64,000 bases of DNA, from the NCBI GenBank assembly GCA_964538435.1, contig CAZIDX010000002.1, positions 41,566 to 105,565 on the forward strand, given 5' to 3'. The DNA comes from an uncultured Gammaproteobacteria bacterium. Lineage in GTDB: Bacteria; Patescibacteriota; Patescibacteriia; UBA9934; GWF2-40-263. A model generated the notes under the pieces. That model searched no databases. It saw nothing but the letters and a program-made list of their open reading frames with translations, and was not told the DNA's origin. The position numbers and the translations under genes are program-made. Shown here in pieces: positions 1 through 64,000 of the stretch; positions within the stretch are counted from its first letter, which is position 1; the number at the start of each line of letters is the position of its first letter.

Positions 1-768
1 CGAAAATGAAACAAAATTTGTGAATAAAAACAAATAATCCAACAACACTGCTTTTACCCATCGAAGCACAGCTCCAAACAATCCGTATGAACGAGAAAAA
101 CCTGTATCAAACATCCCAAGCGCAAGTGCCTCACGATAAAAACGCTTTGTCACTCCTCGCAATGTCTCTCTGTGAGAATGAAACACACGGCTCTTTGGTG
201 TATACACGATTTTGTAACCACGCTCGCGAGCTCGAATTGCCCATTCAATATCTTCAGCCCCTGTAAGAACCTCATCAAAATCCATCTTCCGCCACACATC
301 AAGGCGCACAGCATTATGCGCATTGGAAAACAACTCACCTCCTGTGTCACAAGATGCATCCCCATCTGGATACGCCTCCTTCAAACCCTTTCGCTCAATA
401 ATCCCCGCATCATCAAAAGGAATCTGCTGCCCGTATGTTCCAGCCACCCTCTCATCAGTAAAAGGCCTCACAAGCTCCTCAATCCAACGATCATTCTCAG
501 GTAAACAATGCGCGCTAATCCCAACAGCAACATCTCCTCTAGCAGCCTCAAGCCCAACGTTTAGTGAGTACCCAAAGGTAAACGATTCTGGAGGAATCTC
601 AATCACGTGACAACCAAAACTTCTTGCAATCTCAACCGTTCTGTCTGTTGACCCAGAATCCACAAGAACAATATCAACAGGTTGAACCGTTTGCTTCTTT
701 GTCATCTCAAGCAAAGGCTCAAGACTTCCTGCTTCATTCTTTGTTCGAATAACGAGCGAAACATTCAT
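1..768 (-). CDS. GT2-family glycosyltransferase, partial (C-terminus beyond window start); not in ORF track because it is edge-truncated
   Basis: Manual translation of minus strand from ATG (complement of 766-768): MNVSLVIRTKNEAG...VLVDSGSTDRTVEIA...GAEDIEW; DSGSTD and ED motifs typical of GT-A fold GT2 enzymes. Confidence 0.7.
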   Translation of the reverse strand, partial: MNVSLVIRTKNEAGSLEPLLEMTKKQTVQPVDIVLVDSGSTDRTVEIARSFGCHVIEIPPESFTFGYSLNVGLEAARGDVAVGISAHCLPENDRWIEELVRPFTDERVAGTYGQQIPFDDAGIIERKGLKEAYPDGDASCDTGGELFSNAHNAVRLDVWRKMDFDEVLTGAEDIEWAIRARERGYKIVYTPKSRVFHSHRETLRGVTKRFYREALALGMFDTGFSRSYGLFGAVLRWVKAVLLDYLFLFTNFVSFS

Positions 769-770
769 AT

Positions 771-1805
771 TTAATGATGATAGGTTTCCCAAAGACGCGT
801 GCACATCCTAGCCAGCGCGCACGAATCATCTACTGCACATGACTCCTTGAACCACAATTCTGCCAAACGCACCGCCTCTCTATTTTGATTGCGCAACGCA
901 AGCTCAACAACTCTTTCAGTGCGGCGAAGTTGATGACCAGGAACAAGACGCTCCTTGTACACAACTATTTTAATCAAATTCTTACACTTACTCAAAACGG
1001 ATGTGGTTGTCTTTTTAAATGGATCATCATGAACAAGTATCTCATACCGATCGAGAAAGAACGAACGCGCTTGCTGATAAAACTGCACATGATCAACATC
1101 GAGCGGGTCAAGCACTCCGAGCTTGATTCCGTAAGCCTGCGAAACAAGATCCCTAGTTCCAAACAACGCTTTATGCTTGCTCCGCTGTTGCCGATACGAA
1201 GTTGCATACTCCCCTTTCTCAATAAGCTCACCAATAGCCGAAGCAATAACCGCCTTACTTATCTGAAGCACAAAACGACGTCTGTCATATTCCTCAAGCT
1301 TCTCTTCCTTGAAAAAAGCTTCCGGTGTGAGCTCAAAAAAACAAATAAGTCGATTGCGAAGCTGAATTCGAGCCTCCTCCAAATCAATTAACGTTGCGTC
1401 AACGCAGGGTGCTTCACCAAGAACATCTTCCCCCCAAACAACTTGACTTGACTTCAGGTCACAAACAAACACACTTGGATCCATTTTCCCAAACGCACTA
1501 CGCGTAATCGCACCCAAATCCACAAACCGAATCCCAACCTTCTCTGCAAGCTCTTTTGAAAGCTCATCCAGCACAGCTCGTGAGACACGTGACGTTGTAA
1601 TGAGCAAAAGATCATAATCATTATGCGGTCGCAGCACACCATCTTTATTAATCACACTTCCTTCACCTCTACCAAACCCACCACACAAAAGAACAGACAC
1701 AAGATTTTTCCCAAATGCACCACAAAGTCGCTGCACAATAACACCAAGATCTGACTCAATCTTCTCATCAACCCCCTCAAAATCTAGCACTGTATATTTT
1801 GACAT
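771..1805 (-). CDS. nucleotidyltransferase-fold (Pol-beta superfamily-like) protein of unknown function
   Basis: Motif GS-VINKDGVLRPHN-DYD-LLL fits hG[GS]x9-13Dh[DE]h; embedded in polysaccharide gene cluster. Confidence 0.4.
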   Translation of the reverse strand: MSKYTVLDFEGVDEKIESDLGVIVQRLCGAFGKNLVSVLLCGGFGRGEGSVINKDGVLRPHNDYDLLLITTSRVSRAVLDELSKELAEKVGIRFVDLGAITRSAFGKMDPSVFVCDLKSSQVVWGEDVLGEAPCVDATLIDLEEARIQLRNRLICFFELTPEAFFKEEKLEEYDRRRFVLQISKAVIASAIGELIEKGEYATSYRQQRSKHKALFGTRDLVSQAYGIKLGVLDPLDVDHVQFYQQARSFFLDRYEILVHDDPFKKTTTSVLSKCKNLIKIVVYKERLVPGHQLRRTERVVELALRNQNREAVRLAELWFKESCAVDDSCALARMCTRLWETYHH

Positions 1806-1806
1806 A

Positions 1807-3120
1807 CTAGCGTCCTGACAAATTCAGCACATGCAAAACCGTCTTGATCAAAATCTCCAGATCAAACATGAGTGACCTGTGCTTTAGATAGTATAAGTCG
1901 TATTGCAATTTTCTACGAGAATCCTCAACGTCAGATGCATACACATGAAGCTGTGCCCAACCCGCCAGACCTGGAAGGATCTCTGTTCGATGATTATAAA
2001 ACGGAATATGATCAGCAAGCTTCTCGCACAAATGAGACTGCTCTGGTCTTGGTCCAACCAAACTCATATCCCCCCTAAGAAGGTTGATACATTGCGGCAC
2101 CTCATCTAATCGCGACTTACGTAAAAACGATCCAATACGGGTAATCCGCGGATCATTTTTCTCTGTCCACGTATCCGTTCTCGTCCCCGTACGCATTGAT
2201 CGATACTTGATCAGCTTAAACGATTTCCCCTGCAAAGAGTAACGATCCTGTTTGAAAAACACAGACCCTTTACCTGACAATTTGATAAGCACGGCAATAA
2301 ACGGAAGCGTTGTCACAAAAAACACACCAATGATAAGCCCAGAACAAATATCACCTAAACGCTTCGCTGTGTCATACAACCCCTTTCGAGACCGAACCAA
2401 AAACCACCAGTCACTCAAGTCATCTAGAGACACTCGACGATAGTAATCCTCATAAAATGCTGGATACGAAACAATCGTTGCGCCTTTTGAGTGAACTTCC
2501 TGCAATCTAGCAAGCGTGCTCCGGCTAAGCTCCTTAACATCTCCGACTACAAACCATGACCGCTCACATCTTGCTTGTCCAAATCGATGATCTTCATGAT
2601 CAAATGAGATTGACTGCCTCAAATGTAAGCTGTGATTCCTCTTAATTTCATTATCAGCCTTTAACTCACTCCACTGCTTCCTAAGGCCAACAAAGTACAC
2701 ATCCGTCACTGCATGCCGATGGAGGAAGTACCTAAGAGAAAAGAGCCAACCAAAAAGCAATGCACTTGCAATGAGGAACTGAGCAAGTAAAAATCGACGA
2801 GGGGTAAGGATGAGATCTGGCTGAAGATAAAAAACCAAAACAGCAAACACAAGATTAAACGCCGAAGCATTCAAGAACCCTCCAACATAATCTCTAATAT
2901 GTTTATGTCTCCACGGATCAAACGCACCGAACGCAAACAACGCAACCACCCAAACAGCAAAGATAACGGAAAACAATGTGATGTGCGCAGAAGTTTGAGC
3001 AACTGACAATCCCTCTGGATACCAAACCCCAAGCGTCCAATGTAAACTCAGGCACAAAAAACCGACTGACGGGAGAATCAGTAGAAAAAACTGGATTGCG
3101 TGTTTAGATCTTTGCTTCAT
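1807..3120 (-). CDS. polyprenyl-phosphate hexose-1-phosphate transferase (WbaP/WcaJ/EpsE-type bacterial sugar transferase)
   Basis: C-terminal block KQDRYSLQGKSFKLIKYRSM...DEVPQCINLLRGDMSLVGPRPE...LAGWAQL is the canonical bacterial sugar transferase domain; N-terminal TM helices. Confidence 0.85.
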   Translation of the reverse strand: MKQRSKHAIQFFLLILPSVGFLCLSLHWTLGVWYPEGLSVAQTSAHITLFSVIFAVWVVALFAFGAFDPWRHKHIRDYVGGFLNASAFNLVFAVLVFYLQPDLILTPRRFLLAQFLIASALLFGWLFSLRYFLHRHAVTDVYFVGLRKQWSELKADNEIKRNHSLHLRQSISFDHEDHRFGQARCERSWFVVGDVKELSRSTLARLQEVHSKGATIVSYPAFYEDYYRRVSLDDLSDWWFLVRSRKGLYDTAKRLGDICSGLIIGVFFVTTLPFIAVLIKLSGKGSVFFKQDRYSLQGKSFKLIKYRSMRTGTRTDTWTEKNDPRITRIGSFLRKSRLDEVPQCINLLRGDMSLVGPRPEQSHLCEKLADHIPFYNHRTEILPGLAGWAQLHVYASDVEDSRRKLQYDLYYLKHRSLMFDLEILIKTVLHVLNLSGR

Positions 3121-3127
3121 AGGTTCA

Positions 3128-5317
3128 TTAATCCTGCAAAAACTGTTCTACGAGCGGATGTTCATTTGGTGATATCTCAAGCAAGTACTCGCCTGTTTCA
3201 ATCGCCATCTCAACATTACCTAAGGCAAGATAAGTCCCCACCAGAATCTCGTAGAACTGATATTCCTCAGGATGTATTTCAATCAAACGATTCAAAAATA
3301 CAAGCAACTCTTCAGATTGCCCGTTCTCTGAAAACCTCATGATAAGCCACAACGCAATCGTGTGATCTGCATCGTAAAACTCGTGATCGAGCGCGCGATA
3401 TAAAACCTCAGCCGCCTCATCAAAACGCTCTTGATCCAAATACAGCTGCCCCAAAATCCCTAGCGCCTCAGCATCAGTCGGAGCTTTCTCTGCAGCTTCT
3501 TCTGCAACCGCAATGGCTTGATTGGTATCACCACTTAACTGATACATATGCGCAAGCGAGACCATCCATTCAACCCGATCAGGAGCAAGTTGCTCTGCTT
3601 GATCAAACACCTCAAGAGAACGCTCAGTAAACACCTCAAACTCAGGATCAGTTTCTACAGCAGAGGCTGCTCTGAGCGCCAAAAACGCAGCGTATTTGTC
3701 CCAATGCCTAGCACGCAAAGGTCGCTGCGACACCAAATGCTCAAATGATTCTTCTGCTGCATCAAACAAGCCAACAAGATGCTCATACTGCGCATCTGAT
3801 TGCATGGCGTACACAAGCACATCAAACTGTGTCTCAGGAATAAGCCGAGGCCCAAGAAGCAGCGTTTGCTTATCATTCAAAGCCACTGCATCAATCACAG
3901 CTTGTTGAGGACTCTCATTAAGCATTGCCTTGCTGCTGAGCGTTGCATGCACAGCCCCATAATACGGGAGCACAACAAACACAACCGAGAAAAACATCAC
4001 AACCACAGCCGCCGAACTGATCGGCACAACCATCTTCTGTTCTTCAAAGTCTTTCTCTGATTCTGAAACATGAAAAGCAGCAAGCGAGACAAGTAATGCA
4101 AATGGGATCAAAGAACCAACGGTTTCAAACATGAAGAAAACATTTCCAAGATAAGCCACAAGCGCAGCCAAGAACCATTCACTGCGCTCTTTTCTCCAAA
4201 ACGCACGAACAAGAAAGAACAAAAATGCAGCATAAGCAAGCAAAGCAACAATTCCGCCTGCTGTCAGTAAATCCAAGAAATGATTATGAGGTTTGTCCGG
4301 CCACGTGTCTGAGAGCTCGTACAACTCTGCTGAGTATCGCTCATCCGCAATCTTGAAATAATTATCAAAACCTAATCCAGGCAAAAGATTATCCTTTGAC
4401 TCCTCCAAGGCAAACGCCCAATAACTCAACCTTTGTGATGAAGTCTCTGAATAAAAATGCGTAAGCCGATACGGAAGACTTCGCTCAGGAGCAAATGTCC
4501 AAGCCAGAGCAAATGCCATTGAACAAAGCACAGCAAGCACAACAAACCCACTGAGAAGCTTCCGTCGCTTCTTCTGATCTCCTGCCTTAAACGCATACAC
4601 AAACCCACCAACAACTGCACCTGCAACAAGCCCAATGAGCGCCGCCCGCGTCCCTGACGCCAAGATAGCAAGCAAGATCACACCAGCAGATCCAAAATAC
4701 AAATGCTTCTTTCTCTCACAAACACCCAAATAAATCGCCATGAAAAACGGAATGATCAGAAAGCTCGCAAAGTACGCTGGGTTCCCAAACACACTTGATA
4801 CGCGTGGAAGATACGGCTCAGCCATAGTCGGCAGCCACCCCACATATTCAAACAATGCGTACACAGAAGCCAAAGCCGCCCCACCAACAAGCACGATCAT
4901 TGAGTGCCGCCCGAACTCCTTCCCCCATCGAAGGTGTGCAAATCGTAAAAGCACTACAAACACCAAAATGTGCGCAAGGAAAAACAAACCTCCCACACGA
5001 TCCATATTCCCCAAAAAACTATTCCAAGGATCAATCCCAAATGCAGAAGCAACAACGAGAGCAAGGAAAAAACCAACAAAACTGAGAACTACCGGATCAC
5101 GCCAAAAGCCTTTTTGACGATTCTTTAAATACAGATACAAAAAAACGGGAACTAAAAGTTCCACCAAAATCATGAACGAAATCTTCTTTGCATTTTGAAA
5201 CGGAGCATAAATATGTGGAAAAACCACAAGCGGTGTCAAAAGCACCATCAAAATCCCCCAATAATAGATCGTTTTCAAGCTTTTTTCCATATGTTTTTGT
5301 GGTCTGTAGTATAGCAA
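3128..5317 (-). CDS. O-antigen ligase-like polytopic membrane protein with C-terminal TPR repeats
   Basis: About 430 aa of multi-TM sequence followed by TPR-like helical repeats (e.g. AEEAAEKAPTDAEALGILGQLYLDQERFDEAAEVLYRAL). Confidence 0.55.
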   Translation of the reverse strand: MLYYRPQKHMEKSLKTIYYWGILMVLLTPLVVFPHIYAPFQNAKKISFMILVELLVPVFLYLYLKNRQKGFWRDPVVLSFVGFFLALVVASAFGIDPWNSFLGNMDRVGGLFFLAHILVFVVLLRFAHLRWGKEFGRHSMIVLVGGAALASVYALFEYVGWLPTMAEPYLPRVSSVFGNPAYFASFLIIPFFMAIYLGVCERKKHLYFGSAGVILLAILASGTRAALIGLVAGAVVGGFVYAFKAGDQKKRRKLLSGFVVLAVLCSMAFALAWTFAPERSLPYRLTHFYSETSSQRLSYWAFALEESKDNLLPGLGFDNYFKIADERYSAELYELSDTWPDKPHNHFLDLLTAGGIVALLAYAAFLFFLVRAFWRKERSEWFLAALVAYLGNVFFMFETVGSLIPFALLVSLAAFHVSESEKDFEEQKMVVPISSAAVVVMFFSVVFVVLPYYGAVHATLSSKAMLNESPQQAVIDAVALNDKQTLLLGPRLIPETQFDVLVYAMQSDAQYEHLVGLFDAAEESFEHLVSQRPLRARHWDKYAAFLALRAASAVETDPEFEVFTERSLEVFDQAEQLAPDRVEWMVSLAHMYQLSGDTNQAIAVAEEAAEKAPTDAEALGILGQLYLDQERFDEAAEVLYRALDHEFYDADHTIALWLIMRFSENGQSEELLVFLNRLIEIHPEEYQFYEILVGTYLALGNVEMAIETGEYLLEISPNEHPLVEQFLQD

Positions 5318-5372
5318 ATACTCAATAAATAGCTATGTTTTCTCAATTCAATCAAACGAAAACTTTGAAATA

Positions 5373-5398
5373 GAAAAACCCTGACATTGCTGCCAGGG
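5373..5398 (-). terminator. intrinsic terminator of histidine-phosphatase gene (CCCUGGCAGCAAUGUCAGGG-UUUUUC on minus strand); part of duplicated 33-bp repeat
   Basis: Hairpin ccctg/caggg with T-run, 8 nt after stop codon; near-identical copy at 6319-6344. Confidence 0.6.
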
Positions 5399-5406
5399 CC
5401 GTGTGA

Positions 5407-6129
5407 CTACGGCATGGACGCACCATCAGGGAGACGACCTTCCCAGGGTGTGATGTAGTCGATCGCAGGATTGTGAACCAGCCTGGAGCAGCCAGTCTCC
5501 GAATCCGTCTGGTTGTGATAGCGCAGGATCGAGACATTGGCCACGACCTGATGGTCACGGTACATCTGCTCGACCTGCTCGATGGTCCAGCCCTCGAGCA
5601 CCTTCTGCAGAAGCAGGAGCCAGTGCGCATGACCGACCACAGCGATCTTCTTGCCAGCGTACTTCAGACGCAGCATGAGCAGGAACTCGTGCACACGACG
5701 CTCCATATCCGCCCAGCTCTCACCCGCGATCGGGCGATGATGGTACGGACCACTCGCTGCCAGACGACCTGCCTCGAACGGGAACTGGATCGCCATCTGC
5801 TGACGCGTCAGCACATGCTCGATTCCACGATCTCGCTCAGCCAGACGAGGATCCTGACGAATCTCTCTGTCCGGGAAGCAGATGTCTGCAGTCTCGCAGG
5901 TTCGCTTGTAGTACGAAGCAAAGATGCGATAGAGAGCATCCCCACTGTAATGCCCAGCAAGCCAGTCCCGCGTGAACCCAGCCTGAGCTTGTCCAAGCTC
6001 GGTCAGAGCATAGCGATTGCTCGCCAGCGGGTTGCGAGCACGCTCTTCACGCGTCATCACATTCCCTTGGCTCTGTGCATGCCGGATGAACAGCACCTCG
6101 TCAGGAAAAGCCAGTTCTCTCAGTGACAT
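5407..6129 (-). CDS. histidine phosphatase superfamily (phosphoglycerate mutase-like) protein; visibly GC-rich
   Basis: LFIRHAQSQGN matches RHG-x-x-x-N catalytic motif; SD GGAGAGG 6 nt upstream of ATG; G+C clearly above flanks. Confidence 0.6.
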   Translation of the reverse strand: MSLRELAFPDEVLFIRHAQSQGNVMTREERARNPLASNRYALTELGQAQAGFTRDWLAGHYSGDALYRIFASYYKRTCETADICFPDREIRQDPRLAERDRGIEHVLTRQQMAIQFPFEAGRLAASGPYHHRPIAGESWADMERRVHEFLLMLRLKYAGKKIAVVGHAHWLLLLQKVLEGWTIEQVEQMYRDHQVVANVSILRYHNQTDSETGCSRLVHNPAIDYITPWEGRLPDGASMP

Positions 6130-6216
6130 GAATTACCTCTCCCCGCGCGCTAAAGAGGGTTCTCTTTCTTTAGTACGGGAGAAAAGAAAACTACATGAAA
6201 CAAGCTTTTCCGTCAA

Positions 6217-6266
6217 TTGAGAGATACCATATAAGTACCGATCGGCACTTATATGGTATCTCTCAA
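6217..6266. promoter_or_regulatory. 50-bp near-perfect palindrome (20-bp perfect arms ttgagagataccatataagt / acttatatggtatctctcaa around ccgatcgg core) upstream of the histidine phosphatase gene
   Basis: Read directly; right arm abuts a minus-strand TTGACG -35-like hexamer; candidate operator. Confidence 0.4.
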
Positions 6267-6318
6267 AATACTCAATAAACGAAAAATACCTAAACTAGGA
6301 ATTATTGACAGATGAATA

Positions 6319-6344
6319 GAAAAACCCCGACATTGCTGCCAGGG
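6319..6344 (-). terminator. intrinsic terminator of 149-aa GC-rich gene; second copy of 33-bp repeat agaaaaacccYgacattgctgccagggccgtg
   Basis: Near-identical to 5371-5403 (1 mismatch); hairpin + U-run on minus strand. Confidence 0.6.
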
Positions 6345-6354
6345 CCGTGCAGCG

Positions 6355-6804
6355 CTAGGCTGCGGCAAGCTCCCAGAGATAGACCGTACGCTTGCATGTC
6401 TGAGAACGATCGAGCTCCTCGATCCCACTGACCTTCACCAGAAACGAAGGCGGGATGTCCTCGAGCGCTCCGTCCGAAAGCCGAGGGCCATGCGTGCAGT
6501 CCAGCGCCCGTAGGTTGAGCTCACGCCCACCCTGAGCAAACCAGCTCCGAAGCTTGTGAACCGCCACTTCCTCGGACACGCTCCCATTCGAAGGAACCGC
6601 CACCTTGAAGTACGAGGTATTCCCCCAGTTCATGGGAAACTGAGACTTGTCCCGGTTGAAGTCCGGATCCGAACTCGTGACCTCCACTGCAAACACATGC
6701 AGCATGAAGTTGCTCGGATGCCACTTGGGCAACTCAACCTTATTCCGACCAGAAAACCGCTCGTACAGGAATCCTCTTACAGCATCCAGAAAGGAGATCG
6801 TCAT
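6355..6804 (-). CDS. hypothetical protein (149 aa), GC-rich
   Basis: ORF with elevated G+C, own terminator copy; no recognisable motifs. Confidence 0.45.
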   Translation of the reverse strand: MTISFLDAVRGFLYERFSGRNKVELPKWHPSNFMLHVFAVEVTSSDPDFNRDKSQFPMNWGNTSYFKVAVPSNGSVSEEVAVHKLRSWFAQGGRELNLRALDCTHGPRLSDGALEDIPPSFLVKVSGIEELDRSQTCKRTVYLWELAAA

Positions 6805-7175
6805 CTCTTTACCCCCTTGGAGTTATTGCTCTTGCGGAGCCCCTAAGCTACTACACCCACATCACCATGTCAACCATAGGCTATTTTCAACACCAAAACG
6901 AAGACCGCACCAATTGCGTTAGGTGCGGTCCGTCCAGCCGACCAAGTCAAACTTGGCAAGAGCTGGTTCGCTGCCTTTCTCAGGTGTTGTTGAAGCGGGC
7001 TCGAAACCAAAGGTATCGAATCACCCCAACGAACAAGAGTGTCGAGCTGAGAAAAAGTGCCAACGAGATCACCCACATCTCTATAGAGCGGAAAATCCCA
7101 CCCTAACGAACGACCTGAGTTAGCACAAAAATAGGGCTTTGTCAATGGTTTAATGGAAAAAACACCACAAACCCG

Positions 7176-7203
7176 TTGATTTATCCCAACGATATGCTAC
7201 AAT
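7176..7203 (+). promoter_or_regulatory. sigma70-like promoter TTGATT-N16-TACAAT upstream of tRNA-Gln
   Basis: Hexamers read directly; about 100-nt leader with two short hairpins before the tRNA. Confidence 0.4.
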
Positions 7204-7313
7204 CTCCGCGGATGACTTAAGAATAGGAATGCGCTCCCGGATGCTTTGCATCCGTATCGCTCCGCTCGGGCCTAGAAAATACGCAAGCGTCTTTTCTAGA
7301 CCGCTCGCTACGC

Positions 7314-7387
7314 TCCCGGATCGTCTAATGGCAGGACGCCTGGTTTTGGTCCAGGTAATCGGGGTTCGAATCCCTGTCCGGGAACCA
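7314..7387 (+). tRNA. tRNA-Gln (anticodon TTG), CCA encoded
   Basis: Cloverleaf folded by hand: acceptor TCCCGGA/TCCGGGA (U1-A72), anticodon stem CCTGG/CCAGG, loop TTTTGGT, T-loop TTCGAAT, discriminator A + CCA. Confidence 0.85.
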
Positions 7388-7390
7388 CAT

Positions 7391-7425
7391 AAAACCGACA
7401 GCTTTTGCTGACGGTTTTATGTTTC
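7391..7425 (+). terminator. intrinsic terminator after tRNA-Gln
   Basis: aaaaccgacagc-tttt-gctgacggtttt hairpin followed by T-run. Confidence 0.6.
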
Positions 7426-7714
7426 TGGACAGCGTCAGTCAGAAAACTTCGCTGGTTCATCAGGAATGTGAGCGAGAGAACTCACTCTGACAATTCCGAG
7501 CGAATGAGTCGTTTCGTCCGGCTCTGCTGGACCATCTCTGTTCGCCAAAAACCACCCACATGGTCTCACTCCAGCGTGCAGCTCCATGTTTACACACAAA
7601 CCACCAACTCTAAACGTAAGTTTTTTGACAAACCTAATCGAACACATGACAATAAACCTGCCCCCCTCCGTTCAATCGGTGGGTTTTATATACTCAAAAT
7701 AATAAACTCAACGA

Positions 7715-7744
7715 CACAAATTCTCGTACGTACGAGAATTTGTG
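7715..7744. repeat. 30-bp perfect palindrome cacaaattctcgtacgtacgagaatttgtg
   Basis: Verified by reverse-complementing; second imperfect copy of core TCTCGTACGTACGA at 7807-7831. Confidence 0.8.
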
Positions 7745-7806
7745 CAGCACTTAACAAAAAAGTTCTTTTCCTTGCTTTTCGTAAATATAGATACTTTTAC
7801 ACAACA

Positions 7807-7831
7807 CATTTTCTCGTACGTACGAAAAATG
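7807..7831. repeat. second copy of TCGTACGTACGA-core palindrome (imperfect arms)
   Basis: cattttctcgtacgtacgaaaaatg; shares 12-bp palindromic core with 7715-7744. Confidence 0.7.
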
Positions 7832-7871
7832 CAGAATCATAAAAACCCACACTTAGCCAACACAAACAAAA

Positions 7872-7900
7872 AACAACCGTCTTCCACGGTTGTTTTGTTA
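7872..7900. terminator. bidirectional terminator hairpin aacaaccg-tcttcca-cggttgtt + T-run (ends ftsX transcript; could also end a small plus-strand transcript)
   Basis: Perfect 8-bp stem flanked by A-run/T-run. Confidence 0.55.
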
Positions 7901-7904
7901 TCAT

Positions 7905-8873
7905 CTACACCTTCAAATACCTCCTCATTGCCAAACTCGTCGACACAAGCGTTACCACCACCAGCACAAGCAACTCCAACCCATAAATCATAACCCCATT
8001 TGTTGCAAAGTATTCCACAAGCCCAACCGTCTCTGTTCCAAAGTAAACATTAAACCGGGGCTCAATCATGGCAAGCACTGGATACATAAGCGCCACTGTT
8101 CCTCCCACTGCAAGCATGCTAAGTAGAACCATCTCAAGGAAGAACGGCGCCTTGATGAACCAATTTGAGGCTCCCACAAGCCGCATAATCCCAATCTCTT
8201 CCCGATGAATATAAATCCCTATGCGCACCGTATTAAACACAATCAAGATCGCAATAAGCATGAACACAACCGACAGCGCCACACCAAAGGCCCGAATCTT
8301 ATCAGTGGTGTCTTGAATGCGCGTAACAATCTCCTCATAATTTGAAAAATCTTTCTCTCGAATCTCATCAGCAAACGCTGGATTTTCAAGTGAGTCCAAG
8401 ATGAGCTCAAAATCCTCAGCCGAGTTCGCCTTCACAATCAACGTCGGCCCAAACGGATTATCTTCAATCTCCTCAAGCGAGGCCAAAATCTCCTCATCAA
8501 GAGCATGGCGTTCTACAAACTGTTCGTACGCCTCCTCTGCTGAAATCGTCTCAACATCCCTCACCTGCGCTAGGCTGCGCATGTACTCAACCGCACCATT
8601 AATCGTTTCCTCACCTGCAGTCTCATGAAAATACACCGAAACCTCAATCCGATCTTCAACAAATCCAATCGCCTTCTCTGTCACCACATTCATCACAAGC
8701 AAAATGTTGATCGTGATAAGAGTAAGCAAAAGCATGCTCACTGTGATAATGGAAAGCCAAAAATTTCTCCAAAAATTCTGAAAGGCAAATTTTGAAACGC
8801 GAAATGAACTTACAAACATATTAAATCTTATATCTTCCCTCTTCGACGTCAGAGACAACCTGACCGTCATCAA
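7905..8873 (-). CDS. ftsX: cell division permease FtsX-like
   Basis: 4-TM topology with large extracytoplasmic loop, conserved MRLVGAS..FI motif, directly downstream of ftsE. Confidence 0.75.
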   Translation of the reverse strand: MMTVRLSLTSKREDIRFNMFVSSFRVSKFAFQNFWRNFWLSIITVSMLLLTLITINILLVMNVVTEKAIGFVEDRIEVSVYFHETAGEETINGAVEYMRSLAQVRDVETISAEEAYEQFVERHALDEEILASLEEIEDNPFGPTLIVKANSAEDFELILDSLENPAFADEIREKDFSNYEEIVTRIQDTTDKIRAFGVALSVVFMLIAILIVFNTVRIGIYIHREEIGIMRLVGASNWFIKAPFFLEMVLLSMLAVGGTVALMYPVLAMIEPRFNVYFGTETVGLVEYFATNGVMIYGLELLVLVVVTLVSTSLAMRRYLKV

Positions 8874-9501
8874 GAGAAATAACGCGTTTCTTAAGTCGAT
8901 TCACAATCTCACGATCATGTGTCACAAGCACAACCGTTGTGCCAAACTCATTGATTCGTTTTAGAAGATCGATAATCTCCCGCGCATTGAGCGTATCCAA
9001 ATTCCCTGTTGGCTCATCAGCAACAAGAATCTTTGGTGAATGCACAAGCGCACGCCCAATAGCCACACGTTGCTGCTCACCACCAGAAAGCTGATGAGGA
9101 TAACGGTTAGCCTTGTCCCCAAGATCAACAATGTCAATCACGCGCGGGACCACATCTCGAATACGCCGCGGCTTTACACCTGCAACCTGAAGCGCAAACG
9201 CAATATTCTCCTGAACAGTCTTTTTCTTTAACAGCTTGTAATCCTGAAACACCACACCAATTTGCCTGCGAAGCAATGGAACGTCTCGATCTTTTATCCG
9301 AGTGATATCCCACCCACCAATCTCAATCTTCCCATGCGATGGACGCTCTTCTGCAAACAAAAGTTTAGCAAGCGTGGACTTCCCAGTACCGCTCTGCCCC
9401 ACAATGGAAACAAATTCTCCAGGTCTAATATGGAGACTCACACTGTCCACACCAACAACATTGGGGTGGTACATCTTTGAAACATTTTTAAATCGAATCA
9501 T
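8821..9501 (-). CDS. ftsE: cell division ATP-binding protein FtsE (ABC ATPase)
   Basis: Walker A GQSGTGKST, ABC signature LSGGEQQRVAIGRAL, Walker B ILVADEPTGNLD. Confidence 0.85.
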   Translation of the reverse strand: MIRFKNVSKMYHPNVVGVDSVSLHIRPGEFVSIVGQSGTGKSTLAKLLFAEERPSHGKIEIGGWDITRIKDRDVPLLRRQIGVVFQDYKLLKKKTVQENIAFALQVAGVKPRRIRDVVPRVIDIVDLGDKANRYPHQLSGGEQQRVAIGRALVHSPKILVADEPTGNLDTLNAREIIDLLKRINEFGTTVVLVTHDREIVNRLKKRVISLDDGQVVSDVEEGRYKI

Positions 9502-9527
9502 GCATTTATTCTAGTTCATCGCCTTCT

Positions 9528-10586
9528 ATGATACCCTATGAACGTATGAGTGAACAAGCGCCAGACAATCAAAAATACACCTCCTTTGAGCTCCCCAAAG
9601 CACCAGAGCAAGAGCAACAACCTCAAGGTCAAGAACAAAAGGTTGTTGAGCTTAAAGAATCACTAGAAGCAAAACAAGAACTCACAACTTGGACAGAAAA
9701 AATAGTTGAAGATGCTCTTGATGATCTTCAGATTGAATTTGACTTCAACTTTCACGAAGAAAACTTTACCTTTCACGGACGCGAACACTCACAAGATGTT
9801 ATTGACCGATCTGCAACCATACTAAGAACCATGCAATCTGAAGGAGGGCATGTCAGCGAAAAAGACGTTGCTCTGGCTAAAATCGCTGCAGCATACCATG
9901 ATGCAAAGCAAGAATGGGTAGTGAATGATCAGTGGAAAGAAGGAAGTGATGATGCAAAATTTGGAAAAAAACTTCGTCAGCGCAAAACAAGAGACAATGA
10001 AATCAATAGTGCGAAAAAAGCTATTGAAGCAATGCGTTATGCCAACAAGGGTGCGGGAAAAGAAATTTTCACTCAAATAGACATGGAACGTGTTGCTGAT
10101 GCCATCGAAGGCACCATTCCTGGCTTTGATCCAGATCTTGGAACAGTTGTCCAGCCATCAGCAGAATCCTCACAAGATATCATCACCCGAGCCATCGCAC
10201 TTGCCGACCTGGGTGAGGCAGGTATGTCAGGACCCAAAGCATTCCTTGATGGAGGCGATAAGCTCTTCATGGAAGAAAACATTGACATGTGGAATCTTGA
10301 TCCAGCAAAACTTTCTGATGAGCAAAAGGTATATTACAAAAAACGCATGGACGGATGGAATGGATTTCAACCAATTTTTGCAAACGGAAGAAAAGAAAAG
10401 CTTAGTGATGAACTAGCAACACTCCCTGACGAATCCCGCACCCACCTAGAAAAACTCTTCAATAAATTCGATGCATCAGTCAAAGCTGCCACAGCGCGAG
10501 CAAAGATCAGAAAAGGAATGAACTTTGACGAGCTCTATACCTCCATGGGTTTTATGGACTTTGCTGAAGAACGTAATGCAGCCTAA
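9528..10586 (+). CDS. HD-domain-like hypothetical protein
   Basis: H...HD pattern (GREHSQDV ... AAAYHDAKQE); Glu/Gln-rich N-terminus. Confidence 0.4.
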   Translation: MIPYERMSEQAPDNQKYTSFELPKAPEQEQQPQGQEQKVVELKESLEAKQELTTWTEKIVEDALDDLQIEFDFNFHEENFTFHGREHSQDVIDRSATILRTMQSEGGHVSEKDVALAKIAAAYHDAKQEWVVNDQWKEGSDDAKFGKKLRQRKTRDNEINSAKKAIEAMRYANKGAGKEIFTQIDMERVADAIEGTIPGFDPDLGTVVQPSAESSQDIITRAIALADLGEAGMSGPKAFLDGGDKLFMEENIDMWNLDPAKLSDEQKVYYKKRMDGWNGFQPIFANGRKEKLSDELATLPDESRTHLEKLFNKFDASVKAATARAKIRKGMNFDELYTSMGFMDFAEERNAA

Positions 10587-10587
10587 T

Positions 10588-10845
10588 ATGAACATTGAAC
10601 AAAGATTGGACATTATCGAAGAACGAAATAAACGCGTAGAAGCTGACAAAGCTTGGGAGACAAGCACCTTCCGCGTAATCTCCATCACCCTCATCACCTA
10701 CATCATCGCCACAATCGTCATGTTCCTGCTCGGCGTGGTAAAACCCTGGCTCGGAGCCCTGATCCCAACGCTTGGATACTACTTATCAACCAGATCCCTC
10801 CCCATCATGAAACGCTGGTGGATAAACAAGCACTTAAAGAAATAA
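10588..10845 (+). CDS. small 2-TM membrane protein (86 aa from ATG at 10588)
   Basis: Two hydrophobic helices; ATG immediately after upstream stop. Confidence 0.4.
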   Translation: MNIEQRLDIIEERNKRVEADKAWETSTFRVISITLITYIIATIVMFLLGVVKPWLGALIPTLGYYLSTRSLPIMKRWWINKHLKK

Positions 10846-10850
10846 CAAAA

Positions 10851-10876
10851 AACAACCCACAATGGGTTGTTTTTCT
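10851..10876. terminator. bidirectional intrinsic terminator aacaaccc-acaat-gggttgtt + T-run between convergent genes
   Basis: Read directly. Confidence 0.6.
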
Positions 10877-10887
10877 ATTCAGTAAAA

Positions 10888-11886
10888 CTAGTCAATGTAA
10901 TTCTTAAGCTCAGACGCTTCCACAAATTCCTCCACAATCTTTTCAAGTGTTTGTTTTTGAACAGTGATCGCAAGCAAGTGCAACTGCGTGTCTTCCCCTG
11001 CAACAATCGAGTCGTTTACAAGAAAGATGGCAAACCCCTCTTCAAGCTCAAGCATTTCTGTATACTCACCAATCTGAAGATCTTCTACATCCTGAGCCCA
11101 TGCTGATGGAATCGATGACAACTTCACGTACCCGAGGTCGCTCTCAACAGAATCATCATACGCAGCATGAACATCCTTTGCCACCTGAGCAAAATCTTCA
11201 CCTGACTGCACGCGCGCATAGGCTGCATTCATTGCATCCTGGCGATCTTTCTGAATTTCGTCATTTTCAAGAACGAATGTGTGCATCTGAAGCGCAAGAA
11301 CAATGGAGTCAACAATGTTTTCTTTAAACTCTTCTGTTGTCCAGCCAAAGGTCTCCTCAAGTTCTTCAGCAAACACCTCCTCACTCTCCTGCCCGCTCAA
11401 AATCCCTTGATAGTAATTCTCAGCCTCCCCTTCATCAATCTCCACCCCATACTCATCAGCAAGCTGACGAACAGCAATCTTGTTCACAAGTGTTTCTGAA
11501 ATAGCGTCTTCCAACTCCTGATCAGATGGCGCAGACTCGTCAGCGCTAAAGAAACTGACAAGCGCATCATACTCATTCAAATACTCTTTTATAGAAACTG
11601 TTGTTCCATTCAGTGTAATCGCAGGATACGGAATAACACTCGCCACAGCCCTAACAAAACCATCAGAAACCGGTCGTTTATAAACTTCACGAGTCACAAG
11701 ACCAAATGCCACCAAAAACAAAACTAAACTGATAACGATTTTTTTCTTATGGGAAGAAAAAAACGCCCGTCTTGGTGACGTGGTTGTATCATGTTTCTTG
11801 TGTGTTTCAGGCTTTTTCTTTTCCGTTTCGGTATGTTTGTGAGTTGTAGAATGTTCTTTGTGATCCCCCTTGTGAGAGCTATTCAT
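10888..11886 (-). CDS. SurA/PrsA-like protein with PpiC (parvulin)-type PPIase domain; start taken at internal Met (ATGA overlap with upstream gene)
   Basis: GEDFAQVAKD...SDLGYV...FAIFLVND resembles parvulin GADFGKLAKK...GGDLGEF...GYHIIKV (catalytic His not conserved); N-terminal TM anchor. Confidence 0.5.
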   Translation of the reverse strand: MNSSHKGDHKEHSTTHKHTETEKKKPETHKKHDTTTSPRRAFFSSHKKKIVISLVLFLVAFGLVTREVYKRPVSDGFVRAVASVIPYPAITLNGTTVSIKEYLNEYDALVSFFSADESAPSDQELEDAISETLVNKIAVRQLADEYGVEIDEGEAENYYQGILSGQESEEVFAEELEETFGWTTEEFKENIVDSIVLALQMHTFVLENDEIQKDRQDAMNAAYARVQSGEDFAQVAKDVHAAYDDSVESDLGYVKLSSIPSAWAQDVEDLQIGEYTEMLELEEGFAIFLVNDSIVAGEDTQLHLLAITVQKQTLEKIVEEFVEASELKNYID

Positions 11887-12340
11887 AGGCAGAAATTTGA
11901 TCAAAAGCTTGTTTGTTGAAGAAGTAATACCACCACTTTGTCGGATTTGCAAGTGCCATGTTTGTTGATAAATCTGTGATCACAAACCCTAGCGGGTCAC
12001 TGGAGTCTACCACAACCCCCTCCCCTGTCACAACAGACTCTTCATCTTGAATAACAACAACATTTTCACCTGGTTTTTTCATACCAAGCTTGAGCCGGGC
12101 CTCACGTTCAATATACGACTCACTCTGAAGCGCACTCTGAAGCGCACTGATATTACTGTTCTCATCCGCAAGCTCAGCAGCCTGCACTTGAAGCGCACTG
12201 ATCTCAGATTGAATCGTGTTATTCCTTACAACCTCCTTACCCAAAGACAATGACAAAAAAACAATAACCACAAAATTCAGAACGAATAGGAATCGCCATG
12301 AAATCAGTCGCTCTACAAATGTTCCTCTAGGAGCCGGCAT
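11879..12340 (-). CDS. septum formation initiator FtsB/DivIC-family protein
   Basis: Single TM, coiled coil, YIEREARLKLGMKKPGENVVV matches DivIC/FtsB signature. Confidence 0.6.
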   Translation of the reverse strand: MPAPRGTFVERLISWRFLFVLNFVVIVFLSLSLGKEVVRNNTIQSEISALQVQAAELADENSNISALQSALQSESYIEREARLKLGMKKPGENVVVIQDEESVVTGEGVVVDSSDPLGFVITDLSTNMALANPTKWWYYFFNKQAFDQISAYE

Positions 12341-12342
12341 GA

Positions 12343-12849
12343 TTATTCTTGTTTGTCTACGTCGTTTTCGTCTCGCAAATCATGCAAAAGATCAGCGATA
12401 CGCGCTGGACGCTTAACATAATAAAACTCAATATCCGCAGCATTGCCCTGAAGTTTTATCTCAAGTTCCCCAAGTCTAAAAATAGTCTTCCAAAAACCTT
12501 TAATCCGATAAGCAACATCATCAACCTGATAATGGCGCGCCTCTGTGATCGTTCGGGCATAGAGCCCCTCCTGATTGAAATCCACAATCCGCCGGTCTGT
12601 TACAAGAAGAAATGTTCGAGACCAAACATAAAACGCTCGCCAGATTAGAAACACAGCCACCACAAGCAAAACAAAGAAAATGATCACCCCAATCGTTCCC
12701 TCTCGAAAAAGCGGAAACATCAAAAAGAATGGAAGTGAAAGTAAAATGATAAAAAACGTAAACTTTGGAATCTGAGGCAATGCCGATTCATGCACAACCT
12801 CAAGAATTTCTTCCCGCGGCTTCAATTTTATCAGTCGATCAGGTTGCAT
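12343..12849 (-). CDS. bacterial PH-domain (bPH_2/YdbT-like) membrane protein
   Basis: Two N-terminal TM helices then LLVTDRRIVDF...RLGELEIKLQG block typical of bPH_2. Confidence 0.5.
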   Translation of the reverse strand: MQPDRLIKLKPREEILEVVHESALPQIPKFTFFIILLSLPFFLMFPLFREGTIGVIIFFVLLVVAVFLIWRAFYVWSRTFLLVTDRRIVDFNQEGLYARTITEARHYQVDDVAYRIKGFWKTIFRLGELEIKLQGNAADIEFYYVKRPARIADLLHDLRDENDVDKQE

Positions 12850-12852
12850 AAC

Positions 12853-14190
12853 TCATGATTTCGAATGAATAGCTTTACGCGCCGCCTCTCTATCATCCCA
12901 AGAAATCTTCTTGCCGTTTGCCACAGCCATCACCGGCTCACTTCCTTTCCCAGTAATCAGCACAAGATCGTCAGGCTTTGCAATGCTCATTGCAAAATCG
13001 ATAGCCTCCTGCCGATCAAGAATCCTAAACAAGTTTACATCCTCTTGCGCACCGGCCTGCACAGCCGCATCAGCAACATCGTGAATGATCTGCATAGGAT
13101 CTTCATCGTAGGGATCTTCATTTGTCACAATAGCAATATCATCCCGCTCAGCAGCCATGCGCCCAAGAATCTCTCTTCGAGCCGTGTCACGCCCTCCTCC
13201 AGCCGACCCTGTCACGTGAATAACTCTCTCATGAGGAATAAGCTCAATGGCTTCGTAGACCGCAGTGAGCGCTGCAGGCTCATACGCATAATCAACTATC
13301 ACCGTATGCGGCTGCCCTTCATCAATCCGTTCCAATCGACCTGGAACCGCCTCAAGAGACTCAACCGCATCCCGAATCTCTTCCCAGCCTTTTCCAAACG
13401 CACGCAGCACAGCGATTGCCGCAAGAACATTCAACAAATTAAACCGGCCCACTGGCTTGAAGTGAAACGTATGACCAGAAAGCACAAACGTTGTGCAAGC
13501 CCCAGAAAATTCAACCTGCTCTGGAATAACAGGATTTCTCGTAAGCTCAAGAGTCAACCGATCTCCAGCATGCTCACGAATCCCAAACCCAGCTTTCACA
13601 TCTGCTTCATGCGCCAAAAAACTAAACGCATGATCATCATCAATGTTCACCACGCTCACAGTTTCAATCTCCTTCTCACCAATTGTTTTTCTTTCTTTCG
13701 CACTGAGAGAACGAAACAGAAGTTCTTTTGCGCTCTTATACGCATCAAACCCGCCATGCGCTTCAATATGTTCAGGAGTCAAATTTGTAAACACAGCAGC
13801 ATCGTAATGCACACCAACATGCCTATGCTGAACCAAACCTTGTGAAGAAGTCTCAACAATTGCATACCCACAACTCTGCTTCTTCATCTCATAAAGAAGC
13901 TTGTGCGTCTGAAAGCGTCCAAGCATGGTCATCTTCTGATCATTCACCCACTCCTTCTTTCCAACCTTCAAACTTGCTGTTGATGTCCACCCAACACTCT
14001 CACCCATCTGCTCAAGCATTCTCCCCAAAAACTGCACGGTCGTAGACTTCCCATTTGTCCCAGTCACACCAATCACCACCATGCTCTCAGACGGATGATT
14101 GTATGCAGCTGCAGCCACCCGAGCCAAAGCATAGTGATATGCGGTAATCACCTTCTCAGGAACTAATTTTCGAATGAAACGTTTAGTCAT
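12853..14190 (-). CDS. murE: Mur ligase, MurE-like (UDP-MurNAc-tripeptide synthetase), short N-terminal domain, altered DNPR motif
   Basis: IGVTGTNGKSTT P-loop, NLTPEHIEAHGGFDAYKSAKELLF, GKGSE, and TNEDPYDEDP aligning to MurE TSDNPRSEDP (DNPR replaced by EDPY); adjacent to murD. Confidence 0.6.
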   Translation of the reverse strand: MTKRFIRKLVPEKVITAYHYALARVAAAAYNHPSESMVVIGVTGTNGKSTTVQFLGRMLEQMGESVGWTSTASLKVGKKEWVNDQKMTMLGRFQTHKLLYEMKKQSCGYAIVETSSQGLVQHRHVGVHYDAAVFTNLTPEHIEAHGGFDAYKSAKELLFRSLSAKERKTIGEKEIETVSVVNIDDDHAFSFLAHEADVKAGFGIREHAGDRLTLELTRNPVIPEQVEFSGACTTFVLSGHTFHFKPVGRFNLLNVLAAIAVLRAFGKGWEEIRDAVESLEAVPGRLERIDEGQPHTVIVDYAYEPAALTAVYEAIELIPHERVIHVTGSAGGGRDTARREILGRMAAERDDIAIVTNEDPYDEDPMQIIHDVADAAVQAGAQEDVNLFRILDRQEAIDFAMSIAKPDDLVLITGKGSEPVMAVANGKKISWDDREAARKAIHSKS

Positions 14191-14193
14191 AAA

Positions 14194-14256
14194 AGCGACT
14201 AGCGTATAGCGATTAGCGATTAGTCTATACGCTATTCGCTAAACGCTCCTCGCTGC
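14194..14256. repeat. 63-bp nine-heptad palindromic element, copy A: (AGCGNNN)x4-AGTCTAT-(NCGCTNN)x4, 3 nt upstream of murE ATG
   Basis: agcgact agcgtat agcgatt agcgatt agtctat acgctat tcgctaa acgctcc tcgctgc; same architecture at 27093-27155 and 30703-30765. Confidence 0.8.
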
Positions 14257-14323
14257 ATTTTTAACATACCCCAAAAAATTTCCAGCATCCTGGACAGCTT
14301 CATTGTACCATGTTTGTTAAATC

Positions 14324-14350
14324 AAAAAGCGGGGATAACCCGCTCTTTAT
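14324..14350. terminator. terminator after murD: agcggg-gataa-cccgct with flanking A/T runs
   Basis: Read directly. Confidence 0.55.
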
Positions 14351-14360
14351 TGACTTTTTC

Positions 14361-15848
14361 CTATTTTACTTCCTCATCCTTTTCCTCAGATTCAATCGCA
14401 TCATATGCCTTTTGAAACTGCTCTCCCCTATCAAATTCATTCCTAAATAACTCGAAACTTGATGTCCCTGGCGAAAGAAGAACAATATCCCCAAGAGCCA
14501 CATGCTCCCCAGCAACTTCCATAGCACGCTGCATTGAATCTACTCGCTCAACAGGCACGCGGCCACCAATTCCGTCTTCAATTGCATCAGCTGCTGACCC
14601 ATCAAACAAGGCAACAAATTTACACTGCTCACCAATCTCTTCACCCATCTCCTCATAACTAAGCCCCTTTGCGCCCCCTCCTGCGATAAGCACGATGTTG
14701 CCTCCTTTTCCAAAACGCTTTAGCGCAGCCATGACTCCCTCAGGAGAAAACGCTGCCGTGTCATTGACATACATTACACCCTCTTTCTCCCCGATGATCT
14801 CTTGCCGTCCTGGAAGTCCCGCAAACTCCTTGAGTGTCACATGAATATCATCATCAGAAACACCTGACAGATGCGCAACAAGTGATGCAGAAAGCGCATT
14901 CATAATATTGTGATCACCCTCAAGCTTCAAATCATGCGCATGCGCAAACCCAACCTTCTCCCCATCTCGGACCCGCACAAAATCATCACCATCTCGATAA
15001 ACCCCCTGTTTTCCTTCTGGAAGCTCCTTTGAAGAAAACCAGAAGATATTTTTTGATGGAATCTCCTCTGCAATATCATCCATGATCTCCTGATCTGCAT
15101 TAAGAACAGCATATTGCTCCTCGCTCTGCTCCATAAAAATCATTTCCTTTGCACGCAAGTAATGCTCAAACGAATCGTACCGATCCAAATGATCCTTATA
15201 CGCATTCGTCAAAAGCGCTGCGCTCGGACCAAGCCCAAGCCCCTGCAATGTCTCAAGTAGCCACGATGACAACTCAAGCACGATCGGAACAGGTTCTGTT
15301 TCTTCTAAAAGCCAATCCAAATCCTCAAGCGGTGAGCGGGTGATGTTTCCAGCCACAACAGCTTTTGGATGCTTATGCTTAAACATCTCACCAAGCAATG
15401 CTGTAGTCGTGGACTTCCCTCGTGTCCCTGTCACAGTCACGATAGGAAACTTGCAGTAGCGGAAAAACAAAGAGACATCACTCTCAACAAGCACCCCTTC
15501 TTTTTTCGCAAGCTCCACAAGCTCTGACTCACGCACAACCCCAGGATTCTGCACAACCATGTCAACATTCGTGAAATTATCTTCATCATGCTTTCCAAGA
15601 ACAAACACCGGTGCATAGATATCACGATCCTTATACTCTTCACGATACTGTGTATACCAAGTCATAATCTCATCAATGGAATCACGAAGATCGCCCTCAT
15701 CTTTTAAATCAGTGATCACAATCTGAGCACCATGCCGCATGAGCCATTTTGCTGCACCAACACCACTTCCTTTTTTATAACGCCCAAGCCCCATGACCGT
15801 TACCATGGAATCCTGAATGTTCTCGATTGAAGATAAATCTAAAGCCAT
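14361..15848 (-). CDS. murD: UDP-N-acetylmuramoylalanine--D-glutamate ligase
   Basis: N-terminal Rossmann VMGLGRYKKGSGVGAAKWLMRHGAQIV, P-loop VTGTRGKSTTTALL, Mur ligase middle and C-domains. Confidence 0.85.
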   Translation of the reverse strand: MALDLSSIENIQDSMVTVMGLGRYKKGSGVGAAKWLMRHGAQIVITDLKDEGDLRDSIDEIMTWYTQYREEYKDRDIYAPVFVLGKHDEDNFTNVDMVVQNPGVVRESELVELAKKEGVLVESDVSLFFRYCKFPIVTVTGTRGKSTTTALLGEMFKHKHPKAVVAGNITRSPLEDLDWLLEETEPVPIVLELSSWLLETLQGLGLGPSAALLTNAYKDHLDRYDSFEHYLRAKEMIFMEQSEEQYAVLNADQEIMDDIAEEIPSKNIFWFSSKELPEGKQGVYRDGDDFVRVRDGEKVGFAHAHDLKLEGDHNIMNALSASLVAHLSGVSDDDIHVTLKEFAGLPGRQEIIGEKEGVMYVNDTAAFSPEGVMAALKRFGKGGNIVLIAGGGAKGLSYEEMGEEIGEQCKFVALFDGSAADAIEDGIGGRVPVERVDSMQRAMEVAGEHVALGDIVLLSPGTSSFELFRNEFDRGEQFQKAYDAIESEEKDEEVK

Positions 15849-15852
15849 ACGT

Positions 15853-16515
15853 TTAAAGTTTGCCTTGAAGATGAGCGATTCTCACGCTAATCCAGGCCTG
15901 AAACACTTGATAAAACATCACAACATATTGTAGCACACCACGGACATATCCAACCTTCTCATACTTCCTCCGAATCGATATGTGCTTGAGCACCACTGCC
16001 CCATAAACATACCCTCGAGATCGGCAATAATAGTTCAATGACGCCTCAACCATGAATCCCTTTAACAACTTTGGACAAATACCCTCGATCACACGCCGCT
16101 CCATAACACGCTCACCCCCTATCAAAGGCAAATGAAGAGCAATCTGAGTAAACCCAAACCCCTTATCACGAAGACCAACATTCATCACTCTGTCCCCACT
16201 CAAAACCGGAAGCACAAGTTGCTCCACATGTTCTTTGGTAAATCCTTTGAGGTCCGCATCAAAAAAACCAATGACCGAAGCGTTTGTCTGACTCACACCA
16301 TAAAGCATTGCCTGCCCCTTTCCCTGATTCTTCTCAAAAGCATATACGCGCGCACCTGCTGCCTTTGCAACCTCGCAAGTGCGATCAGTAGATCCATCAG
16401 AAACAACAATCACTTCTTCAATATACTCAGAAGCCAGAAGCGGATGAATAACATCTGCAATCGTTTTCTCTTCATTCCACGCAGGAACAATAGCTGTGAC
16501 CCTACGCTGCTCCAT
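15853..16515 (-). CDS. GT2-family glycosyltransferase (DPM1/GtrB-like); start placed at internal Met, ORF-track extension to 16725 is L/W-rich and probably untranslated
   Basis: MEQRRVTAIVPAWNEEKTIADVI...VVSDGSTDRT...FFDADL GT-A motifs. Confidence 0.7.
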   Translation of the reverse strand: MEQRRVTAIVPAWNEEKTIADVIHPLLASEYIEEVIVVSDGSTDRTCEVAKAAGARVYAFEKNQGKGQAMLYGVSQTNASVIGFFDADLKGFTKEHVEQLVLPVLSGDRVMNVGLRDKGFGFTQIALHLPLIGGERVMERRVIEGICPKLLKGFMVEASLNYYCRSRGYVYGAVVLKHISIRRKYEKVGYVRGVLQYVVMFYQVFQAWISVRIAHLQGKL

Positions 16516-17203
16516 ATATCCCTTTAGAATTTTGCCGCTTCTCAAGCTCAACAATACGAGCCTCAAATCCTCCAAGGAGCTGTCGCGCAACCCCAACCAT
16601 CTCAACAACAGCACCTGAATCGAGTTCCTGACCAATAACATGCTCCAAAGAATCCGCAACACGACCAAGATAAATGCTTGCCAGCTTATACTCTGCAATA
16701 GCCATATCAACCCCCAACGCATCACCCCTTAGCTCCTCAAGGATAGCCACCGAGAGTTTAATGGGAACCAAATTTACATTCGCATACACACAAAACATCT
16801 CTCGAGATCGCACGTTTTCATGCTCATACTTTCTATGCGCAAACGCATAAACCTTCCGCGCCCATGCGCGCGCATGCTGATACAAGGGCTGACGACTCAC
16901 TTCTTTTCGAAAAAGTAAAAGAGATGCTTCATCTGGTTCTTCTCGCTGCTCTGAATCTGTAAACATCTTTTGATTTCCAAACAAAAAAACGTCTCGTTCA
17001 AAAACGTTTTTTAATGACTGATCAAACAACTCTTCAGTTTGAAGCTGCTCTTGAAGAACCTCTTGCTCCATGGTGAGCCGACCATCCAAAGGAACATCGT
17101 GACGCTCAAAAAGATCCTCGATATGATCCTCGAGTAAATCAACCTCATCTCTATAAAACACCCAAGGGTAATCACCGTCACCAGTGGTCATATTATTTAT
17201 CAC
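16502..17203 (-). CDS. hypothetical acidic protein (233 aa)
   Basis: Long ORF, coding-like composition; no motif recognised. Confidence 0.4.
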   Translation of the reverse strand: MINNMTTGDGDYPWVFYRDEVDLLEDHIEDLFERHDVPLDGRLTMEQEVLQEQLQTEELFDQSLKNVFERDVFLFGNQKMFTDSEQREEPDEASLLLFRKEVSRQPLYQHARAWARKVYAFAHRKYEHENVRSREMFCVYANVNLVPIKLSVAILEELRGDALGVDMAIAEYKLASIYLGRVADSLEHVIGQELDSGAVVEMVGVARQLLGGFEARIVELEKRQNSKGIYGAA

Positions 17204-17768
17204 GTAGCGAGAGATCGTACACCATCTCTTCTAGCCTTCGGTAATTCTTTTTTGCTTGGTCAAACTTTGTTCGAAGGTATCCGGTCAAATCCATGTCTAG
17301 CAAAAACTCAATCACCATTGCCACAACCTCACGCGCCTCATGCACGGCCTTTGTATCACCCTGAGTCACACGCTTCATAGCATAACGCACAATCTCACCA
17401 GTTGTGTCAGAGAGTCCACCAAGATAGATCCCTGGCTCCATAGCACGCTCATCAATCGCACCAAGCTTACGTGTGGTCATGTAGCTATAAAAAAGCGCAG
17501 CCTCAGCATACTCTTCAAGTGCAGCCTTGTACGCACCCTCATATTTTAGATCCGGAAATTTCTTGAACTTCTTTTCAATAAGAGCAAAGACAGCAACCGC
17601 TTCCTTTAAGAGCTTTTCTGATCCTGAAATATCATCACGATGAAGAGCAAAAATTGCACGCTTTGATCGGCTAAGAGCCTCGTTTGAACGACCAATAAGA
17701 TCACGACGCTCCTTCTCCCGAGTTGAGTGTCGTTTCTTTAGCCTTGAAAAAATTGCTGGAGTTTTCAT
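17193..17768 (-). CDS. hypothetical all-helical protein (191 aa)
   Basis: Overlaps neighbours by ATGA-type overlaps suggesting operon with 16502-17203 and small ORF. Confidence 0.4.
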   Translation of the reverse strand: MKTPAIFSRLKKRHSTREKERRDLIGRSNEALSRSKRAIFALHRDDISGSEKLLKEAVAVFALIEKKFKKFPDLKYEGAYKAALEEYAEAALFYSYMTTRKLGAIDERAMEPGIYLGGLSDTTGEIVRYAMKRVTQGDTKAVHEAREVVAMVIEFLLDMDLTGYLRTKFDQAKKNYRRLEEMVYDLSLRDK

Positions 17769-17914
17769 TTTGTTTTGCGAGAACCATCAACCAAATTGAT
17801 GAGTTCACGAATAAGTCTCTCCTGCTCCTCCTTGTTACCCGTCTTCCTACGAATCGCAGCTTTTTGCTTTCGCACATACTTAGCCAACGATCGAGGATAT
17901 TTTGTCTTAGTCAT
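17765..17914 (-). CDS. small basic protein (49 aa) MTKTKYPRSLAKYVRKQKAAIRRKTGNKEEQERLIRELINLVDGSRKTK, below ORF-track cutoff
   Basis: Manual translation; stop overlaps next start (ATGA); highly basic, ribosomal-protein-like composition but family not recognised. Confidence 0.3.
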   Translation of the reverse strand: MTKTKYPRSLAKYVRKQKAAIRRKTGNKEEQERLIRELINLVDGSRKTK

Positions 17915-17977
17915 AAGCAGGTAGTAGATGAATTAAAAATCCTCTCCCCTCTCACTAGAGAAAACTCTAAACAGCCG

Positions 17978-18076
17978 CCCAGGCCGCCAAACGGCCATTC
18001 GAGGTCGTAGGTTAAAAACATTTACAACGAGTTTTTAAACTACGACCTCGTGGCCGCCCCAAGCCCCCACAGCAAG
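17978..18076. repeat. 99-bp structured intergenic element, copy 1 (flanks cccaggccgccaaacggcc ... gtggccgccccaagcccccacagcaag around a 19-bp-stem hairpin)
   Basis: Near-identical architecture with compensatory stem changes at 37930-38028; diverged copy 39303-39416; lies 4 nt past ATPase stop codon. Confidence 0.75.
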
Positions 18077-18079
18077 AGC

Positions 18080-20719
18080 TTATTTATGTTTTCGTAAAAT
18101 CAACAACTCTTTACCAAATTCAATAATCACAACCTTGATTAACCCCATAATAAGCAAGAGGCCCCACATATGCAAACCAAGCGGCACAATCTCGAACACT
18201 CTCTGCAACAGCGGAACAGTTGTTGCTGCAATCATCATTACAAACCCAATCGACACACCACCAATGAGCCAAAGGTTCGAAAATGGGTTAACTCTAAAAA
18301 TGCTTTTTCTAAATGTTCTTGTGGAGAACACATAGAAAAGCGTATCAATCCCCACAGCAACAAACATAATTGATCGAACGGCCTCTTCTGAGCGTTCTGT
18401 TGAGAGAAGCCAGAAAAAGAGCCCCAACAAAAACACATTCGCCACCACCGCAATCAACCCAATCATTTTAATCATGTCACGATTAAGCACACGCTCCTCT
18501 CGCTTACGAGGCTTGAGCCCCATAACATCCTGCTCTTTCTTTTCAAGCGCAAGTCCAATATGCGGAAAACTGTCAGCAAAGAAATTGATCCAAAGAATCT
18601 GAACAGGTAAAAGCGGTGCAGGAAGACCGGCCAGCATGGCAAATCCAATCAGGAACACTTCCGTAAAACTCCCAGCAATCAAATACACAGCCACCTTACG
18701 AATATTGTCAAAAATCACACGCCCCTCCTCAATCGCTGCGGAAATCGTTCCCAGATCATTATTCAGAATCACCACATCAGACGCTTGCTTTGCCACATCT
18801 GTTCCTGACCCAACCGCAATACCAATATCCGATGCTTTCAAAGCTGGTGCATCATTCACCCCATCACCTGTCATGGCCACAACCTCACCTCGTGCCTGCC
18901 ACGCTTTCACAATTCGAATCTTATGCCGAGGTTCCACGCGCGCATAAATCGATATCTTTGCCACCTGCTTCTTAAGATCTTCATCAGACCATGAATCAAG
19001 ATCTGTCCCCACTACCACACTTTCTTTGTCTGCATGAAGGCCTGCCTCAGCACCAATGGCACGTGCCGTTTCAGGATGATCACCTGTGATGATCACTGTG
19101 CGCACACCCGCCCGCTTTGCTGCCTTGATCTGCTGCTTTGCCTCTGCACGGAGCGGATCCCGAAGCCCAACAAATCCAAGAAAGGTGAAACCTCTTAGCT
19201 TATCCTTGTGAATAACATCTCCTTTTTCAACATCCTCTAAAACGGCAAGCGCAATAATCCGAAGCCCTTTTTGCGTTGCCTTAAGCACGCGCTTCTCCCA
19301 CTCTGCCTTTTTCTTTGCATCAAGCTTTACTGTTTTCTCTCCTCTTTGCACAAACGAACACATCTCAAACACCTTTCCAGGTGCCCCTTTCACAAACAAC
19401 GCCTGCGCATTCCCCCACTCATGCTTTGTCACCATGTACTTCCACGCAGAATCAAACGGAATCTCAGCAACACGCTTATGCGCCTTCTGCAGCGCATCAA
19501 GATCCATGTGCGTATCAAGCACACTGTGCATAAGCGCAGCCTCAGTTGGGCTCCCCTTCACCTCAACCTCTTCACCCTCAACAACGATTGCGTCATTACA
19601 AAGCCCGCTTATCTCAAACATCTTCCAAACAACACCATCCTCAGATCGATAAGCCTCTTCAATCGTAAATGTCTCATTAGCTGTCTCAACATCAGTAACC
19701 CGCATCTCCCCCTCAGTAATCGTCCCTGTTTTGTCTGAACAAAGAACAGACACGCTTCCAAGCGTCTCAGCTCCAACCAAACGTCGCACAAGCGACCGAC
19801 GCTTGAGAATCCTTTGCATTCCAATTGCCAAAATGATCGTCACAGACACGAGAAGTCCTTCTGGGATCGCTGCAACCGCAAGTGCAACACTCATTTCAAA
19901 CATGTGCACAAATGACTCTCCTCGAAACAAACCAAACGCAAACAAAACAAAGATGATCCCAGCAACTACGCCAGAAATCCACTTTGCAAGCACAGCAAGC
20001 TGCTCCTGAAGCGGCGTCTGTGTCTCATCGGTTTCCTGCACCATGCTAGAAATCTTCCCAAGTTCCGTCTTGAGCCCTGTCTCCACCACAACCGCTAAAC
20101 CACGACCACCTGTCACAACCGTCCCGGCATAAACCATGTTCTTGCGCTCGGCAAGCAAGGCACCCTCATTCAATTCTTCTGTGATCTTCTTGATCGGCAT
20201 GGACTCACCCGTAAGCGCAGCCTCATTCATGACAAGATCATGCGTTTCAAGCATGCGCGCATCAGCTGAAATTCTATTCCCTGTTCGAAGCACAAGAACA
20301 TCTCCAGGAACCAATTCCTTTGCACTCACCACAGTCTCTCGACCCTCTCGAACAACCGTTGCCTCAGGCTGCACAAGCGATCGTAAATGCTCAAGCGCCT
20401 GATTGGCTTTAAATTCCTGAATGAATCCAATAGCTGTGTTTACCACAACAGCTGCCCCAATCACCCAAGCATCCACCCACTCACCAAGCAAAGCACTGAT
20501 CACAGCCGCAGCAACAAGCACGTAGATAAGCGGAGAGGTAAACTGGTGAAGCAAAACAAGCCACCAAGGATCACTCTTTTTATGCGGAAGCTCATTCCTC
20601 CCATGTATCCCAATCCTTCTTTCCACAGTCGAGCCAGAAAGGCCCTCCATATCAACAGAGAGCGTCTTTAAAGCGTCTTCAGTTGTCTTTGCATGCCAAG
20701 TAGCCATGTAAAATCTCAT
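18080..20719 (-). CDS. P-type cation-transporting ATPase (type II, Ca/Mg-like)
   Basis: DKTGTITEGEM phosphorylation motif, TGDGVNDAPALK, GDHPETA, 10 predicted TMs. Confidence 0.9.
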   Translation of the reverse strand: MRFYMATWHAKTTEDALKTLSVDMEGLSGSTVERRIGIHGRNELPHKKSDPWWLVLLHQFTSPLIYVLVAAAVISALLGEWVDAWVIGAAVVVNTAIGFIQEFKANQALEHLRSLVQPEATVVREGRETVVSAKELVPGDVLVLRTGNRISADARMLETHDLVMNEAALTGESMPIKKITEELNEGALLAERKNMVYAGTVVTGGRGLAVVVETGLKTELGKISSMVQETDETQTPLQEQLAVLAKWISGVVAGIIFVLFAFGLFRGESFVHMFEMSVALAVAAIPEGLLVSVTIILAIGMQRILKRRSLVRRLVGAETLGSVSVLCSDKTGTITEGEMRVTDVETANETFTIEEAYRSEDGVVWKMFEISGLCNDAIVVEGEEVEVKGSPTEAALMHSVLDTHMDLDALQKAHKRVAEIPFDSAWKYMVTKHEWGNAQALFVKGAPGKVFEMCSFVQRGEKTVKLDAKKKAEWEKRVLKATQKGLRIIALAVLEDVEKGDVIHKDKLRGFTFLGFVGLRDPLRAEAKQQIKAAKRAGVRTVIITGDHPETARAIGAEAGLHADKESVVVGTDLDSWSDEDLKKQVAKISIYARVEPRHKIRIVKAWQARGEVVAMTGDGVNDAPALKASDIGIAVGSGTDVAKQASDVVILNNDLGTISAAIEEGRVIFDNIRKVAVYLIAGSFTEVFLIGFAMLAGLPAPLLPVQILWINFFADSFPHIGLALEKKEQDVMGLKPRKREERVLNRDMIKMIGLIAVVANVFLLGLFFWLLSTERSEEAVRSIMFVAVGIDTLFYVFSTRTFRKSIFRVNPFSNLWLIGGVSIGFVMMIAATTVPLLQRVFEIVPLGLHMWGLLLIMGLIKVVIIEFGKELLILRKHK

Positions 20720-20726
20720 TTAGGAT

Positions 20727-20792
20727 GATTCTTGAGTGCTTGCTCTCTCAAAACCATCCGGTTGGTTTTGAAGAGCAAGTGCTCGAATCATC
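20727..20792. terminator. long imperfect hairpin (about 28-bp arms) between GT4 stop and ATPase start; apex ctctctcaaaacc...ggttttgaagag
   Basis: Read directly; apex shared with hairpin at 39345-39385. Confidence 0.4.
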
Positions 20793-20805
20793 CGTTAAAT
20801 ACGTA

Positions 20806-21930
20806 TTAGTGACGAAGAGATCGGTAAACTTCTTCAGTTTTCGACACAACACTATCCCACGAAAACAGCGTCTGAATAATGTCTTGTCCCTGGCGACCAA
20901 CACTCCACAGCACCTCCTCATCAACCAAAAGCTCTTCAAGCTGCATCATAAGGTCTGCTGCATCTTTATTTCGAAAAGTAAATCCCGCCTTGTGGATAGC
21001 TTCAACATTTTCTGGAATATCAGACACAAGCACAGGCGTTCCCGCCCCCATTGCCTCCAAAACCACCACAGGAAGCCCCTCAGCCTCGGATGCATGCACA
21101 AATACTTTGGCATGCGCAAAGAGTTGCTTGAGCGCGTCTCCTGTCTGAAACCCAAGAAAAAGAATGTTATCGCTCCCGCGCGCCACTCGTCTGAGCTCTT
21201 GTTCATAGGAATCTCCATACGTCGATGCTCCAACAATAGCCACTTTCAAATCTTTCACCAAATCGGGCTTTGACTGCTCAAGCCGTCTATACGCCTCAAT
21301 GATGTACCACTGCCCCTTATGTGGCTCAAGCCGACTCACACTAAGGAGAAACTTCCCAGGCTCAAGACCAAGCACTTCAAGCTCGCCTGTTTCTTTCACA
21401 AGCTCTGGATTGGCACCGTTTGGAATATACATGACCTGCCGCTTGATCTTTTTACGCGCAAACACCTGAATCGAATGACTCACTGCAATCGTTGCATGCG
21501 GAAACCAACACGACGCCCACTCTCCAAAAAGCAGATAAGCTTTTGCAAACCTTCCCCACTTCCCATGAAATCGATCCTGTGAATGAAACGTAACAACAGT
21601 CCTAGTCTTCCTTTTAAGTAGACGCGGAATCCAAGCAAGCGTGGCTGGACCCACACCATGATAATGAATAATGTCGTAAGGATGAATGAGCGCGTCGATC
21701 GTAGCCAAAGTTGTGTGAACAATTGCCTCAAGATTCTTTCGATAAATCGTTGGCAGATACTTCACAAACACATCCCCATCCTCAACACGGCCATAGCGTG
21801 AACGCGCATAGACCGTAACAGCATGACCATTTTTTGAAAGGCGCCGGGCAAGCTGCGTAACATGTTGTTCAATCCCTCCTCCTCGCTCTCCAACATCAAA
21901 ACCCTTCTGCCCGATCATTGCGATACGCAT
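20806..21930 (-). CDS. GT4-family glycosyltransferase
   Basis: C-terminal EGLPVVVLEAMGAGTPVLVSD (E-x7-E type GT-B motif). Confidence 0.8.
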   Translation of the reverse strand: MRIAMIGQKGFDVGERGGGIEQHVTQLARRLSKNGHAVTVYARSRYGRVEDGDVFVKYLPTIYRKNLEAIVHTTLATIDALIHPYDIIHYHGVGPATLAWIPRLLKRKTRTVVTFHSQDRFHGKWGRFAKAYLLFGEWASCWFPHATIAVSHSIQVFARKKIKRQVMYIPNGANPELVKETGELEVLGLEPGKFLLSVSRLEPHKGQWYIIEAYRRLEQSKPDLVKDLKVAIVGASTYGDSYEQELRRVARGSDNILFLGFQTGDALKQLFAHAKVFVHASEAEGLPVVVLEAMGAGTPVLVSDIPENVEAIHKAGFTFRNKDAADLMMQLEELLVDEEVLWSVGRQGQDIIQTLFSWDSVVSKTEEVYRSLRH

Positions 21931-21993
21931 ATGCTTTATTTTACTTTGTTTCGAAAAAACGGTCTATTTAGCACAAAGATAAACGCACCAGGC

Positions 21994-22022
21994 TTGCCAA
22001 ACCCCAAAATACCTGTTATATT
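21994..22022 (+). promoter_or_regulatory. sigma70-like promoter TTGCCA-N17-TATATT for tRNA-Lys
   Basis: Hexamers and spacing read directly; tRNA starts about 16 nt downstream. Confidence 0.45.
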
Positions 22023-22037
22023 CTTGGCGCTGAGCAT

Positions 22038-22114
22038 GCGCCGGTAGCTCAGTCAGGTAGAGCAAGGGCCTTTTAAGCCCGGGGTCGTGGGTTCGAATCC
22101 CACTCGGCGTACCA
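22038..22114 (+). tRNA. tRNA-Lys (anticodon TTT), CCA encoded
   Basis: D-arm TAGCTCAGTCAGGTAGAGC, anticodon loop CTTTTAA, T-arm GTGGGTTCGAATCCCAC, acceptor with two G-U pairs. Confidence 0.8.
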
Positions 22115-22118
22115 TAAA

Positions 22119-22152
22119 ACAACCAGCTTTTGTTGGTTGTTTTTTGTTTGCC
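22119..22152 (+). terminator. intrinsic terminator after tRNA-Lys (aacaacca-gcttttgt-tggttgtt + T-run)
   Basis: Read directly. Confidence 0.55.
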
Positions 22153-22185
22153 GAGTAGCAATAACTTGACGACGGGTCAAAGTTC

Positions 22186-22221
22186 AACTTCCGATGTTTA
22201 ACTTCCGATGTTTAACTTTGC
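22186..22221 (+). repeat. tandem direct repeat (aacttccgatgttt) x 2.3
   Basis: Read directly; sits between a small palindrome ttgacgacgggtcaa and the 22248 ORF. Confidence 0.7.
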
Positions 22222-22247
22222 TAACTGATGAGATACCATAAAAACAT

Positions 22248-22469
22248 ATGAACACAACATCGATTACTCTCACAAAAAATGAAGCGCTTGTGCTCTTTGA
22301 ATTTTTAACAAGATTTTCAGAAACAGAAAGGTTAGAAATTAATAACCAGGCTGAAGAAAGAGTTCTCTGGGACCTGCAATGCACCCTTGAAAAAGAACTT
22401 CAAAATGAAACTGGATACGGATATGAAAAACACCTCGAGCAAGCAAGAAACCAAATCCGTGACAAGTAA
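22248..22469 (+). CDS. hypothetical small protein (73 aa)
   Basis: ORF only; weak. Confidence 0.3.
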   Translation: MNTTSITLTKNEALVLFEFLTRFSETERLEINNQAEERVLWDLQCTLEKELQNETGYGYEKHLEQARNQIRDK

Positions 22470-22482
22470 AAATGATTTGCAA

Positions 22483-22511
22483 AATTGACAATTTCCCTAA
22501 AATCTGCTATA
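22483..22511 (+). promoter_or_regulatory. consensus-like promoter TTGACA-N17-TATACT
   Basis: Read directly, 35 nt upstream of 22546 ORF. Confidence 0.5.
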
Positions 22512-22545
22512 CTTGTGCGCGTAATTCATAACTCCCAATACCACT

Positions 22546-22827
22546 ATGGAAGGAGTATGTGTTGCCTGCGGCGCAGGTGAAGTCGAACTAAACGACGAGA
22601 CCAAGTGCCCAGGATGTGTAGCACCTGCTGCACCAACTGAAGCCCCAGTTGAGGCTCCAGTCGAGGAAGCTCCAGCAGCCCCAGAGGTTGTTGAAGCTCC
22701 AGTTGAAGCTACTGAGGCTCCTGCAGAGGAACCTGTAGTTGAGGAAGCTCCTGTAGAAGCTCCAGCAGAGCCAGTTGAGGCTCCAGCCGAAGCACCTGCA
22801 GAAGAAGAGGTTCCACCTGCTGTTTAA
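22546..22827 (+). CDS. small zinc-ribbon protein (CxxC...CxxC) with Ala/Pro/Glu/Val-rich repetitive tail
   Basis: MEGVCVACG...CPGC then (APxEAPVE)-like repeats; SD GGAAGGAG overlaps start. Confidence 0.45.
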   Translation: MEGVCVACGAGEVELNDETKCPGCVAPAAPTEAPVEAPVEEAPAAPEVVEAPVEATEAPAEEPVVEEAPVEAPAEPVEAPAEAPAEEEVPPAV

Positions 22828-22873
22828 TTACAGAAAGCAAAACACCCAGCGCAAGCTAGGTGTTTTTCTTTTT

Positions 22874-23917
22874 CTAAAGTTGTTTAAGATCTTTGATGAG
22901 CTCATCTGTTGCCTCAGTATCAAGCAGCTTCCCAATCGCCTCTGACATCCGCCGGCGTTCCACCTCATCTTCAAGCGTGAGCCTGATCGTTTCCATAAGC
23001 GCCCACGGCGTCATGTCCTGCCCCACAACAATCGCCCCTTCTTTGATCGCACATGCATTCTTTTCTTGTGGTGAATCAGGAAGTGGAATCACAATCGATG
23101 GCATCCCAAGCGCGGCAAGCTCGGTGATTGTTGCAAGACCAGCCCTACAAACCACAAGATCCGCAACCGCATACGCATCCGCCATCTCATCAGAAAGCAA
23201 CTCAACTGCATTATAATTCCCGCCAATCTCCTCAAGCTCACCAAGCATCTTCCCCTTCCCTGTCACATGAATAACATTTGCGAACCGCTCAATCTCTTTC
23301 CCCATCTGGGCCATCGTCTTATTCATCCATATTGCCCCTGAACCACCCCCAAACACAAACACGGTCATCTTGCGCTCATCCAGCTTAAAAAACTCTTCAG
23401 CGCGCTCCCTGGACCCCTCAAGCACATGCGCACGCACAGGGTTCCCAACAAGCCTCGCCTTTTTCAATGCTTTAAGATTTTCCTTCCACGCAACGGTTAC
23501 AAGATTTGCAAATGGCGCAGTGAGTTTATTTGTCAAAATAATTTCCACATCTTGCTGATGCACCCAAACAGGAATCCTCAGAAGCTTTGCAGCAAAAATC
23601 ACAGGCACAGCCGTATACCCACCAGCCGATCCAACCAAGGCTGGCTTTTCTTTCATAAGCACCCTAAGAGCCTTGGCAAACGCCCACAAAATCTTAACTG
23701 GAAGCGTCACCCACTCAAGACTGACATACCGAGGAAGCTTGGCCACTGGCAACACATAAAACCGCGCACCAATCTGTTCCACCAACTCCCGCTCAGGCCC
23801 ATGAGGTGTTCCAACCCAAACAACATCAAGTTCTTCTCGTTTCTTCCAAGCGTCTATAACTGCCAAGAGTGGTGTAACAGGACCAAGCGTCCCCCCACCT
23901 GCAAATAAAACTTTCAT
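22874..23917 (-). CDS. murG: undecaprenyldiphospho-muramoylpentapeptide beta-N-acetylglucosaminyltransferase
   Basis: N-terminal MKVLFAGGGTLGPVTPLLAV, GT-B fold, position after ftsW. Confidence 0.85.
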   Translation of the reverse strand: MKVLFAGGGTLGPVTPLLAVIDAWKKREELDVVWVGTPHGPERELVEQIGARFYVLPVAKLPRYVSLEWVTLPVKILWAFAKALRVLMKEKPALVGSAGGYTAVPVIFAAKLLRIPVWVHQQDVEIILTNKLTAPFANLVTVAWKENLKALKKARLVGNPVRAHVLEGSRERAEEFFKLDERKMTVFVFGGGSGAIWMNKTMAQMGKEIERFANVIHVTGKGKMLGELEEIGGNYNAVELLSDEMADAYAVADLVVCRAGLATITELAALGMPSIVIPLPDSPQEKNACAIKEGAIVVGQDMTPWALMETIRLTLEDEVERRRMSEAIGKLLDTEATDELIKDLKQL

Positions 23918-23918
23918 A

Positions 23919-25025
23919 TTATTTTGTATGCTTCGATATATTAAGCATCACCCCTATCGCTCCCATGGTAATCGCAAGCGATGTTCCTCCATAACTAATG
24001 AATGGAAGCGGCACACCAGTAATCGGCATAAGCGCCACCATTGAGCCAATGTTTACAAACGCTTGCACTGCAATCCAAGCTCCAATTCCCACAACAACAT
24101 ATTTTGCAAAATTATCCGGTGCACGCTTTGCAATCTCAATCGCGCGCCACACAAACAAGAGAAAGAGAACAAGCACAAGCACCCCAACAACAAATCCCAT
24201 CTCCTCAGCGATAATCGCATATACACTATCACCCGCCACCTCAGGAAGATATTGAAACTTCTGCCTTGAGTGACCATACCCAAGACCGAAAAAACCACCA
24301 GAACCAATTGCAAGAAGCGCCTGGTTAATATGATATCCAATCCCAAGAGGATCAAGCTCAGGATGAAGGAATGTTGTAAAACGAGCGGCTCGATAAGGCT
24401 CAAGTGCAATCAAAAGCGCGAGTCCAGAAAACCCAGCGCTCACAAGACCAATGATATAGGAAACTGGAGCGCCCGCAGCAAAATACACAATGAGTGACAT
24501 GGCCGCAATAATACTCATGGTTCCAATATCCGGCTGCAAAATCATCAAAAACATGATCGTGCCAAGCACAAGAACAAACGGCAAAAATCCTTCTCCCACA
24601 TTCTTCACACTGTGACGATCACGCTGAGCAAGCCAGGCAGCCAAGTAAAACAAAAAAGTCAGCTTCACAATCTCAGATGGCTGAAGTGAAAACACACCAC
24701 CAATATTGATCCATGAATGCGCTGTTCCAATACCCGCAGAAAGACCTGGAATAAAAACAAGCACGAGCAGCACCCCTGAAAGAATAAGAAGATGCCATGC
24801 ATGCTTTTGCCAAAACGTATACGGAATTCGAGAAAATGCTATGAGCGCACCAAGACCAGGAATCAAGCCGAAAATGAGTTGGTGCTTTACAAAGTAGTAG
24901 CTGTCAGAGAAGTTCGCGTATCCACTCGGAGCTGACGCACTTAGCAGCATGATCAAGCCAAAAACAATGATCGTACCTATAATGATCATCAGCCAGATAT
25001 CCATTGATCCTGATGTACGTCGCAT
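23919..25025 (-). CDS. ftsW: SEDS-family peptidoglycan glycosyltransferase FtsW/RodA
   Basis: 10-TM protein with conserved SEDS blocks, between mraY and murG. Confidence 0.85.
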   Translation of the reverse strand: MRRTSGSMDIWLMIIIGTIIVFGLIMLLSASAPSGYANFSDSYYFVKHQLIFGLIPGLGALIAFSRIPYTFWQKHAWHLLILSGVLLVLVFIPGLSAGIGTAHSWINIGGVFSLQPSEIVKLTFLFYLAAWLAQRDRHSVKNVGEGFLPFVLVLGTIMFLMILQPDIGTMSIIAAMSLIVYFAAGAPVSYIIGLVSAGFSGLALLIALEPYRAARFTTFLHPELDPLGIGYHINQALLAIGSGGFFGLGYGHSRQKFQYLPEVAGDSVYAIIAEEMGFVVGVLVLVLFLLFVWRAIEIAKRAPDNFAKYVVVGIGAWIAVQAFVNIGSMVALMPITGVPLPFISYGGTSLAITMGAIGVMLNISKHTK

Positions 25026-25036
25026 GAATGAAAAAA

Positions 25037-26095
25037 TTACACGACCAACGCATCAAGAAGCGCGACCGCAACCCCAACAGACGCCGCAACCGTAGACACT
25101 ACCCAAAGCCGCATCACAATCGTGCACTCAGGCCAGCCAATGGCTTCAAGGTGATGATGAAACGGTGCTGAGCGCAAGAATTTTCGTTTAAACACTTTTC
25201 TCCAACCAACTTGGACAATCACAGAAAGAGATTCTAGAACAAAGATAAGTCCAATGATCGGAAGCAAAAGCGCTGAGTTTGTGAGCATGGCTACAATCCC
25301 GAGCGTGACCCCCAATGACATCGCCCCTGTATCACCCATAAACACCTGTGCTGGATGAATATTGAACCACTGGAACGCAAGAAGGGCTCCAAGAATCACT
25401 CCACAAAACACAGCAAGGTCAAACCTTCCCTGTGCAAACGCAATAATTGAAAACGCCCCAAACGCTGCTAACAAAGGCCCACCTGCCAATCCATCCAAAC
25501 CATCCGCTTCATTAACAGAAAACGCTGTTGAGACAATCACAAGAATAAAGAATGGAACATACCAGAATCCAATATTGAAATCTCCAATAAAAGGAACATG
25601 CAGCAGATCCCAATCAAGCTTCACGCGGAACCACCATGCGCCAATCACAGCAATGGCCGTATAAATCATGAGCCTATGCCGCATCCGAAGCCCACCTCCC
25701 TTTGGACCAATACCCTTTGCATTGTAGTAATCATCAACAAGCCCCACGAGTGCTGAAGCAACAAGAGCTCCAAGCGGAAGCAGAGTTTCCCCTCGAGACA
25801 AAAAGTTGAGACGCGCCAAGAGCGACCCTTCTGGAAACAACGGCGCAAGGTAATAAAACAAAATCGCAAGCGCAAACACTGTCACCCACACCAAGATACC
25901 TCCCATGGTAGGCGTCCCTTTCTTCTTTGAATGAAGCTTTGCAAAGATCGGCGCAGAAGACTCAGGACGAATCGACTTGCCCATCCCCCACCTCTTAAGC
26001 CCACGAATAAGACCAGGAGCCCAAACAAACGCAACAACAAACGCAAACGCAGACAGTAAAAGTACGCGAACGATTTCAAATGATTCAAGGGTCAT
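25037..26095 (-). CDS. mraY: phospho-N-acetylmuramoyl-pentapeptide transferase
   Basis: Polytopic, PNPT family motifs (DD...NxxNxxDGxDGL-like blocks), conserved position. Confidence 0.9.
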   Translation of the reverse strand: MTLESFEIVRVLLLSAFAFVVAFVWAPGLIRGLKRWGMGKSIRPESSAPIFAKLHSKKKGTPTMGGILVWVTVFALAILFYYLAPLFPEGSLLARLNFLSRGETLLPLGALVASALVGLVDDYYNAKGIGPKGGGLRMRHRLMIYTAIAVIGAWWFRVKLDWDLLHVPFIGDFNIGFWYVPFFILVIVSTAFSVNEADGLDGLAGGPLLAAFGAFSIIAFAQGRFDLAVFCGVILGALLAFQWFNIHPAQVFMGDTGAMSLGVTLGIVAMLTNSALLLPIIGLIFVLESLSVIVQVGWRKVFKRKFLRSAPFHHHLEAIGWPECTIVMRLWVVSTVAASVGVAVALLDALVV

Positions 26096-26502
26096 AGAAT
26101 AATCAAAATGATAAGTGCCATGGCAAGAAGAAAGATAAGCTGAATCACCGGAGTCACAATGGCAAAGAACCGTGTGAGAAGTTTCTCACGTTTATAAAAG
26201 TACGTTTGCATTCCAAGATTGACGAGAAGGAATACAAACCCAAGGATCGGTAAAAAGAAAAGGTCTCGCATTGGACCAAACCGATCAACACCAAGATAGA
26301 TATTGTAATGGAGAGGAATAAACGGTTGATCAGCCGCAAGTGGCACTACACGCCAGATTGGCAGCGTAATCGTCAGTGCAAGAAGAACAATCGAGAGAAT
26401 CATCATCCACAAATACAAACGGCTTGATTTCATCATCTCAAGAAACCGTTTTAAAAAATCTTTTATGTTTCGCTTATGTCTCCCCATACTACTCAACAGC
26501 AA
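26092..26502 (-). CDS. hypothetical membrane protein (136 aa)
   Basis: 3-4 TM helices; ATGA overlap with mraY. Confidence 0.4.
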   Translation of the reverse strand: MLLSSMGRHKRNIKDFLKRFLEMMKSSRLYLWMMILSIVLLALTITLPIWRVVPLAADQPFIPLHYNIYLGVDRFGPMRDLFFLPILGFVFLLVNLGMQTYFYKREKLLTRFFAIVTPVIQLIFLLAMALIILIIL

Positions 26503-26764
26503 TCACTTCTTTAATTTCCGAAATAGATTCACAAAGCGCAGACTCAACCCCCATCTTAAGCGTGATCTCAGACATGGGACACCCAACACAAGCACCTTGA
26601 AACCTCACATGCACCCGCCCTGCATCTGCCTCGTACTTCACAAACTCAATACCACCACCGTCCATATGAAGCGCTGGTCGAACCTGATCGAGCACCTCCT
26701 CAATCTGCTCTTCAATCGTTTTATCCATACTGCTATTCATTTTATCACTTATCGTGTTAAACAA
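26489..26764 (-). CDS. NifU-like (Nfu) Fe-S cluster assembly domain protein
   Basis: GGGIEFVKYEADAGRVHVRFQGACVGCPMSEITLKMGVESAL matches Nfu C-terminal domain CxxC. Confidence 0.7.
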   Translation of the reverse strand: MFNTISDKMNSSMDKTIEEQIEEVLDQVRPALHMDGGGIEFVKYEADAGRVHVRFQGACVGCPMSEITLKMGVESALCESISEIKEVIAVE

Positions 26765-26797
26765 ACAAAAATCACCGCCTCCGCGATGATTCTTTGT

Positions 26798-27079
26798 TTA
26801 CTGTTTTGGTTCAATGTTCGCGTACTTCCGATTTTTCAGAGCGCCATGAAAGTTCTTTGCCTTTTTCTGAGTAAACTTCACAATACCGCTCACAACCGCA
26901 TAAAGCGTATCATCAGCACCACGTCGGACATTTTTTCCAGGATGGATCTTTGTACCACGCTGCCGAACAAGAATCTGTCCAGCATTGATTGTCTGGCCAT
27001 CACCCACTTTAGCGCCAAGACGCTTACTTTGTGAATCACGACCCAAACTAGTACTTCCACCAGCTTTTTTATGTGCCAT
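26798..27079 (-). CDS. rpmA: 50S ribosomal protein L27
   Basis: [29 protein letters not shown]...[13 protein letters not shown] canonical bL27. Confidence 0.9.
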
Positions 27080-27092
27080 ATTATAATCTTCA

Positions 27093-27155
27093 AGCGAATA
27101 GCGGTTAGCGGTTAGCGAATAATCTACTCGCTCATCACTCTTCGCTCATCGCTGC
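27093..27155. repeat. 63-bp nine-heptad palindromic element, copy B, 13 nt upstream of rpmA ATG
   Basis: agcgaat agcggtt agcggtt agcgaat aatctac tcgctca tcactct tcgctca tcgctgc. Confidence 0.8.
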
Positions 27156-27198
27156 AATAATCAATTAACGCCAGGAGTTTAGCTAAATCCCTGTTTTT

Positions 27199-27227
27199 TG
27201 TCAATACTTCACTCCACAATAGCAAGA
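27199..27227 (-). promoter_or_regulatory. candidate promoter TTGACA-N17-TAAACT (minus strand) for rpmA, leaving about 100-nt leader containing element B
   Basis: Read on reverse complement. Confidence 0.35.
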
Positions 27228-27285
27228 CCCCGTCCGAAGACGGGGTCCGTACGTACCCGGAAAACCCCGGATACAGGCTGCTTGT

Positions 27286-27933
27286 CTAGTAGGCGTCGTG
27301 CTTGTAGACCATGGCCCGACGATGGGCACTGCGGCTGGACGTGAAGATGAAGTACGTCATCAGGATGCCACCGATCACCGCGAGCAGCAGCATGAAGAGC
27401 ACTAGGAGCTTGCCCTTGCCATCACTGTCATCTCCAAGAAAGAAATCTGCCACTTCCTCGAACGCACCCGGAATGTGGCGGATGCCACTGGAGATGTTGT
27501 ACACCATGGAAAAGGTGTCATAGCTCGCAACCGCTCCGCTCCCGAACGTACGACGTCGGTAGAAGTGTCCCCACGCATCGACCGTGATCACCAGACCAGA
27601 ACCCACGATCGGGAACCAGACCAGGATGTAGCCAGCGTTGAGGAACGCCTCGACCATATACTGATCCACCAGAGGACCCACCTCGGCTCCGGAAGCCAGG
27701 AGCGCATCCTTGGCCTCCTCGGACATCACGAGGGTCTCGGGCAGTGCCATGCCCACGAACGCGAGCACGATCAGCAAACACCAGGTAAACCCAGACGCGG
27801 ACATGATGAGCCCGCACCAGTTCACCAGGTGACCCATGGGGTTGGCATGCTTGGTCTCGTCGAAACTCTTCCCGACCGCCCAGGCATTGAACCAGGAGAT
27901 CGCGAAGTTCAGAATCCAGATGAAGAAGAGCAT
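27286..27933 (-). CDS. GC-rich polytopic membrane protein (215 aa), hypothetical
   Basis: High G+C relative to flanks; multiple TM helices; followed on minus strand by ccgggguuuucc and gaccccguc-UUCG-gacgggguc hairpins (27225-27285). Confidence 0.5.
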   Translation of the reverse strand: MLFFIWILNFAISWFNAWAVGKSFDETKHANPMGHLVNWCGLIMSASGFTWCLLIVLAFVGMALPETLVMSEEAKDALLASGAEVGPLVDQYMVEAFLNAGYILVWFPIVGSGLVITVDAWGHFYRRRTFGSGAVASYDTFSMVYNISSGIRHIPGAFEEVADFFLGDDSDGKGKLLVLFMLLLAVIGGILMTYFIFTSSRSAHRRAMVYKHDAY

Positions 27934-28025
27934 GTACTTTCCTCCGGCTCGAATCTATTCCGAGCAACAAGACAAGTTATACTATTTTTCCCATTTTGTC
28001 AACCAATACGCTATAATCAAGCCGT

Positions 28026-29024
28026 ATGCAAACAAATAAAACCCTACTTTTAATAGTAATTCTCCTAGGCCTTACAGTGGCTGGAGCGATTGGTTGGATT
28101 ACCACCCAAGAATACAAAGGAGCCCAGAAACACTCAGACCCCATCAACGAGCTTGTGATCGACACAGAAGACCTTGCAGACGAGCAAGCCGATCCTGTCT
28201 ACTTCATTGCTGTTCACAACGAACCCTACAACTCTGCCGCAGCAAAATCCGAAGTCGAACTTGAAAACGCATTCAACAACCTCGTTAACATGATCGATGC
28301 TGCAGACGAACAAAATATAAAACTAACTCTCATGTTCTCTGCCTCCTGGGCCGACTACATCCTCACAGAGCCAATACGAACCAGAATCTTTGAAAGCTGG
28401 GTTGCTGCCGGTCACGAGATTGCTGGTCATCACCACGGACTCACTCACGGCGCCTGGGATGGCTACTCTGCTCTGCCTGAACTCGAAGCAATTCAAACCA
28501 GAGCCGCTAACAAAGATGGCGCCCCTGAACCTTATCAAGGAACACTCAAGGACTACTCAACCGAGCTGAAGCGCCTCAACCCTGCGTTTAACTCTGGGTG
28601 TATGAATGAAGAAAACAACAAACAAGAAATGCCAGACGATGTCATCTATAGCACCTGCTCAGGTTACTCAAACTACTCAAATGACATTGTGGAAAAAATG
28701 GACCAAGACAGTGTTCTTGTGGGAGACAATCAACTCATTGTCTCTGCCATGATAAATGACCACATGCGCTACTGGATTTCCCACTACAATATCGGTGCTG
28801 CAAACAGAGCCATCGAAGCCATCGCTTACTTCGATCAAATGGAAGCTGGTGCCTTTGGAATGGTCCTTCATAGCACAAACGCAAACCAAAGCGGATTTGA
28901 GGCAGCTCTCAAAACACTCAAACAAGTCGACCCAAACGGCAACCAAAGCCGAACCATGAAACAAATTTTTGAAAGCAACACCTTGCCTACACTGGAAGTA
29001 AGTGAAGAATTCTTCCAAAACTAA
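28026..29024 (+). CDS. hypothetical N-terminally anchored exported protein (332 aa)
   Basis: Signal-anchor helix; His cluster EIAGHHHGLTHG; no confident family. Confidence 0.45.
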   Translation: MQTNKTLLLIVILLGLTVAGAIGWITTQEYKGAQKHSDPINELVIDTEDLADEQADPVYFIAVHNEPYNSAAAKSEVELENAFNNLVNMIDAADEQNIKLTLMFSASWADYILTEPIRTRIFESWVAAGHEIAGHHHGLTHGAWDGYSALPELEAIQTRAANKDGAPEPYQGTLKDYSTELKRLNPAFNSGCMNEENNKQEMPDDVIYSTCSGYSNYSNDIVEKMDQDSVLVGDNQLIVSAMINDHMRYWISHYNIGAANRAIEAIAYFDQMEAGAFGMVLHSTNANQSGFEAALKTLKQVDPNGNQSRTMKQIFESNTLPTLEVSEEFFQN

Positions 29025-29035
29025 ACCTTGCAACC

Positions 29036-29068
29036 AAAACACCCCGGGATATCCGGGGTGTTTTTGAT
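29036..29068. terminator. bidirectional terminator acaccccgg-gata-tccggggtgt + T-run
   Basis: Read directly. Confidence 0.6.
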
Positions 29069-29073
29069 TTCTA

Positions 29074-30696
29074 CTACTTTTTCAAGGCAGCCTTCACAAA
29101 CGCCTTGAAGACAGGATGTGGGTGCAACGGACGTGATTTAAACTCAGGATGAAACTGCACACCAACAAAGAACGGGTGATCCTTGAGCTCAACAATCTCA
29201 ACCAAACCGTTTTGCGGATTCACACCAGAGATCACCATTCCATTTTCCTCAAGCGCCTGCGTGTAAACATTATTAAACTCGTACCGATGTCTGTGCCGCT
29301 CTGAAACAAGATCTTCTCCGTACGCTCGCCTTGCAATTGTTCCTTTCTTGAGCTCGCAATCATACGCACCAAGACGCATGGTCCCACCGTACTGATTCTG
29401 ACGAATATTCTTTAACTGCTTTGGATTCACATGAATAATCGGATCAACTGCCTGCTCATCCACCTCCACGGTATGCGCCCCCTTCTTTCCTAGAACGTTT
29501 CGAGCAAACTCTACGCAGGCAAGCTGCATGCCGTAGCAAATTCCAAAGTACGGAATATTTTTCTCGCGACAATACTTAATCGTTGAGATCACTCCTTCGA
29601 TGCCGCGCGTTCCAAACCCACCAGGAACAAGCACGCCGTCATACTTTGAAAGCGAGCGAAGCTTCTTTTTATCCTCTTCAAACTCCTCTGAATTCACCCA
29701 CACAAGCTCAATCCGAGCCTTGTTGTGCCATGCAGCCGACTTAAGTGCCTCGATCACAGAAATATAAGAATCAGAAAGTGTGTAGTCACCGGTTGAAAAA
29801 TACTTCCCAACCACACCAATCTTTACTTTCTTCTCAGACTTGTCCTGCACATCCGCCATGCGATTCCATGCCTTCAAATCCGACTTCTTTTTCCGCTCAC
29901 CAAACTTCTTCAAAATCATGTCCGACAACCCTTGCTTTTCAAACATCTGAGGAATGTGATAGATCGTCTTCACATCTGGTGCTGAAATCACGTCCCCTGG
30001 CTTCACATTACAAAAGATTGAAAGCTTGTCCCGCCTAGGCTTATCCATATACTGCTCACCTCGACAGATTATAAAATCCGGATGAATACCAACACTATTA
30101 AGTGTTCGCGTAGCCTGCTGCGTAGGCTTTGTCTTCATCTCTCCCAAGTGACTTGGAATTGGCAAGTAGCTCACCATCACAAACATCACACTCTCTGGAT
30201 CCTCAAGATGCATCATGCGCGCCGCCTCCAGGAAAAGGATGTTCTCATACTCCCCAACAGTTCCACCCACTTCAATCATGGTGAAATCTGCCTTGGCATT
30301 TTTTGCAGCCTTCTTAATCCGACTAATCACCTCAAGCGGGATATGTGGCACCACCTGCACACACTTCCCCTTGTACCCAAGGTTTCTCTCCCTCTCAATC
30401 ACGCTCTGATACACACGACCTGTGGTCATGTAGTTCATGCTTGTTAAATCTGTTTCCAAAAATCGCTCATAGTTCCCCATATCCTGATCCGTCTCATCAC
30501 CGTCATCAGTTACAAAAACTTCACCGTGCTCAACAGGGTTCATAGTTCCAGCATCCACATTCACATACGGATCAACTTTAATGGCAGTCACACTGTACCC
30601 ACGAGACTGTAGTATCTTTCCTATGGACGCAGTGGTGACCCCTTTTCCCACACCGGACATCACTCCACCCACAACGAAAATATATTTGTGTTTCAT
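29074..30696 (-). CDS. pyrG: CTP synthase; start at internal Met (MKHKYIFVVGG...), ORF-track 5-prime extension overlaps repeat C
   Basis: N-terminal synthetase domain GGVMSGVGKG, C-terminal glutamine amidotransferase GICYGMQ...HPEF. Confidence 0.9.
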   Translation of the reverse strand: MKHKYIFVVGGVMSGVGKGVTTASIGKILQSRGYSVTAIKVDPYVNVDAGTMNPVEHGEVFVTDDGDETDQDMGNYERFLETDLTSMNYMTTGRVYQSVIERERNLGYKGKCVQVVPHIPLEVISRIKKAAKNAKADFTMIEVGGTVGEYENILFLEAARMMHLEDPESVMFVMVSYLPIPSHLGEMKTKPTQQATRTLNSVGIHPDFIICRGEQYMDKPRRDKLSIFCNVKPGDVISAPDVKTIYHIPQMFEKQGLSDMILKKFGERKKKSDLKAWNRMADVQDKSEKKVKIGVVGKYFSTGDYTLSDSYISVIEALKSAAWHNKARIELVWVNSEEFEEDKKKLRSLSKYDGVLVPGGFGTRGIEGVISTIKYCREKNIPYFGICYGMQLACVEFARNVLGKKGAHTVEVDEQAVDPIIHVNPKQLKNIRQNQYGGTMRLGAYDCELKKGTIARRAYGEDLVSERHRHRYEFNNVYTQALEENGMVISGVNPQNGLVEIVELKDHPFFVGVQFHPEFKSRPLHPHPVFKAFVKAALKK

Positions 30697-30702
30697 AAAC
30701 AA

Positions 30703-30765
30703 AGCGTTTAGCGGGTAGCGTATAGCGGGTAGTCTAATCGCTACTCGCTCCACGCTAATCGCTCT
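30703..30765. repeat. 63-bp nine-heptad palindromic element, copy C, 6 nt upstream of pyrG ATG
   Basis: agcgttt agcgggt agcgtat agcgggt agtctaa tcgctac tcgctcc acgctaa tcgctct. Confidence 0.8.
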
Positions 30766-30793
30766 AAATTAAAAACGGGCCATGCCCGCTTTA

Positions 30794-31237
30794 TTATTTT
30801 TCTTCGATGCTAACGCTGACCTCTGCTTCGAAGCCGTGATTGAGCTCAATCATGACAGTGTGCGTCCCAAGTTCTTTTATGGGATCAGCAATCTTGATCA
30901 TATCGGGTTTCACCTTGTGACCGAGTTCTTTTAGCGCTTTTGCAATGGTCTTGGATGTAACAGCGGCGTAGAGAACCCCGCCCTCATTCACTTTTTCCTT
31001 TATGACGATCTCTTGGCCATCCAGCTCTTTTGCTAACTGCCCAGCCACAGACACGTCTTTATTCACCTGGCGTTGCTTTGACTCCTCCTGTTCCTTGCGC
31101 TTCTGCAGAGCCTCTGGAGTAGCCTGGACTGCCAAGTTTTGTAGAAAAAGAAAATTCCGAGCGTGTCCATCAGACACCTCTACTACATCCCCCTCCTGAC
31201 CTAGCGACTTTACGTCGCGGATGAGGATAACTTTCAT
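30794..31237 (-). CDS. rplI: 50S ribosomal protein L9
   Basis: MKVILIRDVKSLGQEGDVVEVSDGHARNFL N-domain and C-domain of bL9. Confidence 0.85.
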   Translation of the reverse strand: MKVILIRDVKSLGQEGDVVEVSDGHARNFLFLQNLAVQATPEALQKRKEQEESKQRQVNKDVSVAGQLAKELDGQEIVIKEKVNEGGVLYAAVTSKTIAKALKELGHKVKPDMIKIADPIKELGTHTVMIELNHGFEAEVSVSIEEK

Positions 31238-31333
31238 AAGCTTAGCTCAATTATACCAGATTGCACCTGCCCAGACAAAACATTGTTCACCTGATCGAAA
31301 CTAAGTATACTCAATGCATAACCAAACATACTT

Positions 31334-32524
31334 ATGCCTCCTGAAACAACTCACAGACAGCACGAAAAACCACTAAAGGAGCGGGTTGAAAAGCCGCAAC
31401 ACAACGCAGCCTCAGATCAATACGACACAGCAGGCCGCCCACTGCTCCCACATGAACTTGATTCTACATCCAGGCAAGAAGTTGAGGAGGCTCTTGAAGC
31501 ACCACAAGCAGAACTTGCCAATGAACTGGTTACAACAAAAATCGAAATCACAGGAGACATCAACGGAGAATGGGATCGAGTTATTGACGAGCTTGTAAAA
31601 AGAGCTGAAAAAGCTAACGCTCTTGAGAAAAATTCAAACAACGAACGAGTTGCAAGAAAACAAATCCGCCAGCTAAGACTCGAATTAGAAGCGGTGGCCA
31701 AGATTAAAGCCAGGCATGAGATACTCACCCAGATCTCAGATGGTCGTGAACCAAGCGTCATCCTCGAACAAGTCACACAAAGCCGAAAGCTCCACGCAGA
31801 CCGACTAGGAACAAACACAGACACACGAGCACGCATCGAAGGTGCCGCCATGTTAATCTTGAGAAAAACCGAGCAACGCATCGCAAAAGACATTGCAACG
31901 AATCCAGACAAACTCTCAGAGCTCCAAAAAGAAAACAAAGAACTCTTTGACAATGTCCTCAGACACTCCGGAGCAGAAGGCGGAACACATGAAGTATCGT
32001 TCACCCCTTCAAAAAAGACCTCACTTGCAGAACAAAAGGTGATCGATTTTGATAAACGAATTACAAACGTTGAAAAGCACATTCAAAAACTTTCCTGGTT
32101 CGCACGCAAATTTTCAAAAGAAGGAAAAGTTCTTCGCGCTCGACTAGACGAGATGAAGACAGAACGCAGGTCACTTGCCTTTGCAGCAGCAACAGAACTC
32201 ATTGGAAAAGCATTATCTACAAAAGAAGCAAAACAAGCACTATCAATGGAAGAACTCTCTGAAAGCAACATGGAGTCCGTTGAAACCACCTGGGAAGAAT
32301 ACCAAGCAGAGCTGGCCTCCATGCACTCACTCCAAGAAAAACGAGCTGCCCTCAGCCGTCTCCCATGGAAAGATCGCGCAGAAAAGAAAAAACTAGACAT
32401 GCTCATGCTTGTAAAAGACGAACGCATCAAAGCCCTAAAAGCAGCCCACGCAGCTGAAATCCGAGAAAAAAACCTCGCACGAGAACGCGAACTCCAAGAA
32501 TACATAAACAAATCTAATCAATAG
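31334..32524 (+). CDS. hypothetical coiled-coil protein (396 aa)
   Basis: Heptad-rich charged sequence; antisense ORFs in this region are Ser-rich shadows. Confidence 0.45.
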   Translation: MPPETTHRQHEKPLKERVEKPQHNAASDQYDTAGRPLLPHELDSTSRQEVEEALEAPQAELANELVTTKIEITGDINGEWDRVIDELVKRAEKANALEKNSNNERVARKQIRQLRLELEAVAKIKARHEILTQISDGREPSVILEQVTQSRKLHADRLGTNTDTRARIEGAAMLILRKTEQRIAKDIATNPDKLSELQKENKELFDNVLRHSGAEGGTHEVSFTPSKKTSLAEQKVIDFDKRITNVEKHIQKLSWFARKFSKEGKVLRARLDEMKTERRSLAFAAATELIGKALSTKEAKQALSMEELSESNMESVETTWEEYQAELASMHSLQEKRAALSRLPWKDRAEKKKLDMLMLVKDERIKALKAAHAAEIREKNLARERELQEYINKSNQ

Positions 32525-32529
32525 TACAT

Positions 32530-33261
32530 ATGGGAATCTTTGATCGATTTCGAGGAGGGGTACCACCACAGGACACACAACCAAAACCTGACACAGAGCT
32601 CAACCCAAATCTACTGGGAGAAATCACAACTGTTGATCATGTAGACAACAGCACAGAAGAACGAGCTGTACTGAAAGAAGGCGTAACGCTTGGATCAGCT
32701 GATCTAGAGCAACATCGTCGTGAATGGGCAAGAAACGAAAAAGAACTAGACCAACTCCTTCACACTGCAGAAGTTTCTAGATCGTTTCAAAATGAAGACG
32801 GATCAGAATATGCAAGAAGAGATTACAAATACACACAAACCCCAGACGGAAGACTGCATTCAACAGAGTGTAGATACACAGCCACCCCAGAACATGCTGA
32901 AGGAAGCAGCAAGGTGACCTCAATTGTTGAAGAAAGGCAAATTGATGCAAATGGGCGCGTGACAGAATACGCAAGAACAGAAATTGGCCTTAACAATGTT
33001 TCAACGCGGAGGACTGAGCAACTCACTTACGATGAAGACGGAGATGTGACAAAACGAGAATACACTAGAGAAGAAGATGGTGAGGTGGTATACAAGACAG
33101 AAACTCAAATCGACCCAGACAATGATAAAGGTACTGTATTCAAGGTGCTCCTCAATACCCGAGAAGGAGTGCAACCAGGATACACTGACAAAAACGATGC
33201 AAATGCCGACAAATTCAAAAATACTTTTCACTCAGCAATGATCTCACTTCTTGAAGCCTAA
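32530..33261 (+). CDS. hypothetical protein (243 aa)
   Basis: ORF with SD-like context; followed by terminator aaacagcc-tgaaatac-ggctgtttttt. Confidence 0.45.
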   Translation: MGIFDRFRGGVPPQDTQPKPDTELNPNLLGEITTVDHVDNSTEERAVLKEGVTLGSADLEQHRREWARNEKELDQLLHTAEVSRSFQNEDGSEYARRDYKYTQTPDGRLHSTECRYTATPEHAEGSSKVTSIVEERQIDANGRVTEYARTEIGLNNVSTRRTEQLTYDEDGDVTKREYTREEDGEVVYKTETQIDPDNDKGTVFKVLLNTREGVQPGYTDKNDANADKFKNTFHSAMISLLEA

Positions 33262-33305
33262 ACAAAAAAACAGCCTGAAATACGGCTGTTTTTTGATTGT
33301 AAGCA

Positions 33306-33334
33306 TTGACAAGAAGAGTTTGCAGATGTATAAA
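33306..33334 (+). promoter_or_regulatory. consensus promoter TTGACA-N17-TATAAA with SD AAGGAGGA upstream of GC-rich gene
   Basis: Read directly. Confidence 0.55.
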
Positions 33335-33361
33335 ACCCTCTGGCATGAAGGAGGATTCACC

Positions 33362-33889
33362 ATGTTCAGAGAAATGATCTTGGCCCTGGCAGTCGCAATC
33401 ATCTGCACGTTCGGACTGCCACCCGCTCACGCCCAGGACAAGCCCCTCACCACTGAGGAGCAGACCTGGCTCGAACAGCTCGCCCAGGACCCCGCCCGTG
33501 TCCGCGCACTCATCCAGGCCGAGCGCAACGCTCAGCTCATGGAGCACTGGGACACCGTCACCGCTGTCGGCGTCAACTACCTGACGTTCTGCTACAAGAT
33601 GAACGGTCGCGATCCCGGCCCCGAGATCACTCGCGCCAACGTGGGCGAATCAGTTGTGATCTCCTGGGGTCTCGAGATGCCGCGCAAGATGCCCGTCCCC
33701 TTCGATGTGCAGATCGTGTGGAAGCACAACGGCGTGATCGACCGGCTCGACACCAGCTCGATCGACGCCCCGTCGTACAACTACCGCCTCTGGGACCGCC
33801 AGACCCTGCGCAAGACTGGCACCTGGACCGCCGCGGTCGTCTACAACGGCAACGAACTCGCAACCACCACGCTGGTGGTCAGCGAGTAG
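33362..33889 (+). CDS. GC-rich secreted hypothetical protein (start at MFREMILALAVAIICTFGLPPAHA signal peptide)
   Basis: Signal peptide, high G+C, terminator ccucgucc-ucg-gacgggg-UUUUCAAAU at 33897-33925. Confidence 0.5.
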   Translation: MFREMILALAVAIICTFGLPPAHAQDKPLTTEEQTWLEQLAQDPARVRALIQAERNAQLMEHWDTVTAVGVNYLTFCYKMNGRDPGPEITRANVGESVVISWGLEMPRKMPVPFDVQIVWKHNGVIDRLDTSSIDAPSYNYRLWDRQTLRKTGTWTAAVVYNGNELATTTLVVSE

Positions 33890-33940
33890 CTCTCCAACCT
33901 CGTCCTCGGACGGGGTTTTCAAATACAAACAGGAGTGAAA

Positions 33941-34028
33941 CTGTAACGTGAAATAAAAAAACAAGGTGGTGGTCGTCTATATCGCGAGACGGCCCGGCTC
34001 CGCCTTGTTTTTTTATTTCACGTTACAG
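33941..34028. repeat. 88-bp palindromic element: perfect 26-bp inverted arms (ctgtaacgtgaaataaaaaaacaagg / ccttgtttttttatttcacgttacag) around 36-bp GC-rich spacer with inner hairpin; probable bidirectional terminator
   Basis: Arms verified by reverse-complement; lies between convergent genes. Confidence 0.7.
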
Positions 34029-34041
34029 TGAACGATCTTAA

Positions 34042-36489
34042 TCAAACCCCAACTTGCTTCCCTCGATCCAACTTAACCCTCTGAATCTCCATCCCCTCAC
34101 CCTCCTCTGGATTCTCAAGCGCATCAATAAACGCAGATCGATGCGAAATAATAACAAATGTTGTATTCGGTCGCTTCTTTTTCTCCGCTAGCATAATCCG
34201 CGCCACCTCTGCCTCAGTCTCCTCATCAAGTTCCTCTGTTGCTTGATCCAAAAACACAATCCCCCCATTCTCCTGCGAACGAATCTTAAGAAGCACACGA
34301 GCAAGCCCAAGCCGAGCTTTCTCACCACCAGACAATCCTTTTATGCTACCCCTTAGATCCAACACACCATCCTGAGTAAACCGCTCAGCAAGTCCAAGCT
34401 CACTCAAAATCTGAATCATGTCCGCATCCTGCGCATCATTTGTTCCAAATGAAATGTTATCTCGAAGATTCCCACTGTCAAAAATGTATGGATGCTGCGA
34501 TAAATACGCAACATGAGAATAAAGAGAATCTTCACCCGTTCGCTTGATATTCCCAATATCCTGACCACCAATCTTAACCTCACCTTCAGTCGGAGAATAA
34601 TAGCCTGACATGAGCCGCGAAAGTGTTGTCTTCCCATGACCACTTCGCCCCTCCAATCGAATCACTCCCCCAGCCGGAACTTTAAACTCAACACCTTCAA
34701 TAATCTTGTTCCCATCGATCTCAAGTCCAACACCTGAAAGCTCAAGAGCAAAATCTTCAAGTTCAGACGCTCCCACACGTTTCTGATCAGCCTCCACCTC
34801 TGCTCGCGCATATCCATTAAATACCTCCTCCATTTCCACAATAGCTTCCACTGATTTAATCAGATCATTATTAACTCTTAAAATCTCACCAAACCCTCTG
34901 CTAAAGTGCTGAGAATAAATAATCGCCGCAACAACATCGCCAGCATTTCCCATCCCCATCTCTCGAAGAACAGCACCAGTGCCAACAAGCCCCGCAATTA
35001 CACTACTATTTAACACATAACCATGCTGAAACTCCATGTCAGCCCGAGCATGAGTGCGCTCATGTCCGATCTCATTCCAATTCTTACCAATCTCCTCAAC
35101 CCTCTGAGCTATTTTTTCTTGCATGCCACCAAGAACAATATCCTGATGAGCATCTACCTGCTCTCCAATCTCTTGTGCCAGTGCATCTTCATTCTCGTAC
35201 GACTCCATAATGATCGGGTGAAGGCGTTTATCTGCCTTCCGTGCAATTGAAATTGCAATTGGCGCAGAAGCAAGCGAAATAAGACCCAACCTCCAATCCA
35301 TTGCCATCATCGCAGTGAACCCAACACTGGCGGTAGCAACCGCAGGTAAATGAACGCGCGCAACTGAAAACAAAATATCTTTAAATGCGCTTTGAGACCG
35401 ACGCATGGACGAAATAATCCTACCTCTTTCTTCCCCTCCCATTCTCTCACCCGGCTGAAACACTAAATCCTGAGAAAGCCGCTCATACAATCCATCTTGA
35501 TGTTCAGTAATCTCATTCATGAGCTGGTTAAACCCAATATCTAGCCTCCTCTTGATTCCACCAGAAGCCAAATTGATTCCAAGATACCCAAGCGCAAATG
35601 TCGCGGCCATCATTCCACCCACCTCATCATTAAGAGCCTTCCCCAAAAGAGCAGGGCCGACCCCCTCAACCGCACCGACCCCAGTCATAGCAACCGCAAA
35701 CTTCACATACTGACTCTTATCCCCATCACTCAAATATTCATTCCACACCTCTTTCATCACCCGAAGACGCTGTGTTTCCTGTGGCTTACCCTCTGGATCA
35801 AACTCCGGAATCTCATCACCTGCCTGCGCAAGCAAAACAAGATTCTTAACCTGTTCCTTTGAAAAACCAAACTTAGAGTACGCGCGAATCATCTCACGCT
35901 CAATGTATGGCTGTTGCTCTGCATCTGGCTTGGTTGATGCGCGTTTTTGAAGCTTCTCAAGGGTTACCTGAAACTGCCCCACGTTTTCAAACTCCGTAAT
36001 CTGCTCCGCCCAACGCTGCATGTTGAAAATCATGTCCTGATCATCCTGACCGAGCTCACGCTCATGTTCTTCACTCTTTGCATCCACCCACCAAAGCACC
36101 TGCCCCTTCTCAGGAACAGACTCAATACCTGTATCTTGCACGTCCTCCCTGAACGTTAAAACCTTTGCAGCAACACGCTCCATCTGCTCATACACAGCAT
36201 CATCTGGCTCATCCATGAAATGTTTCTCACCAACCTGAGCCTCAATCGTACGAATCACATAATTCATCTCCGCCTGCAGCTGTGGAGGCACCTCTGGAAT
36301 CCCAAACTGCTCTCGAAGTGCAGCCTCAACACTCTCTCTTGCATCGTCTAAAGATTCCTGTAAGGTTTCAGGAAGAACTTCTCGAAGGTCATCAAAACCA
36401 CGATCGTGATATTGCTCACGAACGTGCTCATCAAGTTTCTTTGGCTTCATGGCCAATTCCTGTGGTGAAGGTCGGTAGAGTTCCCCCAT
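34042..36489 (-). CDS. ABC transporter, fused permease/ATP-binding protein with long N-terminal extension
   Basis: C-terminal NBD: Walker A GRSGHGKTTL, signature LSGGEKARLGLARVLL, Walker B IVFLDQATEELD. Confidence 0.75.
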   Translation of the reverse strand: MGELYRPSPQELAMKPKKLDEHVREQYHDRGFDDLREVLPETLQESLDDARESVEAALREQFGIPEVPPQLQAEMNYVIRTIEAQVGEKHFMDEPDDAVYEQMERVAAKVLTFREDVQDTGIESVPEKGQVLWWVDAKSEEHERELGQDDQDMIFNMQRWAEQITEFENVGQFQVTLEKLQKRASTKPDAEQQPYIEREMIRAYSKFGFSKEQVKNLVLLAQAGDEIPEFDPEGKPQETQRLRVMKEVWNEYLSDGDKSQYVKFAVAMTGVGAVEGVGPALLGKALNDEVGGMMAATFALGYLGINLASGGIKRRLDIGFNQLMNEITEHQDGLYERLSQDLVFQPGERMGGEERGRIISSMRRSQSAFKDILFSVARVHLPAVATASVGFTAMMAMDWRLGLISLASAPIAISIARKADKRLHPIIMESYENEDALAQEIGEQVDAHQDIVLGGMQEKIAQRVEEIGKNWNEIGHERTHARADMEFQHGYVLNSSVIAGLVGTGAVLREMGMGNAGDVVAAIIYSQHFSRGFGEILRVNNDLIKSVEAIVEMEEVFNGYARAEVEADQKRVGASELEDFALELSGVGLEIDGNKIIEGVEFKVPAGGVIRLEGRSGHGKTTLSRLMSGYYSPTEGEVKIGGQDIGNIKRTGEDSLYSHVAYLSQHPYIFDSGNLRDNISFGTNDAQDADMIQILSELGLAERFTQDGVLDLRGSIKGLSGGEKARLGLARVLLKIRSQENGGIVFLDQATEELDEETEAEVARIMLAEKKKRPNTTFVIISHRSAFIDALENPEEGEGMEIQRVKLDRGKQVGV

Positions 36490-36528
36490 AACTATTGGTT
36501 TCTGTTATTATACCATCATAGCGTCAAC

Positions 36529-37863
36529 TTGCAACGCACGAGAATGCATATGCAATTCAACTACAACCACTCGGGAATCAAACCAGAACACATTGCCCCA
36601 CTCAAAGATCAGCTTGAGCCGTATCGCATCACGCTTCAAAAAAATGCAAAAGCAAGTGGGTACGAAGAATTTGAATCTTTGCTTCAGCTCCCATCTGATG
36701 ATGAGCTTCTCACAGCAGTAAAAGCTGTTGCACAAGCCATCAAAACACCCACCCTACAATATATTGTAGTTAATGGAATTGGTGGATCCAATCTGGGAAC
36801 AAGAGCTGTTTACGAAGCCATTGCTGGTTCCATGCATCATTTGGTTGATCGTCTCCCAAAACTCCTTTTTCTAGACACCGTCTCAGACGAACGCATGACA
36901 GCCGTATGCTCACGATTGCTGCGCATGTCAGAATCCGATGACTTTGCTGTAATCTCAATCAGCAAATCAGGTGGAACTGTTGAAACTGTTGCAAACACAG
37001 AAGCTCTCATGCTTCATCTCAAAGAACACTTCCACGATGTCCGCCACCGCTTCGCAGTCATTACACAAGAAGGATCAAAAATGTGGCATGTTGCCGGTGA
37101 AAACAAATTCCACCGCATCTCCATGCCGAGCACAATTGTTGGACGCTTCAGTGTGTTCTCTGCTGTTGGCCTGCTCCCTCTTTATCTTGCTAACATTGAC
37201 GTTGAAGAGCTTCGAGCAGGTGCACAACAAGCCATCAAGGATGGTGTGTCAGAAGACCTTGAGCAAAACCACGCCATGACAAATGCGATCCTGACATACC
37301 TGCACAACAAGGAGGGTCGCAACATGCACAACTCGTTCGTTTTTTCACCAAAGCTTGAATCGCTTGGAAAATGGTATCGCCAACTCATGGGTGAAAGTGT
37401 TGGAAAAGAAAAAGACATGGATGGCAATGTGATCAACGCCGGCATCACACCGATTGTATCCGTTGGCTCAACAGACCTGCACTCTCTAGCACAGCTCTAC
37501 TACGGCGGACCTGATGACAAATTCACAAACCTCATCTTCTCTTTTAAAGGCGATATCCACCATGTCCCAAACAACCTCACACTCCCAGGCCTCGTAAAGG
37601 ACCTGGCAGGTAAATCTCTTGAGGATCTCATGCACGCAATCGTTGACGGCGTCATCCCAGCATACATCGAAAAGAAACGACCCTTTGTCACCATAGACAT
37701 GGAAGGAATCACAACCCGAGAACTCGGATACTTCCTGCAATTCCGCATGATCGAAGTCATGTACCTAGCAAAACTCTTCAACGTAAACGCATTTGACCAA
37801 CCAGCCGTAGAACTCTACAAATCAGGAATGAGAGAGTCCATGCAAAAAAGAAGGTTGAAATAA
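36529..37863 (+). CDS. pgi: glucose-6-phosphate isomerase
   Basis: VVNGIGGSNLGTRAVYEAI (PGI signature GIGGS.LG), SIS domains. Confidence 0.8.
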   Translation: MQRTRMHMQFNYNHSGIKPEHIAPLKDQLEPYRITLQKNAKASGYEEFESLLQLPSDDELLTAVKAVAQAIKTPTLQYIVVNGIGGSNLGTRAVYEAIAGSMHHLVDRLPKLLFLDTVSDERMTAVCSRLLRMSESDDFAVISISKSGGTVETVANTEALMLHLKEHFHDVRHRFAVITQEGSKMWHVAGENKFHRISMPSTIVGRFSVFSAVGLLPLYLANIDVEELRAGAQQAIKDGVSEDLEQNHAMTNAILTYLHNKEGRNMHNSFVFSPKLESLGKWYRQLMGESVGKEKDMDGNVINAGITPIVSVGSTDLHSLAQLYYGGPDDKFTNLIFSFKGDIHHVPNNLTLPGLVKDLAGKSLEDLMHAIVDGVIPAYIEKKRPFVTIDMEGITTRELGYFLQFRMIEVMYLAKLFNVNAFDQPAVELYKSGMRESMQKRRLK

Positions 37864-37873
37864 CGCACCAACC

Positions 37874-37907
37874 AAAAATGAGAAGGCTCGATGCCTTCTC
37901 ATTTTTA
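37874..37907. terminator. bidirectional terminator aaaaatgagaaggc-tcgat-gccttctcattttt
   Basis: Read directly; same TCGAT-loop architecture as 39265-39295. Confidence 0.6.
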
Positions 37908-37929
37908 AATTCCACCACCCCACCATAGA

Positions 37930-38028
37930 CCCAGGACGCCAAACGGCCGTTCGAGGTAGTAGTTGAAAAGCATTTACAGCGAGTTTTTCAACTACTACCT
38001 CGTGGCCGCCCTAAGCCCCCACAGCAAG
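37930..38028. repeat. 99-bp structured intergenic element, copy 2
   Basis: Same length and flanks as copy 1; stem gaggtagtagttgaaaagc/gtttttcaactactacctc with compensatory substitutions relative to copy 1; ends 8 nt before lipoprotein stop codon. Confidence 0.75.
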
Positions 38029-38035
38029 CTTCGAG

Positions 38036-38614
38036 CTAAAAGCGCAACGTATCCAAAACTCGCTCAAACGTTATCGACTCTCTCTGATGACTTATCACAA
38101 ACACCTTCTCACCATACTGAAACACCACAAGCTTATCCGGAGAATCATCTTCCCCTGTACCACGAATCACAATCGAACTCTCTCCAGCAAACTCCCCAAT
38201 CGTCTGCCCACCAACCCCCTCAGGATAATACGCATCCAAATTCAGTGTCACCCACTCATGCGCTGACCGAGCCTCAACAACCATAATCGTGAGCACATTC
38301 ACTTCGCTATCAACAAGCTCAGACGCATTCGCATCTGTAATGCGGATCACATCCGCATCCTCATCAGGAGTAAGAATATACGACTGCTCCCCAACCTGAG
38401 CCACCTCTCGATAAAGGATAGCCTCAGCCGGATACGAAACCTCGTATCCATATTTTATATTCACATACGTCTCCCAACTAGCCGGAACTTCCATTCCCTC
38501 CTCAACCACACTCTCACCCCCCTGCTCTCGCACAACCTGCTCAATCTCAAAAACCCCACATCCTGGAAGAATGAGGAGAAAACAGGCCAAACTGAGTAAA
38601 ACAAGCCGTTTCAT
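38036..38614 (-). CDS. lipoprotein (start MKRLVLLSLACFLLILPGC, lipobox LPGC); ORF-track extension to 38845 unlikely
   Basis: Signal peptide with lipobox; extension would overlap promoter/start of divergent gene. Confidence 0.5.
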   Translation of the reverse strand: MKRLVLLSLACFLLILPGCGVFEIEQVVREQGGESVVEEGMEVPASWETYVNIKYGYEVSYPAEAILYREVAQVGEQSYILTPDEDADVIRITDANASELVDSEVNVLTIMVVEARSAHEWVTLNLDAYYPEGVGGQTIGEFAGESSIVIRGTGEDDSPDKLVVFQYGEKVFVISHQRESITFERVLDTLRF

Positions 38615-38707
38615 ATCAAGCGGATTATACCATGATCGCTTGACTTTTTGTGCGAGAAGTAGTAGATTCAAACGTCTTCCCATGACGGGAAACAAAGGAG
38701 AACCTCG

Positions 38708-39190
38708 ATGCTGCTCAGCATCATCCTCGCCCTCGCCCTGCTCGTCTCCCCAGTCAACGCTGAGGACGTCATTCTGGAGAGGGCCGACATCATCGCGTAC
38801 CACGAGGTAGACCGCGAGATCCGCCACCTGGCCCACGAGCTTCACGAGCTCGAGACCTGCAAGACCGAGGTGCCGAACATCAGCATCACGGTCGAGACAG
38901 CCAAGGACCCGATCGAAGCTGTCCAGGCGCTCTACATCAACGTGGACACTTGCGAGCTCATGGCTCGCAACGCCAAGGAGGTCGCCTACCTGAGTATGAT
39001 GGTTCTCGTGGCCGAATCACAGCGCATCCCAGATGAACGCGCTGCCGAGCGCGAGTCCATGAACGAGAGCATCACGCAGATCGAGTTCGAGTGGAAACAC
39101 TTCATGGCCGAGGAAGCCATGTTCCAGGACTTCAAGGCCTTCATGGTCATGCTCCTGATCGGCTCTGAGCAGTGGCGTCGCTCGCCCTGA
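38708..39190 (+). CDS. GC-rich secreted hypothetical protein (160 aa)
   Basis: Signal peptide MLLSIILALALLVSPVNA; high G+C; promoter TTGACT-N17-TAGATT and SD AAGGAG upstream; terminator ccccagcc-gcua-ggccgggg-UUUUCGAAUU at 39213-39240. Confidence 0.5.
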   Translation: MLLSIILALALLVSPVNAEDVILERADIIAYHEVDREIRHLAHELHELETCKTEVPNISITVETAKDPIEAVQALYINVDTCELMARNAKEVAYLSMMVLVAESQRIPDERAAERESMNESITQIEFEWKHFMAEEAMFQDFKAFMVMLLIGSEQWRRSP

Positions 39191-39264
39191 TCACCTCTCC
39201 GACACGTACAAGCCCCAGCCGCTAGGCCGGGGTTTTCGAATTATCTAACCCTCCTGGAGAGGAC

Positions 39265-39295
39265 AAAAAGAGAACACTCGATGTGTTCTCTTTTT
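39265..39295. terminator. second hairpin aaaaagagaacac-tcgat-gtgttctcttttt
   Basis: Read directly. Confidence 0.5.
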
Positions 39296-39302
39296 GAAAC
39301 AT

Positions 39303-39416
39303 CTCCACCACCCCTGGTAAGGACAGGTTGGGTACCGGCCGTTGCGACGTTTCTCTCTCAAAACCTGTGTGTTTTGAAGAGAAATGTCGCCGGCCGTCAC
39401 AAGCTTACGTAGCAAG
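39303..39416. repeat. diverged copy 3 of the structured intergenic element (tccaccacccc...ggccgtt-hairpin-ccggccg...cacaagctt)
   Basis: Shares flank motifs with copy 2 (tccaccacccc, ggccgtt(c/g)cga(g/c)g, cac(a)agcaag) but different 18-bp stem; ends 3 nt before SOD stop codon. Confidence 0.6.
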
Positions 39417-39418
39417 AA

Positions 39419-40003
39419 CTATTTCATCTGCTCAAGCACAAACCCCCAATTCACATACTCCCAAAAACCATCAATAAACTTCCCTCTATCATTTCTATGA
39501 TCAATATAATAAGCATGCTCCCATACATCGAGCGTCAAGAGAGGCTTATCTGAAGTCTCAGCCGGTGTGTCAGCATCATGATAATCCTGAATCGACAACT
39601 TCCCATCACTGTCCATAAGAAGCCAAACCCAACCAGATCCAAAATGCTTGAGTGCCAATGCACCAAACTCCTCCTTAAACTTCTCAAACGAACCAAAATC
39701 TCGATTAATAAACTCTCCCAGCTGCCCAGAAGGCTCTTGTTTTTCAGATGATAAGCAATTCCAAAAGAAACTGTGATTAAAGTGCTGCGCAGCCAGATTG
39801 TAAAGCGCTGAATTTGAACGCCTTGCAGCCACAATCACCTCTTCAACTGTTTTCTCTCTTAAATCAGTCGATTCAAGTGCGGCATTAAGCTTATTAACAT
39901 AGCCAGCATGATGCTTGCCATGGTGATATTCCAATGTTTCTGCAGATGCCCAAGGTGCCAATGAACCCTTTTCAAACAGCAGGTCAGGTAAGATATGTGC
40001 CAT
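39419..40003 (-). CDS. sodA: Fe/Mn superoxide dismutase
   Basis: HHGKHH, metal ligands, DVWEHAYY motif. Confidence 0.85.
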   Translation of the reverse strand: MAHILPDLLFEKGSLAPWASAETLEYHHGKHHAGYVNKLNAALESTDLREKTVEEVIVAARRSNSALYNLAAQHFNHSFFWNCLSSEKQEPSGQLGEFINRDFGSFEKFKEEFGALALKHFGSGWVWLLMDSDGKLSIQDYHDADTPAETSDKPLLTLDVWEHAYYIDHRNDRGKFIDGFWEYVNWGFVLEQMK

Positions 40004-40060
40004 ATTTGTTGTTATTATTGATAAACACACTCTATCAGAGCTGAGGCCCCCCTACCAGGG

Positions 40061-40089
40061 TTGACAAAAAGCTAAAAATACGCTATACT
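40061..40089 (+). promoter_or_regulatory. consensus promoter TTGACA-N17-TATACT, about 60-nt leader without obvious SD before RRM gene
   Basis: Read directly. Confidence 0.5.
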
Positions 40090-40155
40090 AGCGGCGCTTC
40101 TCTTGTTCGATTCGTAATGAGAGTAAGTTCCTAAGTAACCGTTACCACTCTTGTT

Positions 40156-40410
40156 ATGAGCAACAAATTGTTTGTTGGCAGCCTTCCATGGTCTGTTGAC
40201 GATCAAGGGCTCCAAGAGCTTTTCGCCGCTCACGGTGAAGTCGTTTCTGCTCGTGTCATCACTGACCGAGAAACAGGACGAAGTCGCGGATTCGGATTCG
40301 TTGAGTACAACGATGAAGCAACCGCTCAGACTGCTCTTGATGCCATGAATGGTGCTGAGATCGAAGGACGCACAATTAGTGTAGACTTCGCTCGTCCAGC
40401 CCAGGACTAA
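40156..40410 (+). CDS. RRM-type glycine-poor RNA-binding protein
   Basis: RNP-2 LFVGSL and RNP-1 RGFGFVEY. Confidence 0.8.
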   Translation: MSNKLFVGSLPWSVDDQGLQELFAAHGEVVSARVITDRETGRSRGFGFVEYNDEATAQTALDAMNGAEIEGRTISVDFARPAQD

Positions 40411-40461
40411 ATTTAGTTCAAAAGAAAGCACCCAGCTCCGGCTGGGTGTTTTTGGTTTTAT

Positions 40462-41856
40462 CTAAAAACGCTCAGGAGGATCATCCACCATCTCTTTGGC
40501 AAGCCTCTTAAGTTCTCCTCGAAGCTGCTTAATATCAGCCTTCATTTCCCCAACATCCTTGTATCCCTCCCAAACCTCTGCAATCCGCTCGGCAGCACTC
40601 AATGAACTACAATACGGCGACTCGTCACGAATCCTCTCCAAAAATCCATTCATGTCTTCATAAAGCCTACCTCTCAACCTTCTATTATCATAAATGGCGT
40701 CAAAGATTTTTTTCCACGCATCCATGTCTGTATCACGATCATACCTCTCCCAAGTTGGATTTGTCTGAAAAACTTCAAATACTTTTATTTTCTCTTTTAC
40801 CCCATCACCAAACATTTGCCACATATCCAAATGTTCATAACTGTCCGGCCCTCCTTCCTGTTCAATTTTGTCAATATATGCCTCGCACTCATGCAACAAA
40901 TCAAGGTACGACCCAACCTGCTGCTTTGCTCTTTCAACAGACGAATCAATCTTCTCACGAAGCGCATCTCGAATCGTATCGATGTTTGGTTGATTCACCC
41001 GAGAAGAAAGGAGTTCATTATCAGGCAACTCCAGTACACCAGCAAGCCCAGGCCTACGAAACCACGGCAGTTTCTGTTTATCTCTTTCAAGATCCCCAAA
41101 TCTTGCCTCAGACTTGTAAAAATTCACTGAATGCCAATCCGCATCCGGAAACGCATTTTCAAACAATCGCAATGCTGTCATCTGAGTTGAACCAGAACCA
41201 CTAAGCTCATCAACAACAAGAATGCTACCACCAGCAAACTCATCCTTGTAAACCCGTTTCAACTCTTCAACCACACCTGTCTGCTCATCAATCTTATCCC
41301 TCCATTCTCTTGGAATATCTCGCTTACTCATCCACTTCCCCTGCTCTCCATCACACAAAAGATCTTGAACTTCATCAAACTTTTCCAATGACAAATCACT
41401 GCCTTGAAGCGTAGAAGTATCCCCTCCATGAAAATAACTTGATGTTCCAATATTCACAAACTTAACATCAGGAATATCTTCATCTGGATACTTAAGCTTC
41501 CAACCCTCTCTAAACATCCACGAAAGCGGCCGTGCGCTACGATCAAGAAATACAATCGTATCAACATCACGATTGCGCACATTTTCAATCATGAGATCCA
41601 TGCGCTCAATAATATCCTCCCGAGCGTACTCAGATTTAAAAAACTTATACTCAACGAAAGATTTTTCTTTTGTTTCAACACCCTGTTCCTCTGCCTGATC
41701 TAAAAACTTCTTGTCTAACACTGTATCTTCGTCAGAAAGCCCCCTGCTTCGTAATGAATCTAATATTCCCATATACAACACATGGTATCCAATCACACGC
41801 ACATAAACAAGAACACCAAAAAATGACAGGTTTTTTGTCAAGTCCAAACCGAACAT
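40462..41856 (-). CDS. hypothetical protein with type-I phosphoribosyltransferase-like motif
   Basis: ILVVDELSGSGSTQ resembles PRTase PRPP-binding loop (VLLVDDVLTTGGT); true start uncertain. Confidence 0.4.
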   Translation of the reverse strand: MFGLDLTKNLSFFGVLVYVRVIGYHVLYMGILDSLRSRGLSDEDTVLDKKFLDQAEEQGVETKEKSFVEYKFFKSEYAREDIIERMDLMIENVRNRDVDTIVFLDRSARPLSWMFREGWKLKYPDEDIPDVKFVNIGTSSYFHGGDTSTLQGSDLSLEKFDEVQDLLCDGEQGKWMSKRDIPREWRDKIDEQTGVVEELKRVYKDEFAGGSILVVDELSGSGSTQMTALRLFENAFPDADWHSVNFYKSEARFGDLERDKQKLPWFRRPGLAGVLELPDNELLSSRVNQPNIDTIRDALREKIDSSVERAKQQVGSYLDLLHECEAYIDKIEQEGGPDSYEHLDMWQMFGDGVKEKIKVFEVFQTNPTWERYDRDTDMDAWKKIFDAIYDNRRLRGRLYEDMNGFLERIRDESPYCSSLSAAERIAEVWEGYKDVGEMKADIKQLRGELKRLAKEMVDDPPERF

Positions 41857-41918
41857 TTCACCCTTGAAAAAATGCTTGCACTAGCGTAGAATAGCCGCGA
41901 AATTATTGATAACCAATT

Positions 41919-42878
41919 ATGCACTTCGCAATCCTCGTTTTCGGACAAGAAGACAAAAAACTTCTCCCTGGATCAAGGGCAATTGTTAAATCCGCACGCA
42001 AGCGCGGACACAGAATGACAATCCTAAGAGAAAAAGATCTGTACCTTCTTTTTGATGGAAACAGAGAGTGTTTGCATAACAAAAACGGTAAACCTCTTCC
42101 AAAATACGATGCTGTCATTGCCAGACCAAGTTTTGCTTCAGACCCATCCATTCACGCGTCACTGATTAGACAGTTTGAACTCCAAGGCCAACTCGTGATC
42201 AACAAACACACAGGAGTGCACCGAGCAAAAAACAAAGTACGTACACTCCAACTGCTGCACCACTACCAAATCCCAATGCCAAAAACCGTTGTGCTGTTTG
42301 GATCAGAAAACATCGATAAGGTCATGAGTGAATTCAAGTACCCTGTCGTTGTAAAGTCAGCCTACGGCGCTGGTGGCTCTGGAGTATTCATTGCAGAAAC
42401 AAAACGCTCTCTCAAACCGGTTGTTGAGCACCTGCTCCGAAGCAAATCCAGCAACAAAGAACCAATCAAAATCCAAGAGTACATTCACGAATCCAAAGGC
42501 AAGGATCTGCGTCTGTTCGTTGTAGGAAGAAGAGTGGTTGCTGCCATGCAACGCAGCGCTCAAAAAGGAGAATTTCGATCAAACTTTCACAAAGGCGGAA
42601 ATGTAAAAGGTATCACCCCAACAGAACAAGAAGTCACCATGTCTATTCAAGCCGCTCTTAACATGGGGCTCGATATTTCAGGAGTTGACATTCTGCGAAC
42701 AAAACGCGGGCCAATGATCATCGAAGTGAACGCTCAGCCAGGACTAGAGGGCATCACCAAGGCATCGGGAATCGATGTGGCAGCTGAAATCATGAAATTC
42801 GTAGAACGAAAAGCAAAACAACGAAAAGCACGCATTCGAAAACCCATAAAAGAGCGCGCTAGTGCTGTGGAGGGCTAA
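41919..42878 (+). CDS. ATP-grasp ligase, RimK-like (alpha-L-glutamate ligase family)
   Basis: VVKSAYGAGGSGV, DLRLFVVG, IIEVNAQPGLEGI ATP-grasp blocks. Confidence 0.7.
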   Translation: MHFAILVFGQEDKKLLPGSRAIVKSARKRGHRMTILREKDLYLLFDGNRECLHNKNGKPLPKYDAVIARPSFASDPSIHASLIRQFELQGQLVINKHTGVHRAKNKVRTLQLLHHYQIPMPKTVVLFGSENIDKVMSEFKYPVVVKSAYGAGGSGVFIAETKRSLKPVVEHLLRSKSSNKEPIKIQEYIHESKGKDLRLFVVGRRVVAAMQRSAQKGEFRSNFHKGGNVKGITPTEQEVTMSIQAALNMGLDISGVDILRTKRGPMIIEVNAQPGLEGITKASGIDVAAEIMKFVERKAKQRKARIRKPIKERASAVEG

Positions 42879-42919
42879 CGTAACAAAACACTCAAAATCG
42901 TGTAAAATGGACATAACGT

Positions 42920-43675
42920 ATGTCCAAATCAAAGATGATCCGCAGCTTCAACCGCTACGAACTCAAGTACTTGATGCATGAGCGTGACGCCGCCGCGTTT
43001 CGGGAACAATTAAAACCTTATACTGAGCTTGATCCCTACGGGGATGATACAGGCAGCTACTTTTTAGCTAGCCTGTATTTTGATACAGACGATCATTTGT
43101 TCTATTGGGAAAAAATTGAAGGCCTCAAATTCCGAAGAAAAATCCGCATGCGCATTTACGAAACTCCAGACAAAATCACCGATGATTCAAATGTCTTCGT
43201 AGAAGTAAAACAGCGCCTGGATAAAATCATTCAAAAACGCCGAGTAGTTCTCCCGTACAAACACGCAAAAAAACTTCTCTACGATTACAAGATTCCCCCA
43301 CACGAAGACAAGGACTCAGCAACGATCCAGGAGATCTACCACATGCTAACCACCTATCAACTCAAACCAACCTGCATTACAAGCTACAAACGCCAGGCAC
43401 TAATCGGACATGAGTATGACCTAGGCCTGCGAATCACCTTTGACACAAACGTCCGCTATCGCGACAAAGACCTGGACCTCACATCCAAGAAGATTGGAAA
43501 AGCCATGATCCCACTTGATTACGTCATCATGGAAGTAAAAGTGAACGACCGCATCCCTTACTGGCTCACAGAACTCATTGCCGATCAAAACGCAAGCCTC
43601 ATCCGCATCAGCAAATACTGCACCGGCCTTGAGCAAGCAAACATTGTTCCAAATAAACATTATCTATTCGCCTAA
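42920..43675 (+). CDS. VTC-domain (polyphosphate polymerase domain / CYTH-like) protein
   Basis: N-terminal FNRYELKYLM hallmark of VTC domain. Confidence 0.6.
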   Translation: MSKSKMIRSFNRYELKYLMHERDAAAFREQLKPYTELDPYGDDTGSYFLASLYFDTDDHLFYWEKIEGLKFRRKIRMRIYETPDKITDDSNVFVEVKQRLDKIIQKRRVVLPYKHAKKLLYDYKIPPHEDKDSATIQEIYHMLTTYQLKPTCITSYKRQALIGHEYDLGLRITFDTNVRYRDKDLDLTSKKIGKAMIPLDYVIMEVKVNDRIPYWLTELIADQNASLIRISKYCTGLEQANIVPNKHYLFA

Positions 43676-43684
43676 ATAACAACT

Positions 43685-44392
43685 ATGGATCCAGAGACTT
43701 TATCTTTCCTCCAGCAACTAACCAGCTTCGAGGATCTCACGGGTGTCTTTTCTGTGACAGACGTTGTTCTCACAATCGTGCTCAGCTTTATCCTGACGGC
43801 TGTTGTGGGATACGTCTACATGATCACACACAAAGGCACATCCTACACCCAAAGCTACGTGCACACACTCGTGCTCATGGGAATGGTGGTTGCCATCATC
43901 ATGCTCGTTGTTGGCTCAAACATTGCTCGAGCCTTCTCTCTTGTTGGTGCGCTCTCCATCATCCGCTTCCGTAACGCTGTCAAAGAAACCAGAGACGTCG
44001 GCTTCATATTCTTTGCCATGGCAATCGGTATGGCCGCAGGAACGCGCTTCTATCTTCTGGCAGTGATTGCCACTATTGTAATCTGTCTTTTGATCATTAT
44101 CATGTACAAGTTCGACTTCTACCGAAAAGACGCATCAAGTCGCATCCTAAAAATCCAGATTCCAAACAATGCTGCCTATGACAAACTCTTTGACGATGTC
44201 CTGCTCAAATACACAAAGTCCTCTCATCTTGTAAGTATTGATTCAGTACGCTCAGGAGCCCTCACCGAACTCCTCTACAACGTAGAGCTTAAACGCGGAA
44301 AGAAAATGCAGGAATTCCTTAGCGAGATCAAGAACCTTAACGGAAACCACAAGGTCACACTCGTTACTGGCTACAACACAACCGACCTCTAA
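43685..44392 (+). CDS. DUF4956-like membrane protein
   Basis: 3-4 TM helices + C-terminal soluble domain, conserved position between VTC and CotH genes. Confidence 0.5.
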   Translation: MDPETLSFLQQLTSFEDLTGVFSVTDVVLTIVLSFILTAVVGYVYMITHKGTSYTQSYVHTLVLMGMVVAIIMLVVGSNIARAFSLVGALSIIRFRNAVKETRDVGFIFFAMAIGMAAGTRFYLLAVIATIVICLLIIIMYKFDFYRKDASSRILKIQIPNNAAYDKLFDDVLLKYTKSSHLVSIDSVRSGALTELLYNVELKRGKKMQEFLSEIKNLNGNHKVTLVTGYNTTDL

Positions 44393-44394
44393 TC

Positions 44395-46002
44395 ATGCGA
44401 CCACTCACGCTCCGAAGAAACTATAAATGGATTGCAGCAACCCTTCTTGTTGTGTGTTTTTTCGTTGCAATGCTTGGAAACGAACGCATCATTCCCTATG
44501 TATCCTCGTTTAGCTGGAGCATGGGTGACGCATGGCCAATAGCACAACCGATCGAAGTAGAACCTGCTGAGCCTGACACACTCTTCTCTTTAGATTTCAT
44601 GCACGAAATTGAAATTGAAATGGATGAAGCTGATCACGAAACCATGATCCTTACTTTTGAAGAGACAGATGAAAAAGAATTCTTCCATGCATCAGTCACC
44701 ATCGATGGAACACATTTCGAAGACGTTGGCATCAGACTAAAGGGAAACTCAACGCTCTCTTCATCACTTGGACTAGGTATGGGGCCCTCTAACAAGATGA
44801 GCAACGTAACAAGCGACATCCCTTACCTCATCAAACTCAACGAGTACGTATCTGGCCAAGATTACCAAGGCTACGAACAAATCGCACTGCGCAGCCAGTT
44901 TAAAGACACGGCAATGATGCGCGAAGTCTTAGGTTTCCAACTCCTGGAAATGATGGATATTCCCGCACCTCATTCAACCTATTCTGTTGTAACGTTTAAT
45001 GGTGAACTGTCGCTCTACATGATGACAGAAGTTGTTGTCGAAGAATTCGTAGAAAAATACCTTATCGATGGAGATGAGGAAATGGGCAATCTCTTCAAGG
45101 CGTCTCCTGGCGCGAAACTTGAGTACACAAGTGACGATCCTCTTGACTACGCATCTTTTGAGCAAAAGACAAACGTAAACGAAGAGGATGTCTATCAAAT
45201 CATTGAGCTTGCAGAATTCATTTCCAATTCAACAGACGAAGAATTCGCAAACAATCTTGATAACTACATCGATGTTGAATCCACTCTCAAGTACATCGCT
45301 TTCTGCAACATCATCGTCAACCTCGATTCGTTTGCAAGCAATGGAAACAACTACTATCTCTACCAAGACCCAGAGACTGATCAATTTTCTGTTGTCCCAT
45401 GGGATCTCAACGAATCGTTTGGTGGATTCTGGCGATATATCGGAGAAACCTATGAACTAGACATGTTCTTTGACAACGAAGAAAAGACAGGTGGTCCTGG
45501 CGGTCAACAAAGGATGATGCCAAATAATGAAAATCAACAAATGCAAAACGGAAATCAAATCATGCAACCCGTTGCTTTTGAGGCAAGCCAAGACCAACAA
45601 CTCCAACAAGGCATGCGACCAAACAAGCGCATGAAACGTATTCCTGAAGGATTCAATCCTCCAACAAATTTCGAACCACCAGAAGGCTTTGATCCTGATG
45701 CCGAGCAACCAACCCACAAGGTCATGTCAATGCAAAACACCTTTGTTACACGACTATTAGAAACCGAACCATACAAAACAATGTATGTAGACATTGTGAA
45801 AGACTTGATCGACGATGAACTGTCTATCGAATCGGTTATAGATATAGTTGAGGACTTGCAAGCCTTTGTAGACAGCGCGAACGCAAGTTATGGCTTCTGG
45901 GAAAACGAAATCGAACATGACTACGGAACAAAAGAGTTGCTCGAATTCATTCGCAATCGATACAAATTCCTTTACGCAGAACTGGCAAGTGTGGAAAACT
46001 AA
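44395..46002 (+). CDS. CotH-family atypical protein kinase-like protein
   Basis: Size, GIRLKGNSTLSS block, and VTC/DUF4956 neighbourhood typical of bacterial CotH genes. Confidence 0.6.
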   Translation: MRPLTLRRNYKWIAATLLVVCFFVAMLGNERIIPYVSSFSWSMGDAWPIAQPIEVEPAEPDTLFSLDFMHEIEIEMDEADHETMILTFEETDEKEFFHASVTIDGTHFEDVGIRLKGNSTLSSSLGLGMGPSNKMSNVTSDIPYLIKLNEYVSGQDYQGYEQIALRSQFKDTAMMREVLGFQLLEMMDIPAPHSTYSVVTFNGELSLYMMTEVVVEEFVEKYLIDGDEEMGNLFKASPGAKLEYTSDDPLDYASFEQKTNVNEEDVYQIIELAEFISNSTDEEFANNLDNYIDVESTLKYIAFCNIIVNLDSFASNGNNYYLYQDPETDQFSVVPWDLNESFGGFWRYIGETYELDMFFDNEEKTGGPGGQQRMMPNNENQQMQNGNQIMQPVAFEASQDQQLQQGMRPNKRMKRIPEGFNPPTNFEPPEGFDPDAEQPTHKVMSMQNTFVTRLLETEPYKTMYVDIVKDLIDDELSIESVIDIVEDLQAFVDSANASYGFWENEIEHDYGTKELLEFIRNRYKFLYAELASVEN

Positions 46003-46098
46003 CTAGCTCTACATGCAGTTTTATGCCATAATTGTCCTCGATGTGTAAAAAAGACACAATACGACTAATTCGTAAGAGCCTACCGGGCTTGTTTTTTT

Positions 46099-46929
46099 AT
46101 GACAAAAAACTACATCGGCGAGCCAAACGTGCCCGCCTTCAGCCGCGTAGTCAATGCACTGCGCGGTTTTTTTCTATCTAAAGGATTCCTTGAGGTTCAC
46201 ACCCAGGATCGCCTTTCCATTCTCGCAGCATGCGAAGACCCAACCACCGTTGCCACCTTCTCCTATGCCGGTCAAATCTGGCCACTCCCACAGACAGGCC
46301 AAATGTGGCTCGAATACGAACTCCTCACTCGCCCGGATGTGCCGGGTGTTTTTTGTGTCAGCACAAGCTACAGACACGAACCCCATCCAGTCGAAGGCAG
46401 GCACAAAATCGTATTCCCAATGTTCGAGTTTGAATCACGCGGAGACGTAAACGATCTCCAGCAACTCATGGCCGAGATGCTCGAGCACCTGGGGTACGGC
46501 TCTCGAGAAAGCTTCAAACGTATCAACTACCGTGATGCCATGAGAACATATAACACAAAAGAGATTGATCACGAACATGAAAAACAACTCTGCGAAGACT
46601 ATGGACGCGCAGTATTCCTAGAAAAATTCCCAGAGCACACAAGCCCCTTCTGGAATATGAAACGAGCCAAGGACGGAACCTCACACAAAATCGACGTGAT
46701 CATCGACGGCATGGAAACATTCGGAACTGCTGAACGCAGCTCAAACCCAGTAGAAATGCGAGAAGCCTTCCACACCATCTCAGACGGAGGCTACGCCAAC
46801 CTGCTCTACGATCTGTTTGGAAAAGAAAGAGTCGAGGCTGAACTCGAAGAATTCCTCTCCCACAACTTTGTCCCACGCTACGGCGGTGGCATCGGCGTCA
46901 CCCGGCTTGTAAGCTCGCTGGCAAGGTAA
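46099..46929 (+). CDS. class II aminoacyl-tRNA-synthetase-like catalytic-core protein (AsnA / EpmA-like amino-acid ligase)
   Basis: Motif-2-like STSYRHEPHP and C-terminal motif-3 YGGGIGVTRL; no anticodon-binding domain. Confidence 0.5.
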   Translation: MTKNYIGEPNVPAFSRVVNALRGFFLSKGFLEVHTQDRLSILAACEDPTTVATFSYAGQIWPLPQTGQMWLEYELLTRPDVPGVFCVSTSYRHEPHPVEGRHKIVFPMFEFESRGDVNDLQQLMAEMLEHLGYGSRESFKRINYRDAMRTYNTKEIDHEHEKQLCEDYGRAVFLEKFPEHTSPFWNMKRAKDGTSHKIDVIIDGMETFGTAERSSNPVEMREAFHTISDGGYANLLYDLFGKERVEAELEEFLSHNFVPRYGGGIGVTRLVSSLAR

Positions 46930-46955
46930 AAGAAAAGTCCTGTGCGTCGTAACGC

Positions 46956-47525
46956 TCAAGACTTGTATGCGGCCGCGAGCTCGATGAGCTTGTCGACCCG
47001 CTTGCGCAGATGAATCCACACCCGCGCCGTGAGCACTGAGTCGTACAGCGGGTTGTGCCACCCACCACCGATGTCGCTCATGTCGATGTCGTACTTCTTC
47101 TTGTACGCCCCGTGCTTGGTCGATTCCTCACCAAGCATCTCGAGCACGGAAGCTGTGTCGTGCAGCGGGAATGGTGCCTCATCCGTGGTGATCATACACG
47201 CCTTTTTCATGAGCGTGAGCACGCGCGCCTCCACTGGAAACTGCACATGCGCCAGGATGATGGTGTCGTCGTCCGTGTACTTGAGGTAGAACTCACTGAA
47301 CGCCCTGAGGAGCTCCAGCAGGGTCGCGTGCGTCTGATCGATCCCCTCCATGGGAGGAAGAACGTTCTCGAGCACCCACACGTCTACCTCGTCCATGATC
47401 GGACATCGACCCACGAACCGATCGATCTCCACACCCTCCTCGTCGCAGACAAAGGCCGCGATCGAAAACGGGTGGCCTTCGAGACCATTGGTCTCGGCAT
47501 CGAACGAGAAAATCTTCTTCCCCAT
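46956..47525 (-). CDS. DEDD-family 3-prime-5-prime exonuclease (DnaQ-like), GC-rich; start at MGKKIFSFDAETNGL with SD AAGGAGA
   Basis: Exo I motif FDAETNGL; later D and Y-x3-D-like motifs; high G+C. Confidence 0.65.
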   Translation of the reverse strand: MGKKIFSFDAETNGLEGHPFSIAAFVCDEEGVEIDRFVGRCPIMDEVDVWVLENVLPPMEGIDQTHATLLELLRAFSEFYLKYTDDDTIILAHVQFPVEARVLTLMKKACMITTDEAPFPLHDTASVLEMLGEESTKHGAYKKKYDIDMSDIGGGWHNPLYDSVLTARVWIHLRKRVDKLIELAAAYKS

Positions 47526-47626
47526 CTCATCTCCTTTCGTCTGACTACTATGCAGCCAACAGACGTTTATACGCGAAAACCAAGCCTTTGTCAATACAAA
47601 AACACCCTTTTCACAAGAGTGTTTAT

Positions 47627-48217
47627 TTACCGAAAAATCATCTTCTGCTCAAGCCCATCTGTAATCACATCACCCACAGTTTTTATGAGCAGAAAAAATA
47701 CAAGTCCCACAACACCTTTTCCAAAAATGAAACCAAGGATCACAATAAGATGCATTGGCAGGATTCGTGGGTATGGCAAAAAGAAAAGCTTGCCAAGATG
47801 CTGGCCTTTCTCATCGTCAATTTTTCGAACCGATCGATATGCAAATGCATGGTTCACAAAAAAGATAAGCGCAAACAACCCAATCGCTCCCCAATCATCA
47901 ACTCTTGGCCATGCCAAAATGATAATGAAAACAAGATAAACAAAATGAAAGATTCCATAATGAAGCAAGAAAAAATTCGCCGCGCTCTTCTTAGCTCTCT
48001 CGGTCGGCTCTACCGCTTCGCCATTCACCTGCATCCCCTCAACCGAAAACTTTTTGAGCGAGAGCATACGCTTTGCATGAAACAAACCAATAATCACACT
48101 CTGCGCCCAATACCCCCAAACAACCACAGAAAAATCCCACCCCTGCCAAACAGCAAGAGCGATAACGATGAGGTTGCTTACAATCAGACCAATCGATGAT
48201 GAGTTTACATATTTCAT
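47627..48217 (-). CDS. hypothetical polytopic membrane protein (196 aa)
   Basis: 5-6 TM helices. Confidence 0.4.
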   Translation of the reverse strand: MKYVNSSSIGLIVSNLIVIALAVWQGWDFSVVVWGYWAQSVIIGLFHAKRMLSLKKFSVEGMQVNGEAVEPTERAKKSAANFFLLHYGIFHFVYLVFIIILAWPRVDDWGAIGLFALIFFVNHAFAYRSVRKIDDEKGQHLGKLFFLPYPRILPMHLIVILGFIFGKGVVGLVFFLLIKTVGDVITDGLEQKMIFR

Positions 48218-48218
48218 A

Positions 48219-49523
48219 TCAATTCGATAACTTCTCCATAAAGTTTACTACAGCCTCATCTAGAATAACATCCTTTTGTTTAAACGGCTTGAGAAGCACA
48301 AGCCCATCAAACGTTGTGCAACGACTAAGTGCAACGTAGAGCTGCCCATGCGCAAACGCTCCCCACCCCATATCAACGAGCACGCGATCAAACGTCTTGC
48401 CCTGAGCCTTGTGAATCGTCACTGCCCACGCAAGCGCGATCGGATACTGCGTATATGAACCAATAATCGACTCCTCGAAACTTCCACCATCATGCTCATA
48501 CTCAAAAAGTTCCCACCGATGCTGGCTTACATCCACCTCTGACCCATCTTCAAGCACCACCTCCAAAACAGGATTCTTCTGCAGCCCAAGTTTCTGAATC
48601 CTCCTGATTGTTCCAAGCGATCCATTCACCCAGCGCTTTTCAGGATCATTTACCGTAAACATGATCCGAGCACCTTCCTTCACGGTAATCGTTGGCTCAG
48701 ATGGCATGCGACGATCTGGAATCTCCCCTGTGGAACGTGATTTTAGTTTCCACGGTTTTGTATCCAGCTGAGAAAGCTCAAAATCATTTCTCTGCTTTGC
48801 CATCTTATTCGTGGTTGTCAGATGGATAAAATCTGCCTCCCCTCGAGGATCAAAATACGGATCATGCCGCTCATTCCAAAGATCAATATCATCCTGAGTG
48901 AGTGTTTGCATTCGAATCTTTTCAAGTAGCTCAACAAAATCTTCATCTTGCTGCCGATATACCTTTGTAAGCTCAATCATTCTCACACGCACCCCACCCA
49001 TCGCGTACGCAGAGAAAAAATATGGCGATGTGTACTCATTCTCAAACCTAAATGCTTCCTCACGCGTCACCACTGGCGGAAGCTGGTACAAATCTCCAAT
49101 AAAAATCATTTGCACACCACCAAACGGCTCACCCGGCCTCCCCCGGTTCAGTCGCAGAGCCTTATCAACACAATCCAAAAGATCAGCGCGCACCATGGAA
49201 ATCTCATCAATCACAATCGTCTCAAGCGCCTCAAACAACGGCCGTGCATCTGGAAACGCTGGACGCACAAGATCTGGTCGGATCGCAGGATGAAAACCAA
49301 AAAACGAGTGTATCGTCTGCCCCCTAACATTAAGAGCAGCCACACCCGTTGGTGCCAGCACAACATGTTTTTTCTTTGTATGCTCACGAAAATACTTGAG
49401 AAGCGTTGACTTTCCGGTTCCAGCACGGCCTGTCACAAAAATATGATCACCCGTTTCGTTCATGGTCTTATACGCAGCCTTGGATTCTTTTCCAATTCGA
49501 ATCTTCTTTGTCATAAGTGGCAC
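48219..49523 (-). CDS. PIF1/RecD-family SF1 DNA helicase
   Basis: Walker A GRAGTGKST, DEISMV, IGDLYQLPPV, C-terminal TIHKAQGKTFDRV. Confidence 0.75.
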   Translation of the reverse strand: MPLMTKKIRIGKESKAAYKTMNETGDHIFVTGRAGTGKSTLLKYFREHTKKKHVVLAPTGVAALNVRGQTIHSFFGFHPAIRPDLVRPAFPDARPLFEALETIVIDEISMVRADLLDCVDKALRLNRGRPGEPFGGVQMIFIGDLYQLPPVVTREEAFRFENEYTSPYFFSAYAMGGVRVRMIELTKVYRQQDEDFVELLEKIRMQTLTQDDIDLWNERHDPYFDPRGEADFIHLTTTNKMAKQRNDFELSQLDTKPWKLKSRSTGEIPDRRMPSEPTITVKEGARIMFTVNDPEKRWVNGSLGTIRRIQKLGLQKNPVLEVVLEDGSEVDVSQHRWELFEYEHDGGSFEESIIGSYTQYPIALAWAVTIHKAQGKTFDRVLVDMGWGAFAHGQLYVALSRCTTFDGLVLLKPFKQKDVILDEAVVNFMEKLSN

Positions 49524-49544
49524 AAGTATACCACTTTTTTTATT

Positions 49545-51179
49545 CTACCAATCCACCAACCAATCATTAGCACACTCTGACTCAGGAATATTTACTTGAT
49601 ATGCTCCAGGAAAATCTTCACACCTGTCACCCAAAAACGGAATAAAATACGGTGCATCAGGATAACTTGGATCATAACAACAAATATACACAAACTCTTC
49701 CTCATCTTCTTCGTCATCAAAACTCACTTCATCCTCGATGACGTCCTCAATCTCTTCAACTGACTCATCTACAACCTCTTCAATCACCTCCTCAACAGGC
49801 TCTTCAACCACCACAACCTCCTCCTCAACAATCTCCACCACAGACTCCACCTCTTCCTCAGAAGGAGTCCATTCAGGCTCAAACTGCCATGGCTCTAAAT
49901 CAGTACCCTCATCTGTCTCAGCAGGAACATCAAACACGGATTGTTCCGACGGAGAACCATCAACCCCAGCTCGATCAACCTCCAAATGTTCAATTTGTTC
50001 ACCCTCGTCTTGAACAATTTCATTTTGAACAGTTTCTTCTTGCACAAACTCAATACTCTCTACCTGAATCTCAATCGTCTCCCCCTCGCTAATCTCAAAC
50101 TCAACAGGATTAAATGGAGTCACGCTTGTACTTCCAATTTCTTTCCCAACTACAACAGTTGTTGTGTCTGTATCAGAAGAACTCGGAGGTGGAAGCGCTA
50201 TAGCAACAAGACTGCTGTACTTACTTCTTGAAACTGGACCGAAAAAATCATCTTGCGAAACAATGACCGTCTGATTGGATTGCCATTTTCCAACAGAAGA
50301 ACTTGTCACAGGACCATAAAACGAACCATTCTCTGGCCCATTCGATCCAAGCACAGAATGAAAACTATCTACATATTGAGTCAATGCCGAAACACTATCC
50401 CCAACAGGTGGGTCAAATGCCGAAACTGGGGTTGGTTCAATTGACGTTAATTCCATTTGGATTGCTGTAATCTGTTCAAATAATGCAGAAATTTGCGCTT
50501 GCAAAACCATTGGATCAACCGGTGCTTGCGCCTGCACATTCACCTGCCCAGCTCCCTGCGCATGTGCTGTCTTCACAAACGGTAACTTCCACGGCTCTGA
50601 AACCGAAACAGCCGACGACCCCTGAGTTAGCTCAATAGCAAACGAACCGCTTTCCTCTGCAACTTGCTCATACATCCACCCCAGCTCATACCCCTCCTTC
50701 ACTACCCAAAACATGGTCCAGCCCTGTTGCTGCTCAGGGTACCAAGCAAGTCCATTCGAATCTGTTTTGTGAACTGAATCAAGCTCAAACGAATTCGGAT
50801 CAAGCGCAAACAAATACGCATCAGCAAGCGGACCGTTCTCATCATAAGCATACACTAGCACACTCTGCTTGCTCTTTTGATTTAGATAAATCATCTCACT
50901 CAATGTTGTTCGATTGTAATACTCATACCCCTCAGCAAGAACCACCACTGGACCACCACTCACCAAACTGCCGTCCCATCTTCCATCAAGGTCTGTTTTA
51001 ATCACTAAATCCTGTACAAACACATATGCACCACCAACCGGCTCATCATTAGCTCCCAGAACAACATGCGAGAGCTCGCTGCTTGGTTCTGGATACATTT
51101 TCAAAAAAATCGCAGCCCCAATCACCACTAGGACAACCCCGAGCGCAATGAGAACCTGCGTAACAGATACTTTTTTCAT
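49545..51179 (-). CDS. secreted/anchored acidic protein with Cys-rich C-terminal tail (start MKKVSVTQVLIALGVVLVVIG)
   Basis: N-terminal TM/signal, long E/V/D-rich region, C-terminal FVYICCYDPSYPDAPYFIPFLGDRCEDFPGAYQVNIPESECANDW. Confidence 0.45.
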   Translation of the reverse strand: MKKVSVTQVLIALGVVLVVIGAAIFLKMYPEPSSELSHVVLGANDEPVGGAYVFVQDLVIKTDLDGRWDGSLVSGGPVVVLAEGYEYYNRTTLSEMIYLNQKSKQSVLVYAYDENGPLADAYLFALDPNSFELDSVHKTDSNGLAWYPEQQQGWTMFWVVKEGYELGWMYEQVAEESGSFAIELTQGSSAVSVSEPWKLPFVKTAHAQGAGQVNVQAQAPVDPMVLQAQISALFEQITAIQMELTSIEPTPVSAFDPPVGDSVSALTQYVDSFHSVLGSNGPENGSFYGPVTSSSVGKWQSNQTVIVSQDDFFGPVSRSKYSSLVAIALPPPSSSDTDTTTVVVGKEIGSTSVTPFNPVEFEISEGETIEIQVESIEFVQEETVQNEIVQDEGEQIEHLEVDRAGVDGSPSEQSVFDVPAETDEGTDLEPWQFEPEWTPSEEEVESVVEIVEEEVVVVEEPVEEVIEEVVDESVEEIEDVIEDEVSFDDEEDEEEFVYICCYDPSYPDAPYFIPFLGDRCEDFPGAYQVNIPESECANDWLVDW

Positions 51180-51263
51180 ATTGTTTTCCTCACTTATTCT
51201 GATATTCATTGTACCAGTTTTCACAATCGAAAACACGCCCATAGATGAGCGTGCGCGTTGGTT

Positions 51264-51605
51264 CTAGCTGTCCTTGAGCGGAATCAGGCGGCCGGAAGGA
51301 TATCCTTCCACGAGAGTTGCGAAGCGTCGATTCCTCTTGGAATCGAACGGTGTGAATACCATCACCTCGTAGATCCGATCACCGATCTGGATACCGTTTG
51401 GAACATGCTCCTTGAGTAGTTCGATGTGGTGATCGTTCGTGAGCGGTCGAATCGATTCACTGAACAGAGAACCAATGAGCCCCCTCAGCAGCAAAGCGAG
51501 TTCATGAGGAATATTGGTCTCCAAGTGTGCTGTCTCCAACTCACCCCACCACCCTTCACGGGTGAGTGTCAAAGATGCCATCTGTCTACCTCCTTTTCGG
51601 AACAC
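51264..51605 (-). CDS. hypothetical small protein, moderately GC-rich
   Basis: ORF; terminator cacgc-ucaucuaugg-gcgug-UUUUCGAUUG immediately after stop. Confidence 0.35.
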   Translation of the reverse strand: MFRKGGRQMASLTLTREGWWGELETAHLETNIPHELALLLRGLIGSLFSESIRPLTNDHHIELLKEHVPNGIQIGDRIYEVMVFTPFDSKRNRRFATLVEGYPSGRLIPLKDS

Positions 51606-51633
51606 TTCTTTCTACATGCAAAACACCATCTTG

Positions 51634-51981
51634 TCAACCCACGCACCTTCGAGATCTGAGCAACACCCCAAAGAAAACCAAATAAAACAAACACGCAACC
51701 ACATCAATCACCCCAACCTCGTCAAGTAGACACAACACTGCCATTGCACCCACATACACGAGCGTGACAAAGAACCACCGCTTGAAATGATGAATGAGCA
51801 ACCACAGTAGCGCGATCGTGATAGCTGCGTTCACAATCATAAGTACCGCATTCATCTGATACACCTCAAACGGAAACACGCCACGCGACACAAACAAAAA
51901 CACCCCAGCACTGAGCCAGAACGCCGCACTGAACAAGAAAAAGAAACACACAGAATTCTTCATACCTTCACATCGTATCAC
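51634..51981 (-). CDS. small membrane protein (115 aa)
   Basis: 3 TM helices; overlaps ABC-F gene start by 4 nt. Confidence 0.35.
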   Translation of the reverse strand: MIRCEGMKNSVCFFFLFSAAFWLSAGVFLFVSRGVFPFEVYQMNAVLMIVNAAITIALLWLLIHHFKRWFFVTLVYVGAMAVLCLLDEVGVIDVVACLFYLVFFGVLLRSRRCVG

Positions 51982-53759
51982 AACCCCTTTCTTAAATGAT
52001 CAATCACCTCCTGATCCTTCACCCAAAGCACCTCAAGCCTTTCAATCTCCTTTGTAACCTCATCTAGGCGCTGAGCCTTCACTGGTGCATAATCCGTTGG
52101 ATTCTCAAAAAAGTACGCGAGAATCTCACTCTTCTCAACATCAAGAACCTTCATCTTCTTATTAATTCTCGCTTGCGATCGCTGATGCTCTTTCACACGC
52201 ATTTGAGCCTCAGCCCGCAAAACTCGATCACCCCCTTCTTCAGAACACTCCACCACAAGCGATTCTCGTGCCCGATCCATCAGATCATCCACATACTCGC
52301 CATAGGTTCCCATGTGCTGACGAACTCTTCCATTGCGCACCTCCAAGATCTTCTCTGCAAGCGCATTCACAAATGTTCGTGCATGCGAAATAAAAAGCAC
52401 TGTTCCTGAATACTTTTTGAGTGCAAGTGCAAGCGCCTCTGTTGTTTCCACATCCAAGTGGTTGGTTGGCTCGTCCAGAAGGAGGACATTATGTTCATGC
52501 AACAAAATCCCAGCCAAGCAAAGCCGAGCACGCTCCCCACCGGAGAGAACACTGGTTGGCTTATCAAGATCATCACCTCGAAACAAAAAGTTCCCAGCCA
52601 TCATCAAAATCCGCTCACCGGATGCATCACGCGGCGCCATGCGCGTAAGATGCTGCAACACCGTCTCAGTATCGATAAGCGCTGCATCCGTCTTCTGATC
52701 ATAATATCCAATGTCCGCGTGATGCCACCACTTCACCTTCCCCTCAAGCTGATCAATCTTGCCGGCAAGCGTCTTAAGCAGTGTAGATTTTCCATTCCCA
52801 TTCTCCCCAGCAATCACAATCTTTTCCCCACGCATCACATCAAGATCAATCTTCTCTGCTACAACATGCTCACCATACCCGATCACCAAATCATCTGCGC
52901 GCACAGCAGGACCAGGCACAACCCGCGACGATGGGATGGTGATGTTTGTTGTTGCTAGCGCAGAGTCAATATCAGAAATCTGATTGCGAAGCTTTGCAAT
53001 ATGTTTAATCTTGCTCTGTGCGCGTGTAGCCAAACTGGCTTTATATCGAAAACGATCCACAAATGTTTGGTGGTGCGCCATCTCACGCCTGAGCCTCTTG
53101 TTCGTGCTCTTTTGAAACTCAAGCTGCTCCTGTTTGTACTCCAAATACTCCTGAACCGTTCCCTTGTACACCGTCAGTTTTCCGCGCTCAATCTCAAACG
53201 TTGTCGTGCACGTATTCTGCAAAAACGTCCGATCATGCGCTGCAATAATACAACCTCCACGAAAATCTTTTAAGAACATTTCAAGTAAAAGAAGTGTCTG
53301 CAGATCCAAATAGTTCACAGGCTCATCAAGAAGCAAAAGATTTGGCTCAAGAAGGAGCATAGCCACAAGCTTCACACGCATCTGATACCCACCGGAAAGT
53401 TCGGAAGGTGGCACCTGCAAGTGAGACTCTCCAAGACCAAACCTGGCTCCAAGCTTTTTTACCTTCCAATCTGAAACCCCTCCTCGTTTCTCCAAAAACG
53501 CAAGAGTTGTGCAATCAGACGGAAGCACCTCATGCTGCTCAACCACCCCCAACCTCAACTTTGGAAACATGTTTACCTCACCCCCATCCGCTTCTTCTGC
53601 TCCGGTGATAATCTTTAAAAGAGTTGACTTGCCCGCACCATTCCGTCCAATGAGTGCAATCTTTTGTTTCTCGGCAATCAAAAAAGAAAGGTCCTCAAGC
53701 ACGGTCTGCAATCCATATTTCTTTCTTAAATTTTTTCCCTCAATCAGTGGATGCCCCAT
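51978..53759 (-). CDS. ABC-F family ATPase (tandem NBDs, EttA/Uup-like translation factor)
   Basis: Two Walker A (GRNGAGKSTLL, GENGNGKSTLL), two signatures (LSGGYQMRV, LSGGERARL), inter-domain linker, C-terminal coiled coil. Confidence 0.85.
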   Translation of the reverse strand: MGHPLIEGKNLRKKYGLQTVLEDLSFLIAEKQKIALIGRNGAGKSTLLKIITGAEEADGGEVNMFPKLRLGVVEQHEVLPSDCTTLAFLEKRGGVSDWKVKKLGARFGLGESHLQVPPSELSGGYQMRVKLVAMLLLEPNLLLLDEPVNYLDLQTLLLLEMFLKDFRGGCIIAAHDRTFLQNTCTTTFEIERGKLTVYKGTVQEYLEYKQEQLEFQKSTNKRLRREMAHHQTFVDRFRYKASLATRAQSKIKHIAKLRNQISDIDSALATTNITIPSSRVVPGPAVRADDLVIGYGEHVVAEKIDLDVMRGEKIVIAGENGNGKSTLLKTLAGKIDQLEGKVKWWHHADIGYYDQKTDAALIDTETVLQHLTRMAPRDASGERILMMAGNFLFRGDDLDKPTSVLSGGERARLCLAGILLHEHNVLLLDEPTNHLDVETTEALALALKKYSGTVLFISHARTFVNALAEKILEVRNGRVRQHMGTYGEYVDDLMDRARESLVVECSEEGGDRVLRAEAQMRVKEHQRSQARINKKMKVLDVEKSEILAYFFENPTDYAPVKAQRLDEVTKEIERLEVLWVKDQEVIDHLRKGL

Positions 53760-54999
53760 GTGTTCCTGCTACAAACCCGGTAGTCCAGCACAGCTGAAGA
53801 GAAAAACCACCAGATGGTCGATTAATATTTATTGTGTCTCCAATCAAATACAAATTCGGATACAGCCTCGAAGTCATAGATCTAAAGTCCACCTCCTCTG
53901 GAACCACACCACCGTCTGCAACAATCGAATACTCATACCCCATGGTTCCAGCAATATCAAAACGCAAATCCTTGAACATCGTCACCAAACGCTTGCGCTG
54001 ATCCTTTGTAATCGAATGCACAGGCGTGTCTGCAATTGATTCTCCAAAACGACTAAACACAACTTCGCAAACCTGTTTTTGAGCAAGCCCCTTGAGCACA
54101 CTCTTGAGCTTCTTGTTCTTGTGCTTCTCAAACTCCGCAACTAAATGTGTATCCAAACTTCCCAGATCGTGATCTGGAAAAAGATCTATCGACGCATCAA
54201 CCGTTCCCTTTGCAAGCAATTTCTTAACCTCATGTGCCGAATTAATCACAAGCGGACCAGAGATTCCAAAGTGCGTAAACAAAAGTCGACCGCGCACTTT
54301 CAGTCTCGTCTTCTTATCCTGGATGTACCGCAGCTCCATATCATCAAGCGTCACCCCCGAAAGCCCATGCACCCACTTTGTCTCAGTTCGAAGCGGAACC
54401 AAATCTGGGTCAGCTTCTTTTACTGTGTGCCCAATCGCAGCAAGCATTGAAATCCCATCTCCTGTTGATCCGGTCTCAGGCGCAGCAAGCCCACCCGTTG
54501 CCAGCACGATCTTACCAGCACGAAAGACACCCTTATTAGTTTTCACCCCCACCAAAGCATCTTGTTCTTTCACAAACGACTCCGCACTCACACCAAGCAT
54601 CACTTCAACATTCCCACTCTCCTTCACATACACTTCAAGAGTTCGACAAACATCCTCTGCCTTCTGAGACTTTGGAAACGCCCGGTTGCGTTCCTCCACC
54701 ACAAGCGGCAGACCACGCTCCTGAAAAAAATCAAACGTGGCTTTTACATCAAACTGCGCAAACGGTGAGAACAAAAACTTACTTGTCTCAGGAAAGCTCT
54801 CAAGAAACAAACGAGGATCAAACACAGCATTCGTGATGTTGCACCTACGCCCCCCAGTAATGCTGAGCTTCTTGCCAAGCCTGATATTTTTCTCAAGCAA
54901 AAGAACACGAGCCCCAAGCTCGCCTGCGCGTCCAGCAGCCATCATTCCAGATGGACCACCGCCGATAACAATCATGTCAAATGTATTTTCCATGCGCAC
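53740..54999 (-). CDS. HI0933-like FAD-dependent oxidoreductase (aminoacetone-oxidase family flavoprotein)
   Basis: N-terminal DMIVIGGGPSGMMAAGRA dinucleotide fold, family-typical length. Confidence 0.7.
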   Translation of the reverse strand: MRMENTFDMIVIGGGPSGMMAAGRAGELGARVLLLEKNIRLGKKLSITGGRRCNITNAVFDPRLFLESFPETSKFLFSPFAQFDVKATFDFFQERGLPLVVEERNRAFPKSQKAEDVCRTLEVYVKESGNVEVMLGVSAESFVKEQDALVGVKTNKGVFRAGKIVLATGGLAAPETGSTGDGISMLAAIGHTVKEADPDLVPLRTETKWVHGLSGVTLDDMELRYIQDKKTRLKVRGRLLFTHFGISGPLVINSAHEVKKLLAKGTVDASIDLFPDHDLGSLDTHLVAEFEKHKNKKLKSVLKGLAQKQVCEVVFSRFGESIADTPVHSITKDQRKRLVTMFKDLRFDIAGTMGYEYSIVADGGVVPEEVDFRSMTSRLYPNLYLIGDTININRPSGGFSLQLCWTTGFVAGTHGASTD

Positions 55000-55286
55000 A
55001 TCATCTCAAATTTTGAATAACAAAGAAAGCCGCTAGCTGATAACACATTGAAAATGTGAATAACTCAACCTCTCTTTAGGTCACACAAAGACCTGCATCA
55101 AAGCCAGAATAACAACCCGCTTTGAACACTTATATTGCACAAAGTCCCTGCTGTCGCATGATTAGACAAATCACTTCTTGACAGCTTTTTGGTAGAAAGG
55201 CTAACGTTAGTGTGCGATTAACACTTACAAGATTTGTCGCTATTCACCTCCCCTGCTTCCAAAGCAGGGTTGAGAACACCAGAAAC

Positions 55287-55315
55287 ATTGACAAACCTTG
55301 AATTAAGTGCTAATT
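55287..55315 (+). promoter_or_regulatory. candidate promoter TTGACA-N17-TAATTT for GC-rich operon
   Basis: Read directly; about 100-nt leader then SD AGAGG. Confidence 0.4.
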
Positions 55316-55417
55316 TCGGCGGCTGTAACCAACCGGAATACAGAAGCCAAAACAAGAAGTTACTTAGCAACCCTCGCCCTTTCCCAAACCAACCCTAGAC
55401 CAAGAGGTAGAGGCCCC

Positions 55418-56266
55418 ATGCCAACCATGGACATTCAAGGCCCCGAGCACGTCTACACGGTCACGCACCGCGTGGGCGAGTGCAGCCACTACCGTCTCTA
55501 CACGTGTCTCCAACAGGACACAGACCGGCAGTGCATCATGATGATCGCGGCCGAGCGTCGCAACAACGCAGACCTCGAGCGCGCCGCGTACCTCCTCAAG
55601 CAACTCCGCAAGGAAGGCGACCTCAACGAGGAAGACTACGCCAAGGATCCCAAGAACGAAGGTCGTATGCTCAACTACCAGCTCGGCTTCCCCGAGGTGA
55701 TGGACAGCTTCATCTTCGAAGAGCAGGATCACCGGCGCATCCTCATCCTGGCGTTCGACAACATCCAGGAGATCGACGGCCTGGTCCCCCTCCTGAACAT
55801 TCGGGAGAAGGACCTCAAGCGCCTCGACATCAAGACCGGCGCGTGGATCCTGGGCAAGGCCCTCAAGACCCTCAAGCTAGCGCACAGCATCGGGATCTCC
55901 ATGGGTACCATGGATGCCTCCCGCATCCTGGTCCAGCTCGACGAGCACTACGTGATCATGTTCGACTGGTGCTACGCCAGGACCGGCACAGACCAGGTCC
56001 CGAGAGACCTGGCACGCCGCGACATCATGAACGTAGCCCGCGCCGTCATCACTGCCTTGGGCGGAGACTGGCGCAGCCGTCACCTCCCCTTCCCCGGCAA
56101 CGAGGAAGGGTACGGCAGGTTCACCGAAATCCTCTTCCGACTCGCTGGCGGAGCACAGACCAGCGCAGCCATGGCTCACCAGACGTTCTACGAGATGGTA
56201 GACGCGGCCTGGGAGCCTGGCTTTCACCCCGCAACCACCCACCCTCTCGAAAAGACAGGAGATTGA
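55418..56266 (+). CDS. protein-kinase-fold protein, probably pseudokinase/atypical kinase; GC-rich
   Basis: LAHSIGISMGTMDASRILV aligns to LHSxGIVHRDLKPSNILV (HRD degenerate), IMFDWCYAR to DFG region, alphaC-like LERAAYLLKQL. Confidence 0.45.
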   Translation: MPTMDIQGPEHVYTVTHRVGECSHYRLYTCLQQDTDRQCIMMIAAERRNNADLERAAYLLKQLRKEGDLNEEDYAKDPKNEGRMLNYQLGFPEVMDSFIFEEQDHRRILILAFDNIQEIDGLVPLLNIREKDLKRLDIKTGAWILGKALKTLKLAHSIGISMGTMDASRILVQLDEHYVIMFDWCYARTGTDQVPRDLARRDIMNVARAVITALGGDWRSRHLPFPGNEEGYGRFTEILFRLAGGAQTSAAMAHQTFYEMVDAAWEPGFHPATTHPLEKTGD

Positions 56267-56268
56267 TC

Positions 56269-57438
56269 ATGGGACGAGGAGTTCTCTCACGAGTAGCACA
56301 CACCAGGACGCGTGACACCGCCACCCGCGGAGGTCGCAGCGCCACCCACCGGGCCGAAGAGCGCGTGCGCATGGGCAAGGGACTCGACGTGTCCGTGGAC
56401 CCCAAGGGGTACCCGCACCTGGGTCCGGTCCGGCTCAGCCTGCCGCGCTTCGACCAGCGTGAAGACGGTCTCTGGGAGCTCACCAGCGGCATGCCCGTCC
56501 CGGTGGAGACCCTGCTCGACGGTACCGGTTCCATGGGGCACGATTTCATCGCCGCCGTCATGGCCGTCCTGCCCGACGCGTTCGATGCGTTCACCTCCGG
56601 AACCATGCCGGTGCTGGGGCGCTACGACGTGCAGATCGCCAACGCCATCTTCGGCGACACGGTCGACACCCACAACGGGCGTCACGTGCTGTGCCGGACC
56701 CAGTTCGAGATGGCCGACAAGATCTCGGTCCAGGTCACGAACCTGGCCCCGACGCACGGTGGTGCCGGCAACGGCAAGGAAGACCCCCAGTTCGGGCTCT
56801 TCGCGGCCGCCTACCTGACCAACGCCAGGCTCTGGAAGTACGGTCTGCGCGGCTACCACTTCGTCTTCACCGACGACAACTCGGTGATGGAGGTCGAGGT
56901 GAGCTGGCTGAAGCGCATCTTCGGGGATGACGTCCTCGAGCGTGCGTGCGAGAACGGCCACGACTTCTCCGGTGTGCGCAGCATCCCGACCCAGCAGGTC
57001 GTGCAGGATCTGCTGAGCCACACCAACGCCTTCGTCTTCCTGCGGCAGGGCAACAGCATCCGCTCCTGGCAGCGCCTCTACGGCAACGACCGCTGCATCG
57101 TCATGGACGACATGCCCGACACCTTCCACCTCTACGAGGCCGTGGTGATCGGGCTGACCGAGGGCATCATCAACCTGGAGACGGCCGAGACCTTCCTGAT
57201 CGAGCACGGCGCCGACCAGCGCCAGGCCCAGCGCATCGTGCACGCGGTCTCGCACATCCCCCTGGGCGCCCAGACCCTGCGCGAGAACTTCCACCGGATC
57301 CCGGTCGCCGGCGATCTGTTCCGCGAGAAGACCGACCTCTGGCCCCTCACCGCGGACGAGATCGCTGCGCACACCGGCGAGGCCTCGGACGGCGCCAGCG
57401 GCTCCAGCGAGGGTAGCGACAAGGTCCAGTGGCTCTAG
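56269..57438 (+). CDS. PP2C-like (PPM) phosphatase-fold or vWA-like protein; GC-rich
   Basis: LLDGTGSMGHDFIAAV resembles PP2C motif-2 VADGMGGHxAG; QREDG resembles RxxNED; GDTVD resembles GDSR; alternative reading as vWA MIDAS DxTxS. Confidence 0.35.
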   Translation: MGRGVLSRVAHTRTRDTATRGGRSATHRAEERVRMGKGLDVSVDPKGYPHLGPVRLSLPRFDQREDGLWELTSGMPVPVETLLDGTGSMGHDFIAAVMAVLPDAFDAFTSGTMPVLGRYDVQIANAIFGDTVDTHNGRHVLCRTQFEMADKISVQVTNLAPTHGGAGNGKEDPQFGLFAAAYLTNARLWKYGLRGYHFVFTDDNSVMEVEVSWLKRIFGDDVLERACENGHDFSGVRSIPTQQVVQDLLSHTNAFVFLRQGNSIRSWQRLYGNDRCIVMDDMPDTFHLYEAVVIGLTEGIINLETAETFLIEHGADQRQAQRIVHAVSHIPLGAQTLRENFHRIPVAGDLFREKTDLWPLTADEIAAHTGEASDGASGSSEGSDKVQWL

Positions 57439-57469
57439 GGACGAGCTGAATCCAGCTCTACGACAACGA

Positions 57470-57500
57470 CCCCGACTAGCGCATGCTAGTCGGGGCTTTC
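57470..57500 (+). terminator. terminator ccccgactagc-gcat-gctagtcgggg-CUUUCC
   Basis: Perfect 11-bp stem. Confidence 0.6.
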
Positions 57501-57563
57501 CATGAGATCATCGTGATAAACACGGTGACATCGTGGTTAGAACCACCAACCCGAGAGGTACAC

Positions 57564-58970
57564 GTGAAGAAGTGTTACATCGTCACCGACCTCGGACCCG
57601 GGGACGGTGGAAAAGGTGGCATCGTCCACCGCATCGCAACCCTGCTGCGAGCCATCTGCATCATCAAGGCAGGCGGCTTCCAAGGCAACCACGGCGTGCA
57701 CACCTCCCGAGGTGAACGCATGGACTTCAGTCAGTGGGGCTGCGGAACCCTCGAAGGAATCCGGACCCACATCTCGACTGACCTCATTGTGAGTCCTGAA
57801 GGACTCCTCAACGAAGCCGATCAGCTCCAGCGCCAGTGCGGAATCAACAACCCCTGGAGCATGCTGACCATCGATGAAAACGCACTGTGCTCAACCGAGT
57901 TCCACGGCGTGGCCTCGCGCATCAAGGAGATGGCCCGCGGTAAAAACCCGCGTGGAACCATCGGATCCGGCGCGGGCCAGTGCCATCGCTACAACCAGAG
58001 CCACCCCAAGCTCTCCATCTTCATGCGCGACCTGCGCGACCCCAAGACCCTGCGCTTCAAGCTCAACCTGATCCGGCTGCACATCGCATCAGATCTCATC
58101 GAGATCATCGAAGGTGGCTTCCTGCCTACGGACAACGAGCGTGTTCAAGACGAACTGAGCTTCATCATGAACCCTCATTCGGTCAACTACGTACTCGAGC
58201 GCTTCCTCATGGTAGGCAGGCTTGCAAACATCGTGGACTCAGACTACATGGCTCGCGAAATCCTCTCGAAGGATGGAGTCGTGGTCGTAGAGTCCTCGCA
58301 CGGTGTCCTCACTGACAACCTCATGGGCTTTGCCCCGCACACCAGCGCGATCCGCACGATCCCGCTCCTGCGCGAAAAACTCATCAAGGAAGCTGGCTAC
58401 GACGGACAGATCGTACATGTGGCCTGCCACCGCGCCTACAACGTGCGCCACGGCGCTGGCCCCATGCCAACAACCGATCCGAGTCTGAACGAAACCCTGC
58501 TCCCAGGCTCGTCCAATGACGAGAACCGCTGGCAAGGACATGTCCGGGTTGGTCCACTCGACCTCCCGCTCCTGCGCTACGCCATCGCGGTCAGCGGCCC
58601 CGAGCTCTTCAATGGCCTGGCTCTGACCTGGTTCGACCAGATCGTGAGAAACAATGTTTGGCACGTGGTGCATCGCTACAGCAGCGGAACCGAAGACCGA
58701 AAGTTCTTCACTGCTGACGGCGAGCTGCGGATCACAGCACTGCCAAGCAAGGCAGAGCAACACGCGTACACGCGCGAACTCGGAGACCAGCTCAGCCGCT
58801 GCGTTCCCGAGATCACCTCCATCCCAATCCCAGACGGACTGAGCCCAGAGGAGCTCTTTCATCTGGTCGAGGACGTCCTCAACAACGCGCTGGGTATCGA
58901 GCTTGCCATGCTCTCGCTCGGCCCCACCGAAACGGACAAGGTCCTCATGGCTCCCAAGAGCCAACGGTAA
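57564..58970 (+). CDS. divergent adenylosuccinate synthetase (PurA)-family protein with substituted substrate-binding motifs; GTG start after SD GAGAGG
   Basis: GDGGKGG (PurA GDEGKGK), GNHGVHT (GGHNAGHT), RAYNVRHGAGPMPT (KAYSTRVGAGPFPT), LSLGPTETDKVLM (ISTGPDRTETM); but TTGRGIGP becomes TIGSGAGQ, GAQG becomes SSHG, GATTGRRRRTGW becomes NRWQGHVRVG. Confidence 0.7.
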   Translation: MKKCYIVTDLGPGDGGKGGIVHRIATLLRAICIIKAGGFQGNHGVHTSRGERMDFSQWGCGTLEGIRTHISTDLIVSPEGLLNEADQLQRQCGINNPWSMLTIDENALCSTEFHGVASRIKEMARGKNPRGTIGSGAGQCHRYNQSHPKLSIFMRDLRDPKTLRFKLNLIRLHIASDLIEIIEGGFLPTDNERVQDELSFIMNPHSVNYVLERFLMVGRLANIVDSDYMAREILSKDGVVVVESSHGVLTDNLMGFAPHTSAIRTIPLLREKLIKEAGYDGQIVHVACHRAYNVRHGAGPMPTTDPSLNETLLPGSSNDENRWQGHVRVGPLDLPLLRYAIAVSGPELFNGLALTWFDQIVRNNVWHVVHRYSSGTEDRKFFTADGELRITALPSKAEQHAYTRELGDQLSRCVPEITSIPIPDGLSPEELFHLVEDVLNNALGIELAMLSLGPTETDKVLMAPKSQR

Positions 58971-58978
58971 CCAAAACA

Positions 58979-59006
58979 CCCGGACGCAACGCGCGCCCGG
59001 GTTTTC
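58979..59006 (+). terminator. terminator cccgg-N12-ccggg-UUUUCUAAUU
   Basis: Read directly. Confidence 0.55.
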
Positions 59007-59035
59007 TAATTCAATCTCATCCCCCATGGAGATGG

Positions 59036-59122
59036 CGACCTGAGGGCCTCGATGGCCCGAAAGGTCGTGATACCACTCTCCTCCACCGTTCGAGGAGAGT
59101 GCAACGTGCGCTCTAAGGCGCA
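59036..59122 (+). ncRNA. candidate structured RNA / triple-hairpin GC-rich element (strand uncertain)
   Basis: Three consecutive hairpins: cgaccu-ga-gggcc-ucgau-ggccc-gaa-aggucg; cucuccuc-caccguuc-gaggagag; ugcgc-ucuaag-gcgca; no ORF. Confidence 0.2.
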
Positions 59123-59217
59123 GGGGACAATTTTTGTGAGGTCAGCTTGCTGCCGAACAAAGAATTCGTCCCCGAGCCCTCTCTCTTAAAACTTACAGGC
59201 CTAGTAAAGGCGAAAAA

Positions 59218-61128
59218 TTAACGCTCTAGCTTAGGTAAAAACACACGATCTACATACAACTTCGTCGCAACCTGCCTATACCCCGAATCATAGAACATAC
59301 TCTCCCCATCCATCCGATCCGCCTTTTCTGAATGCAATCCACCAAACCGCGGATTAAACCGCTCGTATCCATTATGCATAAGCCGATACTGAAGCGTATC
59401 CCGCTCCATTTCTTCAATACAAATCGCTCGATGATCAATACCTTGAAACTCTCGCCCCTGATCATACAAATACGGCGCAAGCACTTTCTGCCTGAGTTCT
59501 TGTACAGCCCCAGGCTCTCCATCCCACACTGCCCCAAAGAGCGCATAGGCCCAAATACTTTCTGCGCGGTGCGGATCAAACTCTTCATGATCCTGAATCC
59601 AAAGCTCTTCGCCCCGCTCCTCAAGCCAAAACTCTGTAACCTCTCCACCAATCATCTCATGCCCGAAAAGTTCTGTGAGTGCTTCCCGCATCTTCTTTGT
59701 ATCTTTCTCTTGCATCCCTTCTCGCACAAACACAGCAACATCAAGATCAGAATCCTCCCGACCATACCCCTTGAGCCGAGACCCAAACGGAAGCACAACT
59801 GGATACACATATTTTGAAAGTACAGGGTGATTCTCAAGCTCAGTTGCAAGCCGAGTAACCTCTTTGAGCTCTGGCTTCATGCGCTTCATGTTCTCAGAAA
59901 ACGGCCCAGCAAGCTTTGGTGCTTTAAGCCCGAGATTCTCAAGCTGCATCTTACTCATGACTCCGTGCCTCGTGGCATGGTGGAACGTTTTTGCAAGCAC
60001 TCCACGAAGCTCTTCTGGCCCCTGAGTCCAAAGATCCATAAGTTTAGCTCCATAATCATCAAATAATTCTTGAGCAAGCAAATCGCGATCCTCAGCCAAC
60101 GCATCAATCGCGCGCAAGAGCCCATGAATACAAGCTTCCTGCACAAGCAGATCACCAGAATCAAGAAGTGCATTTCCATTAAATTCTTCATCACGCAGTG
60201 CTTCTGCAATCATCTCCCCTGCCTGCTCTATAGCAATACGTTTTCCATCTTTGCGAAGCCACGCCTCCCGTTTCTTTGTAATGCCATCATGCTTTTCTGA
60301 ATCAATCCGAACAAACTCAGCCTCAAGCCATGTTGCAACACTTCCTGCAGTCACCTCAGCAAGCGATGGTTTCTCGGCGCGCACAGGTACCTTCACACCA
60401 ACCCCCATGCGATCAAGATCAATCTGCTCGATCAAACCTTTTTCAAGAAGCACGGGAATGGTATCTGCCACACTCTGCACCAACAAAGGGTCAGAATCCT
60501 TAAGAAGCTCAAATACATCTCCAGGCTCAAGCCAGCCTTTTTCCATAAGCCCTGGAATAAGGTGAGCTGCCTTTACCACCCGCTCAAGATCTCCGTCCCG
60601 CGTTTCAATATCCATCACATCCCCATCAACAAAGTTCGCGCGCACATCATGTGTGCCCAAGAGCCGATCCCAAGCATGCAAATACTTCTCTCGAAGCGTG
60701 AGCGCTGCATCATCAAGATCACCTGTCTTAATCTTCCAATCCGCATCAGGCAAAAGCTCAAACGGAAGATAGAGCAATACTCTCTGATATTCAGAATCCT
60801 CTTCAAGCATCTTGCTAAGCGACTCATAGAGCTCTGCAACCTGACCCTCAGCAAGCTCACCAAGCTCCACAGCTCGCTGAACAGAAACATCAGGTCGTGA
60901 CAAAGCCGCAAACACCGTGTCGAGTCTCTCACTGAGCTGACGACGCTCCTTAACCTGACGCTGAAACTCAGGATTGTCTACAACTTCCTTTGGTAGCACC
61001 TTCTCAGCACTCCCAACATCTAACAAAACCTCACTCGCTGAGGGTTGAAAATATTGCTCAATTTTGGCCTCTTCGACATGTTTTTCATGTTCTTGTGTCA
61101 TATACGCACAGTGTAGCAGATTCCCCAA
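59218..61128 (-). CDS. large hypothetical protein with C-terminal Pol-beta-type nucleotidyltransferase domain
   Basis: FGSRLKGYGREDSDLDVAVFV fits GSx10DhDh; about 450-aa helical N-terminal region of unknown function. Confidence 0.45.
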   Translation of the reverse strand: MGNLLHCAYMTQEHEKHVEEAKIEQYFQPSASEVLLDVGSAEKVLPKEVVDNPEFQRQVKERRQLSERLDTVFAALSRPDVSVQRAVELGELAEGQVAELYESLSKMLEEDSEYQRVLLYLPFELLPDADWKIKTGDLDDAALTLREKYLHAWDRLLGTHDVRANFVDGDVMDIETRDGDLERVVKAAHLIPGLMEKGWLEPGDVFELLKDSDPLLVQSVADTIPVLLEKGLIEQIDLDRMGVGVKVPVRAEKPSLAEVTAGSVATWLEAEFVRIDSEKHDGITKKREAWLRKDGKRIAIEQAGEMIAEALRDEEFNGNALLDSGDLLVQEACIHGLLRAIDALAEDRDLLAQELFDDYGAKLMDLWTQGPEELRGVLAKTFHHATRHGVMSKMQLENLGLKAPKLAGPFSENMKRMKPELKEVTRLATELENHPVLSKYVYPVVLPFGSRLKGYGREDSDLDVAVFVREGMQEKDTKKMREALTELFGHEMIGGEVTEFWLEERGEELWIQDHEEFDPHRAESIWAYALFGAVWDGEPGAVQELRQKVLAPYLYDQGREFQGIDHRAICIEEMERDTLQYRLMHNGYERFNPRFGGLHSEKADRMDGESMFYDSGYRQVATKLYVDRVFLPKLER

Positions 61129-61161
61129 CCAAAAACACCCGCTCCACGCGGGTGTTTGTTT

Positions 61162-62031
61162 TTATGAAAAGAAATCTTTCAAACCAGCCCAGAACCCTTT
61201 CCTCTTTGCAGACTTCTTTGCGGCCGCCTTTTGCTCTGGAAGGCCCTGCGGCTCAAAATCAGGACTCGCTGCCTCATCCTTCAGTGCCTGCCACTCACCT
61301 CGTGTAAATGCTCGAGCATCGTCTTTTCTTGGCTCTCTCGTGCGCCCCCTACTCGTCTCAGCACCACCTTTCTTTGTGTCATACGCATCCACCTTTCTAT
61401 CAAGCAAAGCCTCAGCCTTCAAAAAGGTTCGCATCTTCTCACCGTCTGTCATGCCCAAACGAATTTTTTGCGCATCAAACCTACTACGATTCGCACCCCA
61501 AACTCTTGAGAGGCTATCCACATCCTCATCTGTTAAATTCTCAATGTGCTCTTCCAAACCAATCACCATATCAAACACTTGGTCTGCCGCCTCATCATAA
61601 CCTTGCTGTGCATCATCGCTATCAGGATTTCTTCCAGCATGACTTTCAGCTCCCTTAAACACATGCACAGCAATCATGAGTTTTTGAATTGCCAAGTCTA
61701 TCTTATTTCGACCTTCGCTATACTCTTGTTCCTCAGCTGCTTTCTGCTCAGCCTCTCTAAGATCTCGTTCCACTGATCTTCGCTTCACATCAACGGCTAA
61801 CTGCCGCTCAACTGGATCCTTACTTGTCTCACTGGGCGCCCTAAGACTGACCCTAGCCCCAGGATCCCCATCTAGCTCGGCAATCCTTGCTTCATTAAAT
61901 GCAAGCAGTCTTTTTCCAATATCCTCCATCTCATCATCCCCCATCCTCTCAGCTGGAGCTTCTTGGCCTCCTTCTGGTTTTTTTCTCTTCCACCCATCGC
62001 CTCCAGATGAGTCTCTTGCGTCAAAATTCAT
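61162..62031 (-). CDS. hypothetical charged protein (289 aa)
   Basis: ORF, coding-like; no motif. Confidence 0.4.
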   Translation of the reverse strand: MNFDARDSSGGDGWKRKKPEGGQEAPAERMGDDEMEDIGKRLLAFNEARIAELDGDPGARVSLRAPSETSKDPVERQLAVDVKRRSVERDLREAEQKAAEEQEYSEGRNKIDLAIQKLMIAVHVFKGAESHAGRNPDSDDAQQGYDEAADQVFDMVIGLEEHIENLTDEDVDSLSRVWGANRSRFDAQKIRLGMTDGEKMRTFLKAEALLDRKVDAYDTKKGGAETSRGRTREPRKDDARAFTRGEWQALKDEAASPDFEPQGLPEQKAAAKKSAKRKGFWAGLKDFFS

Positions 62032-62052
62032 ATAATTTTCGAAAATGTGTTG

Positions 62053-64000
62053 TTAATCAAGTACTAATTCTATTCTACGCTTCATAACTATAGGGTCAAC
62101 CTCTTCACCCACACCAAATTCTTCACCCAGATCAAATCGAGAGAACAATGTAAGATCCACATCAATCACATAATCCGCCCAATCATCTCCAAACAACCCG
62201 ATCGCCGTCTCTTCGTCCGGAATATGTCGAATCACAGCGCGATCCGCATCCTCACTTGTTTCAACTACATACACATGCGGCACACTCGGAATCTTCACAA
62301 GCACCACCCCAGGCTTTGGAAGCATAGGAGCACCAAGCGGAATGAGCGAAAGCGTAGCATCAGAAACAAGCCGCACGTCATCAAACCCGTCAGCCCAAGT
62401 CAAAAAGATCTGAAGCGTTGGAAACGGTCGTCGCTTGCCTTGCTCATCAAGATAGTAAACAACCTTGGTGGTCTCACCGGTAATCATGTCACCTGGCTCA
62501 AGCCCCTGAGCCACACCTTGCATAAAGCCTGTGTGTGGAGACTCTGCTTCGATTGGCAGGTCAAACAAGCCTGACCCCTCAGCCTCACTCGGCTCACCAG
62601 CTTCTCCTTCGTTTTCAATCTCATCAACCTCCTCTTCAACCACATCTTCTGTTGAGCTTCCACCTCCCCCACCAGGACTCTCAGCAACTGAAATCGAGAA
62701 TGCATAATCTGATGAATCAAACGTTTCATCAGCCGCATCCTCAAGTGAAGCGCGAACAAACGCACTTGATGTTTCTTCTTCTGGAACTTCCCAATCGTAA
62801 CTTGTTTCACTTGCAAGAACGGTATCAATAAGGTCATACGTAGCACCTGCGTCGTATGAAATGTACAAACCAACATCAGAAGAGGAAGAATAATTCGTTG
62901 TTGTCCAAGTTATGCTCTCAATGTTTCCAGAAACCACCACCTCTCCTCCCGTTGGATTGAGTAGCACAATCGTTGCAACAGGATCATCTGTCTCATACCC
63001 AGCGGTATTCTCTGCAGTAAACACCCAAGCTGTTTTACTAACAATACCAGCAAAATCATTGGTTGCTGCATCATCAAAAGCTGTTGCATTAATGAGCACA
63101 TAGTACTCTTCACCACCATCAAACTCGCCTGATGGATTCACTGTGATTGTATCGCTTCCACCGGCAGAAACCTGCCCACCAGTCACATCAATGGTCTCAA
63201 ACTCAGAATCATCTGAATTTACTTTTACTTCAATGTTTCCTGACCCAATATTCACAGACTCAGAAAACGTCATTACAAGGTTTGTGGTCGTTGATACATC
63301 ATCACTGCCATTTGCTGGCGTAAGCGCGATAATAACCGGTGCAGCAGCATCATTTAGAGTCTCTCCTGAAACATCCGAAAGATTTGAACCAGCGCCATCA
63401 TGAATTGAATTTGCTGTGCCGTTTGATGCATCATATGAAATCGTAAACGACAAATCTGTATCCCCTGCAATTGCGTTTGCAATTGTAAGCTCCAAAATAT
63501 TTGTTGCTGCAGAGCACGAAGAAACAACAATTGCACCAGCATCTACTCCTCCAAATGAATAATCCGCAACCTCGCACTCATCTAGTGTGATATTTTTGTT
63601 AAAAACCAAATCTACCTGATCCACCTGCCCATCCGTATTGATATCTTTGTATTTACCGTAATTCAGAACCAAAAGTTGAATTGGAGTAAACACTCCTGTG
63701 CTCCCGTCATCCGCAGTATCTGTCGCGCCAGTTGGCCCACCGTCTCCACCAGGAGCAACACCAGCACTAACCAAACCAGCAAAAAACGAACTTGAATTTG
63801 TTGCATACTCTACAGCGGCAAGACCTCCACCACCTCCACCACCTTCAATTGAACCATTTCCATCCGAACCATCACCACCCATAACTGAAAGGGTGCCTGT
63901 GGTACCTGAAAGAATTCCTGACACAGTAATGTACACAGAACCTCCAGAACCACCACCGTGCGCTCGGTTAGACCCAGTGTCATAAGCATCACCCCCCTCA
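62053..64000 (-). CDS. very large Gly/Thr/Asp-rich surface protein, N-terminus beyond window end (no stop in frame through position 64000)
   Basis: Repetitive beta-rich segments (Ig-like), GGGGGGG runs, acidic linker; manual check shows frame stays open to window edge. Confidence 0.5.
   Translation of the reverse strand, partial: EGGDAYDTGSNRAHGGGSGGSVYITVSGILSGTTGTLSVMGGDGSDGNGSIEGGGGGGGLAAVEYATNSSSFFAGLVSAGVAPGGDGGPTGATDTADDGSTGVFTPIQLLVLNYGKYKDINTDGQVDQVDLVFNKNITLDECEVADYSFGGVDAGAIVVSSCSAATNILELTIANAIAGDTDLSFTISYDASNGTANSIHDGAGSNLSDVSGETLNDAAAPVIIALTPANGSDDVSTTTNLVMTFSESVNIGSGNIEVKVNSDDSEFETIDVTGGQVSAGGSDTITVNPSGEFDGGEEYYVLINATAFDDAATNDFAGIVSKTAWVFTAENTAGYETDDPVATIVLLNPTGGEVVVSGNIESITWTTTNYSSSSDVGLYISYDAGATYDLIDTVLASETSYDWEVPEEETSSAFVRASLEDAADETFDSSDYAFSISVAESPGGGGGSSTEDVVEEEVDEIENEGEAGEPSEAEGSGLFDLPIEAESPHTGFMQGVAQGLEPGDMITGETTKVVYYLDEQGKRRPFPTLQIFLTWADGFDDVRLVSDATLSLIPLGAPMLPKPGVVLVKIPSVPHVYVVETSEDADRAVIRHIPDEETAIGLFGDDWADYVIDVDLTLFSRFDLGEEFGVGEEVDPIVMKRRIELVLD

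What the first reader, a model, noticed from the sequence alone, without database searches (positions are those of the whole stretch)
5350..7150. Two-gene GC-rich islet bounded by a duplicated 33-bp terminator repeat, next to tRNA-Gln
A histidine-phosphatase-family gene and a 149-aa ORF are visibly more GC-rich than their neighbours. Each is followed by an almost identical 33-bp sequence (agaaaaacccYgacattgctgccagggccgtg; 5371-5403 and 6318-6350). Each copy is preceded by the shared upstream motifs atactcaataaa and gaa(a)tag.

Identical terminators on consecutive genes suggest cassette-like acquisition or duplication rather than convergence. The islet ends about 150 bp before the tRNA-Gln promoter. 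An 11-nt copy of the tRNA 5-prime end (cgctcccggat) also occurs 77 bp upstream of the tRNA. There is no integrase nearby.
Basis: partly seen in the sequence, partly recalled or inferred. Interest (0 to 1): 0.55.

Follow-up and report, generated by a model that had tools for sequence, protein, structure and literature searches.

The report
Variable gene slot with copied terminator
Beside a tRNA-Gln gene, this small, probably candidate-phyla-radiation bacterial genome has a spot where relatives carry different GC-rich accessory genes; here a phosphatase gene was spliced in and ends in a copy of its neighbour's transcription terminator, which is an ordinary kind of genome patchwork caught in clear detail.

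Summary
A 35-nt sequence (5369-5403 and 6315-6349, 34/35 identical) follows both minus-strand genes. It folds as a 10-bp hairpin followed by a U-run. GC is 0.57-0.59 and GC3 0.66-0.69, against 0.43-0.46 and 0.34-0.52 in neighbouring genes.

The two genes are not one acquired unit.

- **The 149-aa gene is resident.** One relative (L011) has an uncalled orthologue at the same place, with 56% aa identity, dN/dS about 0.34 and dS equal to the flanks. It has the same GC-richness and a single copy of the same terminator.
- **The histidine-phosphatase gene is swappable cargo.** L011 has a DUF4419 gene in that slot. L012 has a different phosphatase allele (49% identity) plus DUF4419. L004 has a 79% allele directly beside tRNA-Gln.
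- **The downstream terminator is a recent local copy.** In L012 and L004 the phosphatase keeps its own terminator. In the window that terminator is replaced, at a CACGG microhomology, by a copy of the neighbour's.

The repeat is not dispersed: it occurs twice in 64 kb and once in a relative's 355-kb contig. No integrase or attC-like features were found. This is a small flexible islet, a new member of a known kind. Recurrent flanking duplications around homologues elsewhere remain unexplained.

The parts
5316..5329 (-). 14-nt motif TTTATTGAGTATTT directly upstream of the extended -10 (TGCTATACT) of the Wzy_C-TPR gene. This is the ancestral copy.
   Evidence: Conserved in L011 as tttattgaggattt+gctatactacag. 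An exact second copy lies at 6266-6279.
5369..5403 (-). T1: intrinsic-terminator hairpin (GGCCCUGGCA-GCAA-UGUCAGGGUU followed by UUUCUAUU) after the phosphatase gene. It is the extra, recently copied terminator.
   Evidence: Folds at -15.6 kcal/mol, z -4.25, and is listed by the terminator scan. It is 34/35 identical to T2. It replaces the native His_Phos terminator seen in L012 and L004.
5407..6129 (-). Histidine phosphatase superfamily (branch 1) gene, 240 aa, GC 0.585. Stand-alone accessory cargo.
   Evidence: Pfam PF00300, E 5e-23. No NCBIfam equivalog reaches its cutoff. The catalytic R16/H17/R76/H167 residues are invariant in the family alignment. Contexts differ in every relative.
6188..6216 (-). 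Promoter-like site for the phosphatase gene: TTGACG (6216-6211), 17-nt spacer, TAGTTT (6193-6188).
   Evidence: Read from the sequence. L012 has the analogous TTGACA-17-TAGGTT upstream of its allele. The simple consensus scan did not call it, so this is inferred.
6217..6266 (.). Near-perfect 2x25-nt palindrome at the upstream junction of the phosphatase segment.
   Evidence: Arms are 96% complementary with no spacer. Energy is -38.7 kcal/mol, z -8.9. It is unique in the window. The Logan contig L002 breaks inside it. Function unknown.
6266..6279 (-). Second, exact copy of the 14-nt motif TTTATTGAGTATTT.
6315..6349 (-). T2: terminator of the 149-aa gene, orthologous to the single terminator in relatives.
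   Evidence: Matches L011 11431-11464 (30/34 identical) directly after the orthologue. Shares the G in the stem with L011. Folds at -14.9 kcal/mol. The L012 orthologue keeps the hairpin with a different loop.
6355..6804 (-). 149-aa lineage-restricted protein gene of unknown function, resident at this site.
   Evidence: The only relatives among 1.84 billion representatives and 5.8 billion clusters are P0013 (a paralogue in L011) and an uncalled orthologue, L011:10945-11403, at 56% aa identity. dN 0.37, dS 1.07. There is no Pfam, PADLOC, PHROG or NCBIfam hit.
6845..6873 (-). Promoter-like site of the 149-aa gene: TTGACA (6873-6868), 17-nt spacer, TAGCTT (6850-6845).
   Evidence: Read from the sequence. 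TTGACA plus a 17-nt spacer is conserved upstream of the L011 orthologue. Inferred.
6894..6938 (-). Orphaned terminator hairpin, 45/45 nt identical to the one after an 81-aa membrane ORF in L011.
   Evidence: blastn 100% over 45 nt. Fold at -23.1 kcal/mol. The 3' end of the 81-aa ORF is still recognisable upstream.
6939..7145 (-). Decayed remnant. It holds the promoter homologous to that of the L011 paralogue P0013 (7084-7145) and the 3' scrap of the 81-aa ORF. The genes between them have been deleted.
   Evidence: blastn places 7084-7145 on L011 9928-9989 at 84% identity. See also the alignment. tblastn finds no surviving coding remnant.
7176..7203 (+). tRNA-Gln promoter: TTGATT, 16-nt spacer, TG-extended TACAAT.
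   Evidence: Promoter scan. Conserved in L011.
7232..7321 (+). Two copies of the 11-nt repeat CGCTCCCGGAT, 79 nt start to start with 68 nt between them, in a tRNA leader that is much longer than in relatives. The first copy sits where the tRNA 5' end lies in relatives.
   Evidence: L011 and L004 lack this segment.
7314..7387 (+). tRNA-Gln(UUG). It is inverted relative to the flanking genes when compared with L011, and in the same relative orientation as in L004.
   Evidence: ARAGORN. Strand relations from blastn. The Logan contig L001 ends inside it at 7342.

Best explanation
The region is a small flexible accessory-gene slot between two conserved blocks: FtsE-FtsX and tRNA-Gln on one side, and a Wzy_C / sugar-transferase glycan cluster on the other. 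[quoted passage not shown]

**Two independent transcription units.** Each gene has its own promoter-like site and terminator.

1. The 149-aa gene is a fast-evolving, lineage-specific resident, inherited vertically together with its terminator T.
2. The histidine-phosphatase gene is exchangeable cargo that circulates among Patescibacteria as a single-gene promoter-ORF-terminator unit. It lands in varied contexts, often beside tRNA genes.

**Origin of the duplicated terminator.** In this genome the phosphatase segment lies between T and the Wzy_C promoter. Its own terminator has been lost. Its 3' end is joined, at a 5-nt CACGG microhomology, to a second copy of T.

The most economical route is recombination between two closely related islet variants. 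One end would be anchored by homology in the 149-aa/T region and the other joined illegitimately at CACGG. Under this route, T2 and T1 would be the donor's and the recipient's copies of the same terminator.

**Function.** Both copies act as Rho-independent terminators. T1 insulates the downstream Wzy_C operon.

**Shown:** the anatomy, the orthology, the slot variability, and that the T copy is recent.

**Inferred:** the recombination route, terminator and promoter activity, and the direction of transfer.
For: **Synteny with L011**
- The flanks are colinear at 74-82% nt identity.
- T1 and T2 both map to one L011 site, 11425-11464.
- L011 has an uncalled 152-aa orthologue directly before that terminator.

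**The 149-aa gene is resident**
- Its dS is 1.07, against 1.09-1.30 for FtsX and Wzy_C.
- Its dN/dS is about 0.34.
- Its GC3 is 0.69, against 0.67 in the orthologue.

**Slot content differs between relatives**
- L011 has DUF4419 in place of the phosphatase.
- L012 has the 149-aa orthologue tail, then T, then a phosphatase only 49% identical with its own terminator, then DUF4419 at 84% identity to the L011 copy.
- L004 has tRNA-Gln next to a 79%-identical phosphatase, with the same native terminator type and GC 0.61 against 0.42 in the flanks.

**Junction sequences**
- Window phosphatase: TAG-TCA-CACGG|CCCTGG.
- L012 phosphatase: TAG-CTA-CACGG|AGACC.
- Window T2: TAG-CGCTG-CACGG|CCCTGG.

**The T copy is recent.** T1 and T2 are 34/35 identical to each other, but 30/34 identical to the L011 terminator.

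**T is not dispersed**.

**Hairpin folding and terminator scan** support terminator function.

**Phosphatase family distribution**
- The closest homologues are nearly all in CPR MAGs.
- The gene is more GC-rich than its host locus in 10 of 12 loci.
- It lies beside tRNA-Asn in L019.

**Literature.** Patescibacteria carry many genomic islands and singly transferred genes, mostly exchanged within the phylum (PMC12455944).
Against: - No donor or 'empty' site (149-aa gene, T, then Wzy_C with nothing between) was found, so the recombination route is a reconstruction.
- CACGG is only 5 nt and could be coincidence.
- The spacers between T and the 14-mer are not significantly alike. The extent and age of the duplication are therefore ambiguous.
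- The 50-nt palindrome at the upstream junction is unexplained.
- The high GC3 of the resident 149-aa gene persists across dS of about 1. This is not what a simple, decaying foreign signature predicts.
- The taxonomic assignment is indirect.
Confidence: 0.62

Rival explanations
1. The arrangement is ancestral and has been lost differentially. Under this view the common ancestor already had the 149-aa gene, T, the phosphatase, and possibly a second T and DUF4419. L011 lost the phosphatase by deletion between short repeats, and the window lost DUF4419. T1 and T2 are kept alike by gene conversion or selection, and no horizontal transfer is needed.
For: - The phosphatase cassette is a clean indel between L012 and L011, bounded by TCTAATT / TCTCAATT against a single TTCAATT. 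This pattern fits deletion.
- Direct repeats favour loss.
- The phosphatase lies near tRNA-Gln in the window and in L004, and downstream of T in the window and in L012.
Against: - The window and L012 phosphatases are only 49% identical, although the gene is not fast-evolving (dN 0.14 between window and L004) and the neighbouring genes are 79-92% identical to their L011 counterparts.
- Phosphatase dS between window and L004 (0.83) is lower than core dS between window and L011 (1.09-1.30), although the L004 tRNA-Gln is more diverged (88% identity against 98.7%).
- The native terminator is present in L012 and L004 but replaced in the window.
- GC3 of 0.66-0.79 sits in genomes with a GC3 of about 0.4.
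Confidence: 0.17
2. T is a recombination site of a site-specific cassette system (integron or CALIN-like, or an attL/attR pair). Under this view the two genes are mobile cassettes moved by a recombinase encoded elsewhere.
For: - The pattern is ORF-repeat-ORF-repeat, and the repeat is an imperfect palindrome.
- Flanking duplications also surround phosphatase homologues in L005 (41 nt, 80% identity, unique in 20.7 kb).
- The same is seen in L016.
Against: - There are only two copies in 64 kb and one in a relative's 355-kb contig.
- The repeat is 35 nt with a perfect 10-bp stem, a GNRA loop and a U-tract. It has no GTTRRRY/RYYYAAC cores, extrahelical bases or central spacer.
- Both genes have their own promoter-like sites.
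- No integrase lies within at least 10 kb.
- The 149-aa gene and T are vertically inherited.
- In L016 the duplication is a tandem paralogous gene module, not a site.
- The flanking repeats in the window, L005 and L016 share no sequence.
Confidence: 0.07
3. The two genes form one functional system, for example a defence or toxin-antitoxin-like pair, and are kept together by selection.
For: - They are adjacent, co-directional and similarly GC-rich.
- A small unrelated 146-aa ORF also precedes the phosphatase homologue in L005.
Against: - They occur apart in relatives: L011 has the 149-aa gene without the phosphatase, and L004 has the phosphatase without the 149-aa gene.
- A terminator and a promoter-like site separate them.
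- There are no PADLOC hits.
- The L005 146-aa ORF is not homologous.
- In L013, L014 and L019 the phosphatase has other neighbours.
Confidence: 0.04
4. The arrangement is an assembly chimera: a de Bruijn graph mis-join through the shared 35-mer stitched a GC-rich fragment from another organism into this contig.
For: - MAG contigs can be chimeric at repeats.
- Composition changes sharply at the repeat.
Against: - Three assemblies agree base for base across both junctions: the NCBI contig, Logan SRR8146440 and Logan SRR8146441.
- L012 independently shows the T-phosphatase adjacency in a relative.
Confidence: 0.02

Closest known systems
Small genomic islets / flexible-genome hot spots next to tRNA genes, and single-gene horizontal transfer in Patescibacteria (PMC12455944)
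   Same: - Compositionally deviant accessory genes sit between conserved core blocks beside a tRNA gene.
- The content differs in each relative.
- The cargo family is shared mainly within Patescibacteria.
   Different: - There is no integrase.
- No tRNA 3'-end direct repeats bound the islet.
- The whole islet is only about 2.5 kb.
- One of its genes is a vertically inherited resident that keeps its high GC.
Phage 'morons' (autonomous promoter-ORF-terminator units inserted between genes)
   Same: - The phosphatase unit in L012 and L004 has its own promoter-like site and its own terminator.
- Its GC content differs from the surroundings.
- It is present or absent as a clean unit of about 865 nt.
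   Different: - It is not in a prophage.
- No viral relatives were found.
- In the window the unit has lost its own terminator and borrowed the neighbour's.
Homology-facilitated illegitimate recombination in transformable bacteria (established knowledge, not tested here)
   Same: - One junction lies in homologous sequence (the 149-aa/T region).
- The other lies at a few bases of microhomology (CACGG).
- Together these give foreign DNA followed by the recipient's own copy of the anchor's distal part.
   Different: - This is only inferred from the product.
- Competence of this organism, the donor and the recipient state are all unknown.
Integron gene cassettes / attC sites
   Same: ORFs alternate with a repeated imperfect palindrome.
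   Different: - The size, sequence features, copy number, presence of promoters and absence of an integrase all fail to match.
- The repeat is a canonical terminator hairpin, single-copy in relatives.

Membership tests
Histidine phosphatase superfamily, branch 1 (PF00300) | Significant match to the family profile over the whole domain | tested here: met
   E 5.4e-23, 82 bits against a cutoff of 21.7; residues 12-207 cover profile positions 1-184 of 194.
Histidine phosphatase superfamily, branch 1 (PF00300) | Catalytic RH(G/A) motif with the nucleophilic His, plus the second Arg and second His | tested here: met
   R16, H17, R76 and H167 are invariant across 9 homologues. Activity itself was not tested.
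Named His_Phos subfamilies (CobC, PspA, dPGM/GpmA, RNase H-acid phosphatase) | Score above the NCBIfam equivalog cutoff | tested here: not met
   The best hit is TIGR03162 at 49 bits against a cutoff of 163; all others are far below their cutoffs. The only PDB hit is PspA-like 4ij5 at E 1e-4.
Rho-independent (intrinsic) terminator | GC-rich hairpin immediately followed by a U-tract, located just 3' of a stop codon | tested here: met
   T1 and T2 have a 10-bp stem, a GCAA loop and a UUUUUCUAUU tail. They start 3 and 5 nt after the TAG codons. Termination activity was not tested.
Rho-independent (intrinsic) terminator | Structure kept in orthologues despite sequence change | tested here: met
   The L011 and L012 orthologous terminators keep a hairpin and U-run with changed stem and loop bases. 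Only 3 lineages were compared, so this is qualitative.
Integron cassette array / CALIN (attC sites) | attC of about 57-141 nt with R''/L''-L'/R' boxes (RYYYAAC ... GTTRRRY), extrahelical bases and an unpaired central spacer | tested here: not met
   The 35-nt element has a perfect stem and a tetraloop. The only GTT is followed by TTTC.
Integron cassette array / CALIN (attC sites) | Several similar sites in an array; promoterless cassettes; intI nearby (for a complete integron) | tested here: not met
   There are two copies only, and a single copy in a 355-kb relative contig. Promoter-like sites lie upstream of both genes. No recombinase domain is found in at least 10 kb of flank.
tRNA-targeting integrative genomic island | Tyrosine or serine recombinase gene at one end | tested here: not met
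   None is present in the islet or within at least 10 kb.
tRNA-targeting integrative genomic island | Island bounded by the tRNA gene and a direct repeat of part of it | tested here: not met
   The 11-nt repeat of the tRNA 5' end encloses only 68 nt of leader (79 nt start to start). The GC-rich genes lie outside it.
tRNA-targeting integrative genomic island | Deviant composition and variable presence among relatives | tested here: met
Anti-phage defence systems (PADLOC) | Match of either protein to a known defence-system model | tested here: not met
   No hits at E up to 0.1.

The most novel reading that the evidence does not exclude
Histidine-phosphatase genes of this Patescibacteria clade may be the cargo of an unrecognised way of inserting single genes without a recombinase encoded in cis. 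Under this reading they land immediately downstream of a resident gene's terminator, or beside a tRNA gene, and duplicate the adjacent intergenic signal.

This would explain three observations:
- Independent lineages show the gene flanked by copies of a neighbour's terminator or promoter module (window, L005, L016).
- Two different alleles occupy the same slot after terminator T (window, L012).
- The gene stays GC-richer than most of the hosts examined (10 of 12 loci).
Probability: 0.1. Interest if true: 0.6.

Novelty: new member of a known kind. Interest (0 to 1): 0.3.

Why it matters
The region gives a base-resolved example of how a streamlined, probably symbiotic bacterium swaps single accessory genes at a fixed hot spot without any visible mobile-element machinery. 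It also shows how a newcomer gene can end up using a copy of its neighbour's terminator.

It flags a two-locus orphan protein family (three known members) and an uncharacterised, apparently mobile histidine-phosphatase clade in the candidate phyla radiation.

None of this changes current understanding of genome plasticity, so its value is mainly descriptive. It is also a caution that adjacent GC-rich genes need not share a history.

Tried and rejected
- **Dispersed or mobile repeat.** The T pattern was searched in the window and in the JGI metagenome collection. Only the syntenic site of relative FLOH01000056.1 and one chance hit inside a coding region (L037) were found.
- **Same signature at other GC-rich patches.** The other GC-rich patches in the window were checked for flanking duplications. 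None was found.
- **Synteny search in species-representative genomes.** A search with Wzy_C found nothing, so the lineage is absent from that collection.
- **Phage origin.** There were no relatives of either protein in viral contigs. The only PHROG hit is a family of unknown function for the phosphatase.
- **Defence system.** No PADLOC hits.
- **Known RNAs in 5000-8200.** Only the tRNA was found.
- **Homology between the 149-aa ORF and the 146-aa ORF preceding the L005 phosphatase.** None.
- **Hits to 1593-aa and 1917-aa proteins in the exhaustive search.** These are tandem-repeat proteins with summed weak scores, and were rejected as artefacts.
- **AlphaFold model of the 149-aa protein.** Mean pLDDT was 52.6, too poor for a fold search, so none was run.
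- **Remnants of the L011 islet genes in the window.** tblastn found none apart from the 149-aa family. Nucleotide alignment did reveal promoter and terminator scraps.
- **Similarity between the spacers separating T from the 14-mer.** Not above shuffles.
- **Organism name.** Cluster look-up and literature search gave none.
Full report
**1. Observation**

All genes of interest lie on the minus strand:
- a sugar transferase (1807-3120);
- a Wzy_C-TPR protein (3128-5317);
- a 240-aa histidine phosphatase (5407-6129; PF00300, E 5e-23);
- a 149-aa ORF (6355-6804).

These are followed by tRNA-Gln(UUG) on the plus strand (7314-7387), and by FtsX and FtsE on the minus strand (7905-9501).

The repeat is real: 5369-5403 and 6315-6349, 35 nt with one mismatch, against no match in 100 shuffles. 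The 14-mer AAATACTCAATAAA also occurs exactly twice (5316-5329, 6266-6279).

GC rises to 0.54-0.60 against about 0.44 in the flanks. GC3 of the two genes is 0.66 and 0.69, against 0.34-0.52 in neighbouring genes.

On the transcribed strand the repeat folds into a 10-bp hairpin with a GCAA loop followed by UUUUUCUAUU. It starts 3 or 5 nt after each TAG stop codon, which makes it a standard intrinsic-terminator shape.

Two independent Logan assemblies match the window base for base across both junctions, so the arrangement is not an assembly chimera.

**2. The 149-aa gene is a resident, not an acquisition**

The gene is almost an orphan. The word-indexed search found only the protein itself. The exhaustive search of 1.84 billion representatives found one credible relative, P0013 (27% identity; pairwise E 5e-16), plus two tandem-repeat artefacts. 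A profile search added nothing.

P0013 lies in FLOH01000056.1 (locus L011), which is syntenic with the window:
- FtsE-FtsX and the Wzy_C / Bac_transf / glycosyltransferase blocks are colinear at 74-82% nt identity.
- Wzy_C is 79% identical at the protein level.

Reading L011 directly shows an ORF the gene caller missed (10945-11403). It is 56% identical to the 149-aa protein, lies at the orthologous position, and is followed by a single copy of the same terminator. P0013 is therefore an upstream paralogue.

Between the window gene and the L011 orthologue, dN is 0.37 and dS 1.07 (dN/dS about 0.34). The dS matches FtsX (1.09) and Wzy_C (1.30).

The gene is therefore real, under purifying selection, and has co-diverged with its flanks. 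It is equally GC-rich in both genomes (GC3 0.69 and 0.67).

**3. The phosphatase is exchangeable cargo in a variable slot**

The interval between terminator T and the Wzy_C promoter differs in each relative.

| Locus | Content of the slot or context |
|---|---|
| L011 | A convergent DUF4419 gene (GC 0.62); no phosphatase |
| L012 (1.5-kb contig of another relative) | Tail of the 149-aa orthologue (..TWELVSA*); a T orthologue; a promoter-like site; a phosphatase only 49% identical to the window's; its own terminator GGAGACC-ttcg-GGTCTC-TTTTCTG; then DUF4419, 84% identical to L011's |
| L004 | A 79%-identical phosphatase directly beside tRNA-Gln (divergent orientation, as in the window); the same native terminator type; a CTP-transferase gene downstream; no 149-aa gene |

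- Relative to L011, the L012 phosphatase unit is a clean indel of about 865 nt. It is bounded by TCTAATT / TCTCAATT, against a single TTCAATT in L011.
- In L004 the gene GC is 0.61, against about 0.42 in the flanks.

More distant homologues (41-46% identity and below) are nearly all in CPR MAGs: Uhrbacteria, Paceibacteria, Saccharibacteria, Yanofskybacteria and Magasanikbacteria. Each has a different neighbourhood. The one exception is a MAG labelled Gammaproteobacteria (L014), whose gene order and sequences resemble those of the Uhrbacteria locus L013.

In 10 of 12 loci the gene is GC-richer than its host locus. In a Magasanikbacteria genome it forms a single-gene islet (GC 0.51 against about 0.30) beside tRNA-Asn.

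Several points argue for exchange rather than simple vertical descent:
- The window and L012 alleles are only 49% identical, although the gene evolves slowly (dN 0.14 between window and L004).
- Phosphatase dS between window and L004 (0.83) is lower than core dS between window and L011, although the L004 tRNA-Gln is more diverged.
- The gene's distribution is patchy.

This fits published surveys showing frequent intra-phylum gene exchange in Patescibacteria (PMC12455944).

No NCBIfam equivalog reaches its cutoff. The enzyme is an uncharacterised branch-1 histidine phosphatase with intact catalytic residues.

**4. Origin of the duplicated terminator**

T2 is the orthologous copy. It follows the 149-aa gene as in L011 and L012, and shares the stem G with L011. 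T1 is the extra copy.

T1 and T2 are 34/35 identical to each other, but 30/34 identical to L011's T, and less similar still to L012's. The copy was therefore made after these lineages split, or it reflects two very close variants.

T is not a dispersed element:
- two copies in 64 kb;
- one copy in the relative's 355-kb contig;
- no other related record of the JGI metagenome collection (exact-pattern search, so diverged copies would be missed).

The window's phosphatase has lost the native terminator that L012 and L004 retain. The three junctions read:
- window phosphatase: TAG-TCA-CACGG|CCCTGG...(T1);
- L012 phosphatase: TAG-CTA-CACGG|AGACC...(native terminator);
- window T2: TAG-CGCTG-CACGG|CCCTGG.

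The switch from phosphatase 3' flank to T therefore lies at a shared CACGG.

I infer a recombination between two related islet variants. It would be homologous on the 149-aa/T side and illegitimate at CACGG on the other side. This leaves the incoming T (T2) upstream and the recipient's T (T1) downstream, with no dedicated duplication mechanism needed. A Campbell-type insertion of a circular fragment carrying T is an alternative that gives the same product.

The second 14-mer and the 2x25-nt palindrome (6217-6266; -38.7 kcal/mol; unique) sit at the upstream junction and are not explained by this model. An alternative local alignment suggests the duplicated stretch may run from T into the left arm of the palindrome.

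**5. The wider islet is decaying and rearranged**

In L011 the whole FtsX-to-Wzy_C interval (about 4.6 kb) is GC-elevated at 0.50-0.64. It carries an RNase III-like gene, tRNA-Gln, a 195-aa gene, P0013, an 81-aa membrane ORF, the 152-aa orthologue and DUF4419.

The window keeps only scraps of this:
- the P0013 promoter (7084-7145);
- the 3' end of the 81-aa ORF;
- its terminator (6894-6938), which is 45/45 identical to L011's. This is striking given a dS of about 1 in the flanks.

tRNA-Gln and its promoter are inverted relative to L011.

The window's tRNA leader is much longer than in L011 and L004. The first copy sits where the tRNA 5' end lies in relatives. This repeat bounds only the leader insertion, not the islet.

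A Logan contig ends inside the tRNA gene, which is consistent with population heterogeneity at that point.

No recombinase is encoded within at least 10 kb.

**6. Rivals**

- **Ancestral arrangement with differential loss.** This remains possible (about 0.17) and explains the clean indel. It does not explain the 49% allele divergence or the replaced terminator.
- **Integron-like or att-site reading.** This fails every structural and contextual test applied (see the membership table).
- **Functional two-gene system.** The genes occur apart in relatives and are separated by a terminator, which contradicts this.
- **Assembly artefact.** This is excluded.

**7. What remains odd**

- Flanking duplications also surround phosphatase homologues in two unrelated lineages.
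  - In L005 the gene and the unrelated 146-aa ORF before it are each followed by a similar 41-nt terminator segment (80% identity). It is unique in 20.7 kb.
  - In a Saccharibacteria locus (L016) the gene sits between tandem paralogous promoter-gene-terminator modules.
  - Nine other loci show nothing of the kind, and the repeats share no sequence. I treat this as a weak hint of a recurrent recombination-based insertion mode, with a probability of about 0.1 for a distinct mechanism.
- High GC3 in the vertically inherited 149-aa gene persists across saturating synonymous divergence. A simple decaying foreign-DNA signature does not predict this.

**8. Verdict**

This is a small flexible islet at a tRNA-adjacent hot spot in a probable CPR genome. 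It holds one resident orphan gene and one exchangeable phosphatase gene. The phosphatase gene's terminator is a recent local copy of its neighbour's.

It is a new member of a known kind, of modest interest (0.3).

Noticed in passing
window 17978-18076 and 37930-38028: A 99-nt repeat (90% identity), 20 kb apart. Each copy lies just 3' of a minus-strand gene: a P-type ATPase at 18080-20719 and an orphan ORF at 38036-38845. It folds into a long hairpin (-57 and -54 kcal/mol, z about -6), and the stem differences between the copies are compensatory. There is no Rfam match. It could be a structured 3' element or a miniature mobile element.
   Followed up: partly
window 27300-27900, 33300-33900, 38700-39300, 46900-47500, 55400-58900: At least five further GC-rich patches (GC 0.58-0.69, against a window mean of 0.474). 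Most encode ORFs with no Pfam match. ORF 57483-58970 is adenylosuccinate-synthetase-like. None is flanked by duplicated sequence. The genome is a compositional mosaic.
   Followed up: partly
window 7232-7321: The tRNA-Gln leader is much longer than in L011 and L004 and carries two copies of an 11-nt direct repeat (CGCTCCCGGAT), 79 nt apart start to start with 68 nt between them. The intervening stretch contains two hairpins and repeated CGCTC motifs. It looks like the scar of an insertion into the 5' end of the tRNA gene.
   Followed up: partly
window 7314-7387 vs L011 9023-9096: tRNA-Gln with its promoter is inverted relative to the flanking FtsX and Wzy_C blocks when compared with L011. L004 shares the window's orientation. 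A Logan contig ends at 7342, inside the tRNA.
   Followed up: partly
window 6894-6938 vs L011 10798-10842: A 45-nt terminator hairpin is 100% identical between two genomes whose flanking genes have a dS of about 1. It is orphaned in the window, because the gene it served is deleted. This implies either strong constraint or recent exchange.
   Followed up: partly
window 7715-7744 and 7805-7828: Two copies of a palindromic motif (TTCTCGTACGTACGAGAA) lie 90 nt apart in the roughly 430-nt non-coding stretch between the tRNA-Gln terminator and the FtsX terminator. They look like operators. A promoter-like TTGACA-17-GACAAT lies at 7625-7653.
   Followed up: no
window 6217-6266: A near-perfect 50-nt palindrome (2x25 nt, no spacer) lies directly upstream of the phosphatase promoter-like site. 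It is unique in the window, and one assembly breaks inside it. It could be an operator or a fold-back repair footprint.
   Followed up: partly
L011 10945-11403: The public gene call on this stretch is a 249-aa ORF on the opposite strand (10462-11211). The conserved 152-aa orthologue of the window's 149-aa gene was missed, so it is absent from protein databases.
   Followed up: yes
L016 4880-9800 (Saccharibacteria MAG CAZAUE010000007.1): An array of small single-gene units. Each is preceded by a conserved module of about 60-100 nt (TTTGATTTTTGGGTGGGGAAGTGGGA plus TTGAC-17-TAGAGTAT) and followed by its own terminator. The array includes tandem paralogues (201 and 203 aa) with the phosphatase homologue between them.
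   Followed up: partly
L005 1235-5756: A serine recombinase, a T4 endonuclease IV-like gene and tRNA-Asn lie 4-9 kb upstream of the phosphatase homologue. This suggests an integrated element in that lineage.
   Followed up: no
L014 (CAYYFM010000082.1): This MAG is labelled 'uncultured Gammaproteobacteria', but its gene order and sequences resemble those of the Uhrbacteria locus L013. The phosphatase gene appears frameshifted into 119-aa and 111-aa pieces. The contig is probably mis-binned and carries a pseudogene or a sequencing error.
   Followed up: no

Follow-up and report, generated by a model that had tools for sequence, protein, structure and literature searches.

Three minus-strand genes of a Candidatus Uhrbacteria MAG (CPR), murE, rpmA and pyrG, each carry a similar 63-bp palindrome just 5' of the start codon. 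The question raised by these loci is whether the palindromes constitute a control device shared by the three genes or are repeats that have settled in front of them. We analysed the whole stretch of 64,000 nucleotides that contains them (the window), its flanks, and the corresponding sites in related genomes. We consider it somewhat better than even (a probability of roughly 55%) that the three sequences belong to a single family of short palindromic repeats, non-coding and dispersed, which resembles REP and MITE elements and can be described as a 'heptad-array foldback element'.

Architecture and copy number

The family can be written as (TAGCGNN)4-TAG-N-CTA-(NNCGCTA)4, i.e. nine 7-bp units making up 63 bp, and the 4+1+4 architecture, the box and the total length are common to all three copies (Table 1). 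The 7-bp register runs unbroken through the centre in each copy, and the symmetry is that of a true palindrome about one free central base (TAG-T-CTA in the window). Units start with xAGCG, where x is T, A or G, and the elements end in AAGCG... and ...CGCTG/C. One unit of copy B is degenerate, with CACT replacing CGCT (TCACTCT). An earlier sequence-only reading had described three nine-heptad palindromes at these positions in the same orientation. The palindromes were recovered exactly; the orientation is weakly defined, the element being palindromic about its free central base.

The arrays are not expected by chance. The pattern AGCGN3AGCGN3AGCG, allowing up to one mismatch, has 13 matches in the window, 12 of them inside the three elements, compared with a mean of 0.19 in 100 shuffled sequences. 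Similarly, there are three four-unit arrays of period 7 in the window and none in 20 shuffles. The window contains no arrays of period 6 or 8, and no fourth copy or half-copy was found either there or in ~14 kb of extra flank (Logan contigs), making three copies in ~78 kb of this genome.

Table 1. Positions of the three elements and of neighbouring features in the window.
Feature	Position	Strand	Remarks
Copy A	14194..14256		63-bp heptad palindrome in murE leader; centre AGTCTAT; plus strand AGCGACT AGCGTAT AGCGATT AGCGATT / AGTCTAT / ACGCTAT TCGCTAA ACGCTCC TCGCTGC
Copy B	27093..27155		63-bp heptad palindrome in rpmA leader; centre AATCTAC, one degenerate unit; plus strand AGCGAAT AGCGGTT AGCGGTT AGCGAAT / AATCTAC / TCGCTCA TCACTCT TCGCTCA TCGCTGC
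Copy C	30703..30765		63-bp heptad palindrome between rplI terminator and pyrG ATG; centre AGTCTAA; plus strand AGCGTTT AGCGGGT AGCGTAT AGCGGGT / AGTCTAA / TCGCTAC TCGCTCC ACGCTAA TCGCTCT
murE-like Mur ligase gene	12853..14190	-	445 aa; 3' of copy A
rpmA (ribosomal protein L27)	26798..27079	-	93 aa; 3' of copy B
pyrG (CTP synthase)	29074..30696	-	540 aa; 3' of copy C
rpmA promoter, TTGACA-17-TAAACT	27176..27204	-	Conserved in relatives
Extended -10 (TGgTACAAT), putative murE promoter	14302..14310	-	Conserved in L499
Small leader hairpin, then T6 run	14281..14294	-	Between putative murE promoter and copy A
rplI terminator hairpin	30776..30788		T-run stops a few nt before copy C
murD terminator hairpin	14328..14344		Upstream of putative murE promoter and copy A

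Genes, promoters and terminators

The Mur ligase gene was identified by a match to TIGR01085 (335 bits). Its 445 aa correspond to the usual MurE length across Uhrbacteria, and we therefore rejected the idea that murE has been cut short by an insertion. The gap between the end of the element and the ATG is 3 nt for copy A and murE, 13 nt for copy B and rpmA, and 6 nt for copy C and pyrG, in agreement with the 3-13 nt given by the sequence-only reading. That reading also pointed to the lack of a Shine-Dalgarno (SD) site between element and ATG, which is correct but uninformative: an SD-like motif accompanies only 7 of the 35 ATG-start ORFs of the window. Given that this genome rarely uses such sites, their absence from three genes is not special.

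Native leaders are very short in this genome, only 10-20 nt separating the -10 box from the ATG. In the rpmA leader, 20 nt lie between the -10 hexamer and the start of copy B, and copy A lies ~45 nt downstream of the extended -10 of the putative murE promoter. Further -10 boxes of the TGGTAnAAT form precede other genes in the window. The small hairpin in the murE leader, which the related genome L499 has kept as well, does not belong to the element. At the third site, the T-run of the rplI terminator ends so close to copy C that there is no room for a separate promoter. The claim that each element lies downstream of the preceding gene's terminator holds for copies A and C, where the terminators were detected; upstream of copy B the sequence shows no more than a GC-rich hairpin (27226-27247).

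The conserved promoters upstream of copies A and B indicate that the elements are insertions into transcribed leaders, a position within the mRNA that had been proposed earlier, and on the same grounds the murE, rpmA and pyrG elements are all probably transcribed as parts of leaders. We also considered a promoter inside the element, with the centre (TAGACT or TAGATT) serving as the -10 box. This was rejected: copy A has no acceptable -35 box at 16-18 bp, the consensus scan did not report an internal promoter, and good conserved promoters are present upstream of copies A and B.

The orthologous sites are empty in close relatives

The element is absent from all three orthologous sites in the nearest relatives (about 82-90% protein identity). 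In five relatives, whose PyrG proteins are 81-86% identical to that of the window, the rplI-pyrG spacer measures 39, 34, 37, 43 and 35 nt, compared with 97 nt (34 + 63) in the window itself. The flanks of this spacer can be aligned on either side of copy C, and TTTGTTTATG is kept. At the rpmA site, the TTGACA-17-TAAACT promoter is kept in L493, L495 and L496, and only in the window is there an element between its -10 box and the ATG; no heptad element precedes rpmA in L493, L494, L495 or L496. The murD-murE spacer of L499, whose MurE is 90% identical, has conserved the terminator, the extended -10 and the leader hairpin, and its leader then holds a different insert of ~270 nt that contains no heptads. 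Other palindromic inserts fill the same leaders in L496 and L499. Scans for arrays of period 6, 7 or 8 in L493-L496 (~60 kb) and of period 7 in L499 (~21 kb) were negative.

Since the closest relatives are without them, the three sequences are best described as inserted repeat elements and not as a conserved regulatory device. As judged by these sequence comparisons, the elements joined this Uhrbacteria lineage after its split from the nearest sequenced relatives; loss in the relatives instead of gain here is less parsimonious. Absence from relatives is the very observation that the sequence-only reading had named as counting against a conserved regulatory role, and such a role is not supported. 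The mobile palindromic (REP/MITE-like) element was among the possibilities it listed, and it is the one that the empty sites support. The elements inserted at the few sites that a compact genome leaves open to insertion, namely the short stretch from a promoter or terminator to the next start codon, and any effects on murE, rpmA and pyrG would be a by-product of insertion and not a conserved control circuit.

No target-site duplication or target motif could be clearly defined. The murE and rpmA leaders are too diverged to judge, and the pyrG junctions fall within T-runs (TTTAG/.../TTGTTT, compared with TTTTTTTGTTT in L495), with no unambiguous duplication. Pfam and NCBIfam searches of most of the larger ORFs in the window, and precomputed Pfam annotation of ~14 kb of flanking sequence, revealed no transposase, RAYT or other mobilising gene.

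Comparison with known dispersed repeats

Like REPs and REPINs, the elements are short extragenic palindromes capable of forming hairpins, dispersed in spacers, probably co-transcribed with their neighbours and specific to a lineage. In both, recognition by a sequence-specific protein is the presumed reason why the sequence stays recognisable; the enzymes that mobilise or maintain REPs are RAYT Y1 transposases. There are also differences. REPs are 20-40 bp long, imperfectly palindromic and tagged at one end by a conserved GTAG or CGTC, whereas the element described here is 63 bp long without a GTAG tag; REPs have no internal 7-bp periodicity, whereas this element consists of nine phased units with free spacers; and REP copies are alike over the whole stem, whereas these copies are alike at the boxes and centre only. 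RAYT genes are usually flanked by REPs, and none is present among the scanned ORFs of the 64-kb window or in the gene tables of the 14 kb of flank.

Some MITEs, such as the Correia/NEMIS elements of Neisseria, are co-transcribed as hairpins; they are small insertions with inverted repeats, non-autonomous and situated close to gene starts. The present elements resemble them in being present or absent between relatives (all three sites are empty there), in lying near gene starts, and in placing a hairpin in the leader RNA. They also have terminal inverted repeats, the whole element being one inverted repeat of four units on either side of TAG-N-CTA. MITEs have a target-site duplication of fixed length and a parental IS with the same ends; here no unambiguous duplication is visible and no transposase was found in 78 kb. 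The arms here are tandem arrays of a 5-bp box. Mazel et al. are said to have described, in 1990, cyanobacterial STRR heptanucleotide repeats, tandem 7-nt units dispersed intergenically in particular lineages; these are described as plain arrays of identical units, whereas the elements in the window are phased palindromes of boxes and spacers.

Boxes are conserved and spacers are not

Comparison of the copies with each other reveals that 42-44 of the 47 box and centre positions are identical (89-94%), compared with 3-5 of the 16 spacer positions (19-31%), which is random. The information content along the 7-bp unit is 0.66, 2.0, 2.0, 1.5, 2.0, 0.46 and 0.40 bits, making the T of TAG the least conserved box position. 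Spacers facing each other across the two arms are complementary at 13 of 40 positions in the copies with strict architecture, which is near chance, and at ~31% across other TAGCG elements with varied spacers. There are no compensatory changes; the paired positions never vary. An orthologous site in three related genomes elsewhere, with flanks ~90% identical, behaves in the same way: the boxes are invariant, none of the eight spacer positions is identical, the arms differ by an indel of 21 nt (three units), and the centre is TAG-A-CTA or TAG-T-CTA.

Near-identical boxes combined with random, non-complementary spacers argue for a sequence-specific constraint on the boxes rather than for selection of an RNA helix; what is kept would be a 4-5 bp box every 7 bp. 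The pattern also places a demand on the insertion model. Freshly transposed copies should match everywhere, and the random spacers therefore require old insertions under selection, turnover of units, or imprecise copying. Gain and loss of whole 7-bp units, which we propose for the arrays in general, is seen in a related family elsewhere and not in the window.

The near-invariance of the boxes next to two randomised spacer bases per unit lends weight to another suggestion of the sequence-only reading, a protein that binds 7-bp repeats. Within the dispersed-repeat interpretation, the boxes are most likely read by a sequence-specific multimerising protein. This protein could itself be responsible for spreading or maintaining the family, or it could belong to the host and have co-opted the repeats. 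HutP/TRAP-like ring proteins bind UAG-N4 repeats. We considered a protein of this type as the reader and do not favour it: the box is least conserved at the T of TAG, the arm consistent with TAG is antisense to the window genes, and such proteins are not known outside Firmicutes.

The same pattern could mean that the arrays act on DNA in the manner of operators or centromeres, each 7-bp unit being the site of a small dimeric protein that coats the 4+4 units. Lying roughly between +13 and +76 of the transcription units, they would be cooperative roadblocks or loading sites for a lineage-specific global regulator. Invariant boxes with free spacers and the exact 7-bp register through the centre speak for this reading, and the lack of base-pair covariation is as expected for recognition of double-stranded DNA. 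Four contiguous units per arm match the minimum of pSM19035 parS, where the omega protein (ParB-pSM) binds contiguous heptads and needs at least four of them (PMC9499535), and the box-plus-spacer logic matches that of TP228 ParG, which binds arrays of 8-bp units with an ACTC box (OF, parH) (PMC3130281). In both systems the units are contiguous, 7-8 bp long, direct and inverted, with a conserved core of 4-5 bp and a tolerant spacer, and one dimer binds per unit and coats the DNA cooperatively (PMC9499535, PMC3130281); here there are 4+4 units and a half-unit centre. However, the omega and ParG arrays belong to the plasmid's own operons for partition and copy control, where they lie in promoters or centromeres, and they have a known ribbon-helix-helix protein. 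The arrays in the window are chromosomal 4+1+4 palindromes, downstream of the murE and rpmA promoters or between the rplI terminator and pyrG, and no ribbon-helix-helix match, nor any other candidate protein, was found among the scanned ORFs of the window.

Geobacter metallireducens provides a second precedent. Aklujkar et al. (2009) describe, from sequence alignment only, paired, inverted tandem arrays of hepta- and octanucleotides (classes 1-3) as 'putative global regulator binding sites' (PMC2700814). As described, these are multicopy, intergenic arrays of four to five tandem 7-8 nt units with an inverted set, found in one species and absent from a sister species. Their boxes (GTTGCTYN, TCTCCGTS, MTYCTGA) are unrelated to AGCG, which points to a shared kind and not to homology; the distance between arms is variable, and the account of the arrays reports no link to start codons (PMC2700814). 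Several observations speak against a regulator in our case. The genes concerned (murE, rpmA and pyrG here; leuD, ispD, ssb-like, rpiB-like and holB-like elsewhere) form no coherent regulon, the sites are absent from relatives that have the same genes and promoters, and different boxes occur in the same spacer of related genomes, which would call for many co-evolving regulators. We regard operator-like function as unlikely, and prefer the family of inserted repeats.

Folding of the elements

Folded as single strands, the elements reach about -23 to -34 kcal/mol over both strands. The mRNA strand gives -29 to -34 kcal/mol (z = -3.8 to -6.8), bearing out the imperfect hairpin proposed earlier, and the weakest fold is that of the plus strand of copy B (-22.9 kcal/mol, z = -2.7). 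The stems are broken every 4-5 bp, the spacer positions forming 2x2 internal loops; in a leader, each copy could form an interrupted hairpin 28 units long. Rfam yielded no match in the window at the gathering score, and at a relaxed E-value the elements gave only far sub-threshold matches, mostly to hairpins of miRNA precursors. A known RNA family was accordingly rejected. The terminator scan did not flag the three elements, and they have no uninterrupted GC-rich stem; we rejected an intrinsic terminator, although U-rich tracts do follow copies A and C.

These properties invite the explanation that the element is a cis-acting RNA of the 5' leader: a standby site, an attenuator, a stabiliser, or an RNase III site at which the leader is trimmed to its short form. 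The hairpins are predicted to be stable, they probably lie in the mRNAs downstream of conserved promoters, they end within a few nucleotides of the AUG in a genome whose leaders are otherwise very short, and two of the three are followed by U-rich tracts. However, the orthologous leaders of L493-L496 and L499 do not conserve the element, its spacers form internal loops without covariation, and selection for a helix does not predict boxes that are strictly identical. Neither the terminator scan nor Rfam recognises it, and direct-only arrays without an inverted arm precede genes elsewhere (L128/L133). Together with the ordinary lack of SD sites in this genome, these findings make the translational-control, standby or attenuator role of the sequence-only reading improbable, and we return to the dispersed repeat as the better account.

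Occurrence in other genomes

The heptad foldback architecture, with TAGCG or other boxes, recurs in Omnitrophota, in other phyla and in phage contigs, where it usually fills the gap before a gene start. The strict 63-bp form fills the leuC-leuD spacer of an Omnitrophota contig, and in related Omnitrophota the same spacers are occupied by foldback arrays built on other boxes. Several (TAGGCAG)n foldbacks precede genes in phage contigs. When the flanks were inspected by eye, ~16 of 19 examined TAGCG elements had, on one side, a plausible gene start no more than ~30 nt away; automated ORF calls supported fewer, several of the contigs being incomplete. The only match to a plasmid record (Sulfurovum mangrovi) was discarded as a plain (CTAAACG)9 microsatellite, and a match to a phage record as weak and partial. 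No match to the repeat strings was found in the literature, and searches for heptanucleotide repeats turned up the G. metallireducens arrays and the omega and ParG systems only.

In IMG/VR, eight heptad boxes of equal composition gave 86, at least 120, at least 120 and at least 120 matches for the four that contain a stop codon, and 29, 60, 61 and 94 for the four that do not, a comparison of eight patterns in viral contigs only, with counts that are partly lower bounds. The TAGCG box was itself the search query, so its sharing across phyla is partly ascertainment, and other boxes are as common or commoner. We therefore rejected this sharing as proof of a common factor.

The higher counts for boxes with stop codons bear on a further explanation, that the element is a frame-independent barrier to translation, shielding the downstream start against ribosomes from whichever side they come. 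As 7 equals 1 modulo 3, a TAG repeated at 7-nt intervals blocks each of the three frames, with the inverted arm having the same effect on the other strand; copies A and B indeed have stops in all six frames, and other foldback boxes hold stops as well (TAGGCAG in the phage contigs, TAGTTCA in L501). However, the pyrG frame is open through copy C, the T on which the stop depends is the least conserved base of the box, and the upstream genes already have stop codons and terminators. We consider such a barrier very improbable, and retain the inserted repeat family as the preferred interpretation.

Implications

If this interpretation is correct, the motif before three essential genes should be annotated as a lineage-specific insertion, and not as the signal of a regulon or as a leader RNA. 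It would also mean that the extremely compact genomes of the CPR tolerate hairpin-forming inserts of 63 nt at a distance of 3-13 nt from the starts of rpmA, pyrG and murE, which bears on how translation is initiated on mRNAs with short leaders and without SD sites.

A broader reading, which we consider unlikely, is that the elements represent one family within a class of heptad-phased foldback arrays that is widespread, occurring in CPR, Omnitrophota, other phyla and phages, and has essentially escaped description. Their invariant 4-5 bp boxes would be read by dedicated multimerising proteins, and the arrays would be portable cassettes installed time and again immediately before housekeeping genes, possibly as operator- or centromere-like platforms or as six-frame insulators of translation or transcripts. 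The 7-bp phase would then be the functional point, either through the geometry of a protein spiral or because 7 equals 1 modulo 3.

The combination of invariant boxes every 7 bp, randomised spacers and indels of whole units is found again, based on other boxes, in several phyla and in phage contigs. This class of arrays is not known to have received more than a passing mention in a single genome paper (PMC2700814). If our reading is right, the class points to an uncharacterised system of protein-DNA or protein-RNA recognition, or to a mechanism, likewise uncharacterised, by which repeats are made and spread. Either would be approachable by simple binding and reporter experiments.

Architecture of the elements

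Each of the three elements comprises 63 bp and consists, on the forward strand, of four AGCGNNT units followed by a centre, which is AGTCTAT, AATCTAC or AGTCTAA, and then by four NCGCTNN units, with the 7-bp register continuous through the whole element. A one-base shift of the register gives (TAGCGNN)4-TAG-N-CTA-(NNCGCTA)4, a true palindrome whose axis is a single central base; we refer to this as the strict architecture, to AGCG/CGCT (TAGCG with the preceding T) as the box, and to the two free bases per unit as the spacer. In copy B, one unit is degenerate (TCACTCT) and the centre reads TAATCTA. The pattern AGCGN3AGCGN3AGCG occurs 13 times in the window, 12 times inside the three elements, compared with 0.19 matches expected from shuffled sequences. 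A generic scan of the window for four-unit arrays of period 7 returned exactly the three elements and nothing in 20 shuffles; the scan found no arrays of period 6 or 8, and no partial copies of the element were found elsewhere in the window. The three elements are real and non-random, and inspection of the sequence together with the shuffles confirmed the positions, the nine-heptad architecture and the placement 3-13 nt from minus-strand start codons described in the sequence-only reading. The hairpin potential with 7-nt periodicity was likewise borne out: the mRNA strand of each copy folds with -29 to -34 kcal/mol (z = -3.8 to -6.8), the predicted fold being a stack of 4-6 bp helices with small internal loops between them.

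Coordinates of the elements and other features in the window
Feature	Position	Strand	Remark
murE-type Mur ligase gene	12853-14190	minus	ATG 3 nt from copy A
Copy A	14194-14256		murE leader
Putative murE promoter with adjoining hairpin	14281-14310	minus	extended -10, TGgTACAAT
rpmA	26798-27079	minus	ATG 13 nt from copy B
Copy B	27093-27155		rpmA leader
rpmA promoter	27204-27176		TTGACA-17-TAAACT
pyrG	29074-30696	minus	ATG 6 nt from copy C
Copy C	30703-30765		between rplI terminator and pyrG ATG
Extended -10 boxes, TGGTATAAT type	31250-31278; 27988-28017; 5' of 34042-36489		examples near starts
G+C-rich stretch	55300-57450		~2 kb, 64% G+C (genome ~46%)
Called gene in this stretch	56287-57372	minus	361 aa
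ORFs overlapping this stretch	55480-57438; 55307-56266	plus

The closest named relatives of the window's PyrG and MurE belong to Candidatus Uhrbacteria (CPR/Patescibacteria), and the MurE length of 445 aa is usual in this clade. A 186-kb NCBI contig and Logan assemblies of SRR8146440 also contain the window sequence. The absence of a Shine-Dalgarno (SD) sequence between element and ATG, to which the sequence-only reading had drawn attention, is correct but nothing special: an SD-like motif precedes 7/35 ATG-start ORFs in the window, and several genes have an extended -10 box merely 10-20 nt 5' of the ATG, which implies very short or leaderless mRNAs. Very short SD-less leaders are thus normal in this genome, so that the missing SD does not set the elements apart.

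The GC skew of the plus strand is strongly negative over the entire window (1-64000; -0.07 to -0.36 per 2 kb) and never changes sign, so the window lies within one replichore; most genes share one orientation, on the minus (G-rich) strand. The G+C-rich stretch may be foreign DNA or an unusual gene: its called gene has no precomputed Pfam match in the Logan gene table, the two overlapping plus-strand ORFs have no Pfam match, and there is no Rfam match in the stretch.

Orthologous sites in related genomes

We compared the orthologous regions of the nearest relatives available, the fetched loci L493-L496 and L499, and one JGI contig (gene table only). The rplI-pyrG spacer measures 39 nt in L493 (GCA_900089805.1; PyrG 86%), 34 nt in L494 (82%), 37 nt in L495 (86%), 43 nt in L496 (83%) and 35 nt in the gene table of the JGI contig; in the window it measures 97 nt, or 34 + 63. 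The two flanks of this site, a terminator and TTTGTTTATG, can be aligned with the relatives, and in the window the element lies between them. The rpmA promoter is kept in L493, L495 and L496, but only the window has an element between its -10 box and the ATG. At murE, the window and L499 (MurE 90% identical) have in common the murD terminator, an extended -10 box CATGGTACAAT and a small hairpin with a T6 run; the L499 leader then continues with an unrelated insert of ~270 nt that has its own palindrome and zero heptads. No arrays of period 6, 7 or 8 were found in L493-L496 (~60 kb), and none of period 7 in L499 (~21 kb).

Given these empty sites, each of the three copies is restricted to the lineage of the window. 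Two are located downstream of conserved promoters and the third directly after a terminator. In the relatives, the elements are dispensable for expression of murE, rpmA and pyrG. A conserved regulatory role is not supported, as the elements are missing at all three sites, an outcome that the sequence-only reading itself had named as speaking against it. We give lower weight to a genuine operator array for a lineage-specific regulator, which is not mutually exclusive with a dispersed repeat.

The putative murE promoter is followed directly by the small hairpin, TCCAGGATGCTGGA, and its T6 run; both promoter and hairpin are kept in L499 and are independent of the heptad element. The hairpin may act as an attenuator in the leader or belong to the promoter architecture. 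The insert in the L499 murE leader (L499 9640-9990) has the arms GAGACATTCATTTAAAAAACT...AGTTTTTTAAATGAATGTCTC, and a palindromic insert in the rpmA leader of L496 (12300-12530) has the arms TGAAAATAGC...GCTATTTTCA. Such leaders are therefore permissive sites, and in Uhrbacteria palindromic insertions appear to have hot spots, or safe havens, in those of murE and rpmA.

Conservation of boxes and spacers

Between the three copies, 42-44 of the 47 box and centre positions are identical, compared with 3-5 of the 16 spacer bases, which is random. Over the 40 units of five strict-architecture copies, the information content per unit position is 0.66 bits for T, 2.0 for A, 2.0 for G, 1.5 for C, 2.0 for G, and 0.46 and 0.40 for the spacers. 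In the strict copies, mirrored units have complementary spacer bases at 13/40 positions; in other TAGCG elements with heterogeneous spacers the share is ~31%, near chance; hence the helix is not being optimised. A function of the leader RNA, including RNase III trimming back to a short leader, may coexist with a repeat origin but is accorded lower weight.

Three related metagenomic genomes (L126, L130 and L139; flanks ~90% identical) share the position of a TAGCG foldback, which is preceded by a terminator and followed by the SD and ATG of a gene; this gene is tentatively holB-like, judging from its N-terminal sequence. The boxes at this site are invariant, and L126 and L139 agree at 0/8 spacer bases. 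One arm is altered by a 21-nt indel, which corresponds to exactly three units, and the central base is T in one genome and A in another. Arrays are thus retained over short evolutionary distances, vary in steps of whole units and lack an intrinsic orientation, which again supports box identity, not the helix, being kept. What is maintained is a particular 4-5 bp box, repeated at 7-bp intervals, and this contrast between box and spacer conservation is the unusual part of the element.

Heptad arrays in other genomes

A scan for four AGCGNNT units, with one genome per species, gave at least 120 loci. Among the loci listed are plain identical-unit microsatellites, such as (TAGCGAA)n, mostly in Proteobacteria, Acidobacteria and similar groups and often with a degenerate inverted arm, and elements resembling the three in the window, in which 4-5 units whose spacers vary are followed by a loop and an inverted set, in Omnitrophota, Elusimicrobia/Endomicrobiales and CPR (Parcubacteria); in Atribacterota, Saccharibacteria and Microgenomates, the box is listed in direct-only arrays. 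A cultured organism provides an example of this box as a plain tandem repeat: a perfect (CTAAACG)x8-9 microsatellite lies on a Sulfurovum mangrovi plasmid (NZ_CP087125.1; L500 8001-8058), within a ~2-kb unannotated stretch (no CDS, PLSDB table). A metagenome scan additionally requiring a TARTCTA centre gave 21 loci, some of the strict 63-bp form. When the flanks are read by eye, about 16/19 TAGCG elements lie with one end no more than ~30 nt from a plausible gene start, fewer being confirmed by automated ORF calls because several contigs end early. The following genes look like diverse housekeeping genes (leuD, ispD, and genes with ssb-, rpiB-, holB- and sugar-nucleotidyltransferase-like N-termini), as read from their first residues, with leuC/leuD alone checked with tools.

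In L127, an Omnitrophota contig (named LeuC relatives ~80%), a strict 63-bp element occupies the entire leuC-leuD spacer, one of its ends overlapping the stop codon of leuC and the opposite end lying 1 nt away from the leuD ATG. Its Omnitrophota relatives L501 and L502 (LeuC 87% and 84%) have different foldbacks in the same spacer, (TAGTTCA)n-loop-(TGAACTA)n and a non-heptad palindrome, respectively, and still other arrays in the fabF-leuC spacers. The foldbacks at L501 2818-2928 and 1360-1500 and L502 1394-1480 and 2800-2890 comprise TAGTTCA heptads, AAAAGNN heptads, AAATCCCAAT units and a non-periodic palindrome. In phage-like contigs there are several foldbacks of the form (TAGGCAG)n-loop-(CTGCCTA)n per few kb, and each is located immediately 5' of an SD and ATG. 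These were seen in GC-rich contigs, at L295 106-170, 493-591, 923-1005 and 9653-9718, and in L319, L260, L330 and L269. What recurs is therefore the architecture and its niche, not one sequence family.

The sharing of the TAGCG box across phyla is partly an ascertainment effect; in IMG/VR, four-unit heptad arrays built from other boxes with this base composition occur equally often or more often (29 to at least 120 loci). These counts bear on a further reading of lower weight, compatible with a dispersed repeat, in which the element is a six-frame stop barrier. As 7 = 1 mod 3, stop-containing heptad arrays close all three reading frames, and copies A and B close all six, but copy C does not. 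Among eight heptad boxes made from the same five bases, the four containing a stop have 86 to at least 120 loci and the four without have 29-94, a suggestive difference that refers to viral contigs only and in which the upper counts are lower bounds.

Discussion

The same box, 4+1+4 layout and length at unlinked sites make an independent origin of the three copies impossible; together with the empty sites in relatives, this common origin indicates a dispersed repeat family that spread within this lineage. The small mobile palindromic (REP/MITE-like) option of the sequence-only reading is thus supported, in that the copies are lineage-specific. In kind, the family would stand beside REP and MITE elements as a member of neither: it lacks the GTAG tag of REPs, and its copies lack similarity over their whole length. 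In the 78 kb examined, we found neither a demonstrable target duplication nor a parental IS or a RAYT gene.

The most economical reading of the contrast between boxes and spacers is that a sequence-specific, multimerising protein would read the boxes, either a factor spreading or maintaining the family or a host protein. Unit turnover by slippage also contributes, as seen directly in the whole-unit indel at the L126/L130/L139 site. Judging from promoter positions, the elements are probably transcribed; if they influence murE, rpmA and pyrG, this would be a by-product. The best-characterised systems with contiguous short units that each have a conserved core, as in the element, are the omega/pSM19035 and ParG arrays. 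The omega-bound heptad operators and parS of pSM19035 need at least four contiguous heptads, in any orientation (PMC9499535), and on ACTC-box arrays one ribbon-helix-helix dimer of ParG binds per box, with 4-bp AT-rich spacers (PMC3130281).

The only literature description of a paired inverted heptad-array architecture that we found is in the G. metallireducens genome paper (PMC2700814). It describes arrays of four to five hepta- or octanucleotides in tandem that form inverted pairs, with 8-24 pairs in each class; they are missing from G. sulfurreducens and have IS elements inserted at a fixed distance, and the paper interprets them as sites of unknown global regulators. The element is thus a small dispersed palindromic repeat, known in kind, whose heptad-phased box-and-spacer structure is widely recurrent and almost undescribed.

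Follow-up and report, generated by a model that had tools for sequence, protein, structure and literature searches.

A composite foldback repeat, perhaps mobile, in the gene spacers of a probable Candidatus Uhrbacteria genome

Background

Genomes of the CPR (Patescibacteria) are about 1 Mb in size and tightly packed, and the searchable literature yielded no account of MITEs or interspersed palindromic repeats for this group. What, in such a genome, is a long and nearly perfect hairpin that recurs just past the stop codons of unrelated genes with a different stem each time? This question is raised by a stretch of 64,000 nt, hereafter the window, whose organism is, by the names on the homologues of its ATPase, SOD, and PGI, most probably a Candidatus Uhrbacteria (CPR/Patescibacteria). 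The original prediction for this DNA had described three copies of an element of about 100 bp, took the paired changes in their stems as evidence of a selected structure, and named a 3' UTR stability or termination element among the candidate roles. Here, we delimit the repeated unit, compare it with orthologous sites in relatives, and weigh what it may be.

Results

Three copies in the window

The features of the three window copies, which all lie on one strand, and of the genes beside them are as follows.

17978..18076, plus strand (C-rich strand, orientation of the covariance model): core of copy 1, 99 nt, flanking genes on the minus strand; outer helix 17992-17996/18052-18056, A-T pair 17997/18051, TT bulge 17998-17999, and on the apex side inner helix 18000-18019/18031-18050 and loop 18020-18030
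17933..18079, plus strand: full inserted segment of copy 1, 147 nt, from the ATPase stop codon to the 49-aa ORF
37930..38028, plus strand: core of copy 2, 99 nt; outer helix 37944-37948/38004-38008, G.T pair 37949/38003, TT bulge 37950-37951, inner helix 37952-37971/37983-38002
37869..37921, plus strand: left part of copy 2, a short hairpin (stem 37874-37906) and then the CCACCACCCC box (37912-37921)
39322..39416, plus strand: core of copy 3, with diverged flanks and a hairpin of a different lineage; outer helix 39336-39340/39392-39396, G-C pair 39341/39391, TT bulge 39342-39343, and on the apex side inner helix 39344-39364/39371-39390 with a bulged C and one G.T
39264..39314, plus strand: left part of copy 3, a short hairpin (39264-39296, TCGAT loop) and the CCACCACCCC box (39305-39314)
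18080-20719, minus strand: ORF beside copy 1, P-type ATPase
38036-38845, minus strand: ORF beside copy 2, a protein with a lipobox (lipoprotein)
39419-40030, minus strand: ORF beside copy 3, Fe/Mn SOD

Copies 1 and 2 are indeed both 99 nt long with conserved flanks, as had been described, and are 90% identical (10 differences); their flank motifs occur exactly twice each in the window and never twice in 100 shuffles. The third, more diverged copy proved real as well; it retains CGGCC-GTT ... GGCCG.C..AAGC......AGCAAG around a different stem. A pattern on the positions common to the three copies matches only those three places (shuffles, 0), and a covariance model trained on these same copies gives them scores of 116, 115, and 82 bits, with no other site in the 64 kb above 32 bits; its weaker matches in the window are the same hairpins on the opposite strand and a few other hairpins. 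An Rfam scan of the whole window at gathering thresholds returned two tRNAs only and no family for the element, and permissive scans around the three copies matched just generic miRNA models of long hairpins, at 15-27 bits where the thresholds are 49-110. The copies are spaced by 20 kb and 1.3 kb amid syntenic housekeeping genes, and end 3 nt (copy 1), 7 nt (copy 2), and 2 nt (copy 3) from a stop codon.

A composite unit around an exchangeable hairpin

The real unit is larger than the 99 nt first proposed, namely a composite of about 150-230 bp. On the C-rich strand, its parts are, in order, a short hairpin, the CCACCACCCC box, the flank TCCAGGMCGCCAAACGGCC, the long foldback hairpin, and the flank GGCCGCCCYAAGCCCCCACAGCAAG. 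The exact 10-mer CCACCACCCC is found only beside copies, in both of its occurrences in the window and in all three in the loci of the relative introduced below. Individual units range from 147 to about 230 nt, without a conserved ORF or a consistent read-through frame; a small ORF or read-through peptide was rejected, as frames differ between copies and run into stops within 11-15 codons.

In copy 2, the left part and the core together make up the entire 172-nt spacer between the convergent PGI and lipoprotein genes, and the short hairpin, which has an A-run, a TCGAT loop, and a T-run, is shaped like a bidirectional intrinsic terminator. The hairpins of this kind that had been noted at 37874-37906 and 39264-39296, each followed by TCCACCACCCC, are present and specific. 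The short-hairpin loop is constant (TCGAT, TCAAT, or TCGAC) while its stem varies and covaries, GAGAACAC/GTGTTCTC in copy 3 corresponding to GAGAAGGC/GCCTTCTC in copy 2. Copy 1 has a degenerate C-rich box, TCCTCTCCCCTCTC, at 17940-17953, and its short hairpin is missing. A5/T5 runs occur only in window copies 2 and 3, at their accessory short hairpins, the short hairpin of the relative has no T-run, and beside the long hairpin of copies 1-3 no T-run was found on either strand.

In the long hairpin, an outer GGCC helix is followed by one R-Y pair, by a TT bulge in the 5' arm, and by an inner helix of 20-28 bp that is nearly perfect. The stem base reads CGGCC-R-TT-CGAG ... CTCG-Y-GGCCG; the apex is AAAAC...GTTTT in all long hairpins except that of copy 6. 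Complementarity between the flanks is limited to 5-6 bp (CGGCC/GGCCG), the other 14-20 nt on each side being non-complementary. Flanks, box, loop motifs, and TT bulge are conserved better than the stems. Two further identities were rejected: a G-quadruplex in the G-rich sense flanks is not conserved, the 5' flank of copy 3 having no G-tracts, and as to ribozymes, CUGAUGAG occurs only in the loop of copies 4 and 5, CCCAAGCCC is merely twister-like, and hammerhead, twister, and other Rfam ribozyme models gave no score even at E<=10.

Pairing is maintained, on both strands

The stem differences between copies 1 and 2 include compensatory changes, as originally claimed. From copy 1 to copy 2, two pairs change on both sides and stay paired (29/67, C-G to A-T; 36/60, T-A to G-C), a mismatch is repaired (34/62, G.A to T-A), and two A-T pairs become G.T (41/55 and 20/74). 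Among simulations of 10 random substitutions, at least two doubly compensated pairs arose in 0.2% and a fully paired stem in 0.06%. When five copies were aligned by the model, 99.2% of the cells of the 25-bp hairpin were paired, 14 of the 20 inner pairs changed on both sides, and the 5-bp outer helix was invariant; none of 500 shuffles paired as well and no slid register came close. Compensation in this sense holds for paired changes within a hairpin lineage, whereas the differences between copy 3 and the others are largely the replacement of one hairpin by another.

Fold stability exceeds that of shuffled sequences on either strand, both as RNA (z -4.4 to -7.8) and as DNA (z -8 to -11), and the long hairpins fold as DNA on either strand with -22 to -26 kcal/mol. 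The 14 tabulated hairpins comprise 306 Watson-Crick, 11 G.T, 2 A.C, and 4 other pairs. Within the long hairpins, all wobbles are G.T on the C-rich strand, that is, antisense to the flanking genes (8 versus 0 A.C), a count that amounts to about 5:0 independent events (two-sided p about 0.06); this one-sidedness hints at strand-specific selection. The C-rich strand is also about 2 kcal/mol more stable in 4 of 4 hairpins, and on it the R20-Y74 position is A-U, G.U, or G-C. On the sense strand, the GGCC helix is extendable by a C-G and three G.U pairs, two of these positions being U-A and G-C in copy 3. Thus, the evidence on the folding strand is split, with G.T wobbles and stability on the side of the C-rich strand and the GGCC extension with G.U pairs on the side of the sense strand.

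The further claim, that covariation means a selected structure, is not supported to that extent. Template switching during replication can make and repair such stems in single events (PMC8794818), and because the stems are near-perfectly Watson-Crick on both strands and template switching is possible, covariation alone is no proof of selection on an RNA.

Further copies in a close relative

The nearest available relative is assembly FLOH01 (GCA_900089805.1), with about 87-88% protein identity and conserved gene order; its loci are labeled L013, L020, and L022 here, and L024 belongs to a more distant relative (ATPase 68%). The covariance-model search that had been suggested, run on the window and the relatives, added three copies, all of them in FLOH01.

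L013 16362-16463: copy 4, 78 bits with the covariance model
L020 2889-2990, on another contig: copy 5, 80 bits with the covariance model
L022 12737-12874: copy 6, with canonical flanks and, between them, an unrelated hairpin of much greater length

The stems of copies 4 and 5 are identical and the two are homologous over about 220 nt, and in general copies within a genome resemble each other more than copies between genomes. The 64-kb window has 3 copies, as do about 47 kb of sequence from the relative; a strict pattern has 2 matches in the whole FLOH01 assembly, which was also the sole match of a metagenome scan. No copy was found in the more distant relatives (SOD 73-76%, PGI 74%, ATPase 68% identity) despite their kept gene order. 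A pattern scan of a genome collection, with a pattern that fits all three window copies and demanded AAGC, absent from the relative's copies, gave 11 matches in unrelated GC-rich genomes, none with the hairpin, which we regard as chance. A viral or phage origin was rejected, as two pattern scans of viral contigs were empty, the 7 matches of a third were rejected by the covariance model, as L024 likewise was, and blastn against phages found nothing. In all six copies, the C-rich strand of the element lies on the C-rich genomic strand (GC skew). The elements break short-read assemblies of these genomes, a practical point for the recovery of CPR genomes from metagenomes; contig breaks were discounted as evidence of multiple copies, since palindromes alone can break de Bruijn assemblies.

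Filled and empty sites

Orthologous spacers differ in whether they carry the element. The spacer between the ATPase gene and the 49-aa ORF, which measures 167 nt in the window with copy 1, is only 20 nt long in L013 and L024. Between PGI and the lipoprotein gene, FLOH01 (L022) has a different A-run/T-run hairpin and the element is absent, and conversely the window has unrelated sequence in the spacer that holds copy 4. Copies 3 and 6 occupy the same position behind a homologous upstream terminator, so this copy, at least, has been retained since the genomes diverged. The pattern of filled and empty sites points to mobile DNA. TAA flanks both the copy 1 insert and the insert at 20723 on either side, two cases that, in an AT-rich context, may be chance.

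The location just past minus-strand stops, prominent in the original prediction, holds for the window (2-7 nt) and not across the family. Copy 4 lies in a 5' UTR, after a terminator and an extended -10 promoter, about 150 nt past the previous stop, and copy 6, which a terminator-like hairpin precedes, is about 95 nt away from the SOD stop; stop adjacency is therefore not a family property, and in the window it reflects mostly very short spacers filled end to end by the inserted unit. Overall, copies occupy 3' UTRs, intercistronic sites, a 5' UTR, and a site past a terminator, and their flanking genes (ATPase, SOD, lipoprotein, RecG-like gene, Mur ligase) are mutually unrelated. A dedicated 3' UTR function in stability or termination is unsupported, given these varied positions and the empty orthologous sites.

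The long hairpin also exists alone

The long hairpin is a swappable module that is also found on its own, as the following two hairpins illustrate; both are palindromic end to end, unlike the composite unit.

20723..20793, plus strand: solo foldback hairpin in the spacer between glycosyltransferase and ATPase genes
33937..34026, plus strand: solo 27-bp foldback hairpin between convergent genes

The former, with a 9-bp outer helix, a TT bulge, an inner helix with a bulged C, and an AAAACC/GGTTTT apex, is homologous to the hairpin of copy 3. The same site is occupied in FLOH01 and empty in L024, where the spacer is only 10 nt, and hence this solo hairpin is itself an insertion. Compared with its FLOH01 ortholog, 10 of 30 pairs differ, always on both sides and with none broken, and a U.G pair is common to both. 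The latter shares its apex module of about 43 nt (AGGTGGTGGTCGTC...CGGCTCCGCCT) with the apex of the copy 6 hairpin, their outer stems being unrelated. Hairpin arms as antisense guides were rejected, with no targets of at least 13 nt; it was this search that revealed the modules held in common with solo hairpins.

Discussion

A probably mobile, passively transcribed foldback repeat

Probably, though by no means certainly, the copies are lineage-restricted, non-autonomous mobile foldback repeats of a MITE- or REP/BIME-like kind, passively co-transcribed with their neighbors. We place this reading first on account of the insertion polymorphism, the narrow distribution, the similarity within genomes, the modular mosaics, the uniform orientation to GC skew, the varying position, and the missing promoter, as no promoter-like site was found beside any copy on either strand. 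The hairpin with its fixed bulge and flanks might be the feature that an enzyme with its gene elsewhere recognizes in single-stranded DNA. Instead of this or besides it, the hairpin could be regenerated by replication template switching or by conversion, be it from arm to arm or from copy to copy, and its stems would then stay perfectly paired even as their sequence changes. The near-perfect Watson-Crick pairing on both strands fits such maintenance at the DNA level. As for transcription, copies 1-3 leave no space for a terminator ahead of the element, which thus has to lie in the 3' UTR of the upstream gene or in intercistronic RNA. In that RNA, it would fold into a stem-loop of -40 to -50 kcal/mol, and in copies 2 and 3 the short hairpin with its terminator shape comes next. 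If mRNA ends are affected, whether by 3' protection, as an RNase III site, or through insulation of convergent genes, this would be a by-product or a secondary co-option and not what the family exists for.

Several observations speak against mobility. No mobilizing gene was found: some 40 window ORFs scanned against Pfam include no transposase, RAYT, or recombinase, and precomputed Pfam tables of related or overlapping loci (L001, L013, L014, L022) list no transposase domains. Terminal inverted repeats are absent, copy number is low, and a target-site duplication is merely hinted at. The frame is better conserved than the stems, as one would expect of a functional nucleic-acid signal and not of decaying selfish DNA, and the persistence of copies 3 and 6 and the one-sided G.T wobbles also count against mobility.

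The main idea of the original prediction was a cis-acting sense RNA, in which the long stem-loop, with help from the G-rich box and from the terminator-shaped hairpin downstream, is selected for mRNA 3' protection, termination, or intercistronic RNase III processing. The strongly preserved base pairing, the extendable GGCC helix of the sense strand, and the co-orientation of all copies with neighboring genes agree with it, as does the start of copies 1-3 at 2-7 nt past a stop, hence inside the transcript, with an A5-stem-T5 hairpin following in copies 2 and 3. Duplexes of at least 25 bp suffice for RNase III, and the duplex here is long enough. However, the position in the transcription unit varies, up to the 5' UTR of copy 4 and the place of copy 6 after a terminator-like hairpin, the flanking genes are unrelated to one another, their orthologs in relatives do without the element, the relative's short hairpin has no T-run, and all 8 wobbles of the long hairpins become A.C mismatches on the sense strand, so that we consider a sense RNA unlikely while still giving it some weight.

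Quite improbable, in our judgment, is a site acting as DNA, that is, a hairpin or cruciform read by a recombinase or DNA-binding protein for transactions of the host and not for its own spread, comparable to attC or to IS200/IS605- or REP-like single-stranded hairpins with extrahelical bases. Its outer helix, asymmetric unpaired TT, inner helix, and variable apex do resemble attC, which is laid out as R box, unpaired spacer, L box, and variable terminal structure, and the TT bulge recalls the extrahelical bases that HUH (Y1) enzymes read; moreover, the stems fold well as DNA with Watson-Crick pairs on both strands, and orientation is fixed relative to GC skew. Yet the stem base has no RYYYAAC / GTTRRRY pair, the flanking genes are syntenic housekeeping genes with no cassette array or integrase, the window contains no detectable Y1 or tyrosine recombinase gene, and the G.T asymmetry favors the strand other than the lagging-strand template deduced from GC skew.

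That same asymmetry (8 cells, about 5 events) would suit an independent, C-rich regulatory RNA of small size that is made from the C-rich strand, in antisense to its neighbor genes, or a segment that loads Rho or insulates against read-through and antisense transcription, as would the greater stability of this strand in all four hairpins, the purine-pyrimidine pair at R20-Y74, the U.G conserved between orthologs of the 20723 hairpin, and the unpaired C-rich boxes, which resemble, in appearance only, Rho-loading or anti-Shine-Dalgarno-like tracts. This we hold to be very improbable, as no copy has a promoter-like site on that strand, copies 2 and 3 are preceded on it by a terminator-shaped hairpin, the entire strand is C-rich through genome-wide skew, and the 8:0 count shrinks on correction for independence to a p of only about 0.06. 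More room, albeit not much, is left for a different view of the unit, not as selfish DNA but as a new, host-maintained modular signal, or as the substrate of a new hairpin-dependent mobilization system. In this rather improbable scheme, a frame made of the short-hairpin loop, the CCACCACCCC box, the non-palindromic flanks, the GGCC helix, and the two-base bulge would present an exchangeable duplex, folded on the C-rich strand (as antisense RNA, or as transcription-template or leading-strand-template DNA) and read by a putative CPR enzyme. We keep it in play because the frame is conserved while both stems are replaced, because of the 8:0 G.T wobbles, and because unrelated loci have modules in common. 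Taken together, the family is most likely palindromic DNA of a selfish or neutral kind and not a new regulatory RNA.

Such selfish or neutral repeats would mean that foldback elements invade even the 10-20-nt operon spacers of one Uhrbacteria lineage. A perfect hairpin joins its two ends, which may explain why insertions between coupled genes are tolerated. For the discovery of RNA motifs, the case is a caution, as 'covariation' at 14 of 20 pairs can stem from module replacement and maintenance of a palindrome at the DNA level, and not only from selection on RNA. If a mobilizing enzyme or binding protein is found, the conserved frame with its swappable stem would become a model for structure-specific recognition.

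Comparison with known systems

Intrinsic bidirectional terminators, with an A-run, stem, and T-run between convergent genes, are matched by the short hairpin of copies 2 and 3; in contrast to their GC-rich stem followed by a T-run, both the long hairpin and the short hairpin of the relative are without a T-run. The attC sites of integrons likewise are structured sites directly after ORFs, conserved in structure, variable in sequence, and homogeneous within a genome, but they carry R''/R' consensus boxes, which the element does not. GCCAAAC and GTTTGGC match such boxes at 6 of 7 positions, yet are one site on opposite strands and not the two ends of the element. Furthermore, attC sites come with a cassette array and an intI integrase, whereas the element sits amid fixed syntenic housekeeping genes and no integrase domain was found.

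Palindrome-associated elements derived from IS200/IS605 have two subterminal hairpins that are read on single-stranded DNA by a Y1 HUH transposase. Shared with them are two different hairpins near the ends of the unit, a conserved extrahelical feature (here the TT bulge), no obvious inverted termini or duplication, and a uniform orientation relative to a replication-associated skew. The element differs in that no TnpA or TnpB gene was seen, in that its junctions show no evident conserved target tetra- or pentanucleotide, and in its wobble asymmetry, which favors the strand other than the likely lagging-strand template.

MITEs and foldback repeats such as Correia/NEMIS of Neisseria, ERIC, RUP, and the Rickettsia palindromic elements differ by their terminal inverted repeats, which the composite unit does not have (its ...CAGCAAG end is not complementary to the short hairpin/box end); no parent insertion sequence is known for the element, a target duplication would be TAA at best, and its hairpin sequence is exchangeable inside a conserved frame. 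They are nevertheless alike in being 100-230 bp long, non-coding, and modular in their variants, in insertion polymorphism between close relatives (here the empty sites of copy 1 in L013 and L024, of copy 2 in L022, and of the 20723 hairpin in L024), and in their co-transcription with neighboring genes into long RNA duplexes.

REP, BIME, and REPIN elements are repetitive extragenic palindromes and mosaics of them (Bertels and Rainey 2011, PMC3116915; Corneloup et al. 2021, PMC8266576), and REPINs provide a precedent for hairpin-forming mobile repeats (PMC3116915). REPs and REPINs reach hundreds of copies (the criterion being tens to hundreds per genome) against a handful here in the window and the loci of the relative, and are associated with a RAYT (TnpA-REP, Y1 HUH) gene, none of which was found among the window ORFs or the related loci. 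REPs have a GTAG-type 5' tetranucleotide, none being conserved in the element; in REPINs, two inverted REPs form the base of the hairpin, whereas the flanks of the element are not inverted copies; and its stem is much longer (25-33 bp) and nearly perfect. What the element and the REP/BIME family have in common is a short, palindromic repeat outside genes with a predicted fold as single-stranded DNA or mRNA, a mosaic of palindromic units and non-palindromic motifs, greater similarity within a genome than between genomes, and a frequent location at gene ends as well as between convergent genes.

Hairpins outside the repeat frame

Foldback hairpins also stand alone in the window, outside the conserved frame of the composite foldback repeats, and they are listed here with a further long hairpin and its surrounding direct repeat:

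5319-5403 and 6267-6349: direct repeat of ~85 nt, flanking a histidine-phosphatase gene and the 6217 hairpin
6217-6266: near-perfect long hairpin of 22 bp with a GATC-centred loop, in the spacer between two minus-strand genes
20723-20793: solo foldback hairpin of 71 nt, with an ortholog in the closest relative FLOH01 (locus L013, 9917-9987)
33937-34026: solo hairpin of 27 bp, between convergent genes

The 71-nt hairpin takes up the whole gap that separates the glycosyltransferase gene from the ATPase gene. Comparison with its same-site ortholog revealed that both sides had changed in 10 of the 30 pairs and that a U.G wobble was retained in the relative. At the orthologous site of a more distant relative the hairpin is missing, and the spacer there comprises 10 nt.

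The apex of the hairpin between convergent genes, a module of ~43 nt, is nearly identical to that of copy 6, a family member of the relative (locus L022, 12752-12856), and the outer stems of the two hairpins are unrelated. This likeness suggests either that modules move between hairpins or that they insert into hairpin loops.

The 6217 hairpin carries one A.C on the plus strand, a polarity opposite to that of the family's wobbles (G.T on the C-rich plus strand). The final 35 nt of the direct repeat around it share 97% identity, and within this repeat lies a terminator-like hairpin on the minus strand, CCCTGGCAGCAATGTCAGGG followed by T5.

Neighbourhoods of the copies and other features

Further features of the window are the following:

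14195-14260: quasi-palindrome (AGCGAATAGCGTATAG ... CTATACGCTAGTCGCT), Mur ligase gene 5' region
17193-17768: Translin-family gene (Pfam, E=7e-21)
22600-22830: imperfect tandem repeats (families D3 and D13), coding region
55300-57440: island of 64% GC (genome ~47%), with ORFs at 55307-56266 and ending at 57438

The quasi-palindrome occupies the exact place where the relative has copy 4 instead, and upstream of this site the two genomes have a terminator in common, as well as an extended -10 promoter (TGGTACAAT). Directly downstream of copy 1 lie a conserved 49-aa ORF and then the Translin-family gene, an order that is kept in relatives without the repeat element.

The tandem repeats, found by a repeat search of the window, specify a Pro/Ala/Glu/Val-rich stretch. 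Neither ORF of the GC-rich island had a match in Pfam or NCBIfam, and the island, which is flanked by genes for an HI0933-like flavoprotein and adenylosuccinate synthetase, is probably horizontally acquired DNA.

Short-read contigs of SRR8146440 (Logan contigs L001 and L014) end 37-46 nt inside copies 1 and 3, and contigs of FLOH01-like relatives (L023 and JGI sample 3300072015) end 92 and 28 nt beyond the PGI stop. Assemblies of these genomes seem to be broken by these hairpins.
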